The position numbers were made by a program, and so were the translations under genes. Source: Nostoc punctiforme PCC 73102 (GTDB lineage: Bacteria > Cyanobacteriota > Cyanobacteriia > Cyanobacteriales > Nostocaceae). From it: a stretch of 32,000 nt of DNA. The notes beneath the pieces are model-generated. The model ran no database searches, had not been told where the DNA came from, and worked only from the letters and a program-made list of their open reading frames with translations. Of this stretch, positions 1-32,000 are shown in pieces (position 1 is the first letter of the stretch; every line of letters begins with the position of its first letter). The stretch lies in the NCBI RefSeq assembly GCF_000020025.1, contig NC_010628.1, positions 4,410,001 to 4,442,000 on the forward strand, written 5' to 3'.

Positions 1-135
1 TGGCAAAGTCCGCTCAGAACAGTGTTTTCGTTTTAAATTAGGAAATAGGTAGTAGATTAAACTATCACCAAATTACCATTCCTAAATTGCCACCGGAGAT
101 ACACGCGGATATACGCTGAAATGTTTGGATAATTA

Positions 136-233
136 GGGACTGGGGACTAGGCACTAGGAATTAGTGACTAGGTAAAAGTTTTTCCAATCCCCAATATCCA
201 GTCCCCAATGCCCAATCCCTAAACTCCCTAAAC
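136..233. repeat. STRR-type heptamer arrays in inverted orientation, directly upstream of clpB
   Basis: 7-nt periodicity read directly. Left arm: GGGACTG GGGACTA GGCACTA GGAATTA GTGACTA (136-170). Right arm: CCAATCC CCAATAT CCAGTCC CCAATGC CCAATCC (184-218 and onward). The arms are roughly complementary. Confidence 0.6.
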
Positions 234-261
234 TAAAAATCAAAATTCCAAAATTATAAAG

Positions 262-2901
262 ATGCAACCTACAGATCCGAATAAATTTACTGATAAAGCC
301 TGGGAAGCAATTGTTAAATCTCAGGATATAGTCCGTGCTTATCAACAACAGCAACTAGATGTTGAACATTTAATTATTGCCCTGTTAGAAGAACCCACTA
401 GTCTAGCAATACGTATCCTGGCTCGATCTGAGGTCGATCCAATCCGCTTTCAACAGCAGCTAGAAGCCTTTATCCAACGTCAGCCCAAAGTTGGTAAAAG
501 CGATCAGCTTTATCTTAGCCGTAGTTTAGATGTTTTACTAGATAAAGCTGAGGAAGCTAGAGTCAGGATGAAAGACTCCTACATTTCCGTAGAACATATA
601 CTTTTGGCTTTTGCTGAAGACGATCGCATTGGACGAAAGATCCTCAAAAGCTTTAGTGCGGACGCAGCTAAACTAGAAGCTACTATCAAAGCCGTTCGCG
701 GTAGCCAAAAAGTAACAGATCAAAGCCCAGAATCGCGCTATGAAGCTTTACAAAAATTTGGCAGAGATTTGACAGAACAGGCAAAAGCTGGAAAACTCGA
801 CCCGGTAATTGGGCGAGATGACGAAATTCGGCGGGTAATTCAAGTATTGTCTCGTCGGAGCAAAAATAACCCCGTCTTGATTGGTGAACCTGGGGTAGGT
901 AAAACTGCGATCGCAGAAGCTTTGGCACAACGGATGGTAAACGGTGACGTTCCCGAATCTCTGAAAAACCGCCAACTGATCTCTTTAGACATCGGTAGTT
1001 TAATTGCTGGGGCAAAATTGCGAGGAGAATTTGAAGAACGTTTGAAAGCTGTCCTCAAAGAAGTTATGGACTCTAACGGGCAAATTGTCCTGTTTATCGA
1101 CGAACTACATACCGTAGTCGGTACGGGTTCCAGCCAACAAGGGGCAATGGATGCCGGAAATTTGCTCAAACCAATGCTGGCGCGGGGAGAACTGCGTTGT
1201 ATTGGTGCAACTACCCTCGACGAGTTCCGCAAACACATTGAGAAAGACGCTGCCCTAGAACGCCGCTTTCAGCAAGTATTTGTCGATCAGCCAAGTGTGG
1301 AAAATACTATTTCCATTCTGCGGGGGTTGAAAGAACGCTATGAAGTGCATCACAACGTCAAAATTTCTGATTCGGCTTTGGTAGCAGCAGCAACCCTGTC
1401 AGCACGTTATATTAGCGATCGCTTCTTACCAGATAAAGCAATAGATTTGGTGGATGAAGCCGCAGCACAGTTGAAAATGGAGATTACCTCCAAACCAGCA
1501 GAATTGGAAACCATCGATCGCCGCCTCATGCAGTTAGAAATGGAAAAGCTGTCATTAGCTGGCGAAGAAAAGGGTACTCCCCAAACAAAAGAGCGTTTGG
1601 AGCGCATTGAGCAAGAAATCGCCAATTTAACTGAAAAACAGCAAATATTTAATGAGCAATGGCAAGGTGAAAAGCAGATATTGGAGGCGATAAGCGCCTT
1701 AAAGAAAGAAGAAGATGCGCTGCGAGTGCAAATTGAACAGGCGGAACGCGCTTATGACCTAAATAAAGCTGCCCAACTGAAATATGGCAAATTGGAAGGA
1801 GTACAGCACGAGCGCGAAGCTAAAGAAGCCAGCCTTTTAGAAATTCAAAACCAAGGTTCCACGTTGCTGCGAGAACAAGTCACTGAAGCTGATATTGCGG
1901 AAATCGTCGCCAAATGGACAGGAATTCCCGTTAATCGCCTGTTGGAATCGGAACGGCAAAAATTACTGCAACTAGAAAGTCATTTGCATCAACGAGTCAT
2001 TGGGCAAGAAGAGGCTGTAGAAGCGGTAGCAGCAGCCATTCGCCGCGCCCGTGCGGGGATGAAAGACCCCTCCCGTCCCATTGGTTCATTTTTGTTCATG
2101 GGCCCCACAGGTGTGGGCAAAACCGAACTCGCCCGTGCTTTAGCTCAGTTTCTCTTTGATTCTGATGATGCCTTGGTGCGCTTAGATATGTCTGAGTATA
2201 TGGAAAAACACTCAGTTTCTCGGTTAGTGGGAGCGCCTCCAGGATACGTAGGCTATGAAGAAGGCGGTCAACTTTCCGAGGCGGTTCGCCGCCGTCCCTA
2301 CTCAGTGGTGCTGCTGGATGAAGTGGAAAAAGCGCACCCCGATGTGTTCAATATTTTGTTGCAGGTGTTAGATGATGGGAGAATTACTGACTCTCAGGGG
2401 AGAACGGTAGATTTTCGTAACAGCGTTATTGTAATGACCAGTAACATAGGTAGCGAACACATTTTAGATGTGTCTGGTGATTCTCAGTATGAAACGATGC
2501 GGAAGCGGGTAATGGAAGGTTTGCGATCGCATTTCCGCCCAGAATTTCTCAACCGCGTTGATGATATTATTCTCTTCCATACCCTAAATCGCACGGAAAT
2601 GCGGCAAATCATCCGTATTCAACTCAAGCGAGTAGAAAATCTCCTACGAGAGCAAAAAATCTTCTTTGAGATATCCCAAGCAGCCTGCGATCACCTTGTC
2701 GAATCAGGCTATGACCCAGTTTATGGTGCGCGTCCACTCAAACGCGCAATTCAGCGAGAAGTAGAAAACCCCCTCGCCACCAAGTTATTGGAAAATACTT
2801 TTATCTCTGGAGACACGATTCTCATTGACAAAAATGAAAATGGTCTGTCTTTTAGTAAAAAAGTGCTGGTGAAGGTGTCAGTACCACAGATTGCTACATA
2901 G
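262..2901 (+). CDS. clpB: ATP-dependent chaperone ClpB (class I AAA+ disaggregase)
   Basis: 879-aa ORF with an ATG start. Two AAA+ modules carry Walker A GEPGVGKT and GPTGVGKT. A long coiled-coil middle domain lies between them, and there is an N-terminal Clp repeat domain. Confidence 0.97.
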
Positions 2902-2910
2902 TCACAGAAG

Positions 2911-2960
2911 GCGATCGCTACATGAGTTTATATTTAGTAATCTATGTGCGATCGCTTTTA
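2911..2960 (+). terminator. HIP1-containing hairpin plus T-run after clpB
   Basis: GCGATCGCTACAT (2911-2923) pairs with ATGTGCGATCGC (2944-2955), followed by TTTTA. The loop is about 20 nt, so it is only moderately terminator-like. Confidence 0.4.
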
Positions 2961-2969
2961 GTTTAAGCT
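2947..2969. repeat. Left copy of a 23-nt direct repeat bracketing the TA cassette
   Basis: TGCGATCGCTTTTAGTTTAAGCT here versus GGCGATCACTTTTAGTTTCAGCT at 3548-3570. That is 20 of 23 identical, at an offset of 601 nt. Confidence 0.6.
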
Positions 2970-2971
2970 GC

Positions 2972-3301
2972 TTAAAACTGAGGCTTAACATACAAATCCC
3001 ATAATTCTTTTAAGCGCTTTGCATCTGATTCAGAAACTTGCCCGATCTTAGCTAGCAACAAAGATTGTTCTAGACAATCCAATCGAGATAGACGCACAGT
3101 TGAAGCAACACGCAAACCACTTGCAACCCAATCATTCAAAGATACATCAGTTTGTGTACGGGGTTTAGCAGATGTGACTACTGCGGCTACTAGATCATTT
3201 CCATCTAACCACAACACAAGTATTGGACGTTTTTTAGAACCTTCACCGCTAGTAAATGGAATATCTGCTACCCAAAATTCACCGGCTTGGATAGTCGTCA
3301 T
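2972..3301 (-). CDS. Type II toxin, MazF/PemK family endoribonuclease
   Basis: 109 aa. The N-terminus GEFWVADIPFTSGEGSKKRPILVL matches the PemK/MazF signature (G-x-I/F-W-x-x-D, then K-x-RP-x-hydrophobic run). It overlaps the upstream small ORF by 23 nt. Confidence 0.85.
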   Translation of the reverse strand: MTTIQAGEFWVADIPFTSGEGSKKRPILVLWLDGNDLVAAVVTSAKPRTQTDVSLNDWVASGLRVASTVRLSRLDCLEQSLLLAKIGQVSESDAKRLKELWDLYVKPQF

Positions 3302-3500
3302 AAAGTCCTTCGTCTTGTGGTGCGTAGCCGTTCAAAAAAGCATTATGGCTGCGGGTGCTTTCGGTTTCTTTTGCTTTTTGTTGGATGGTAATTACCCAGT
3401 GCCCTGTAGTTATATTTTCCAGTATTGATTCTGGGAGATTCAATTTTTCCCCTGGTTTTAGTTCAATTTCATAAGTTAGAGTAGTCAATTCATTTTGCAT
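3279..3500 (-). CDS. Cognate antitoxin (probably AbrB/MazE-like)
   Basis: 73-aa ORF immediately upstream of the toxin and overlapping it. The acidic C-terminal tail (APQDEGLYDDY) is typical of cyanobacterial antitoxins. The fold assignment is not verified. Confidence 0.6.
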   Translation of the reverse strand: MQNELTTLTYEIELKPGEKLNLPESILENITTGHWVITIQQKAKETESTRSHNAFLNGYAPQDEGLYDDYPSR

Positions 3501-3547
3501 AACTGCTAGTTACAATTTTCATAATATTTAGTGTAATTCAATTTAGG

Positions 3548-3570
3548 GGCGATCACTTTTAGTTTCAGCT
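3548..3570. repeat. Right copy of the 23-nt direct repeat bracketing the TA cassette
   Basis: See 2947-2969. Confidence 0.6.
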
Positions 3571-3660
3571 AGTTTTTCAGTGGAAGTAAGAAAGCGATCG
3601 CTATATTTAAAATTAGCTAAAATCATCTGAACAATAAACTCTAATATCAAGGTCGTTTCA

Positions 3661-5268
3661 TCAGCCCCTAAATTCAATTATTCTCAAGAAACTTATCGCA
3701 ATTTGAACTAATTTTTGAAATCCCAATTTTTGCAACAAACTAGTGATAATTTGTTTATTTTGAATATTAAATATATTTTTCACAAAATCTGGATTGATTT
3801 CAATAGCCTTGTTAATACTTTTATTTCCTTCTTTCCAGCGACCTAATTTAATTAATGCAGCCCCCTTATAATACCAAGCATAGTGGTAATCAGGTTTAAT
3901 TTTTAGTGCTTGGTCGTAAGATGCGATCGCCTCTTCATTGCGTCCTAAATTAGATAGTGCATGGCCCCGATTGTACCAAGCTTGGTGATAATCTGGTTTA
4001 ATTTTCAGTGCTTCGTTAAAAGCGGTAAGTGCTTCTTCATCACATCCTAATTGCCCTAGTGCAAAGCCTTTACCATGCCAGGCTTCGTGTTTATCAGGTT
4101 GAATTGTTACTGTTCTAACGTAGGATGCGAGCGCTTCTTCGTACCGTTCTAATTTTCCAAGTGTATTACCTTGATTGTGCCAAGCCTCCTGATAGTCTGG
4201 TTTAATTTGTACCGCCTCATTATAGGATGCAAGCGCTTCTTCATAGCGTTCTAAATCCCATAGCGTAATTCCCCGATTGTACCAAGCTTGGGGATCATCT
4301 GGTTTAATTTGTACCGCCTCATTATAAGATGCGAGCGCTTCTTCATAGCGTCTTAGATTCCACAATTCAATTCCCTTGTTATTCAAAACTATGTAATCAT
4401 CAGGTTGAAATTTCAGTGCTTGCTCAAAGGAGGCAAGTGCTTCTTCATAACGTCCTAAATTGCGTAATGCCTTACCCTGATTATTCCAAGCCTGGTAGTA
4501 ATCAGGTTGAAATTTCAGTGCTTGGTTGTAAGATGTTATCGCTGCTTCGTATTCCTTAGCAGCGTCTAGTAAATTCCCCTGTTCAACTAGTAAACCTGCC
4601 TTCCGACTCTCTGGCTGATCTTTTTCTGTCAACAAGTCTTGAATTTCTATAACTTTCTCAATTTTTTGTTCAGAGCTGAGTTTCAAATATTCCTCATAGT
4701 CTCCTTCCAACAGCAGGCGAGTTGATTCTTGTTCTACCACCTCTGGCGCTGTAGGTAATTCAAATACTCCAGAACGCCAATCAAAAAAATCTGGGGCGCG
4801 ATGAATAAAATAGTTTATCGAAAAAGAACGTAAAAGAAAAACAAAGCTAATTGGAAAGTCATCTCTAAAGCGTTCTCGCTGTTGGTTTAAGTGATTTAAA
4901 ATATGCGGAACACTGATTAAATTGCTAAATTGTCCTTCTGTAATTTCCCCAAAACTTCTTTTTTCATACTTATATAAAGAATATTCCAGACCTTTAATCA
5001 ATAAAATATCAACTTGCTTGTCTTTAACAGACTCTGCGACTGGCTGATATAAATTATCAATTGCCTCAACAAAGCGCAAAACTGCAATCTTCTTCTGCGG
5101 AATCTCCTGCGGAAGTTTGATAATTAAATTGTCTGCTTCTACAGGTGTACATTGGACGAAAAACAAACCAAATCCTGATTTTCGCCTCAGTGCGCGAAGC
5201 AAGTCTTGATAAGCTTCTTCTGGTTCTGGGGGTAAATCATCATCCCAATCGCTTAAATTTGGGTTCAT
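3661..5268 (-). CDS. TPR-repeat protein with an unassigned ~230-aa N-terminal domain
   Basis: 535 aa. The C-terminal ~300 aa are tandem 34-aa TPR units with the recurring motif YEEALASY..A...KPD...AW.N.G. Two neighbouring units are near-identical at DNA level (4197 vs 4299, 102-nt offset). The ATG overlaps the upstream stop (ATGA at 5265-5268). Confidence 0.85.
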   Translation of the reverse strand: MNPNLSDWDDDLPPEPEEAYQDLLRALRRKSGFGLFFVQCTPVEADNLIIKLPQEIPQKKIAVLRFVEAIDNLYQPVAESVKDKQVDILLIKGLEYSLYKYEKRSFGEITEGQFSNLISVPHILNHLNQQRERFRDDFPISFVFLLRSFSINYFIHRAPDFFDWRSGVFELPTAPEVVEQESTRLLLEGDYEEYLKLSSEQKIEKVIEIQDLLTEKDQPESRKAGLLVEQGNLLDAAKEYEAAITSYNQALKFQPDYYQAWNNQGKALRNLGRYEEALASFEQALKFQPDDYIVLNNKGIELWNLRRYEEALASYNEAVQIKPDDPQAWYNRGITLWDLERYEEALASYNEAVQIKPDYQEAWHNQGNTLGKLERYEEALASYVRTVTIQPDKHEAWHGKGFALGQLGCDEEALTAFNEALKIKPDYHQAWYNRGHALSNLGRNEEAIASYDQALKIKPDYHYAWYYKGAALIKLGRWKEGNKSINKAIEINPDFVKNIFNIQNKQIITSLLQKLGFQKLVQIAISFLRIIEFRG

Positions 5269-6590
5269 GAAAGTTTCGCTACGGCTTCTTTAAATTCTGG
5301 AATTCCTTGAATCAATGGATGAATATCATACCAACGCTGCATTTCTCCATCATCATCCAAATAACGGTATTCTAAAAGACAGCGATTATACATTAAACTC
5401 CGATACAAGTCATCATTAATAATGCGCTTAGAACAAGAGACTTCCGCTAACAGACACCATTGATGATTTTCCACAGCGCGGCGATAAGTATCTCTAGCTT
5501 GAGTAATTGCTCGTCGCACCGCCTTTTCTGAAACAGGTAAGTCTTCAGAACGTCCAATGGCATCTTGAGTTAACAATAGCAAATTCCTCACATGACCTCC
5601 ACTCATCAAACAAAGTCTGTCTAAGGTTTGGGGACTGTCAAAAATTTCCGTTTCTAGTGATAGTTCTGGTGCAATTTGCCGGACTCGTTTCTTAATTACT
5701 TCCTTAACTTTTTCGAGTCCTGGCTGATAAACGTTTCCCTCGAAAGTTTTTACCATAATCATCGGCAAAATTTGGGGATCGCCGTAAATATCTCTAAGGT
5801 CTGTTGCCCTGGTAGAATAGACCATTGAAATGGGGACAGTATAAATCAAATGGCAATCTAAAGCTTGGAGTTGTTCGCTACGGTCTAAAAAGACTTCTTC
5901 ATAGTTGGTGCGTTCTGCGTCTTTAACTAACACCATCCGGTCTAAGTTATCGACAATTACCGCCAGTTTCTTGTAGCCATTAGGTAAGTGCTGTTTTGCA
6001 TCCACCAGGAATTCATTTAAAACCTGAATTAAAGTGACAGTGTAAGGATCAATTTTTTGGCGAATCTTCTGGCGTAATTCAGGAACAGCCCTTAAATTTG
6101 CGGTCAACTTGGCGAATTGAGTTAGCTGGGCTTCTACTCCCAGACTTTCAAATTCTATGGGAGTCTGCGCCAAATCTTTCAAATCTTCCCAACGACCTTT
6201 CAACCAGTCGAGTATAGGACGAGGACTAGCAATTCCTTTTAAATCTTTGAGCAAACGGCGGGTACAGGCGAGGAGTATATCTGTATATTGGGCATCTTCA
6301 GAATCGATATCCTCTTCATCAGCCGCAAAATACACAACATAAAATTCCCGGTTTTCTAAATATTTCTTTAACCTGAGTAATTCTGTAGACTTCCCCGCAC
6401 CCCGATGACCGGAATACAATTGACAAGTATTTGTATCTGCTAATCGCATCCGATTTCCCAACTCTTGTTCAATATCCGCATCTCCGCGCACATCCTGACA
6501 ATCTACATATTTTGGATCGCCTGCGGGTAAGGGTTCAAAGGGGTTAAAAGCATTGTAGAGTTTTGCGAGTAAGCCAGAACTATTAACCAT
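5265..6590 (-). CDS. P-loop NTPase (STAND/ORC-Cdc6-like ATPase)
   Basis: Walker A is GHRGAGKST and the Walker B-like motif is KLAVIVDNLD. The C-terminal half is helical. The ORF-track start at 6608 is TTG, and the first ATG is at 6590 (MVNSSG...). Confidence 0.8.
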   Translation of the reverse strand: MVNSSGLLAKLYNAFNPFEPLPAGDPKYVDCQDVRGDADIEQELGNRMRLADTNTCQLYSGHRGAGKSTELLRLKKYLENREFYVVYFAADEEDIDSEDAQYTDILLACTRRLLKDLKGIASPRPILDWLKGRWEDLKDLAQTPIEFESLGVEAQLTQFAKLTANLRAVPELRQKIRQKIDPYTVTLIQVLNEFLVDAKQHLPNGYKKLAVIVDNLDRMVLVKDAERTNYEEVFLDRSEQLQALDCHLIYTVPISMVYSTRATDLRDIYGDPQILPMIMVKTFEGNVYQPGLEKVKEVIKKRVRQIAPELSLETEIFDSPQTLDRLCLMSGGHVRNLLLLTQDAIGRSEDLPVSEKAVRRAITQARDTYRRAVENHQWCLLAEVSCSKRIINDDLYRSLMYNRCLLEYRYLDDDGEMQRWYDIHPLIQGIPEFKEAVAKLS

Positions 6591-6764
6591 AGGTAAAAAA
6601 TATAGCAATGTTGTTCATAATAAGGGAGATTATAGAAAGTTGAGTGTCTGGCAAAAGAAGAAATTACAGGACTTACGCATTTAAAATTTGAAGCTCTGAA
6701 ATAGTTTACTCACCTGGGTTTTCGCGTCAGTTTTACCCCACCCTAACCCTCCCCGTATGTATTG

Positions 6765-6889
6765 GCTACGGTGTACACACAAGTTTGCCAAGGGGGAGAA
6801 CCGGATATTTCCCCCCTTGCCAAGGGGGGATTAAGGGGGGTAAATCCAGGGTTTGGGCTTTATTGCCAAGATAGTGTGTACACCGTAGC
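6765..6889. mobile_element. MITE-like element with perfect 16-bp terminal inverted repeats
   Basis: GCTACGGTGTACACAC (6765-6780) and GTGTGTACACCGTAGC (6874-6889). It contains an internal duplicated TTGCCAAGGGGG. It is nested inside a second imperfect inverted-repeat pair, AGGACTTACGCATTTAAAAT (about 6668) and ATTTTATGCGTAAATCCT (about 6906). Confidence 0.55.
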
Positions 6890-7064
6890 TAAAAAAGGGG
6901 GGTATATTTTATGCGTAAATCCTAAATCATTAAAAAGTAAAATATATCACTAATATGTTCAATTCATCGGCTCAGTGTGCTGTTATTTTCACTAGTTTTA
7001 CGGGAATCCTGTAGTTGTATACCCACCAAATTAGTCAGTCCATCAGGTTAGGTAAGCATTGTTT

Positions 7065-7703
7065 ATGCAACTCATAACTTCGTTAGATATTAGAAATTCA
7101 GAATATTTGTCTAAAGATCGGCTTATTAGTTATCACCATCAATTGCGTCTAATTTTTTCGCTGGGTAATCAAGTAAAAAACGTTCTGGAAATTGGGATTT
7201 TTAATTCTCTGTTAACAGACATCTTGAAGAACAATGGATACAACGTCACTACTGCTGATGTCGATCCCAACCTCAAGCCAGAAATGATTTTGGATTTAAC
7301 TACAGATTTTTCGTTGCCAAAAGATAAATTTGATGCCATTGTCCTGTTTCAAGTGCTGGAACACTTTCCTTATGAACAGTCAGAAGAAGCGCTGAAAAAA
7401 CTGGCGGAAGCAACAAAGAAATTTTTGGTAATTTCTATTCCTTATTGCACTCAATACTTGTCCTTTCAGATCAAAAGCTCTTTCTCAGGTAGACCAAGGT
7501 ATTTATTACTCAGTGTGCCAAAATTCTGGAGTACAAAGCCAGTATGTGACGAGCATTACTGGGAAATGGGTTTGAAAGGATATCCCAAAAAGCGGATTTT
7601 AAACTCTGTTGCCAACGCTGGGCTAACTGTCAAGCAAGAATTTATCGATCCTAGTTACCCGTATCACTATTTTTTGGTGTTAGAAAAAACCAACAATATT
7701 TAG
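7065..7703 (+). CDS. Class I SAM-dependent methyltransferase
   Basis: Motif I-like VLEIGIFNS..., then an acidic post-I residue (TTADVD), then DAIVLFQVLEHF (Methyltransf_11/23-like). The ORF-track start at 7059 is TTG and the first ATG is at 7065. No DPPY/NPPY motif is present, so it is probably not a DNA methyltransferase. Confidence 0.7.
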   Translation: MQLITSLDIRNSEYLSKDRLISYHHQLRLIFSLGNQVKNVLEIGIFNSLLTDILKNNGYNVTTADVDPNLKPEMILDLTTDFSLPKDKFDAIVLFQVLEHFPYEQSEEALKKLAEATKKFLVISIPYCTQYLSFQIKSSFSGRPRYLLLSVPKFWSTKPVCDEHYWEMGLKGYPKKRILNSVANAGLTVKQEFIDPSYPYHYFLVLEKTNNI

Positions 7704-7721
7704 ACGGCAGTCTGTGAGGAG

Positions 7722-7741
7722 AGACGCGATTAATCGCGTCT
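7722..7741. repeat. Perfect 20-bp palindrome AGACGCGATTAATCGCGTCT (dispersed hairpin, terminator-like position)
   Basis: The sequence is self-complementary and lies 19 nt after the methyltransferase stop. A second copy with one mismatch is at 30858-30877. Confidence 0.55.
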
Positions 7742-7941
7742 GTACTAGGAAGTAGGGAAATCCGAATCAGAAATGGGGGCAAACAATGCTCAAAAAAAGT
7801 GCGATCGCCTAAGCTATGCTTTTAAAATCCTAATTGGTATCATGTCCTTCTGTATTCTCCGGGTTTATCCTGGAAAGCAGAGGGTTAGGTTGTATTAGCC
7901 ACTATCATCATTTCAGATACTAACATCGGAAATTACCAATT

Positions 7942-9930
7942 ATGCTAGAACAAGGCACTATCAGTATTCATACTGAGAATATTTTCCCGATCATTAAGAA
8001 GTCTCTTTACTCAGATCACCAAATCTTTTTGCGGGAACTGGTATCCAATGCTGTAGACGCTATCCAAAAGCTGAAAATGGTATCCCGCGCCGGAGATTAC
8101 GCTGGAGACATCGGCGAACCGGAAATTGAAATTGCCATTGACAAAGATAAGAAAACTCTCTCCATATCCGATAACGGTATCGGGATGACCGCAGATGAAG
8201 TTAAGAAATATATCAATCAGGTTGCCTTCTCTAGTGCTGAAGAATTTATTCATAAATACGAAGGCAAATCAGATCAACCCATAATTGGCCACTTCGGTCT
8301 TGGTTTCTACTCTTCCTTCATGGTGGCGCAAAAGGTAGAAATTGATACCCTCTCCTACCAAGAAGGGGCGCAGGCGGTTCACTGGACTTGCGATGGTTCC
8401 CCAGCTTTTACCTTAGAAGATTCGTCCCGCACAACTCGCGGCACTACTATTACCCTCAGTCTGCAAGGCGAAGAGGAGGAATTTCTAGAATCTGCACGGA
8501 TTAAGAATCTTGTCAAGACCTACTGCGATTTCTTGCCAGTACCAATAAAACTAGAGGGTGAAGTATTAAATAAGCAAAAAGCACCGTGGCGAGAGTCTCC
8601 AAGTAATCTGACTCAAGAAGATTATTTAGAGTTTTACCGTTACCTGTATCCTTTTCAGGAAGAACCTTTGTTGTGGGTACATTTAAATACTGACTATCCT
8701 TTTATCATCAACGGGATTCTGTATTTTCCCAAAATGAGGCCGGATGTAGATGTTACCAAAGGGCAAATCAAGCTATTTTGTAATCAAGTTTTTGTCAGCG
8801 ACAACTGCGAAGAAATTATCCCGCAATTTCTGATGCCGATGCGGGGTGTGATTGATAGCACCGATATTCCGCTAAACGTATCGCGGAGTGCCTTGCAAGG
8901 CGATCGCACCGTGAAGCGAATTGGTGACTACATTGCTAAAAAAGTAGGCGATCGCCTCAAAGAACTTTTCCGCGATAATCGCGAACAATACATCAGTGCT
9001 TGGAAAGATCTCGGAACCTTTGTAAAATTCGGCGTTCTCAACGACGATAAATTCAAAAAACAAATTGAAGACATCATCGTCTTCCGCACCACCGCCAAGC
9101 TGACAGAAAAAGTTGCTGCTGAAACTCCAGTGGTTGAAGTCCAGTCTTCAGACGGCGATGCTTGGCAAGATGTGACTCCTTCACCCAGTGCTGAGAACTC
9201 AACCCCCAGCGCTCCCTATACTACGCTGAAAGAATATCTAGAACGCAACAAAGAACGCAACGAAAACCGGGTTTTCTACAGTACTGATGAAGCAACCCAA
9301 TCTACATACATAGAACTGCACAAAAATCAAGGATTGGAAGTCCTATTTATGGACTCCTTCATTGATACTCACTTTATCAACTTCCTAGAGCGGGAATATC
9401 AGGATGTCAAGTTTACGCGGGTAGACTCAGATTTAGACAATACTCTGCTGGAACAAGATAAAGATAAGGAAATTGTCGATCCTAAGACGAACAAAACCCG
9501 CAGTGAGACGATTAAAGAGTTATTTGAGAAATCTCTCAACAAACCCAAACTCAACATCCGTACCGAAGCGTTGAAGTCAGACGATCCTCAAGGTACACCA
9601 CCTGCGATGGTGCTTTTACCAGAGATTCTTCGCCGCCTGCGAGAAATGAATGCCATGATGCAGCAGGGAACAGCAGAGTTTCCTGAAGATCACATTTTGC
9701 TCGTGAATACTGCTCACCCGCTTATTCAAAATCTGGCAAATCTGAACCAAGGTACTATTATTCAAGGTGACGGTCAATCATCTACAGATCAGTTAGTGAA
9801 CTTAATTTGTCAACACGTTTATGATTTAGCGCTGATGTCTCAAAAAGGATTTGACGCTGAAGGAATGAAATCTTTCGTCGAGCGATCGAATGAGGTACTC
9901 ACCAAACTGACTGAACAAGCTAGTAAATAG
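7942..9930 (+). CDS. htpG: Molecular chaperone HtpG (Hsp90)
   Basis: 662 aa. It has the GHKL ATPase N-terminus (LRELVSNAVDA, DNGIGM, GHFGLGFYS) and the Hsp90 middle and C-terminal domains. Confidence 0.97.
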   Translation: MLEQGTISIHTENIFPIIKKSLYSDHQIFLRELVSNAVDAIQKLKMVSRAGDYAGDIGEPEIEIAIDKDKKTLSISDNGIGMTADEVKKYINQVAFSSAEEFIHKYEGKSDQPIIGHFGLGFYSSFMVAQKVEIDTLSYQEGAQAVHWTCDGSPAFTLEDSSRTTRGTTITLSLQGEEEEFLESARIKNLVKTYCDFLPVPIKLEGEVLNKQKAPWRESPSNLTQEDYLEFYRYLYPFQEEPLLWVHLNTDYPFIINGILYFPKMRPDVDVTKGQIKLFCNQVFVSDNCEEIIPQFLMPMRGVIDSTDIPLNVSRSALQGDRTVKRIGDYIAKKVGDRLKELFRDNREQYISAWKDLGTFVKFGVLNDDKFKKQIEDIIVFRTTAKLTEKVAAETPVVEVQSSDGDAWQDVTPSPSAENSTPSAPYTTLKEYLERNKERNENRVFYSTDEATQSTYIELHKNQGLEVLFMDSFIDTHFINFLEREYQDVKFTRVDSDLDNTLLEQDKDKEIVDPKTNKTRSETIKELFEKSLNKPKLNIRTEALKSDDPQGTPPAMVLLPEILRRLREMNAMMQQGTAEFPEDHILLVNTAHPLIQNLANLNQGTIIQGDGQSSTDQLVNLICQHVYDLALMSQKGFDAEGMKSFVERSNEVLTKLTEQASK

Positions 9931-9950
9931 TTGGGAATGGGGAATTGGGT

Positions 9951-10075
9951 ATGAAGAAGAGACAAGGGAGATAAGGAAGAGGGGGGAGACTTGTTCAATA
10001 ATTCCCCCTTGTTCCCCTTGTCCCCCTGCTTCTTGTCCCCCTGCTCCCCTTCCCCTCATCTCCCCCACTCCCTTT
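9951..10075. repeat. Dispersed purine-arm/pyrimidine-arm hairpin repeat, copy 1
   Basis: The core AAGAAGAGACAAGGGAGA(T/C)AAGGAAGA..GGGGAGACTTGTTCAATAATTCCCCCTTGT is shared almost exactly with 23477-23590. Confidence 0.65.
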
Positions 10076-10340
10076 TCCAGTTCTGCTGTCTAAGACATAG
10101 AATGGAAAGGCTGTATTAAAATAACAATCTGGAGATACTTGCTATGTCTCGTCGCTGTGAACTAACTGGTAAGAAGGCAAATAACGCCTTTGCTGTTTCT
10201 CACTCCCACCGTCGTACAAAACGCCTTCAGCACGCCAATCTGCAAAGCAAGCGTGTTTGGTGGCAAGGCGGAAATCGCTGGGTAAAATTAAAGCTGTCCA
10301 CCAAAGCAATTAAAACCCTAGAAGTTAAGGGGTTAGAAGC

Positions 10341-11520
10341 AAAAGTGTTGAATGTTAAGAAAAATCCGATAAAAACAGCCCAAAATATGTTAAATTTTGG
10401 GCGGAAGATTAAAGTATATCTATTTAATAGTGATTATAAATTCATTTCCCAAGATTGTCAAAGATATCTTGAGAGGACTGCCAAAAAACGATTATCCAGT
10501 ATTGAACAGTCGTCTGTTCTTTGAGTGCTGGTTATCTTATGCTATGGATAACAGCTTAACAAGTATGCGAGATTTATTTAACAGATTAAACAACACAGGA
10601 TTTCCGGTAGATATTTCTACTTTCTCTAAAGCAAACTTACATCGAAGTCAAAAACCTTTTCAAGAAATTTACCAAAAATTAAATGAATTAGTACAGAAGA
10701 AAGTTCAAAAAAAGTTACATGATAAATATGCAATTTGTCCAATAGATTCAACAATTATTACTCTCACAAGTAAATTGTTATGGGTACTAGGACACCATCA
10801 AGTAAAACTTTTCAGTTCTCTAAATTTAGCTACTGGAAGTCCATCAGATAACTTCATAAACTTTGGACATGACCATGACTATAAATTTGGTTGTAAAATG
10901 ATGTCTAGTCTACCAAATAATGCTGTTGGTGTAATGGATAGAGGTTTTGCTGGATTAAAATTTATCCAAGAATTAGTCCAAGAAAACAAATACTTTGTTT
11001 TGCGGGTAAAAAACAATTGGAAGTTAGAATTTGAGGAGCAAACTGGATTAATTAAAGTTGGTGCATCTAATGATGCTCAAGCCTATAGAGTGATTAATTT
11101 TTGTGATTTAGAAACGAAAACTGAGTTTCGATTAGTAACCAATTTACCAACATTAGGAGAGGCTGCCGTTAGTGATTATGAAATCAGGGATATTTATCGA
11201 TTGCGTTGGGGAGTTGAATTGTTGTGGAAGTTTTTGAAAATGCACTTAAAACTTGACAAGTTAATTACTAAAAATGTTAATGGTATCACCATACAAATTT
11301 ACGTTACTTTAATAGCTTATCTAATTTTACAGATATTATCTGTACCACAACAATGGGGACATACGCTATTAGATAAATTCCGCTATTTACAATCTTGTAT
11401 GTGTCAGAAAATAAGTTATGTTCATTGGTTTGAAGAGATGATGTCATGTTGACTATTTTAGGCTTTTTAGAGTTAGTGTAACTAGATATGTAAACTTTTG
11501 TATCAGCATTCAACATTTCT
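10341..11520 (+). mobile_element. IS4-family insertion sequence (~1.18 kb) with 11-13 bp target duplication
   Basis: The direct repeat GGGTTAGAAGC(AA) occurs at 10330-10342 and 11521-11533. The imperfect terminal inverted repeats are AAAAGTGTTGAATGTTAAG and the reverse complement AGAAATGTTGAATGCTGAT. There is a single transposase ORF and no HIP1 site inside. Confidence 0.85.
10397..11452 (+). CDS. IS4-family DDE transposase
   Basis: It contains DRGF and the Y-2-R-3-E-6-K signature ([15 protein letters not shown]). The start is uncertain: 10397 is TTG, a GTG lies at 10430, and there is no early ATG. Confidence 0.85.
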
Positions 11521-11747
11521 GGGTTAGAAGCAATGGCAAAAGAAGCTGGTATTAACCTGAATCATTACTAATTAACCTGGGATTTTAGAACCTGAGACTA
11601 TGTACGGGAGACAGGATAAGCGGCTTTGCCGCTATTCATCCTGGTTCCCTACCAAAATAGAACTGAAATTAGTGTTAGGCGACTCATTACCCAAAATTAA
11701 TTCTAAATTACGAATTACGTTAGCGAGTCATCAAGCATCATTACGAA

Positions 11748-12398
11748 TTATCCCTGTTGTATTTGCTTTTGTACCCAAAGACGAAAAGCTTTGAATGTTG
11801 CATTTCTGCCTCCGGTTATACTTTGCTCAAGATATTGAGTAATCGCTTCACCTAATTTAAATTGAGGAAAATTTAGGCTTTGCTGAGACTCTACATAATG
11901 ACCATTTTGTAGAACATTAATTTGGAGCTTTCCTTTATTAAAACGCCAAAGTTCAGGTACTTTTAAAGCTTCATAAATATTAGGATGAGTGCGAGAAGTA
12001 ATGTCAACTTCTATAGCTAAATCTGGAGGGGAGTCTACTGTTAAGTCTAGACGCTTCTTCCCACGAATCTTAGATTCATTTTTTATATAGAAAGACTGGT
12101 CAGGTTCTATACCTTGAGCCATTGCTTGGTTTTTGAAAGTTGTAGAACCAAGACTGATGAACTCAGTATTTAGCTCTTGCAGAAGCGCTTTGACTAAATC
12201 GCCAATAATTTCTTTATCATATTCATGTTCTGGCAGTGGTGCCATAATCTCCAGTATTCCCCTGTCATAAGCAATTCGTGCTACACGGTGTTCGCCTAAA
12301 TCCTCTAGAATTGTTTCCAATTCCTGCCAGGTTACATCTCGCACTAACACTCTTTGTCCTGGTGGAACATGGATGCGCTTTAATTCCAACAACATCAT
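11748..12398 (-). CDS. Uma2-family (DUF820) restriction-endonuclease-fold protein
   Basis: The sequence pattern RIAYDRGILEIMAP...PE...PDLAIEV.S is typical of the abundant cyanobacterial Uma2 family. The ORF-track start at 12404 is GTG; ATG codons lie at 12398 and 12395. Confidence 0.8.
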   Translation of the reverse strand: MMLLELKRIHVPPGQRVLVRDVTWQELETILEDLGEHRVARIAYDRGILEIMAPLPEHEYDKEIIGDLVKALLQELNTEFISLGSTTFKNQAMAQGIEPDQSFYIKNESKIRGKKRLDLTVDSPPDLAIEVDITSRTHPNIYEALKVPELWRFNKGKLQINVLQNGHYVESQQSLNFPQFKLGEAITQYLEQSITGGRNATFKAFRLWVQKQIQQG

Positions 12399-12493
12399 CT
12401 CCACTCCCAGTAGCTTATATCTAAATTTAGCTTACTCTACTAATGCATTGCTCTAACTCTTCATACAAGTGTTAGCAGAGGAGCATACTTTAA

Positions 12494-12526
12494 AGAAAAA
12501 ACCTCTGGGGACTCCAGAGGTTTTAG
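12494..12526. terminator. Bidirectional-looking intrinsic terminator hairpin with no gene ending at it
   Basis: A perfect 9-11 bp stem, AAAACCTCTGG / CCAGAGGTTTT, with loop GGACT. The minus strand follows it with TTTTTTCTTT and the plus strand with only TTTT. Confidence 0.45.
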
Positions 12527-13804
12527 TTCCTGATTTAGTTTCTACTGGTTACTACAATTTGTCCTCAGTCATTTCCAGATAGAGAAGAAAATTATTTGAT
12601 TTGAAACTAATTACGCCTAAGCAATCAAAGTAATTAAGTGCTTAAATATACTAATAAACAACTAAGGAATGACCTTGCACAAATCTTTATTGAACCAGAG
12701 GAAATTGTCAACTTTTTCAAAAATTTAGTAAAACCTATCTTTAGCTAGAGCAAATTATTCGTAAACACGTCTAGAAATCCTTTTTTGCGAAACTAGAATA
12801 TTTTCATACTATAGATAGATATCTACATCATAAATATGGTAGATAGTAATGGATGTAGTTTTACTACTATGGACAGATGTAGACTTAATATTAATTCATA
12901 AAGTACTGTATTTTTTGGCAACCAATAAGTTAGGTCTCTTGCAATTTGTTCCGATAATAAATTTTAAATGAGCAATTATTATTAGAGTTTAAACTCTATG
13001 TTAAACTCTTACTCTTTTATTCAAATAATTTGTAATATTTTAGTGAAATTATTATCAAGCTTTGATAAATATTTTTTATTTTTTGTAAAAACTATTGACT
13101 AGATGTAGGATTATCCTTAAATAAGAAATAGTGGATTAAGATAAAGTTTGAGTAGCTGTCACTTCGGCGTTGCAATTTTATTCGAGATAGGTTCAAATTT
13201 AGGACTATCTACTGATGAGAAAGTCACTAGTTTTAGATAGCCTAAGAAGTAGATTCATATTCATACCTGACCTTGACTGTTTTTAGCTTCCGATTAACGG
13301 AACAAGATCCAATCTTTGTTGGTAATCAAAACTTAACCTACTAATATTTAAGTAGGTTAATCTATAAATCGTATTGTAGAACTCAGTAAAATCATTAATA
13401 TAAGGGCTACCCGAAGCCTTGAAAGTGTTTACCTATTACCATCAACTAGGGGTAATGGTCTTAACCAATACCATTATTGCACCGGGCTTCAGGAAAATCT
13501 GTCAAATTTTAGCGGCTAACCAGTGATTGGTTTAATGGTTTGAAGTATTTTTATTCCAAGTGAAGACCATTAACGTCCAATTTTAATTTATTAAAACCTG
13601 AATCAAGACAGTAATATCGCTTCTAAATCATCAGAATATTAGGGGTATATATACCTGTCGCTATTTGCACACCAATTCAATATTTAATTAACCATCTAGG
13701 ACTAATTAATTTTGCAGTTGTATATCCTGATATTTCAGGATTAGAAACAGTTGCAAAAGACACATTTGCCCACATTTGACACTTGGTAGCAACTGATAAA
13801 AATT

Positions 13805-14404
13805 ATGTCGGAAAATTTCAGTCAAGAGAAAGCTTTTGAATGCTATGACATGCACGAGAGCAAGTTCTTAACACCTTTCCAACGGAAGGCACTGCTGAAA
13901 AACCTGCAAGCTAATTTACAACCAGAATATCGTCGGCGGATTGAAATTATGTTACTTGCTGATAAAGGTAAATCTCAAAGCCAAATCTGTGAAATCTTAA
14001 GTTGTTCTCAGGAAATGGCACGATACTGGATTGGTTTAGCAGAGGCAGGTTTAGCACATAAATGGAATGAGCGACCGATAGGTAGACCAAAAACTGTTAA
14101 CGATCAATATATTGAACGCTTGAAAGAATTGGTAAGTAATAGTCCGCGTGAATATGGTTACGCATTTAGCTGCTGGACAGCACAATGGTTAAGTAAACAT
14201 TTAGCAAATGAATTTGGCATTGCAATTACCGATCGCCATGTTAATCGGCTGCTAAAAAAAATGGGACTTTCTACTAAGCGCAAAAAATCTTGTCCACAAG
14301 AAACTGATAAAAATAAAGATACTAGTATTACAATCTGCGACTTGCAATCTAACTCTGAACCTAGTTTGCATTGGTCATTTAATCTAATTCAGACCAATAA
14401 CTAA
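13805..14404 (+). CDS. Helix-turn-helix protein resembling the N-terminal DNA-binding half of IS630-type transposases, with no DDE domain
   Basis: 199 aa. The first HTH region is RRRIEIMLLADKGKSQSQICEILSCSQEMARYW and a second winged-helix-like region is CWTAQWLSKHLANEFGIAITDRHVNRLLKKMGLS. The stop lies 21 nt before the ABC gene, which has its own GGAGG. Confidence 0.7.
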   Translation: MSENFSQEKAFECYDMHESKFLTPFQRKALLKNLQANLQPEYRRRIEIMLLADKGKSQSQICEILSCSQEMARYWIGLAEAGLAHKWNERPIGRPKTVNDQYIERLKELVSNSPREYGYAFSCWTAQWLSKHLANEFGIAITDRHVNRLLKKMGLSTKRKKSCPQETDKNKDTSITICDLQSNSEPSLHWSFNLIQTNN

Positions 14405-14425
14405 TACTGTTTTGGAGGTTAGAAA

Positions 14426-17400
14426 ATGCCATCAGCGTTTTCCCAGCAATATTTAGCTGAACAAATTACCCAAGTCTTGGGTAATTCGCTGTCAAAGGAA
14501 GAACTTGATACGTGTCTTGAAGGGCTGAAGATTGTCGAACCACAAGTAGCAAAGCAGTTTTGGCAAGCAACTACAACTAACACAGGAATTTATATTGTCC
14601 TGAGTGGTAAAGTCAGGCTGCTGGATAGCTCTAATAATTTAATTACCACTCTCTTTTCTGGATCGTCATTTGGCGAGTTAACTTTATTTCCAGAAAAGGA
14701 ATTTAGTCCTTATGTGGCTAGAGCTTCGGCAAACTTAAAGCTTTGCTATATCAATCAAGAGACTTTACAAGAGGTAATTCGGACATCGCTTAGTGTCCGC
14801 GATCGCCTTTTAAGACGCGCAGAGGTCTGGGATTTGCTGCTGTTATGTTGTTACAACTCCTTAATTGGGCATAATGGCTCCGTTGAGGAGACCTTTAAAG
14901 CGCTATCTCTATTTGAGCGACACAATCTAGAAAGTGGTTCTTTGAGTGCCAATCTCACTAAAGATATCAAGCTTTGGTTGCTGTATCGGGGCGAACTGCT
15001 GGATTCTCATGGGCAAAGATTGACACCTGGAAACATCCACGTGAATCCCAAAGACGGAAGTTTGCAGGTAGCGCAATCAGCGATCGCTTACAGTTTGAGT
15101 AATGCGGATTGGCAAACAGCTCTACAACACTGGCCGCAATTAGCAGAGTTGATAGATTCCCAAGAGCCTCAAACTGTCCTGGAGAGTGAAGATTTCGGTC
15201 TGGGGACTAGGAAAAACTCTTCCCAATCCCCAATCCCCATTACCCCTTATCCCCAGAGGGGACACCACCTTCCCCAATCCCCAATTCCCAACATTGAGCC
15301 AAAACAAAAGCAAAGGAAACAACGACCGTACTTTCCTAGCCCAAAAGTAAAGGCTGGGCATTGGTTGGGACGCTTGACTAAACGGTATCCGTTTTTTGAA
15401 CAACAAAGCGCCTCTGACTGTGGAGCATCTTGCCTGGTGATGATTAGTCGCTATTGGGGTAAACGCTTTAATGTCAACCGCATCCGAGATTTAACTAACG
15501 TCAGTCGCAGTGGAGCATCAATGCGGGGTTTGACAGCCGCAGCAGAAAGTATCGGCTTTTCTACCCGTCCGGTGAAAGCTAGCTTCGATAAACTAGCCCA
15601 ACAACCCCTACCTGCGATCGCTCACTGGGAAGGTAAGCACTATGTTGTTGTCTATGAAGTCAATAAAAAACGGGTGATTATTGGCGACCCCGCCATCGGT
15701 CAACGTACCCTTACCGCTAGCGAATTTAAAGCCGGTTGGACTGGTTATGCCCTGTTATTGCAACCCACAGACTTACTCAAAGAAACCCAAGAAGCGACTA
15801 CAGCATTTTGGCAGTTTTTTGATTTAGTTAAACCTCACTCGCAAGTACTGTTAGAAGTGTTTCTCGCTTCGGTGTTGATTCAGGTGTTTGGACTAGTTAC
15901 ACCTCTATTTACCCAGCTACTGTTAGACCGAGTAATTGTACAGGGTAGTACTTTAACTTTAAATGCCGTTGGTTTAGGCTTACTAATTTTTGGTTTTTTC
16001 CGCGTTGCTCTGAATGGACTGCGGCAATATCTACTAGATCACACAGCCAATCGTCTGTCACTAACACTGCTGGTAGGTTTTATTAAGCATACCTTTCGCT
16101 TGCCCCTAGCTTTTTTTGAGTCGCGGTACGTTGGCGATATTGTCTCTCGCGTCCAAGAAAATCAAAAAATTCAGCGCTTCTTAACTGGAGAAGCACTATC
16201 TATTGGTTTGGATTTGATGACAGTATTTGTCTATCTGGCATTGATGTTTTGGTATAGCTGGCAAATGGCATTGTTCAGTTTAGCGATCGTCCCGCCTTTT
16301 GTATTCTTGGCGCTGGTCGCTACACCTTTTTTGCGCCGCATTAGCCGCGAAGTTTTTAATGCTTCAGCTAAAGAAAACAGTTATTTGATTCAATCTCTCA
16401 CGGGTATTCGCTCAGTTCGCTCAATGGCAATTGAGCAAACAGTCCGGTGGCATTGGGAAGAACTGCTGAATAATGTCATTAAAAAGACCTTTAGCGGTCA
16501 GGTAATTAGTAACCAACTACAAATTTTTAGTTCTAGTATCGAATCACTAGTTACTACAGGATTACTTTGGTTTGGTGCATGGCAGGTAATTCAAAATCAA
16601 CTGACTATTGGACAATTAATTGCCTTCAATATGTTATTAGGTAACGTAATTCGACCTTTCCAAAGACTCGTTGTCCTGTGGAATCAGTTGCAAGAGGTGA
16701 TCATTTCCACTGAGCGAATTAATGATGTTTTAGAAGCAGAGCCAGAAGAAGATTTACAATTTCAACCCCGTCAGAGTTTAAGTAGTTTGCGCGGTCATAT
16801 TGTATTTGAAAATGTGACTTTTCGTTATCATCCAGAAAGTGAGATTAACGTGTTAGAAAACCTCAGTTTTGAAATCAAACCTGAGCAAACTATAGCGGTT
16901 GTAGGGCGTAGTGGTTCTGGAAAAACAACCCTCTCCAAACTGATTTTAGGGCTATATCTGCCGACGGATGGCAAAATTTTGATTGATGGTCAAGATGTGA
17001 CTAATATTTCTCTGCGATCGCTCCGCTCCCAAATTGGCGTTGTAGACCAAGATACCTTTTTGTTTGGCGGTACGATTCAGGAGAATATCAGTATTGCTCA
17101 TCCAGAAGTTTCGCAAGAAGAAATTATTGAAGCGGCGCGGCTAGCAGGAGCAGATGAGTTTATTAAGCTAATGCCAATGGGCTACGAAACCCAAATTGGT
17201 GAAGGTGGGGGTATGTTATCCGGTGGACAACGCCAACGCCTAGCGATCGCTCGTGCTTTGTTAGGAAACCCCTGCTTCTTGATATTCGATGAAGCAACCA
17301 GTCACTTAGACGCTGAATCTGAGCGGATTATTCAGCACAACCTGACAAAAATTCTTCAAGGACGCACAAGTTTAATTATTGCTCATCGTCTCTCTACAGT

Positions 17401-17530
17401 GCGTAATGCTGACTTAATTTTGGTTTTAGATCGGGGCATTTTGGTCGAAAGCGGCACTCACGAGCAATTAATCGCTAAAAAAGGACATTATTTTTATCTC
17501 AATCAGCAACAACTAGCGCAAACAGGTTGA
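14426..17530 (+). CDS. Peptidase C39 domain-containing ABC exporter with an N-terminal cyclic-nucleotide-binding-like domain
   Basis: 1034 aa. The cNMP-like beta-roll is GSSFGELTLF...ARAS. The C39 triad context is QQSASDCGASCL, HWEGKHYVVVYEV and IGDPA. It has six-TM-type ABC membrane region, Walker A GRSGSGKTT, signature LSGGQRQR and Walker B LIFDEATSHLD. A GGAGG lies 8 nt upstream of the ATG. Confidence 0.92.
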   Translation: MPSAFSQQYLAEQITQVLGNSLSKEELDTCLEGLKIVEPQVAKQFWQATTTNTGIYIVLSGKVRLLDSSNNLITTLFSGSSFGELTLFPEKEFSPYVARASANLKLCYINQETLQEVIRTSLSVRDRLLRRAEVWDLLLLCCYNSLIGHNGSVEETFKALSLFERHNLESGSLSANLTKDIKLWLLYRGELLDSHGQRLTPGNIHVNPKDGSLQVAQSAIAYSLSNADWQTALQHWPQLAELIDSQEPQTVLESEDFGLGTRKNSSQSPIPITPYPQRGHHLPQSPIPNIEPKQKQRKQRPYFPSPKVKAGHWLGRLTKRYPFFEQQSASDCGASCLVMISRYWGKRFNVNRIRDLTNVSRSGASMRGLTAAAESIGFSTRPVKASFDKLAQQPLPAIAHWEGKHYVVVYEVNKKRVIIGDPAIGQRTLTASEFKAGWTGYALLLQPTDLLKETQEATTAFWQFFDLVKPHSQVLLEVFLASVLIQVFGLVTPLFTQLLLDRVIVQGSTLTLNAVGLGLLIFGFFRVALNGLRQYLLDHTANRLSLTLLVGFIKHTFRLPLAFFESRYVGDIVSRVQENQKIQRFLTGEALSIGLDLMTVFVYLALMFWYSWQMALFSLAIVPPFVFLALVATPFLRRISREVFNASAKENSYLIQSLTGIRSVRSMAIEQTVRWHWEELLNNVIKKTFSGQVISNQLQIFSSSIESLVTTGLLWFGAWQVIQNQLTIGQLIAFNMLLGNVIRPFQRLVVLWNQLQEVIISTERINDVLEAEPEEDLQFQPRQSLSSLRGHIVFENVTFRYHPESEINVLENLSFEIKPEQTIAVVGRSGSGKTTLSKLILGLYLPTDGKILIDGQDVTNISLRSLRSQIGVVDQDTFLFGGTIQENISIAHPEVSQEEIIEAARLAGADEFIKLMPMGYETQIGEGGGMLSGGQRQRLAIARALLGNPCFLIFDEATSHLDAESERIIQHNLTKILQGRTSLIIAHRLSTVRNADLILVLDRGILVESGTHEQLIAKKGHYFYLNQQQLAQTG
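15199..15292. repeat. STRR-type heptamer module embedded in-frame in the ABC transporter linker
   Basis: CTGGGGACTAGG ... CCCAATCCCCAATCCCCAT ... CCCCAATCCCCAATTCCCAAC. It translates as GLGTRKNSSQSPIPITPYPQRGHHLPQSPIPNIEP, between the cNMP-like region and the C39 domain. Confidence 0.6.
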
Positions 17531-17566
17531 AAGAGACTCAGAAATAGGGGATGAAGGAAATTAGAT

Positions 17567-17822
17567 ATTCGTTCATCCACCTTTGAACTGGATTCATCCA
17601 CATCAGATACTCGTTCATCCACCTTTGAACTGGATTCATCCACATCAAATACTCGTTCATCCACCTTTGAACTGGATTCATCCACATCAGATACTCGTTC
17701 ATCCACCTTTGAACCGGATTCATCCACATCAAATACTCGTTCATCCACCTTTGAACCGGATTCATCCACCTCAGATACTCGTTCATCCACCTTTGAACTG
17801 GATTCATCTACCCCAAATACTC
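17567..17822. repeat. Six tandem 42-nt units, equal to twelve 21-nt-phased TTCATCCAC boxes, between the ABC and HlyD genes
   Basis: TTCATCCAC occurs at 17572, 17593, 17614, 17635, 17656, 17677, 17698, 17719, 17740, 17761 and 17782. A degenerate TTCATCTAC is at 17803. The spacing is exactly 21 nt. Confidence 0.92.
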
Positions 17823-17885
17823 AAAATCTCCAATCCAGCCCTAATTACAAATTAGCCTGTCCCTAATCCCCAACGTCCAATTCTT

Positions 17886-19433
17886 ATGCCAAACCCATCC
17901 AATAATTCATCATCCGCCTTCGCCATCCCAAAACCAACTGAATTTCACCTGGTGGAAGACACAAATGCCATCTTTCACCCTCAAACACAAAAAACATCTG
18001 AAGCAAACGATTGGTTTTACGGCACTGAGGAACTGCTAGATGCCTTACCAAAACTCTGGACGCGCTCCATGTTGTATTTACTGGTAGGCTTTGCTGGAAT
18101 CATCTTACCTTGGGCAATGCTTTCTAAAGTTGATGAAACAGGGAGTGCTAGAGGGCGGATGGAACCTGAAGGAGCAACCCAAAAATTAGATAGTCCAGTT
18201 ACTGGTAGCATTACCGCAGTCAATGTCAAAGAAGGCTCAACTGTAAAGGCAGGACAGATTTTAGTTCAATTAGAGTCTGATGTGCTGCGAACGGATTTGC
18301 AGCAGGTGCAGACAAAACTGGAAGGTTTATTGAATCGGCGATCGCAACTGGATCTTCTGAAAAACCAAATTATCTTGACTATTAACATCCAAGAGCAACA
18401 AAATAAATCCCAAGAATTAGAAAAACTTGCTCAAGTTAGTCAGGCACAGCAAAATCTAGATGCTAAACAGAGTACCTATAACTCACAAAGACTAGAAAAA
18501 CTGGCTTTAGTACAACAAGCTAGCCAGAATATCAGTTCTACCAAAATTGCTCAAAAGTTAGCGAAGAGTCGTTTCAGCCGAGATGTCACAGAAGTTGCGC
18601 GTTATCGCCAGCTTGTGCGGCAAGGTGCAATTCCCCAAATCAAAGTTGTGGAATTAGAAAAGATTGCAGAAGAAAGTCAACGCTTACAGGAACAAGCAAA
18701 ATCTGATATCACACAAGCAAAGTTGCGCTTCAAAGAAGAACTTAACCGCTATCAGTCGTTGATGAGTCAAGCCTTTTCAGATATTCAGCAGGCAAAACTT
18801 AGTCTGCAAGAACAGCAAAGCAGCTATCGCAGTGTGGTGCAAGCAGGTAGACTAGCGGTGCTGAAAAATCAGGAACAGCTTAAAGATTTACAAGGACAAA
18901 TTACTAGCCTGCAATCAGAAATTGCTCAAACAGGAAGCCAGATTGCATCTTTACAGCTACAGATGCAGCAACGAATAGTGCGATCGCCTATTGATGGTAC
19001 AGTTTTCGAGTTGCCTATCCACAAACCAGGATCTGTAGTTGAACCAGGACAGATGATTGCCCAAATTGCGCCCAACAATACTCCTTTGATTCTCAAAGCG
19101 CAGATGCCTAGCCAACAAAGCGGTTTTTTAAAGGTAGGAATGCCAGTTAAAATCAAATTTGATGCTTATCCCTTCCAAGATTATGGGGTAGTGCAAGGAC
19201 GCGTTAGCTGGATTTCGCCTAACTCGAAAGTTCAAGCCGCTAATCAAGGTAACATCGAAACCTATGAGTTGGAAATCTCCCTACTTCAGCCCTATATCCA
19301 AACTGCCAACAAACGTATCCCTCTAACACCAGGTCAAACTGCAAGCGCAGAGGTGGTTATCCGCCAACGCCGGATTGTAGATTTTATTTTAGATCCGTTT
19401 AAGAAGTTACAACAAGGTGGTTTAGACCTATAG
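17886..19433 (+). CDS. HlyD-family periplasmic adaptor (membrane fusion protein)
   Basis: 515 aa. It has an N-terminal TM segment (LYLLVGFAGIILPWAML), a lipoyl-like motif (GSITAVNVKEGSTVKAGQILVQLES), a long Q-rich coiled coil and a C-terminal beta-barrel motif (SPIDGTVFEL). Confidence 0.9.
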   Translation: MPNPSNNSSSAFAIPKPTEFHLVEDTNAIFHPQTQKTSEANDWFYGTEELLDALPKLWTRSMLYLLVGFAGIILPWAMLSKVDETGSARGRMEPEGATQKLDSPVTGSITAVNVKEGSTVKAGQILVQLESDVLRTDLQQVQTKLEGLLNRRSQLDLLKNQIILTINIQEQQNKSQELEKLAQVSQAQQNLDAKQSTYNSQRLEKLALVQQASQNISSTKIAQKLAKSRFSRDVTEVARYRQLVRQGAIPQIKVVELEKIAEESQRLQEQAKSDITQAKLRFKEELNRYQSLMSQAFSDIQQAKLSLQEQQSSYRSVVQAGRLAVLKNQEQLKDLQGQITSLQSEIAQTGSQIASLQLQMQQRIVRSPIDGTVFELPIHKPGSVVEPGQMIAQIAPNNTPLILKAQMPSQQSGFLKVGMPVKIKFDAYPFQDYGVVQGRVSWISPNSKVQAANQGNIETYELEISLLQPYIQTANKRIPLTPGQTASAEVVIRQRRIVDFILDPFKKLQQGGLDL

Positions 19434-19498
19434 AAATTCGGTAAGTTACAGTAATTTTCAGGTAATTAAACCGTAGCTTAGAACATGAGCAACAAGAT

Positions 19499-19523
19499 CC
19501 CCGACTTTTTTAATAAGTCGGGG
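19499..19523. other. 9-bp stem-loop CCCCGACTT / AAGTCGGGG downstream of hlyD
   Basis: The stem is perfect with a 7-nt loop and lies 66 nt after the stop. No T-run follows on the plus strand, so it resembles a dispersed hairpin more than a canonical terminator. Confidence 0.4.
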
Positions 19524-19804
19524 TGAGCCTCATGGTTCAATTTCTATCAAGTATTGCTAACTTTTATTTAAGCAGTTATTTTTTTAACTTTTCATATATT
19601 TTATTGATATTCATAATTTAAATACAAAAATATTGATTTTATAAAAATCTTTTTGCAATGACACAAAATAAAATATTAAGGCTACTATTAGACAGAGGCA
19701 ATAAATAATTAAATCTAAAAATATAGTATAGATGTAATTAATATTGTCCGATTAATCCTGATAATATCCTATTGATTTAGGTTAACCATTGGAGGAATTA
19801 GATT

Positions 19805-20587
19805 ATGTCAAATGTATTGACTGTTTCTCCTGATGATATTCTTAACCACATAAAGCTTGCTTGCCAAATCCCTAATATATTAGAGTCGATCGCAACCCGA
19901 AAAATTATTGAACAGGAAGCGAAAAAAGCAGGTATTCAAATTGGTTTAGAAGAACTACAACGCGCAGCAGATAGCCTGCGTTTAGCCAACCAACTGCTTA
20001 AAGCAGAAGATACCTGGGCGTGGTTAGAAAAATATCATCTTTCTTTAGACGACTTTGAAGCAATAGCCGAAAACAACCTTCTCTCAGCCAAATTAGCAAA
20101 TCATTTATTTGCAGACAAAGCTGAACAATTTTTTTATGCACATCAACTCGATTACATTGCAGCAGTTACTTATGAAGTTGTATTAGATGATGAAGATTTA
20201 GCGCTAGAACTATTTTATGCGCTGCAAGAAGGGGAAATTAGTTTTCAACAAATCGCCCGTCAATACATTCAAAATACCGAAATACGCCGGGCTGGAGGAT
20301 ATCAAGGAATACGTCTACGCACTGATTTTAGACCGGAGATTGCAGCAGCCATATTTGCTGCTAATCCCCCACAAATTCTCAAGCCAATAACTACTCCCAA
20401 AGGAGTGCATATAATTGCAGTAGAGGAAATCATTAAACCTCAATTAGACGAGCAAAGACGACTAAAAATCATCGGAGACTTGTTTACTAATTGGTTAAAG
20501 TCACAAACTGCTGCTATGGAAATAGTAACAAAGCTCACAAAGGATGTTAGTCCTCAAGTATCTAAAGATGTGTTAATACAGGCTTAA
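19805..20587 (+). CDS. Parvulin (PpiC)-type peptidyl-prolyl isomerase-like protein with a helical N-terminal domain
   Basis: 260 aa. The C-terminal half carries the parvulin pattern GGYQG...FRPEIAAAIFAA.P.QILKPITTPKGVHIIAVEE. No signal peptide is apparent. A strong GGAGG lies 8 nt upstream. Confidence 0.75.
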   Translation: MSNVLTVSPDDILNHIKLACQIPNILESIATRKIIEQEAKKAGIQIGLEELQRAADSLRLANQLLKAEDTWAWLEKYHLSLDDFEAIAENNLLSAKLANHLFADKAEQFFYAHQLDYIAAVTYEVVLDDEDLALELFYALQEGEISFQQIARQYIQNTEIRRAGGYQGIRLRTDFRPEIAAAIFAANPPQILKPITTPKGVHIIAVEEIIKPQLDEQRRLKIIGDLFTNWLKSQTAAMEIVTKLTKDVSPQVSKDVLIQA

Positions 20588-20672
20588 TACCATCACCATC
20601 ATTTGTGGTGGCTTTAGCGCTGTTCTGATTGCAACCAATCTTTTACGCAACGCAACCATGCTACTGTTCTAA
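20577..20672 (+). pseudogene. Possible remnant of an FAD/NAD(P)-binding protein N-terminus
   Basis: A start-less frame reads TITIICGGFSAVLIATNLLRNATMLLF then stop. It resembles a Rossmann beta-alpha-beta dinucleotide-binding start. At only ~30 codons the evidence is weak. Confidence 0.3.
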
Positions 20673-20753
20673 GATAGGATTGCTACAAGTATTGACTTTA
20701 GGGGAGAGGTGACAGGTGATAGAGAATAATCTGCACCCAATCCCCTTTAAATA

Positions 20754-21266
20754 TCAGTGTTTAATTTCCAAATTAAGTATGTAGCATCCTAACTGGACTT
20801 TTTCTGCCCACAATTCATATTCCAGACGTAAATGCTCTGGTAAAGGATGTCCATTGAGAGTTAGGCTACTAGTAAAATTTCGTAACCGAATAGGGTCATT
20901 AGGTTGCAACGACTCAGTTGGCAACCAATAGCGACTAATACCATAAACGCCCTGTTCCCAAAAGTGACGGTAACTCACTTGAGCGTTACCTTGCATAGTC
21001 ATGATGACTCGATAAGGGGAAATCTCCAGCCACAAAATTCTCGGGCTGTTAGGGGCGTAAGCTTTGCTCTTACTTTGGGGAAGCGTATCCTCTGGACTTA
21101 CGACACTCTCGACTTCGCAGCTGATTAGGGGCGGTGCAGTTAGCAGCAAATGGAATCTATCAGTATCTTTTTGATACAATGTCGCGGCAGTTTCGACAAC
21201 AGACCAAATTGGTAGGTCAGTGGAAATAAGTGATAAGCACACGGGCTTGCGGTGATGAGTCAGCAT
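20754..21266 (-). CDS. Hypothetical protein (170 aa)
   Basis: A clean ATG-initiated ORF with non-repetitive, protein-like composition. No motif was recognised. Confidence 0.55.
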   Translation of the reverse strand: MLTHHRKPVCLSLISTDLPIWSVVETAATLYQKDTDRFHLLLTAPPLISCEVESVVSPEDTLPQSKSKAYAPNSPRILWLEISPYRVIMTMQGNAQVSYRHFWEQGVYGISRYWLPTESLQPNDPIRLRNFTSSLTLNGHPLPEHLRLEYELWAEKVQLGCYILNLEIKH

Positions 21267-22141
21267 GGGAGCGATAAGGGCTAAAAGCTATTGAACAAAG
21301 TGAAATGAACACTCTAGCTGTCTAATAAATCAGGATAAGGAACTAAATAGTAAAACAGGCTTAATATTAATGAATCCGCTAATTTGTTATTAAGCTACAT
21401 GAATCCGCATATAAACAGGTGTAATGTCAGCTTAGACAGCAAAAGCGGTACTTTTTCTAGAGACAGCTAATTCGTAAGCAAAGCTTGTAAATATTCTAAG
21501 GCTATAGCCTTAAAAGAGTGAAAGTCGTTTTGGATGCTAAGAAACCTTCTTGAGGGAGACTTCCCGTAGCTTGAAGTAAGTTTCATACAGCAAAAGGTGA
21601 TAGGATACTGGCAATAAGTCACCAGCAGTAAAAAACAAAGTCGCTGCTGAACTTTCGATCTATTCAAAAGCCAGTGTATCCTAATATCGGCTTCTGTTAT
21701 AACCCAGAGACCGGAATTCAAAATGTAGTATGCATTTATTTTACAAAAATACCTTAAATATTTACTGAAAACGCTGAGTATAAATACTTAATGTAGCCTG
21801 GATTTGAGGTTAACGAACAACATTGCAGGCATAGCTAACTACTCGAAATTTATCTCGAATCTATTACAAAAAATCTCATTTAGGGAAAGTTAATATTCTT
21901 ATAGAAATCCGATTTGATTTCTGTTTGCGCAGCGTGACTGACGTAGCTATAATTATTTGCATGGTGCGCGAAGCGCGATAGGAAGGCAACAGTTAAGAAG
22001 CCTCTTTGAGCTATACTAAATTTTTTCAAAAATCAAATATGAGTCCTATATAATTAAATGTATTAATTTATATCTCAAAGATGGAAAATATCTAATTATT
22101 ATGGGTATTTAATTTCTTACCTCGCTGAAGGGCGATAAAAA

Positions 22142-22363
22142 TATGTTTATGCTAATATTCCTAAGCAAGAACGCCGCGATCGCACAGAAAAGGCACTGAT
22201 AAGGGTGAGATTACCGTAACAGAGCGAATGTTTAACCGCCCAAATCAACTTTCTGAAAGTCAATAAGCCGATTTTCGTTATAGCAGATGAACCGAAGCGT
22301 GCATTAGATAGCAAAATATCCCAAGAAGTGATAAATTTGCTATCAGAATTGGACGAACAGTGA
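22142..22363 (+). pseudogene. Decayed C-terminal remnant of a MacB/LolD-type ABC ATP-binding protein
   Basis: Three frames are needed to read it. They give YVYANIPKQERRDRTEKALIRVRL, then NRPNQLSESQ (degenerate LSGGQ signature), then KPIFVIADEPKRALDSKISQEVINLLSELDEQ and stop (Walker B/D-loop). No Walker A region lies upstream. Confidence 0.55.
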
Positions 22364-22521
22364 ATGAATATTTTGATAGTAATTCACTAACAAAATATTG
22401 CAGATTCAACAAAACGAATGATTTATGTCCAGGATAGTTTAATTGTCTCTTGATTACCCAGATATGAAATAACTAATCTAGATTTTTTGCAATTGTTCTC
22501 TCTGCTCAACGGTCTTATTAC

Positions 22522-22815
22522 TTACTCATTGCTGTTAAGAATTTTTGGAACTTTAAAAAATTCGCCTTCCTGTTCAGGCGCACTGTTAAGAATACTTTCA
22601 CGATTAGCATAGGGTTGCAATTCATCCTCTCGTGTGATATTGCTAACATCAATTGCCCGTGTTGTTGGGGGTACATTACTGACATCCAGCTCATCCAACT
22701 GTTGAATATAATCCAGAATACTTCCCAATTGGGTAGTAAATTGTTCCTCTTCTTCTGGAGTCAATTCTAAACGAGCCAGATTAGCTACTTTATGAACTTG
22801 TTCTTGGTCAATCAT
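22522..22815 (-). CDS. gatC: Asp-tRNA(Asn)/Glu-tRNA(Gln) amidotransferase subunit C
   Basis: 97 aa. The sequence [34 protein letters not shown] is the canonical GatC N-terminus. Confidence 0.92.
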
Positions 22816-22828
22816 AAATTGTTATTTG

Positions 22829-22900
22829 TCATTGGTCATTTTTCATTTTTAATTGGTCATTAGTCCTTAGCAAGTGACAAAGAACTAATGACTAATGACT
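22829..22900. repeat. TTGGTCA/TAATGAC STRR-type repeats forming an inverted pair between ycf3 and gatC
   Basis: ATTGGTCATTAGTC (about 22852) lies opposite GACTAATGACTAAT (about 22886), and the motif recurs at 22831. Confidence 0.5.
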
Positions 22901-23420
22901 AAAAGAATACGTCAATCTGCGATCGCCCGGTGGTTTTCAGCCAGTTTTGGGCTTCGATGTAGTTATTGGGAGCCATGCGAATAGCTCGAATCCAATAGTC
23001 TGCGGCTTGGTCAAAGAGTGCTTCGCCAGCCTCGTTATCTCCAGCTTCTTTTTCCTTTTCGCCTTGGTAGTGATAAATCACAGCGATATTGTTCAAGGCT
23101 TGGGGTAGGCGTGGGTTTAACTCAATTGCCTGGTGATACAGTTCTAAAGCTTTGTTGTGGTCGCCGTTGCTGGCATAGATTAGCCCCATATTGTAGAGAA
23201 TATAACCGCGATCGTTGGTATCTTCCTCTAGTGTTAGAGCTTCTTCATAGTATTCTAATGCTTCAGCATATTCCCCTTCTGCTTGGGCCGACATGCCATC
23301 TCGATAATAAACAAACGCTTCTTTAGCTTTTTTGTTGGTTGGCAGGATCTTCAAGATGATATCTGCCATCACTGTAAAGGATTTGTCAACAAAATTATCG
23401 TTTTTTTGTGTTCTTGGCAT
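22899..23420 (-). CDS. ycf3: Photosystem I assembly protein Ycf3 (TPR)
   Basis: 173 aa. It begins [27 protein letters not shown] and has three TPR units, a highly conserved Ycf3 sequence. Confidence 0.95.
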
Positions 23421-23476
23421 ATTTGTCTCTGGGTATTACTAAATATGGGGCATTGGGCATGTGGGGCATTTGGCAT

Positions 23477-23590
23477 TAAGAAGAGACAAGGGAGACAAGG
23501 AAGAAAGGGGAGACTTGTTCAATAATTCCCCCTTGTCCCCCTGCTTCCCTTCTCGCCTGTTCTCTCATCTCCCTCATCTCCCAATCCCTT
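23477..23590. repeat. Dispersed purine-arm/pyrimidine-arm hairpin repeat, copy 2
   Basis: Near-identical core to 9951-10075. A partial pyrimidine arm also appears at about 28041-28095. Confidence 0.65.
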
Positions 23591-23604
23591 AGCACGCTCA
23601 ATAG

Positions 23605-24306
23605 TTAATTTAACTGATTTGTGGGGGCGTTCTCCTCACTGAGTGGGATGATGCACTCTGGGCTATTATGCCGAGAGTTGTTTACCAAGGTGCTAACTGG
23701 ATACGAAATCATTGCTGGCGCTGGATAGGGACGCAATAGCTGCTGTAGGGTTTGGGGCGTTTGGACTTGAGAATCTAGCCATAAATCGTAATCTTTTGGC
23801 TCTAGAATCACTGGCATCCGGTCGTGGATAGGTTGAAGTAATTCGTTTGCTGCCGTTGTCAAAATTGTACAAGAGATTATTTCCCCGTTAGCAGGCGAAC
23901 ACCATTTCTCCCATAAACCTGCAAAGCCGAAGGGTTGCCCATCTTCAAGGCGAAAATAAAATGGCTGCTTTTTACCTTGTTGGCGTTGCCACTCATAAAA
24001 GCCATCAGCTAACACTAAACAGCGACGATGCTTAAAAGCCGAACGAAAAGACGGTTTTTCGGCAACAGTTTCTGCCCTAGCATTAATCAGCTTTGCTCCC
24101 ATTCCTGCGTCTTTTGCCCATGAGGGAATTAATCCCCAATGCAACTGCTGAAATTCACGCTTTTCGCTTTCGGGGTTTTGTAACACTGTTGCCACCATTT
24201 GGGTAGGTGCAATATTAAAATCGGCTGCTAAATTCAGAACTGGCTCGACATGGAAAAATTGGGCTAGAGCTTCTGCTGACTGGTTTAGAGTAAATCTTCC
24301 ACACAT
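23605..24306 (-). CDS. SOS response-associated peptidase (SRAP/YedK, abasic-site crosslinking protein)
   Basis: It has the MCGRF N-terminus, with catalytic Cys2 directly after the initiator Met, plus the PSWAKD and RMPVIL motifs. The ORF-track start at 24324 adds 6 residues that would bury Cys2, so ATG 24306 is preferred. Confidence 0.88.
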   Translation of the reverse strand: MCGRFTLNQSAEALAQFFHVEPVLNLAADFNIAPTQMVATVLQNPESEKREFQQLHWGLIPSWAKDAGMGAKLINARAETVAEKPSFRSAFKHRRCLVLADGFYEWQRQQGKKQPFYFRLEDGQPFGFAGLWEKWCSPANGEIISCTILTTAANELLQPIHDRMPVILEPKDYDLWLDSQVQTPQTLQQLLRPYPAPAMISYPVSTLVNNSRHNSPECIIPLSEENAPTNQLN

Positions 24307-24508
24307 ACTTTTATTCCCAACCACTAACTAAATTAAATAAATATCTCAATTTAGAAATCAATAATATTTTTTTTATTTTTTCAGATAATTTTATTTAGTA
24401 CTCAAAAGCTAAATTTTAAAAGAAATTATCCGGTTTTGGGAAAATATTTTGGTAAGATATTGTATTTTGAACCTTAACTTATCAACATATTGATAACTGC
24501 ATTTTAGC

Positions 24509-25120
24509 ATGGAACTACTGCGTTTGTACGATTTTTTACCTTCAGGTAATGGTTATAAGATACGTCTTTTATTCACACAACTAGGTATGCCTTTTGAGAG
24601 GGTAGAGCTTAATATTTTGAAAGGCGAGACTCGAACACCAGAGTTTTTAAGTAAAAATCCTAACGGAAAGATACCTATTCTAGAAATTGAGCCAGGGCAA
24701 TACTTAGCAGAATCAAATGCCATATTGGTATATCTGAGTGAAGGGACAGAATTTTTGCCTTATGACCGCTTTTTACGAGCGCAAGTGCTGCAATGGTTAT
24801 TTTTTGAACAGTATAGCCATGAACCTTTCATTGCTACATCAAGATTTTGGATTTCTATTTTAGGTAAAACTGAAGAATATAGTGAAGCTATCAAGGAAAA
24901 ACGCGAACCAGGTTATGCAGCACTTAGCTTGATGGAAAAACATTTAACCTCTAACACTTTTTTTGTAGGAGAGCGTTATACGATTGCTGATATTGCCTTG
25001 TTTGCTTACACTCATGTAGCTGACGAAGGTGGGTTCGATTTAACACCATTTTCTGCTATTCAAGCTTGGATAAAAAGAGTCAAAGCTCAACCAAGATATA
25101 TCAGCATTACAGAAGTATAA
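24509..25120 (+). CDS. Glutathione S-transferase
   Basis: 203 aa. The N-terminal thioredoxin-like part is SGNGYKIRLL...NPNGKIPILE...ESNAILVYL, followed by a helical C-terminal domain. Confidence 0.88.
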   Translation: MELLRLYDFLPSGNGYKIRLLFTQLGMPFERVELNILKGETRTPEFLSKNPNGKIPILEIEPGQYLAESNAILVYLSEGTEFLPYDRFLRAQVLQWLFFEQYSHEPFIATSRFWISILGKTEEYSEAIKEKREPGYAALSLMEKHLTSNTFFVGERYTIADIALFAYTHVADEGGFDLTPFSAIQAWIKRVKAQPRYISITEV

Positions 25121-25205
25121 AAAGTCGATTTTACAAGTTTGTATCTCTCATTTATTGGCTCTGCTAGGGGATATCTTGGGAAGAAGGCATACTACTCAGC
25201 AGCAA

Positions 25206-25439
25206 CTAAACATCTCTATCAATTTCTATCAGCTTTTGCCGAGAGGACAAACCCGACTTAATTCTGATATCAGATTTGGCTACATCAAATTTCTTTGCTA
25301 GGAGTTTAATTAACTCTTCATTAGCCTTACCATCAACTGGAGGCGATTTTAAATATACAGTCAGACTGCCATCAGGTTGTTCTTCAATTTTTTGCTGTTT
25401 TGAATTAGGTTTAACCTTGACTTTTTTTTGCATAACCAA
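25206..25439 (-). CDS. DUF167 (YggU-like) protein
   Basis: 77 aa with the PVDGKAN motif and the KLI tail typical of DUF167. It overlaps the upstream membrane-protein gene. Confidence 0.8.
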
Positions 25440-25827
25440 TTTTATATAATTGTCGCAGCCATAACCAACCTACAATACAACCCAATGCGTAATGAGGAAA
25501 ATCCCACCATACAAAAGTAGTACCAAGTAATAATTTACCTATCAAGGTGGCACGAATTTCATTTAATAGTGGCGGATGCCAAAGTTGTAAGAATTCTAGT
25601 ATACAGGTGATGACAAAAACCCATATAGGAATTTGGATTATGGCCGCCCGACTTCTGAACAACCAAAAAGCAAATAGACACCAAAATATTTCATAAAGTA
25701 TATCTCCTCCGTAGTCATTAAACCACTGATGACCAGGCCCACTGTAAAACTTAGACAAAATGCCCATCGGTACAACGATGAGCATAGAAATAATAATAAA
25801 TATTGTTTGATTACGAGATTCGAGCAT
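25411..25827 (-). CDS. Small polytopic membrane protein (DUF2809-like)
   Basis: 138 aa with 4 hydrophobic segments and the motif [22 protein letters not shown]. The family assignment is from memory. Confidence 0.5.
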
Positions 25828-26143
25828 TTTATGAAGGCTAAAGACTAACGAAAATTTTAGCCTCTACACTGCTCTTTCTTAGGAATTCCTAATTTTGTAT
25901 TTTATTAATAGTATTTACATCAAACTACACGCTGTAGGGGGAATACCCTGCGGGTGATGCTCTTACCTTTTTACGAGACGCTGCGCGTAGCTTGCTTCCC
26001 CATAAGGGTATGCTACCGCTACGCTAACGCTACTTCCTTTATGCCGGAGAACCCATACACCGGAATGGCTCACCACTTTGCGTCTACATAAATTGCTCTA
26101 AGAAGAAAATCTTTCTTTTCGGCTATTGTTTGCGTAAGCCTTG

Positions 26144-26695
26144 TTAGGGATATCTTCTGCTACCAGCACCCACTACACCGATTTTGTGGCGATAGGAGAG
26201 TTCGGCACCGAACCAGCCGGAAGCGCTGGTCAGTGTACCCACAATGAGTGAGATTAACAGTCCCCAGGGTACTATTCGGGATTCAGCGTCGCCCCAACGT
26301 AGGAGGAAGTTGACTAGTGATAAAACTAGGATAGAAACGTTAAGGATCAAATGCACCCAACCGGCGGTGCGCTTGCGAACTCGTTCAATTTTTAAAAAGT
26401 CGCTCAGACCGATCGCAGCAGCGAGTAAACCTCCAGCTAATCCGAGTCCGATTAACCATAGCGAAGCCCTAGCCCAAAAGAAATCACCAGTTAACCAGTA
26501 GCCGATGTCACTTCCCAAGGCGGCGGCTAAAAAGGCGATGGGAAAGATCACACTCAGGGGATGTAGGGGATGTCCTGCGATCGCAACTGTGCTAGGTACG
26601 CCAGTATCCCGATATTCACTGTCATTACTTTCAATAACTGGTGGAATATTGGGAAAAGGTGTTGAACTTGTTTGCGTTGTTTCTGTACTTTCCAT
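26144..26695 (-). CDS. DUF2231-type membrane protein
   Basis: 183 aa. It has GHPLHPLSVIFPIAFL followed by several TM helices. Confidence 0.7.
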   Translation of the reverse strand: MESTETTQTSSTPFPNIPPVIESNDSEYRDTGVPSTVAIAGHPLHPLSVIFPIAFLAAALGSDIGYWLTGDFFWARASLWLIGLGLAGGLLAAAIGLSDFLKIERVRKRTAGWVHLILNVSILVLSLVNFLLRWGDAESRIVPWGLLISLIVGTLTSASGWFGAELSYRHKIGVVGAGSRRYP

Positions 26696-26722
26696 TATTT
26701 AGTATCCTCAATTAATTAGTTT

Positions 26723-27463
26723 TTAAGCAGAAGGGATTTGTTCAATATAAGCTTCAGCTTGTAGGGTTAGCTTGCCTACTTCTGCTCTTAGTTGCCTAAC
26801 TTGTAGATTCATTCCCTCTAAATCAAAATTACTCAGATTCAAAATCTCGCTAGTTTCGTCTATCAAAGCTTTTGTCAAATCTGGTGATATTTCTTCACTT
26901 TCACCATACTCAACATTTTCTAGAGAAACTGTTTTTCCATTAGGGCTTATCTGAGGGATCGCAGAAAAAGCAACTTGGTGATTCTCACCTGTTTCTACTA
27001 ATTTTATACTGGCATTTAGTGCTATTTTTCCATCACCAGGTAGCCGAAAGTCTACATTTTGTGGTTCAATAGTCGTCAATTTCCCGTTAACATGGATTTT
27101 TTGACTTTGCAGCTGCGATCGCACATATTCTGAGTTAAAGGCGCGATTGATATCAGATTCGGTTAACACAACCTGGGCATTAGCTTTAGTAGGTTGGCTA
27201 AGTTCGATTTTACCTAAAGCCACACTCAGAGGATTTATGGCAACATCAGTCATTTGCATTTTTAATTCCTCCATACGGAGGTCTTTTTGCATTACTAAAC
27301 CTTCGCCTTCAACGCTGACTGAATCTACTTGCCCCTGAACTAGTTTTAGCGGGTCTGTTTTAATGTTTACATCTAAGTTCTCGGCTTCATCTAATTGGCT
27401 GGATAAGCCTATTTCTGCAGCTTTATTCAGGGCCTGCTCTCCTAATCCAGAACTTTCTGGCAT
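26723..27463 (-). CDS. DUF2993 (LmeA-like) protein
   Basis: 246 aa with a repetitive beta-rich pattern (LVQGQVDSVSVEGEGLVMQKDLRMEEL...INPLS). The family assignment is from memory. It lies 27 nt upstream of the DUF2231 gene on the same strand. Confidence 0.5.
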   Translation of the reverse strand: MPESSGLGEQALNKAAEIGLSSQLDEAENLDVNIKTDPLKLVQGQVDSVSVEGEGLVMQKDLRMEELKMQMTDVAINPLSVALGKIELSQPTKANAQVVLTESDINRAFNSEYVRSQLQSQKIHVNGKLTTIEPQNVDFRLPGDGKIALNASIKLVETGENHQVAFSAIPQISPNGKTVSLENVEYGESEEISPDLTKALIDETSEILNLSNFDLEGMNLQVRQLRAEVGKLTLQAEAYIEQIPSA

Positions 27464-27812
27464 TATTAAATTAACTCCTATAAATAGCTAAATTAAGATG
27501 TCCTTGAAGTAATTTAATAAATTAAGACTATATTTTTATCTGTCTGGCGAGGTAATATAGATTTAAATATTATCTATCTAAAAGTAGAATGACATAATTT
27601 ATAGTAATTTTGAAGTATTTTTTTATTTAGCCAATCTTCATATTTAGTTAGTATAAATTTCCTCATGATTATCGTATTTTTGTGAAAATGCAGGTGAGAC
27701 TAAGCACAAAAATTTCACAAACTAATCTTGCCATAGCTGGATATTGAGTAATTTAACCACCCCGAAGATAAACTAAAGGTTGCTGATTTTTATTATCAAT
27801 CAGCCATCCTAA

Positions 27813-28025
27813 TTAAACACCATTAGTAATATATTCTTTCATGTTGGCTTTGAATTTTGGCAACTTGTCATTTTTAGAAAGAATTTCAATTATAAAATCA
27901 AGTGCTAAATTAATAAATTTATCCTCTTGCTGATAGAAACTTTCTGATAAGTATCATTTAGCGACAGAATCAGCATCCAGCGAGGCAATCTGACTTGTCA
28001 TAGCAAGCTTGATAGATATTTCCAT
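27813..28025 (-). pseudogene. Small helical ORF interrupted by one in-frame TGA
   Basis: It reads MEISIKLAMTSQIASLDADSVAK, then TGA at 27954-27956, then YLSESFYQQEDKFINLALDFIIEILSKNDKLPKFKANMKEYITNGV and stop, all in one frame. Confidence 0.25.
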
Positions 28026-28268
28026 TTTTAGGCTGAGATTCTCCCCCTTTTCCCTTCTCCTGCTCTGGGTTCTCTGTGTCTCTGCGGTTTGTTATAAAAA
28101 GAAGTCGATAAAAGATTCATAGGAACTAGACAAATAGCTTTTTTCCAGAGACGATGTAGTGATATATCTCACAAACAACTTTTAGCTTTTACATTCTCTC
28201 TCTAGATAAAAAATCTTTCTCTCGGTAGATAGGTGTACTGGCTTTATTATGGCTGCTATGTTACCAAT

Positions 28269-28805
28269 ATGACGATAGTAAGACAAAACGCCCTAAATAC
28301 AACCGTAAGTCCTTCAGTAAACACTCCAGAAACATTGGCAGAAAAGGTTATTGAAACAGAGCGGATACATGACGTTCTCCTTTTGCTGCAAAACTTAATT
28401 AACAGTGAAGAAGCCACTGTAAAACTAATTCTGGATTGTCTCTATGATGTTGGTTCAGTCAATCTAATCAATCAAAAGCTTCGCATGAAGCCTTTAAACA
28501 GGGTAATGAAATTAATTGCCCGAATGTCTAAACCAGTTTTTAGAATTTTAGCTTTCAATTGGTTTAAGAAAAACTGTCCGCAATTGATTACTAATTGGCT
28601 ACACACCCAGGTAACTTTTAGAAGTACCAAAAATATACCTCAAGAGGTAGCTGTTAAAGTTGCAGAACTTCAACCATATCCCTTACCACCGACAGAAAAT
28701 CTCAGCCAAGAGATTAAAAATCTGCGTTCTCAGGTTAGATGGCTAGCTGGGATTTCAATAATAGCGATCGCTGTTTTAGCAGTAACAGCAATTAAGTTAA
28801 ACTGA
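28269..28805 (+). CDS. Hypothetical protein with a C-terminal TM anchor
   Basis: The ORF-track start at 28233 is GTG and the first in-frame ATG is at 28269. The C-terminus WLAGISIIAIAVLAVTAIKL is hydrophobic. Confidence 0.5.
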   Translation: MTIVRQNALNTTVSPSVNTPETLAEKVIETERIHDVLLLLQNLINSEEATVKLILDCLYDVGSVNLINQKLRMKPLNRVMKLIARMSKPVFRILAFNWFKKNCPQLITNWLHTQVTFRSTKNIPQEVAVKVAELQPYPLPPTENLSQEIKNLRSQVRWLAGISIIAIAVLAVTAIKLN

Positions 28806-29009
28806 AACCCATAATTAGCACCGTTATCAAATTTAATAGAGCCAGCAAGCTATTTTAGGCGTAAGATGCACTTGAGTTCTAAAAACTCTAGTAGCCTAGA
28901 ATGTGAATAATTTTTGATCCATAAGGCGTTTTGGAAAACAGTTATTTGAAACTCCAAGCACCTTAACTCATTGTATTGCCAGCATATTTAAATAGCTGGT
29001 TCAGCATAT

Positions 29010-29861
29010 ATGCTAATTCCTACTATGACTTTGCCAAAACCTACCTTGGAGGATATCGAAATACATCTTCTCTTGGAAGGGGTATATCAATATTACGGCT
29101 ATGACTTCCGCGATTATGCTCTTTCCTCACTCAAGCGCCGCATTCAGAGCTTTATGCAATTAGAGGGGCTAGCTAATATTTCTGCTTTGCAAGAACGTTT
29201 ACTCCACAACCGTGCTTATTTAGAACGATTTTTGCTTGCTCTAACGGTGAATGTAACATCAATGTTTCGCGATCCGAGCTTTTATAACACCTTCAGAAAT
29301 CAAGTTGTCCCCTTCTTACAAACCTATCCGTTTATTCGCATCTGGCACGCTGGATGTTCTACGGGTGAAGAAGTCTACTCAATGGCAATTCTACTACAAG
29401 AAGAAGGACTTTATCACCGTTGCCGGATATATGCAACTGATACTAATGAAAAGGTATTACAAAATGCTAGAAGTGGTATTTTTTCTCTAAAACTGATGCA
29501 GGAATATACTCATCTTTACCTGAAAGCAGGCGGCAAGAAGTCATTTTCAGAATATTATACCGCAGCTTATGACAATGCTATTTTTCGATCATCTCTCAGA
29601 GAAAATGTTGTGTTTGCCCAGCATAATTTAGCAACTGACAGTTCTTTTAATGAATTTAATGTTATTATTTGTCGTAATGTCCTGATCTATTTCAATCAGG
29701 CACTTCAAAAGCGGGTACACCAACTATTTTATAATAGCCTCTGCACCTTTGGAATTTTGGGTTTAGGAAAACAAGAATCCATCAGATTCACCTCTTATGA
29801 ACAGCACTATGAAGAGATAGTCAAAGGTGAGAAACTATATAAAAAAATAGCTGGTGCTTAA
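29010..29861 (+). CDS. CheR-family protein-glutamate O-methyltransferase
   Basis: 283 aa. It contains YGYDFRDY, TSMFRDP, IWHAGCSTGEEVYSMAILL and VIICRNVLIYF, all canonical CheR motifs. Confidence 0.88.
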   Translation: MLIPTMTLPKPTLEDIEIHLLLEGVYQYYGYDFRDYALSSLKRRIQSFMQLEGLANISALQERLLHNRAYLERFLLALTVNVTSMFRDPSFYNTFRNQVVPFLQTYPFIRIWHAGCSTGEEVYSMAILLQEEGLYHRCRIYATDTNEKVLQNARSGIFSLKLMQEYTHLYLKAGGKKSFSEYYTAAYDNAIFRSSLRENVVFAQHNLATDSSFNEFNVIICRNVLIYFNQALQKRVHQLFYNSLCTFGILGLGKQESIRFTSYEQHYEEIVKGEKLYKKIAGA

Positions 29862-30035
29862 AATCCAAGCTGTTTGAACTACTATATGAAGTAAAAAGTT
29901 TTGATTTTAAATTGTAGAATAAAGTTGCAATTCTGTCAAAAGACAGTCTGTAAAACATTTTTAATTGTGTTCAGAAGATACACTTAGCTATTGCTTAAGG
30001 TAAATTACACATTAAAGTCTTAAAGGAGATTGTCG

Positions 30036-30815
30036 ATGCAGCTTCTCGAATGCCCTCCTGTTGCAGTCATTGCTGGAGAAAATGCGGTTCACGTTTCTCA
30101 ACTACCTTCTATATGGCAAGACATTGCTAGAGGAAGCACGAGTGTCGGACTTTCTCATCCCCAAAGCTATGTTGAGATGGCACAGTTGTTCCTGTATAAA
30201 TTAGAGTATGGCGATGTTGATTTGTTTAGCGATCGCCCCCAACTAGCTCACTTGATACCATCATTCTCCCAGCTATTTACACAACTAGCATGGGAAACCC
30301 TAGAATTTTTTGGGCAAGACTTTCTCAAAGACAGCTATCCAAACTTTGCAAAAATTCTCCGTGATGTGGAGTCAAAGGGGACAGAATATGCTGATGAAGT
30401 AAAAGTGGCTCACATTGGCATAGATTTATTCAACGAGTTTGGTTATGAACTACCTGCCAGCTTTTATCATGTGCATCTAGCACCAATTTACCGCGAGCAT
30501 GTTTTTGAAGAACGCGCCTTAAGATTTGATCGGCGCGATATTGAACACAAACGTGCTTGGGATGCCATACTCCATGCAGGTAAGGTGTTTGCGATTCAGA
30601 TGAAGGTGCAAAGTATTGCTTCTAAATACGGTTTTACTTATCAACACGGCTGTGGTTGTAACTCTCACTTATCTTCCATTGATGTATCTAGTGGCGCGTT
30701 TGAATATGAATTGAGTCCCGAAAAGCGCCAGCGATGGATTCGCAGTTTCATTTGGACTGCTTGGTATGAGTATGCCTTTTTTGCGATCGTCCCAAATACG
30801 AGTTATTTAGTCTAA
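30036..30815 (+). CDS. Hypothetical protein (contains an HGCGCNSH motif)
   Basis: An AAGGAG lies 7 nt upstream of ATG 30036, whereas the ORF-track start at 30030 is TTG. The composition is protein-like and no family was recognised. Confidence 0.6.
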   Translation: MQLLECPPVAVIAGENAVHVSQLPSIWQDIARGSTSVGLSHPQSYVEMAQLFLYKLEYGDVDLFSDRPQLAHLIPSFSQLFTQLAWETLEFFGQDFLKDSYPNFAKILRDVESKGTEYADEVKVAHIGIDLFNEFGYELPASFYHVHLAPIYREHVFEERALRFDRRDIEHKRAWDAILHAGKVFAIQMKVQSIASKYGFTYQHGCGCNSHLSSIDVSSGAFEYELSPEKRQRWIRSFIWTAWYEYAFFAIVPNTSYLV

Positions 30816-30857
30816 TACCCATTTGCAAAAAGAATGCGAGAAATAGACCATTTGTAG

Positions 30858-30877
30858 AGACGCGATGAATCGCGTCT
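30858..30877. repeat. Second copy of the AGACGCGAT(T/G)AATCGCGTCT palindrome, between convergent genes
   Basis: Its extended form GTAGAGACGCGATGAATCGCGTCTTTAC (30854-30881) lies between the 30815 stop (+) and the ctaE stop at 30950 (-). Confidence 0.55.
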
Positions 30878-30949
30878 TTACCCAAGGATGTGTTGCAATC
30901 ATTAATTGAATTGAATGAACAGAGGGAGAAATTACTCCCTCATTCTCAT

Positions 30950-31552
30950 TTACTGCCAAACGTAGATGAGGATAAACAAAATAATCCAGATAACATCGAC
31001 GAAGTGCCAGAACAACGAAGTCGCGTTCACGCCGAAGTGTCCTGTGTCGTAGTTGCCAGGGATGAAAGAACGTACCAAAATAATCGACTGCAACAGAATG
31101 CCGGTGAAAACGTGCAAACCGTGGAAACCTGTTAGCAGGTAAAATGTTCCGCCAAATACCCCTGTGGTGAAGCCAAAATCGAGGCCGTTCCATTCAATCG
31201 CTTGCCCAACCAAAAAGTAAGTTCCCATCGCCATTGTTGTCAAGAGAAACAGGCGAAATTTCACTAAATCATGGCGTTGCAGGGCGCGTTCGGCTAAGTA
31301 AATTACAAAGCTACTAGCGACAAGAATTACTGTGTTGATTGCCGGTTCTTTTACTTCTAACCCGGAAACACCAACTGGTAGCCAGTTAGGAGTTGTTGTT
31401 TTGTAGATTGCATATCCGGCGAAAAAGCTCAAGAAAATGACGCTTTCAGACAGTAGAAAGACAATGAAGCCAAACATCTTGTTGCCTTCTTCGTCGTGCG
31501 TATGTTCTGCGGCTGCGTGGTGCAATTCATCTAAATTGATATAACTGTCCAT
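30950..31552 (-). CDS. ctaE: Cytochrome c oxidase subunit III
   Basis: It contains HHAAAEHTHDEE..MFGFIVFLLSESVIFLSFF and ends FWHFVDVIWIILFILIYVWQ. The ORF-track start at 31630 is a GTG inside the MITE terminal repeat. ATG 31552 (MDSYINL...) gives a typical ~200-aa protein, and ATG 31606 is an alternative. Confidence 0.9.
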   Translation of the reverse strand: MDSYINLDELHHAAAEHTHDEEGNKMFGFIVFLLSESVIFLSFFAGYAIYKTTTPNWLPVGVSGLEVKEPAINTVILVASSFVIYLAERALQRHDLVKFRLFLLTTMAMGTYFLVGQAIEWNGLDFGFTTGVFGGTFYLLTGFHGLHVFTGILLQSIILVRSFIPGNYDTGHFGVNATSLFWHFVDVIWIILFILIYVWQ

Positions 31553-31616
31553 TGGTGGAGTTTTGCTTTTAGCTTGAGGGTTGAATTTAAAACGCAAAGG
31601 AGACATAGTTCGTTGC

Positions 31617-31790
31617 GCTACGGTGTACACACAAGTCTTTTGACCTTACCTTTATTGCATCAACTTGCAAGTTTGTTGCATTGACTTGCAAGTTTGTTGT
31701 ATCGACTTGCAAGTTTGTTGCATCGACCTGCAAAAATTAACTTACCCTAAGTTACGGAGTAACCTAAAAGATTTGTGTGTATACGGTAGG
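31617..31790. mobile_element. MITE-like element in the ctaD-ctaE spacer, sharing its terminus with 6765-6889
   Basis: The left end GCTACGGTGTACACACAAG (31617-31635) is identical to 6765-6783. The right end TTGTGTGTATACGGTAGG (31773-31790) is its imperfect inverse. Confidence 0.5.
31655..31738. repeat. Four tandem 21-nt units, each carrying the palindrome ACTTGCAAGT
   Basis: The units are TTGCATCAACTTGCAAGTTTG, TTGCATTGACTTGCAAGTTTG, TTGTATCGACTTGCAAGTTTG and TTGCATCGACCTGCAAAAATT (degenerate). Confidence 0.85.
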
Positions 31791-31800
31791 ATAGCCTGGG

Positions 31801-32000
31801 TTATTCTGAGAGGTTAGCTGTCAAGGGTTCCGATTTACCGTAGCCATAGGGTTCAGAGATGATGATGGGAGTTTCTTCAAAGTTTTCTACTGGGGGGGGT
31901 GAAGAAACCATCCACTCTAGTCCGATCGCTCGCCAAGGGTTAGCGGGTGCTTTCTCGCCTTGCATCCAAGAAATCACCATGTTGAATATGAAGGGTAAGG
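31801..32000 (-). CDS. ctaD: Cytochrome c oxidase subunit I, 3' end (partial, continues beyond the window)
   Basis: My own reverse translation reads ...FIFNMVISWMQGEKAPANPWRAIGLEWMVSSPPPVENFEETPIIISEPYGYGKSEPLTANLSE, with the stop at 31803-31801. It is absent from the ORF track because no start codon lies in the window. Confidence 0.85.
   Translation of the reverse strand, partial: LPFIFNMVISWMQGEKAPANPWRAIGLEWMVSSPPPVENFEETPIIISEPYGYGKSEPLTANLSE

Follow-up and report, generated by a model that had tools for sequence, protein, structure and literature searches.

A previously undescribed pairing of an ATPase with an adaptor/TPR protein in Nostoc punctiforme suggests a ligand-gated switch

The locus studied here raises the question of whether two neighbouring reading frames encode parts of one machine and, if so, of what kind. 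The window, a 32,000-nt stretch of the Nostoc punctiforme PCC 73102 genome (contig NC_010628.1, positions 4,410,001 to 4,442,000), carries on its minus strand two overlapping ORFs, which encode an ATPase and a partner with an adaptor domain and TPRs (Table 1). Both ORFs can be regarded as real genes and not chance ORFs because thousands of homologues were found; the sequence search returned 3967 for the ATPase. The ATPase was read from its ATG, and a TTG start would lengthen its ORF to 6608. The Walker A motif and Walker B-like strand described in an earlier note on this DNA were both located on the minus strand, and the ATGA shared by the two genes was confirmed in the sequence. This stop/start overlap implies that the ATPase and the partner are probably translationally coupled. 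The genes clpB and htpG were present on either side of the pair, and a MazF-type cassette was found 160 nt downstream on the same strand, as had been noted. The upstream inverted repeat was also present; it occurred only once within the window, so the name "MITE-like repeats" previously given to this region follows from shape alone.

Table 1. Positions of the pair, its parts and its neighbours in the window.
Feature	Position (nt)	Strand	Basis or remark
ATPase gene, 441 aa from ATG	5265-6590	-	ORF list
Walker A GHRGAGKST, residues 61-69	6384-6410	-	translation
Walker B strand KLAVIVDNLDR, residues 208-218	5937-5969	-	translation
Lid motif MSGGHVRNLLLL, residues 329-340	5571-5606	-	
Winged-helix-like domain, residues ~355-441	5268-5528	-	model secondary structure
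ATGA stop/start overlap, ATPase/partner	5265-5268	-	sequence
Partner gene, 535 aa: adaptor domain, helical linker, eight TPRs, C-terminal tail	3661-5268	-	
Adaptor domain, residues ~16-172	4753-5223	-	AF2 model, co-occurrence
Adaptor block LNHLNQQRERFRD	4858-4899	-	
Adaptor block HRAPDFFDWRS	4771-4803	-	
TPR array, residues ~226-497, eight 34-residue units	3778-4593	-	Pfam, TRF
C-terminal tail NIFNIQNKQIITSLLQKLGFQKLVQIAISFLRIIEFRG	3664-3777	-	partner
PemK/MazF-like gene	2972-3301	-	strand of pair
73-aa ORF upstream of PemK/MazF-like gene	3279-3500		
30-nt inverted repeat	6762-6791 / 6863-6892		upstream of pair
clpB	262-2901		flank of pair
htpG	7942-9930		flank of pair

The pair was present in more than 500 cyanobacterial species, and its co-occurrence, which the earlier note had proposed to check, was followed in 80 Nostocales loci, the best species loci from a motif scan in which the lid motif was one of two patterns. 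The ATPase and the adaptor were adjacent in 80/80 loci, and the identical 4-nt ATGA overlap was observed in 76 of them. A 4-nt gene overlap was also seen in the pairs at L083, L085, L087, L088, and L091. In 12 of 13 further loci, which carry distant ATPase paralogues, the adaptor HMM matched the N-terminus of the downstream gene; at L090, the match was in the second gene downstream of the ATPase. Two distant adaptor cases were aligned by hhalign at 95.8% and 95.5% probability. In addition, three independent natural fusions were found: ATPase-adaptor-TPR (P0263), ATPase-adaptor (P0322), and adaptor-ATPase (P0362). These sequence comparisons supported the view that the ATPase and the partner form one functional unit, probably of the Orc/Cdc6-STAND kind. 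It might be argued that a generic AAA ATPase simply lies beside a generic, functionally independent TPR protein, since Nostoc genomes encode TPR proteins in great number and both proteins lack a specific family assignment. The adjacency, the shared overlap, the adaptor behind distant paralogues, and the fusions all speak against such chance neighbours, which we regard as hardly credible. The four locus tags looked up led to no publication, and the pairing is previously undescribed.

In the ATPase, a YVDxxxVRG motif at the N-terminus is followed by the nucleotide-binding domain, the lid, and a winged helix at the C-terminus, and residue conservation was scored in a 103-sequence family alignment. 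In Walker A, G66 was invariant, and G61, G64, K67, and T69 were nearly invariant. D214 of Walker B was invariant among the 103 members and ended a beta-strand (208-214) in the AF2 model; we take the hhhhDN..D form of this motif to be STAND-like. In the lid motif, which is located where lid helix 334-346 begins, G332 was invariant, and S330, G331, and R335 were nearly invariant. The motif presumably resembles the "GDAR" motif of Cdc6/Orc and could be a sensor-2 arginine motif of that type; its conserved form, SGGHVRN, has the glycines and the arginine without the proline of GxP. The winged-helix-like domain contained a conserved beta-hairpin (405-423), with Y408, W420, and P425 nearly invariant. 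AF2 models of the ATPase and the adaptor were of single chains. The ATPase model (pLDDT 95, pTM 0.93) showed an AAA+ base, a lid with helices at 289-346, and a winged helix. In this confident model, a large helical insertion in the nucleotide-binding domain (residues ~102-200) was composed of four helices of 14-31 residues each.

The top Foldseek matches of the ATPase model were Cdc6/Orc1, SSO1545, RdrA, TnsC, and BrxC, with 2qby_A as the best (7e-7) and 1fnn (Cdc6/Orc1) also among them. At the sequence level, no curated family threshold was reached. Pfam AAA_16 and ATPase_2 were sub-threshold, and the best of the window ATPase, AAA_16, scored 22.7 bits against a cut-off of 32.6 bits. None of the curated STAND models (NACHT, NB-ARC, nSTAND1-6, AAA_16) matched the window ATPase at cut-off, and the 103 members gave weak matches to them, with a best E-value of 1e-8. 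KAP_NTPase scored 13.6 bits, below its 20-bit cut-off, and ORC-CDC6-like matched only 9 of the 103 members, weakly. The PDB sequence matches were at the P-loop level only; 8fnu_A, a KAP NTPase chain, was the best sequence-profile match across the whole nucleotide-binding domain (2.4e-5). Compared with the STAND class sensu Leipe et al. 2004, the ATPase had an intact Walker A, a hhhhD[DN] Walker B, and a helical lid and winged helix after the nucleotide-binding domain (AF2 model, Foldseek), and the repeat sensor was on a second protein, as TPRs, instead of on the NTPase chain. The Orc1/Cdc6 layout of AAA+ base, lid with sensor-2 arginine, and C-terminal winged helix was present in the model, without the family profile match and without the box VII arginine finger; in the 103-member alignment, no arginine was conserved between strands 4 and 5. 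The model places the ATPase, as an intact AAA+ protein, within the Orc/Cdc6-STAND assemblage.

At its N-terminus, the partner has a conserved five-stranded alpha/beta domain of ~150-170 aa without Walker A, the adaptor, marked by the blocks FGLFFVQC, ILLIKGLE, LNHLNQQRERFRD, and HRAPDFFDWRS. The observation in the earlier note that the N-terminal ~230 aa lack a P-loop was borne out: the region spans ~225 residues, contains no P-loop, and has no Pfam or NCBIfam match. The AF2 model of the adaptor (pLDDT 87.5) matched Hda, Orc2, RFC, IstB, RuvB, CbbX, and DnaA domain III in Foldseek, with a best E-value of 2e-4 and modest TM-scores of ~0.4. From this predicted fold, we infer an AAA+ assignment, and the domain looks like a degenerate AAA+ core. 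Profile-profile comparison of the adaptor with the nucleotide-binding domain of the ATPase revealed no sequence relationship. R131 appeared to be conserved in two distant adaptor sequences (hhalign); it precedes the fourth strand, a non-canonical position for an arginine finger, and no such finger could be placed. The earlier note had named the N-terminal domain as a possible effector. The adaptor is a constant coupling module and is therefore a poor candidate for that role.

Eight TPR units were found in the partner by both Pfam (TPR_1, 5e-66, eight stretches) and a local HMM, in agreement with the eight to nine proposed earlier, and TRF detected period-102 arrays over 4121-4460. Two adjacent units, at 4197 and 4299, had been described as nearly identical. 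This description applied to the helix-B/loop half, RYEEALASYNEAVQIKPD, but over the full 102 nt, the identity was 78%. Partner orthologues were 195-965 aa long, and their TPR number varied from 0 to 19 even between close relatives. Across 273 orthologous TPR units, variability peaked at unit positions 3, 4, 7, 10, 11, 32, and 34; we assume that positions 3, 4, 7, 10, and 11 form the concave ligand-binding face. The array is presumed to be the ligand-binding part. The ATPase and the adaptor were under purifying selection, with dN/dS values of 0.04-0.28 and 0.06-0.20, respectively; clpB and htpG of these genomes gave about 0.04-0.05. Only the TPR array was plastic. The partner C-terminus comes in at least three alternative forms. 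The tail NIFNIQNKQIITSLLQKLGFQKLVQIAISFLRIIEFRG is of a type that about twelve of the 80 loci have in common, and most other partners end in a ...DSDFDSIREDERFQALIQ cap.

In three genera (L059, L065, and L080), the partners carried a conserved C-terminal extension of ~430 aa with two sigma-70 region-4/LuxR-like helix-turn-helix motifs (E 8e-7 to 6e-4); Sigma70_r4_2 in L080 was just above the Pfam curated cut-off, and the other helix-turn-helix models were below it. These extensions raise the alternative of an endogenous signalling or transcription switch of the MalT/AfsR type divided between two polypeptides, in which the TPRs would sense a cellular ligand and the assembly would act on DNA or RNA polymerase. 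The winged helix of the ATPase and its best structural matches, the DNA-binding initiators Cdc6/Orc1, would suit such a role, as would the purifying selection, the lack of a plasmid or viral copy (see below), and the retention of the pair in the genome of Cylindrospermopsis raciborskii; Cylindrospermopsis genomes are small. However, the helix-turn-helix matches were weak and limited to 3 of 80 loci, and Pfam and the comparison of the 80 loci revealed no such domain in the window partner. No target genes were conserved beside the pair, and a sensor whose metabolite or protein ligand is fixed would not normally change its TPR number so rapidly. We consider this alternative improbable.

The surroundings of the pair were compared in the same loci. 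The earlier note had placed the pair in an "accessory block", a description that did not hold up: the genes are under the purifying selection described above, their neighbours in the 80 loci were variable and mostly housekeeping, and the clpB/htpG flanks were lineage-specific, being seen in only 14-16 of 80 orthologous loci. No plasmid or viral copy of the window's subfamily was found in the plasmid and viral collections searched. The suggestion that the neighbouring MazF could be the effector was likewise not supported. In 42 assessable Nostoc-clade loci, the mazEF cassette after the pair was intact in 7, a remnant in 15, and absent in 20, and among the loci compared, no intact cassette was found outside the Nostoc clade. 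MazEF is a Nostoc-only, often decayed neighbour and not a general component.

The paralogues gave a different picture. There, the same adaptor stands at the N-terminus of WD40 proteins that are 1300-1900 aa long, and one of these (at L086) has an nSTAND1 match on record; downstream of one ATPase paralogue, an overlapping gene gave nSTAND1 and WD40 matches. Some paralogues are carried by conjugative plasmids, with CHAT, NB-ARC, and TIR genes as neighbours, and others are found next to ArdA and a UvrD-type helicase. The ATPase family also includes CHAT-TRADD-N-ATPase and ATPase-nSTAND1 fusions. As a whole, the wider family resembles machinery for surveillance or conflict. The reading of the locus as a split STAND/NLR module stood in part: the functional pair, the AAA+/lid/winged-helix fold, the fusions, and the conflict-type relatives agreed with it. 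A plain two-part division into an NTPase and a TPR sensor had to be given up since the partner begins with its own conserved adaptor, which also heads the WD40 proteins and sometimes stands alone.

These relatives bear on the possibility of anti-phage or anti-plasmid defence of the NLR/Avs kind, in which the TPR array would recognize an invader protein and the ATPase would oligomerize and kill or arrest the cell. The fusions and plasmid-borne or ArdA-linked paralogues are in its favour, and so are the differences in TPR number and predicted ligand-face residues between close relatives and the decay at some loci (L040 truncated and L049 disrupted among the 80). The model strains PCC 7120 and PCC 73102 were not among the best 80 species loci, which may mean a patchy distribution. 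A component that stays conserved and constant would not be out of place in conflict systems (PMC7159879). On the other hand, Pfam, NCBIfam, and PADLOC models detected no effector domain in either protein, so that the effector would have to be a non-obvious one, with the ATPase itself, the partner tail, or an unlinked gene as candidates. The PADLOC check suggested in the earlier note recognized no system: the ATPase family gave weak matches to PDC-S20 (4.9e-5 for the window ATPase) and mad8 and none to an Avs, NLR, or RADAR model, and the partner matched generic TPR models only. The ATPase orthologues are 65-70% identical between cyanobacterial orders, with a dN/dS of about 0.1, and the housekeeping neighbours, the missing plasmid or viral copies, and the inconsistent link to MazF also argue against defence. 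We regard defence as possible but doubtful. The slow evolution, the neighbours, and the lack of plasmid or viral copies agree equally with an endogenous and a defensive role, and the slowly evolving subfamily of the window could have either a surveillance or conflict role or a domesticated regulatory one.

We favour, as somewhat probable, a two-subunit, ligand-gated, ATP-dependent switch in which the ATPase is constant and the sensor variable. In this model, the AAA+-like adaptor, which lacks Walker A, would dock on the ATPase in the way that inactive AAA+ subunits bind active neighbours, for which Orc, clamp loaders, and Hda-DnaA are precedents. The TPR array would bind a protein or peptide ligand, ligand binding would alter the engagement of the adaptor with the ATPase, and the changed engagement would gate the nucleotide state of the ATPase, its oligomerization, or both. 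Such gating, combined with the conserved ATPase and adaptor and the plastic TPRs, would assign the constant part, the switch, to the ATPase and the variable part, the sensor, to the partner. By analogy, this arrangement would match the "constant core plus variable component" pattern of conflict systems in multicellular bacteria. Because the version in the window encodes no effector, the output step is a guess, and the leading guess is that the ATPase assembly itself is the output, possibly via the winged helix.

A bolder reading, which we consider unlikely, is that the adaptor is a new coupling domain that recruits an Orc/Cdc6-like ATPase as output, with the TPR or WD40 protein as the sensor and the ATPase as an executioner or licensing factor. 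The ATPase would then act by assembling on DNA via its winged helix or by unchecked ATP hydrolysis. STAND proteins usually carry an effector or effector-recruiting domain at the N-terminus, and on this reading, the adaptor holds that position in the large NLR-like WD40 proteins. If true, recruitment of an ATPase by the adaptor would be a previously unrecognized effector logic for NLR-like systems, and one branch would have fixed the adaptor-ATPase logic as a conserved function across filamentous cyanobacteria.

The two-subunit switch can be compared with several known systems. The ATPase resembles STAND/NLR-like proteins (Avs, bNACHT, AP-ATPase, MalT) in its P-loop, helical lid, winged helix, and hhhhDN..D Walker B, and the likeness extends to the TPR/WD40 association, the single-chain P0263, and relatives with N-terminal CHAT/TRADD-N. 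It differs from them in that the repeats lie on a second polypeptide behind the adaptor, no N-terminal effector is present, the NACHT/nSTAND matches are sub-threshold only, and the lid motif that would correspond to GxP reads GGHVR. Membership among the tripartite single proteins of the Avs/bNACHT type was rejected on the missing effector domain and Avs or NLR PADLOC model, and a MalT/LuxR-type regulator was rejected on the C-terminal helix-turn-helix, absent from the window partner and weak in L059, L065, and L080 only. The mazEF cassette was rejected as a system part for its inconsistent co-occurrence. RADAR is a two-gene system whose constant part is a ring-forming ATPase. Its likeness to the pair lies in 8fnu_A as the best profile match and in the RdrA ring 8hr8_F among the Foldseek matches, a very weak similarity, and the pair lacks both an adenosine deaminase partner and a PADLOC match to RADAR. 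KAP NTPase membership was rejected because KAP_NTPase was below the cut-off and the insertion, modelled as four helices, is probably not a KAP-type membrane insertion.

Orc1/Cdc6, ORC, clamp loaders, and DnaA-Hda supplied the best structural matches, with Hda and Orc2 as the best for the adaptor, and the ATPase has the same AAA+/lid/winged-helix layout as well as a sensor-2-like arginine. Such assemblies bring an active AAA+ subunit into contact with one that is inactive or regulatory. Membership of Orc1/Cdc6 itself was rejected on the missing sequence-level match and box VII finger, and nothing ties the pair to replication origins. In the MoxR-vWA ternary systems, iSTAND and iSTAND2 are inactive NTPase-like constant modules beside a regulatory ATPase, and they are enriched in multicellular bacteria (PMC7159879, PMC8195603). 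The pair would be similar in having an inactive NTPase-like coupling or sensing module next to an ATPase, but it has two components and not three, and no MoxR or vWA partner was recognizable in the 80 loci. By analogy, the closest match in how the pair would work is the nSTAND2 two-gene system, in which an active STAND and an eroded STAND fused to variable modules are predicted to form a hetero-multimer (Kaur, Iyer, Burroughs & Aravind 2021, PMC8195603). Membership of nSTAND2 (PF20702) was rejected, as none of the 103 ATPase members matched it and the adaptor has no Pfam match. No sequence similarity between the inactive module of the pair and any NTPase could be detected, and nSTAND2 systems carry GT4 or HEPN effectors, whereas this module carries TPR or WD40 sensor regions, with nSTAND1 recorded in L086. 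The likeness, for which the NTPase ancestry of the adaptor is taken from its predicted fold only, would lie in the two-gene operon and in the combination of an active NTPase with a module that lacks Walker A and is fused to TPR, HTH, or WD40 parts.

For the window, the earlier note had described two ORFs, the Walker A and B motifs, an ATGA overlap, TPRs, the flanking genes and a mazF gene, and this description was accurate save for one point. The two TPR units that it called nearly identical shared 78% identity over 102 nt; almost complete identity was limited to their helix-B/loop halves. The window partner contained eight TPRs (Pfam TPR_1 at 5e-66). A PemK/MazF-like cassette was located 160 nt downstream of the partner gene on the same strand, and the ORF upstream of its toxin gene did not match any family. 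Between the ATPase gene and a divergent methyltransferase gene, upstream of the former, we observed an inverted repeat whose 30-nt arms are 83% complementary and enclose a 71-nt spacer with many GGGG/CCCC motifs. It occurred a single time within the window and is only a candidate mobile miniature element. A promoter and terminator scan around the operon returned nothing informative. The clpB and htpG flanks were found in 14-16 of the 80 best species loci with close ATPase relatives (L001-L080), all of them in Nostoc genomes. The position between chaperone genes is thus lineage-specific and carries no functional weight, and a chaperone-linked role hinted at by this adjacency was rejected.

Features of the window and of two sets of homologous loci (window coordinates unless a locus is named)
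Feature	Coordinates	Strand	Basis or remark
clpB	262-2901	+	flank
PemK/MazF-like toxin gene, 109 aa	2972-3301	-	ORF and family match
73-aa ORF upstream of MazF-like gene	3279-3500	-	ORF; 23-nt overlap with toxin gene
Partner gene, 535 aa	3661-5268	-	ORF, between clpB and htpG
Hydrophobic tail of partner	3664-3777		
ATGA overlap, ATPase TGA / partner ATG	5265-5268	-	sequence
ATPase gene, 441 aa	5265-6590	-	ORF, between clpB and htpG
Walker B KLAVIVDNLDR (ATPase)	5937-5969	-	translation
Walker A GHRGAGKST (ATPase)	6384-6410	-	translation
Inverted repeat, two arms	6762-6791 / 6863-6892		
htpG	7942-9930	+	flank
rpmB	10144-10524		ORF
IS4-type insertion	10343-11520		relative to L001
DDE_Tnp_1 (IS4-type) transposase	10397-11452		ORF
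Uma2-family putative endonuclease gene	11748-12404	-	near IS4-type insertion
199-aa ORF with HTH_32, HTH_33, HTH_28	13805-14404	+	near IS4-type insertion
ABC exporter and HlyD-type genes	14426-19433	+	
HTH-bearing partner, Plectonema	L059:11783-14236		5 TPRs
HTH-bearing partner, Aulosira	L065:1829-4420		5 TPRs
HTH-bearing partner, Calothrix	L080:11317-13797		5 TPRs
ATPase with N-terminal extension	L049:9209-11412		

The homologue alignment revealed that the partner begins with a conserved domain (residues ~16-172), referred to here as the adaptor, after which come a helical linker and TPRs that vary in number. Its conserved blocks were FGLFFVxC, ILFIxGLE, LNQQRERFRD, FVFLL and RAPDFFDWRS. Linkage was assessed in the best 80 of the 531 species genomes in which a scan of one genome per species detected close relatives of the window ATPase; all 80 were Nostocales apart from L016. 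The adaptor gene adjoined the ATPase gene in every one of these loci, and the 4-nt ATGA overlap at the partner start was present in 76. Furthermore, of 13 additional loci with an ATPase, 12 had a downstream gene whose N-terminus matched the adaptor HMM, including pairs with an ATPase only 33-38% identical to that of the window, and hhalign confirmed two distant cases at 95.8% and 95.5% probability. Three natural fusions were found, in both orders: P0263 (ATPase-adaptor-TPR, 1179 aa), P0322 (ATPase-adaptor) and P0362 (adaptor-ATPase). The next most recurrent neighbour families reached only 30-36 of the 80 loci, and the recognisable ones resembled glutaredoxin, glutathione synthetase and a radical-SAM enzyme. 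On comparative grounds, the adjacency, overlap, distant linkage and fusions argue strongly that ATPase and adaptor would act as a physical unit. Chance adjacency of the two genes is contradicted by all of these observations and can effectively be excluded.

Six loci (L063 and L074-L078) were three-gene variants with an extra, TPR-bearing partner paralogue upstream of the ATPase; their hosts were Cylindrospermum, unnamed Nostocales MAGs, Anabaena and Sphaerospermopsis. The downstream abutting partner in these variants was the more divergent copy, which lacked TPRs and measured ~195-212 aa in L074-L078 and had 7 TPRs in 520 aa in L063. L016 was a 2.4-kb MAG contig (CAZZZY010000994.1) labelled 'uncultured Acetobacteraceae', whose pair was 95% identical to the Nostoc protein; the label is probably a binning error from a lichen or symbiosis metagenome.

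The ATPase family comprised 430 clusters below 1e-30 (50% clustering). In the Pfam, NCBIfam and PADLOC scans, no curated model matched the ATPase at threshold. The weak matches were AAA_16, ATPase_2, KAP_NTPase and NPHP3_N (Pfam), PDC-S20 (PADLOC) and the Sll1717 family (NCBIfam); across 103 members, the weak Pfam matches included AAA_16 (89), ATPase_2 (67), nSTAND_NTPase5 (48), NACHT (11) and ORC-CDC6-like (9). The PADLOC check did not recognise the pair as a known defence system, and none of the three scans assigned either protein to a specific family. When the single ATPase and the family profile were searched against PDB sequences, only P-loop-level matches and no close solved relative emerged; the best whole-domain match of the profile was the KAP NTPase chain 8fnu_A (2.4e-5). 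AlphaFold2, supplied with 103 diverse homologues, gave a very confident model (pLDDT 95, pTM 0.93). In this model, a large helical insertion (residues ~102-200) separates strands 2 and 3 of a five-stranded AAA+ base, residues 289-346 form a helical lid, and a winged helix (~355-441) makes up the C-terminus. The top Foldseek matches were Cdc6/Orc1 (2qby_A at 7e-7; 1fnn), followed by the archaeal ATPase_2 protein SSO1545, RADAR RdrA, TnsC, BrxC and clamp-loader subunits. Four residues (G66, D214, R302 and G332) were invariant in the family, and K67, T69, S330, G331 and R335 were nearly so. The lid motif MSGGHVRNLLLL is presumably a sensor-2-type arginine motif, by analogy with Cdc6/Orc, and the family alignment contained no conserved arginine at the usual arginine-finger site. 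Together with the lack of a curated match, the conserved motifs and the modelled fold place the ATPase in the Orc/Cdc6-STAND assemblage, as a putative, active-looking member of a branch outside all curated models.

The homologue P0102 (688 aa) was considered as an ATPase-partner fusion and was rejected, because it carries an unrelated N-terminal extension of ~245 aa. This extension, which had no Pfam match, occurred in a minority of orthologous ATPases (also P0241, P0401 and P0416) and at one of the 80 loci (L049), where the partner gene was broken after 7 codons. In P0102, the Walker A motif reads GHRGARKST, with glycine replaced by arginine.

The N-terminal ~225 residues of the partner matched no Pfam or NCBIfam model, even when scanned alone. 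The AlphaFold2 model of residues 1-215 (pLDDT 87.5) showed a five-stranded alpha/beta domain that lacked Walker A. Its Foldseek matches were consistently AAA+ cores (Hda, Orc2, Rad17-RFC, IstB, RuvB, CbbX and DnaA domain III), with modest scores (best E-value 2e-4, TM-scores about 0.4). These results suggested, with moderate strength, that the adaptor is a degenerate AAA+ domain, an assignment based on predicted structure because profile-profile comparison revealed no sequence relationship to the nucleotide-binding domain of the ATPase. Derivation as a degenerate copy of that domain was rejected (hhalign probability 2%). EACC1 was also rejected as a counterpart of either protein, since it is an unrelated transmembrane domain.

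Behind the adaptor, Nostocales partners with 72-94% identical adaptors ranged from 195 to 965 aa and carried 0-19 TPRs, and the Planktothricoides partner (825 aa) had highly similar repeats. When 273 TPR units from 66 orthologues were pooled, the framework positions were nearly invariant and entropy was concentrated at unit positions 3, 4, 7, 10 and 11 (helix A) and at 32 and 34, which we take to form the concave ligand-binding face. Such a pattern would be expected of a ligand-binding array; it is general to TPRs and therefore no proof of diversifying selection. The partner C-termini took at least three forms, mutually exclusive among close relatives (L001-L080). The commonest was a ...DSDFDSIREDERFQALIQ cap, and a hydrophobic tail (...LQKLGxQKLxQIxxxFLRIIxFR) was shared by the window with about a dozen further loci. 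A lysine/isoleucine-rich tail was observed in L026, L035 and L042. The partners of L059, L065 and L080 had a conserved ~430-aa C-terminal extension, in which two helix-turn-helix motifs of sigma-70 region-4/LuxR-like type were weakly matched; this suggests a transcriptional output in the Plectonema, Aulosira and Calothrix lineages. A sigma region-2-like segment is possibly present in them too. The helix-turn-helix motifs favour an endogenous regulator of MalT type, a reading of the pair that we consider improbable. In paralogous subfamilies, the adaptor stood at the head of 1300-1900-aa WD40 proteins (an nSTAND1 match is on record for L086), in two tandem copies in L090 and on its own in L092.

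The earlier note had speculated that the neighbouring MazF might be the effector. Among the 42 assessable Nostoc-clade loci, the mazEF cassette or its fragments lay just downstream of the partner in 22: intact and on the same strand, at 114-918 nt, in 7, and as fragments only in 15, with none in the other 20. No locus outside the clade had an intact mazEF. The cassette was present in both flank contexts and is thus a long-standing neighbour of the pair in Nostoc, where it is decaying in many lineages. Being confined to Nostoc and often decayed, it cannot be a general effector across cyanobacterial orders.

Orthologues of the window ATPase retained 65-70% identity as far as Microcoleus, Moorena, Planktothricoides and Xenococcaceae. 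Comparing the window with 16 loci that keep the clpB or htpG flank, we obtained dN/dS values of 0.04-0.28 (ATPase) and 0.06-0.20 (adaptor); the corresponding values were about 0.04-0.05 in clpB and htpG and about 0.09 in the adjacent methyltransferase gene. Purifying selection on both the ATPase and the adaptor is clear, if slightly more relaxed than on the chaperones. In L030, L028 and L060, the ATPase dN relative to the window (0.037-0.078) exceeded that of the flanking clpB/htpG (0.006-0.021) at similar synonymous divergence, which suggests a lineage-specific rate rise or allele replacement within a conserved neighbourhood.

The window subfamily was absent from the plasmid collection, which held only 33-38% identical paralogues; the viral-contig scan found no relatives, and the neighbours of the subfamily were variable, mostly housekeeping genes. 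Together with the purifying selection, these findings do not fit the accessory character assumed earlier for this subfamily. The paralogues and distant ATPase relatives look accessory. One paralogue had CHAT, NB-ARC and TIR genes as neighbours on a conjugative Acaryochloris plasmid, and others lay beside TnpB and DUF499 on Nostoc plasmids. Some relatives were fused to CHAT and TRADD-N, to nSTAND1 or to AAA_21, and one was surrounded by ArdA, a UvrD-type helicase and numerous small ORFs. The Acaryochloris neighbours and the fusions to CHAT and TRADD-N or to nSTAND1 speak for a role specifically in defence or conflict, which for the pair we regard as possible, if rather doubtful. All named distant relatives were cyanobacterial; the sole named homologue from elsewhere was encoded on an Acidisarcina (Acidobacteriota) plasmid (24.6% identity). 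Among the homologue cluster members, looked up for published phenotypes, none came from a model strain, and the literature search found no publication on the four homologue locus tags that it covered.

The region beyond htpG contained several mobile-element-related genes, comprising the IS4-type insertion, the Uma2-family gene and the ORF with transposase-type helix-turn-helix domains. The insertion (~1.18 kb relative to the syntenic Nostoc locus L001) lies within the 3' end of the L28 gene, so that the last 12 codons are swapped for about 60 read-through codons (126 aa versus 78 aa). In the alignment, the L001 sequences on its two sides overlap by ~13 nt, possibly a target-site duplication. 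Farther on, a 1034-aa ABC exporter with a C39 peptidase domain and, at its N-terminus, a cyclic-nucleotide-binding domain is followed by an HlyD-type membrane-fusion protein; these genes resemble a cNMP-gated system for exporting peptides or bacteriocins and are unrelated to the pair.

We propose that the constant, active AAA+ ATPase would be the switch subunit of a two-subunit NTPase. The adaptor would serve as a dedicated coupler, probably mimicking an inactive AAA+ subunit, and the variable repeat-bearing region of the partner would be the sensor, tied to the ATPase through the adaptor. A generic ligand-gated two-subunit switch architecture is, with moderate confidence, the best explanation. 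The split NLR-like module of the earlier note retains its two-subunit NTPase switch and has to be amended by a separate adaptor domain that joins switch to sensor. Judged by its sequence, the window version encodes no recognisable effector. A STAND-like NTPase with a repeat sensor, and the combination of active and inactive NTPase modules, are known in kind. The ATPase family, the adaptor domain and the effector-less conserved branch appear to be new: neither the family nor the domain has a model in Pfam, NCBIfam or PADLOC, and the pairing is not described in the open-access conflict-system papers, the 2026 STAND survey or the DGR paper. One adaptor ties the ATPase family to TPR arrays, to TPR and helix-turn-helix proteins and to large WD40 proteins. 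The window branch, conserved like housekeeping genes yet changing in its repeat array, offers a tractable case of an NLR-like switch without an effector, and it lets one ask whether NLR-like modules were domesticated in multicellular cyanobacteria.

NLR-like STAND systems are central in the immunity of animals, plants, fungi and bacteria, and sensor, switch and effector usually reside on one polypeptide. In contrast, the switch and sensor of the pair would be separate proteins bridged by a dedicated adaptor domain. The closest published logic is that of the nSTAND2 two-gene system, in which the partner of an active STAND protein is an eroded STAND that carries variable modules, and a hetero-multimer of the two is predicted (PMC8195603). 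The Nostoc pair differs in lying outside the nSTAND2 family, whose Pfam model was matched by 0/103 ATPase family members. The pair also conforms to a wider pattern among conflict systems of multicellular bacteria, that of a 'constant core plus highly variable component' (PMC7159879).

Follow-up and report, generated by a model that had tools for sequence, protein, structure and literature searches.

A C39-ABC exporter locus of Nostoc punctiforme PCC 73102 as the probable transport half of a divided double-glycine peptide cluster

The locus lies in a 32-kb window, the whole stretch of DNA that was analysed (32,000 nucleotides of Nostoc punctiforme PCC 73102, GCF_000020025.1, NC_010628.1:4410001-4442000), and consists of four plus-strand genes encoding an HTH-only protein, a cNMP/C39-containing ABC transporter, a HlyD-family adaptor and a parvulin-like protein (Table 1). 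All four ORFs are full length, and a preliminary description of the locus holds in both its ORFs and its domain calls. Synteny of the quartet, named beforehand as a point on which that description might fail, was found in approximately 75 of 80 Nostocales loci. Within the N. punctiforme clade in which the cluster is split (see below), the dN/dS ratio of the four genes is 0.05-0.2; the operon is under purifying selection.

Table 1. Features of the exporter locus; positions are counted from the first letter of the window.
Feature	Position	Strand	Basis
5'-end remnant of second parvulin-like paralogue	12653..12723	+	blastn
Conserved non-coding block 5' of HTH gene	13020..13551	+	66-91% identity in >25 loci
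HTH-only protein, WP_041565492.1, 199 aa	13805..14404	+	Pfam HTH_32/HTH_33/HTH_28; NCBIfam IS630 model positions 1-127 of 299
Long-type peptidase-containing ABC transporter, ACC81924.1, 1034 aa	14426..17530	+	Pfam, NCBIfam; exact match to N. punctiforme protein
CNB-like domain A, aa 1-143	14426..14854	+	Pfam cNMP_binding; AF2 pLDDT > 90
Degenerate second CNB-like beta-roll (predicted), aa 153-246	14882..15163	+	AF2 model and Foldseek; undetected by Pfam
Pro/Gln-rich disordered linker (predicted), aa 250-310	15173..15355	+	pLDDT < 50-60; lowest sequence conservation here
C39 double-glycine peptidase, Q326/C332/H405/D421	15386..15769	+	Pfam and structure-based residue alignment
42-nt x 6.2 tandem repeat in ABC-HlyD spacer	17563..17822	+	TRF score 450
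HlyD-family periplasmic adaptor, ACC81925.1	17886..19433	+	TIGR01843; syntenic; exact protein match
Stable G+C-rich hairpin 3' of HlyD gene	19499..19523	+	sequence read
Cytoplasmic parvulin-like protein, PrsA/SurA type, ACC81926.1	19805..20587	+	Pfam Rotamase; PrsA alignment; syntenic
Rearrangement breakpoint	20588..20753	.	conservation profile; tblastn with the module of a related locus (L081)

The match of the HTH protein to the NCBIfam IS630 transposase model is confined to the positions given in Table 1 and scores 82.9, below the cut-off of 100; Pfam and NCBIfam domain searches found no DDE catalytic part in the protein. Its best 120 homologues are all 193-227 aa long and devoid of a DDE domain. 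The gene sits directly 5' of the ABC gene in approximately 75 of the 80 loci (58-98% identity), and its product has a dN/dS of 0.05-0.2. Given the partial model match, the lack of DDE in homologues and the fixed position, a working IS630-family transposase was rejected. Instead, the domain matches indicate that the protein descends from an IS630-type transposase of which it keeps the DNA-binding N-terminal half, as had been proposed, and make it a putative regulator of the cluster. This HTH-only, IS630-like protein corresponds to the COG3415-type "inactivated transposase" of group II clusters.

The transporter ACC81924.1 comprises, in order, tandem CNB-like domains, a linker, a C39 peptidase, a six-helix TMD and an NBD. 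Peptidase_C39 was detected at aa 321-448 (140 bits), ABC_membrane with 179 bits and ABC_tran with 123 bits (Pfam). In concordance with the preliminary description, the C39 catalytic residues are intact: Q326, C332, H405 and D421 fall on the catalytic positions of PCAT1 (alignment to 4ry2, with the C21A variant 7n87 marking the Cys column), and the domain was also aligned residue by residue to the ComA and LahT structures. The QQSxxDCG motif is retained in 117 of 120 orthologues. The ATPase motifs are complete (Walker A from aa 827, signature at aa 931, Walker B D955-E956, H-loop at aa 985). With its C39 residues, six-helix TMD and complete NBD, the protein has the domain make-up of a PCAT/AMS transporter. 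It would be expected to cleave and export double-glycine-leader substrates, candidates for which come from comparative genomics.

The region preceding the peptidase is predicted to be a tandem of two CNB-like folds, each with the beta-roll of the CNB fold. In domain A, Pfam cNMP_binding was detected at aa 51-120 (38 bits against a cut-off of 27.5) and PDB sequence matches were to CLP and CRP; a Foldseek search with the modelled extension gave alignments of ~260-270 columns with the paired CNB-A/B domains of PKA-R and PKG (E ~5e-13). In alignments with CLP and TtCRP, the phosphate-binding cassette of domain A carries S94/P95 at what we take to be R82/S83 of CRP, and position 94 varies across 120 orthologues (S, I, Q, N, R). 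Since the phosphate-binding Arg is missing, gating of ACC81924.1 by a cyclic nucleotide is doubtful, and the earlier claim of a nucleotide-gated exporter, for which cassette substitution had been named as a refuting condition, is not supported. The paralogue HetC binds ppGpp, not cAMP (PMC10986499).

The adaptor scored 221.6 bits against TIGR01843 (cut-off 208.65), and the hairpin previously reported after its gene could be located (Table 1). The parvulin-like gene does have its own strong Shine-Dalgarno sequence, as described: GGAGG at 19791-19795, 9 nt 5' of the ATG. Its product, ACC81926.1, matches Rotamase (41 bits, Pfam) and, weakly, TIGR04500 'peptide maturation system', the nearest NCBIfam model. 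In the PrsA alignment, E124 and Y166 replace the first catalytic His and the Asp/Cys, respectively, and H202 is kept. Judging from these alignments, the protein is probably a precursor chaperone.

The 1.4 kb upstream of the HTH gene (12405-13804) had been called an ORF-free leader. This stood insofar as its longest ORF does not exceed 49 aa, yet the region is not featureless, containing a paralogue remnant and a conserved block. The remnant matches the first ~60 nt of a second parvulin-like gene at eight orthologous loci; in other genomes this paralogue is often intact 5' of the HTH gene; in N. punctiforme it has been deleted. Within the conserved block are TTGACT at 13095-13100 and, near 13515-13560, a hairpin with a T-run. 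No conserved ORF was found in the alignment of the block and no Rfam match, and covariation is weak; we regard the block as a candidate promoter or long 5' leader. Housekeeping genes (ClpB, HtpG, L28) and an IS4 element stand between the exporter and the left side of the window.

No double-glycine-leader gene was found by regular expressions over the whole 32-kb window, by NCBIfam models among its 85 intergenic small ORFs, or in its six-frame translation with a profile built for the cognate family of precursors, in agreement with the reported lack of a neighbouring cargo gene. Likewise, M16, the APH_ChoK-like kinase and the precursor array that adjoin the transport genes in other genomes are absent from the 32-kb window. 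Homology with the cargo-linked loci stops at the parvulin stop codon, beyond which other genomes carry a HetP-like gene, HopA1, the kinase and the peptide array.

A total of 42 of the 80 orthologous loci encode, just downstream and on the opposite strand, 1-8 double-glycine-leader peptides (~70-90 aa), accompanied by genes for an APH-type kinase and a HopA1-type lyase and, in many cases, by a HetP-like gene; approximately 30 of the 80 lack this module within 10 kb, some of them interrupted by contig ends. It is also downstream in Nostoc genomes whose ABC protein is 84-90% identical. A typical leader reads MAxIxLSELxxxGSELFQDSESFLN[DE]Lxx[VL]Dxxxx-GG, and the leaders at orthologous loci have hydrophobic residues at -4, -12 and -15. 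The Trichormus (Anabaena) variabilis orthologue (75% identity) is found with the same four genes inside Ava_4372-4382, which holds 7 GG peptides and HetP-like, HopA1, kinase and M16 genes.

In N. punctiforme the module is found ~550 genes from the exporter, with HopA1 (ACC81369), the kinase (ACC81370) and a GA-leader peptide (ACC81371, Npun_R2838). Only this one peptide, of GA type, was seen beside the kinase and HopA1 genes, and the read assemblies break ~280 nt before it; only relatives are documented to have the multi-copy array. In the sister strain UCD121, a TetR gene, two M16 genes, six small peptides, the kinase and HopA1 are on a different 45-kb contig. As the peptide genes are now elsewhere in the genome, the absence of cargo beside the exporter is accounted for, and of the three options originally offered the data favour cargo encoded elsewhere. 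From the comparative genomics, which finds such peptides beside the exporter in relatives, we infer that the quartet probably represents the half responsible for transport, processing and regulation in a double-glycine peptide cluster of group II in the sense of Wang et al. 2011, its cargo half having been detached.

The layout had been thought to be generically annotated and functionally undescribed. This was not supported, as Wang et al. 2011 gave the long-type CAP_ED-C39 ABC transporter, HlyD, rotamase and the COG3415 "inactivated transposase" as hallmarks of group II bacteriocin clusters, COG3415 being among the group II domains of their Table S2 (PMC3140520); by their citation, Dirix 2004 had described the architecture earlier. 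By sequence comparison, the exporter locus belongs to an already catalogued kind with a predicted function. It shares all four hallmarks (the rotamase as 'SurA') with the type cluster Ava_4372-4382 / asl1930-asl1937, and its transporter is 75% identical to the A. variabilis orthologue there. It differs in that the genes for M16, the APH kinase, HopA1, the HetP-like protein and the precursors lie ~550 genes from the exporter. Because these partners are not adjacent, the locus alone resembles group I, the cut-down form in which adjacent precursors are rare (0.35 per cluster, PMC3140520). By layout alone it would be classed as group I, by orthology as having a group II transporter.

The likeness to HetC-type developmental exporters noted in the preliminary description is real, but the relation is one of paralogy. 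hetC and hetP are adjacent; orthology with HetC (alr2817) was rejected by position, the T. variabilis orthologue being in Ava_4372-4382 and hetP (Ava_1098) elsewhere. To our knowledge, HetC is without HlyD, parvulin or HTH partners. Common to ACC81924.1 and HetC of Nostoc sp. PCC 7120 are the order of cNMP-like domain, C39, TMD and NBD, intact catalytic Cys, His and Walker B Glu, the lack of an adjacent GG-leader gene and, in the wider family, an associated HetP-family gene; ppGpp binding has been shown for HetC (PMC10986499), of which ACC81924.1 is a paralogue. PCAT1 of Clostridium thermocellum, ComA and LahT share the C39 catalytic residues one to one and the type IV ABC exporter core, but lack the 320-aa tandem CNB-like extension; they are from Gram-positive bacteria and operate with no HlyD/TolC conduit. 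In Synechococcus elongatus PCC 7942, PteB is likewise a cyanobacterial C39-ABC transporter with HlyD, and exports small GG-motif proteins (EbfG) with a non-antibiotic function (PMC4997328). Unlike here, the precursors adjoin the transporter, and the best Anabaena homologues of PteB are the short-type Alr7014, Alr1201 and Alr5147, the long-type Alr1927 being 32% identical (PMC12267927).

Export of further double-glycine peptides of the species (NHLP/Nif11-type, e.g. Npun_R3386/R3387) through this transporter, instead of or besides the detached family, is unlikely. PCATs can be promiscuous. Substrate tolerance is known for C39 domains such as LahT (PMC6363468), and Table S3 of Wang et al. places CDS7-9, Npun_R3386 and Npun_R3387, as putative precursors, in a N. 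punctiforme group II cluster, with a search range of +/-20 kb (PMC3140520). By accession arithmetic (Npun_R2838 = ACC81371; ABC = ACC81924), these genes may lie 2-6 kb past the left edge of the window; they were, however, found neither in the window nor in the 1.9 kb past its left end, the ClpB, HtpG and L28 genes and the IS4 element intervene between them and the exporter, and the neighbours conserved across 80 genomes are FQDSESFL-leader peptides, not NHLP/Nif11 peptides. Slightly less likely still is a HetC-like developmental exporter with a non-classical substrate signal, possibly tied to HetP-like proteins. It would draw on the long-type architecture common to HetC, which is likewise without a known GG substrate (PMC10986499), and on the HetP-like gene (NF037966, 101 bits) flanking orthologous clusters, which echoes the hetC-hetP pairing; but the protein is a paralogue rather than HetC itself, classical GG-leader peptides are abundant at the orthologous loci, and the HetP-like gene is absent from the 32-kb window.

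Decay of an orphaned relic after cargo loss would fit the detached module, the deleted upstream parvulin paralogue, the nearby IS4 element and the repeat expanded within the operon. Yet the four ORFs are full length with intact catalytic and ATPase motifs, and the dN/dS of 0.05-0.2 in the split clade argues against decay, which we consider improbable. The parvulin-like protein, earlier offered as a possible cargo, is a hardly credible one: its N-terminus has no GG-type leader, it resembles PrsA-type foldases in architecture, its nearest model is named for peptide maturation, and as a conserved accessory gene it co-occurs with true GG peptides elsewhere, a second paralogue often being upstream. 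In favour of the idea are the lack of a signal peptide, the position of the gene at the end of the row and the strong Shine-Dalgarno sequence that it has to itself.

If the quartet is indeed the transport half of a divided group II cluster, the ancestral layout, kept in most Nostocales, would be an HTH-PCAT-HlyD-parvulin operon converging on a second operon that encodes, in this order, one or more M16 peptidases, 1-8 GG-leader peptides in tandem, the APH-type kinase, the HopA1-type lyase and the HetP-like protein. A rearrangement within the N. punctiforme clade would have cut the cluster just past the parvulin gene, leaving the cargo and modification half ~550 genes off, at Npun_R2836-R2838 and upstream.

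The kinase and HopA1 lyase might dehydrate Ser/Thr of the precursors by analogy with LanK/LanY (CaoK/CaoY), a like pair that sits beside precursors and performs dehydration in class V lanthipeptides (PMC9486802). Here, in contrast, the partner module is outside the window and neither a cyclase nor a decarboxylase gene was seen; as the cyanobacterial precursor cores displayed contain no Cys, the role of the pair would be assigned by analogy. The cytoplasmic parvulin-like protein may then hold or present the precursors, the C39 domain cut after GG or GA, and the product leave through the ABC dimer together with the HlyD adaptor and an outer-membrane factor of TolC type whose gene lies elsewhere. 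The tandem CNB-like domains might gate the transporter with a ligand that is probably neither cAMP nor cGMP, and transcription might be controlled by the domesticated IS630 HTH protein. Taken as a whole, we put forward only tentatively a single Nostocales signalling-peptide system acting in trans over ~0.6 Mb, in which the kinase and lyase dehydrate Cys-free GG peptides, the altered parvulin chaperones them, the tandem CNB senses a non-cyclic nucleotide (e.g. ppGpp, as in HetC) to gate export, and the HTH protein acts through the 530-nt upstream block. If true, the recurrent HetP-like neighbour would link a trans-acting peptide system to developmental commitment.

Finally, the tandem repeat between the ABC and HlyD genes is a variable-number repeat, with 1, 7, 6 and 0 copies of the 42-nt unit in close relatives.

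The exporter locus belongs to a cyanobacterial cluster type that is already catalogued, of which it makes up the transport half; a rearrangement has parted it from the half with the precursor and modification genes, and purifying selection still acts on it. Its four plus-strand open reading frames were confirmed as the preliminary description had drawn them, and all four proteins are exact matches to N. punctiforme PCC 73102 records. The leader peptidase of the ABC protein, which had been read as intact by eye, proved so on alignment to PCAT1: Gln326, Cys332, His405 and Asp421 fall on the catalytic positions, the Cys column being marked by the deposited C21A variant. The ATPase motifs are likewise intact (Walker A, signature motif, Walker B at D955-E956, and H-loop), and the parvulin-like gene carries GGAGG 9 nt 5' of its ATG.

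Features of the exporter locus and its flanks (window coordinates)
Feature	Coordinates	Strand	Remarks
Parvulin remnant	12653-12723 (ORF 12638-12748)		Corresponds to the initial ~60 nt of another parvulin-like gene
Conserved non-coding block	13020-13551		66-91% identity, >25 loci, about a dozen Nostocales genera
HTH protein, 199 aa	13805-14404	+	Pfam HTH_32, HTH_33, HTH_28 only; WP_041565492.1
ABC protein, 1034 aa	14426-17530	+	cNMP_binding aa 51-120, Peptidase_C39 aa 321-448, ABC_membrane, ABC_tran; ACC81924.1
Predicted second CNB-like beta-roll	14882-15163 (ABC aa 153-246)		Pfam-undetected; AlphaFold model
Tandem repeat, 42 nt with internal 21-nt sub-period	17563-17822		Fills ABC-HlyD spacer
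HlyD-family type I adaptor	17886-19433	+	Exceeds TIGR01843 cut-off; ACC81925.1
Hairpin	19499-19523		Between HlyD and parvulin-like genes, followed by A+T-rich gap
Parvulin-like protein, 260 aa	19805-20587	+	Rotamase domain; ACC81926.1
Hypothetical protein, 170 aa	20754-21266	-	No Pfam or NCBIfam match; ACC81927.1

The 42-nt repeat is present in six copies in the window, one in Nostoc sp. UCD121, seven in LEGE 12450 and six in LEGE 12447, and is absent from NMS2 and more distant Nostoc; three reading frames are open through the array.

A scan with one genome per species yielded 80 loci with an ABC protein that shares 67-98% identity with the window's. The four-gene order is conserved among them: in about 75, the HTH gene directly precedes the ABC gene, whose start codon is usually 21-24 nt away, and the HlyD and parvulin-like genes come next in every locus with enough contig. 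The HTH protein, described earlier as half of an IS630-type transposase, matched positions 1-127 of the 299 in the IS630 transposase model with a score under the model cut-off. Its homologues are all 193-227 aa long and have no DDE domain. The dN/dS of the four genes is 0.05-0.2, with the HTH gene the most constrained. The fixed place, the uniform size without a DDE domain and the low dN/dS mark the HTH protein as a domesticated component of the cluster and not a decaying IS fragment.

The preliminary description had seen no cargo gene by the exporter, and four kinds of search in the 32-kb window bore this out. Regular expressions for GG/GA leaders on all ORFs of 20-170 aa in the window, and for GG leaders across the 80 orthologous loci, returned spurious matches only. 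When 85 intergenic small ORFs from all of the window were run against NCBIfam models, which cover NHLP, Nif11 and class II leaders, no leader family was detected, and a profile made with 169 cognate precursors had no match in the six-frame translation of the window. No cargo candidate was found in the four intergenic zones previously translated by eye. Rfam and tRNA scans detected nothing, and a promoter/terminator scan showed no enrichment relative to shuffles.

The arrangement, which had been proposed as novel, is already on record. Wang et al. 2011 (PMC3140520), extending Dirix et al. 2004, set apart C39 ABC transporters of a 'long type', which bear an additional CAP_ED domain at the N-terminus and are accompanied by HlyD and a rotamase protein, called 'SurA', in cluster groups I, II and VI. 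Their Table S2 gives COG3415 'transposase and inactivated derivatives', APH_ChoK_like and M16 peptidase among the group II domains, and their data set includes N. punctiforme PCC 73102 (PMC3140520). Group I, the long-type set minus the modification genes, has a mean of 0.35 precursors per cluster (PMC3140520), so that the absence of cargo is itself a recorded property.

The missing half can be seen in T. variabilis, where the orthologue P0064, at 75% identity and in a row of the same four genes, lies inside Wang's type group II cluster Ava_4372-4382. On the opposite strand, 3' of its parvulin gene, are a HetP-family gene (NF037966), a HopA1-domain protein, an APH/EcKL kinase, peptides and an M16 peptidase. 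The seven peptides of this cluster are 73-85 aa long; the T. variabilis leaders read MAFIAVKELQVTGAELFQDSESFLNELNNLDNSVHGG followed by G and are hydrophobic at -4, -12 and -15, matching expectation for C39 substrates. A partner module of this kind, with 1-8 peptide genes, was found in 42 of the 80 loci, including Nostoc genomes with an ABC protein 84-90% identical to the window's; the counterpart set in PCC 7120 is asl1930 and asl1933-asl1937.

Homology ends at the parvulin stop codon both in the window and in the three loci most closely related to it (L001, L003 and L065); beyond that codon lie a Nostoc-wide hypothetical gene and then gatC and ycf3. The hypothetical gene (ACC81927.1 in the window) adjoins the parvulin-like gene in this clade only and therefore represents the far side of a rearrangement breakpoint. 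Many Nostoc genomes have kept its protein, which falls in a cluster with 160 members.

The partner genes of N. punctiforme are found elsewhere: HopA1 (ACC81369), the kinase (ACC81370) and Npun_R2838 (ACC81371), a 77-aa peptide with MPKITISDLHTDDSEGFLIDISNLDYISIYAG followed by ADD. This peptide precedes the exporter by 553 protein accessions, which, given the gene density, would correspond to some 0.6-0.7 Mb. The sister strain, UCD121, has the module on a different 45-kb contig, in the order TetR, two M16 peptidases, six small peptides, kinase and HopA1, and four of the six peptides have an FQDSESFL...YGG leader. The module has thus not been lost from these two genomes, and comparative genomics makes it the likely source of substrate, in line with one of the options given earlier, that the cargo is encoded elsewhere. 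What had looked like a puzzle, an active leader peptidase without cargo, thereby dissolves. No Pfam or NCBIfam model matches the cognate precursor family, so the Nif11/NHLP HMM scan proposed earlier would have missed it.

Read-assembled N. punctiforme contigs carrying Npun_R2838 (L087, L099 and L100) stop ~230-280 nt upstream of it, as would be expected if near-identical tandem peptide genes lay there. At a distant locus (L078), ~6 kb 5' of the ABC gene, lies a 125-aa ORF (3834-4211 of that locus) with another type of leader, MIISDLEHLATVSQNNSLNAEQIIGG followed by NYF; long-type exporters may therefore pair with more than one precursor family. Table S3 of Wang et al. lists five other putative precursors in a N. 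punctiforme group II cluster from a +/-20 kb search: CDS7-9, Npun_R3386 and Npun_R3387, at 4,229,781-4,232,021 (PMC3140520). Accession arithmetic allows these a place a few kb left of the window, and they were not found in the window or in the 1.9 kb past its left end.

The likeness to HetC remarked on in the preliminary description holds for the domain order, which is the same, and does not extend to orthology. HetC, like the window locus, has no known substrate and no adjoining GG-leader gene. Judged by gene position, the window gene is a paralogue, because its T. variabilis orthologue lies in Ava_4372-4382 whereas hetP (Ava_1098) is listed apart, unclassified, by Wang et al. PteB was dropped as a close analogue, being a short-type transporter. 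To our knowledge, no long-type CNB-C39 exporter, HetC included, has a proven substrate, and the FQDSESFL-leader peptides supply clear substrate candidates for this class. N. punctiforme is genetically tractable.

In class V lanthipeptides and thioamitides, Ser/Thr residues are dehydrated by an APH-like kinase paired with a HopA1-like lyase (PMC9486802). By analogy, the kinase and HopA1 protein of the partner module may dehydrate the GG peptides, and their pairing suggests that the peptides, which are widespread, are RiPP-like and dehydrated. Lanthionine rings are not expected, since Cys is absent from the precursor cores shown.

The parvulin-like protein lacks a signal peptide, and its greatest similarity is to PrsA foldases. 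In it, Glu124 and Tyr166 stand at the first catalytic His and the Asp/Cys positions of PrsA/Pin1, while His202 is kept; the upstream parvulin paralogue of other genomes has the identical substitution pattern and shares a 'GGYxG' motif with the orthologues. These sequence features suggest a distinct, possibly non-isomerase, subfamily akin to TIGR04500; a chaperone or presentation role of the parvulin-like protein is plausible.

In the AlphaFold model of the ABC protein (mean pLDDT 85), the 320-aa N-terminal extension is predicted to consist of two CNB-like domains, the first at aa 1-143, and a disordered linker. By Foldseek, ~265 columns of the model align with the CNB-A/B tandem of PKG and of the regulatory subunits of PKA (E ~5e-13); with its second domain, the extension as modelled is a tandem CNB module like that of PKA-R. 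In the phosphate-binding cassette, FGELTLFPEKEFSPYVARA, Ser94 replaces the CRP/CLP arginine that contacts the cyclic phosphate; this position varies among orthologues. Of the compounds offered in vitro to the paralogue HetC, ppGpp, GTP and GDP were bound, and cAMP, 2-OG and c-di-GMP were not (PMC10986499). With the arginine missing from the cassette and HetC showing this ligand range, the proposed gating by cyclic nucleotides is not supported.

The region 5' of the HTH gene, described as an ORF-free leader, is not empty. It holds a remnant of a second parvulin-like gene, which is intact 5' of the HTH gene in ~20 other loci, between Uma2 or other genes and the HTH gene; a HetP-like gene often lies further 5' of this paralogue. 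It also holds a conserved block, flanked by intergenic DNA that is not conserved, with TTGACT at 13095-13100 and a terminal hairpin and T-run near 13515-13560. The block has no conserved ORF and no Rfam match, and is a candidate promoter or long 5' leader. An RNAalifold covariation term of only -0.54 kcal/mol gave no grounds for proposing a structured RNA, and a 23-aa ORF (13215-13286) was rejected, as it is not conserved and meets a stop at codon 4 in one orthologous locus (L004). Further upstream, a perfect 11-bp hairpin at 12498-12524 (AAAACCTCTGG...CCAGAGGTTTT), flanked by A and T runs, looks from its sequence like a bidirectional terminator and sits in a ~110-nt segment 84-91% conserved in many Nostoc loci.

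Elsewhere in the window, an IS4-family transposase gene (10397-11452; NF033592, 191 bits) overlaps the end of ORF 10144-10524, whose exact product is labelled Ribosomal_L28 in a read assembly. In L089, a read assembly of a N. punctiforme sample, the Ribosomal_L28 gene is followed by a 64-aa ORF and Uma2, and the transposase gene is not called. On the minus strand at 2972-3500, a PemK-family toxin (109 aa) and an overlapping 73-aa upstream partner lie between ClpB and a TPR protein and are probably a toxin-antitoxin pair.
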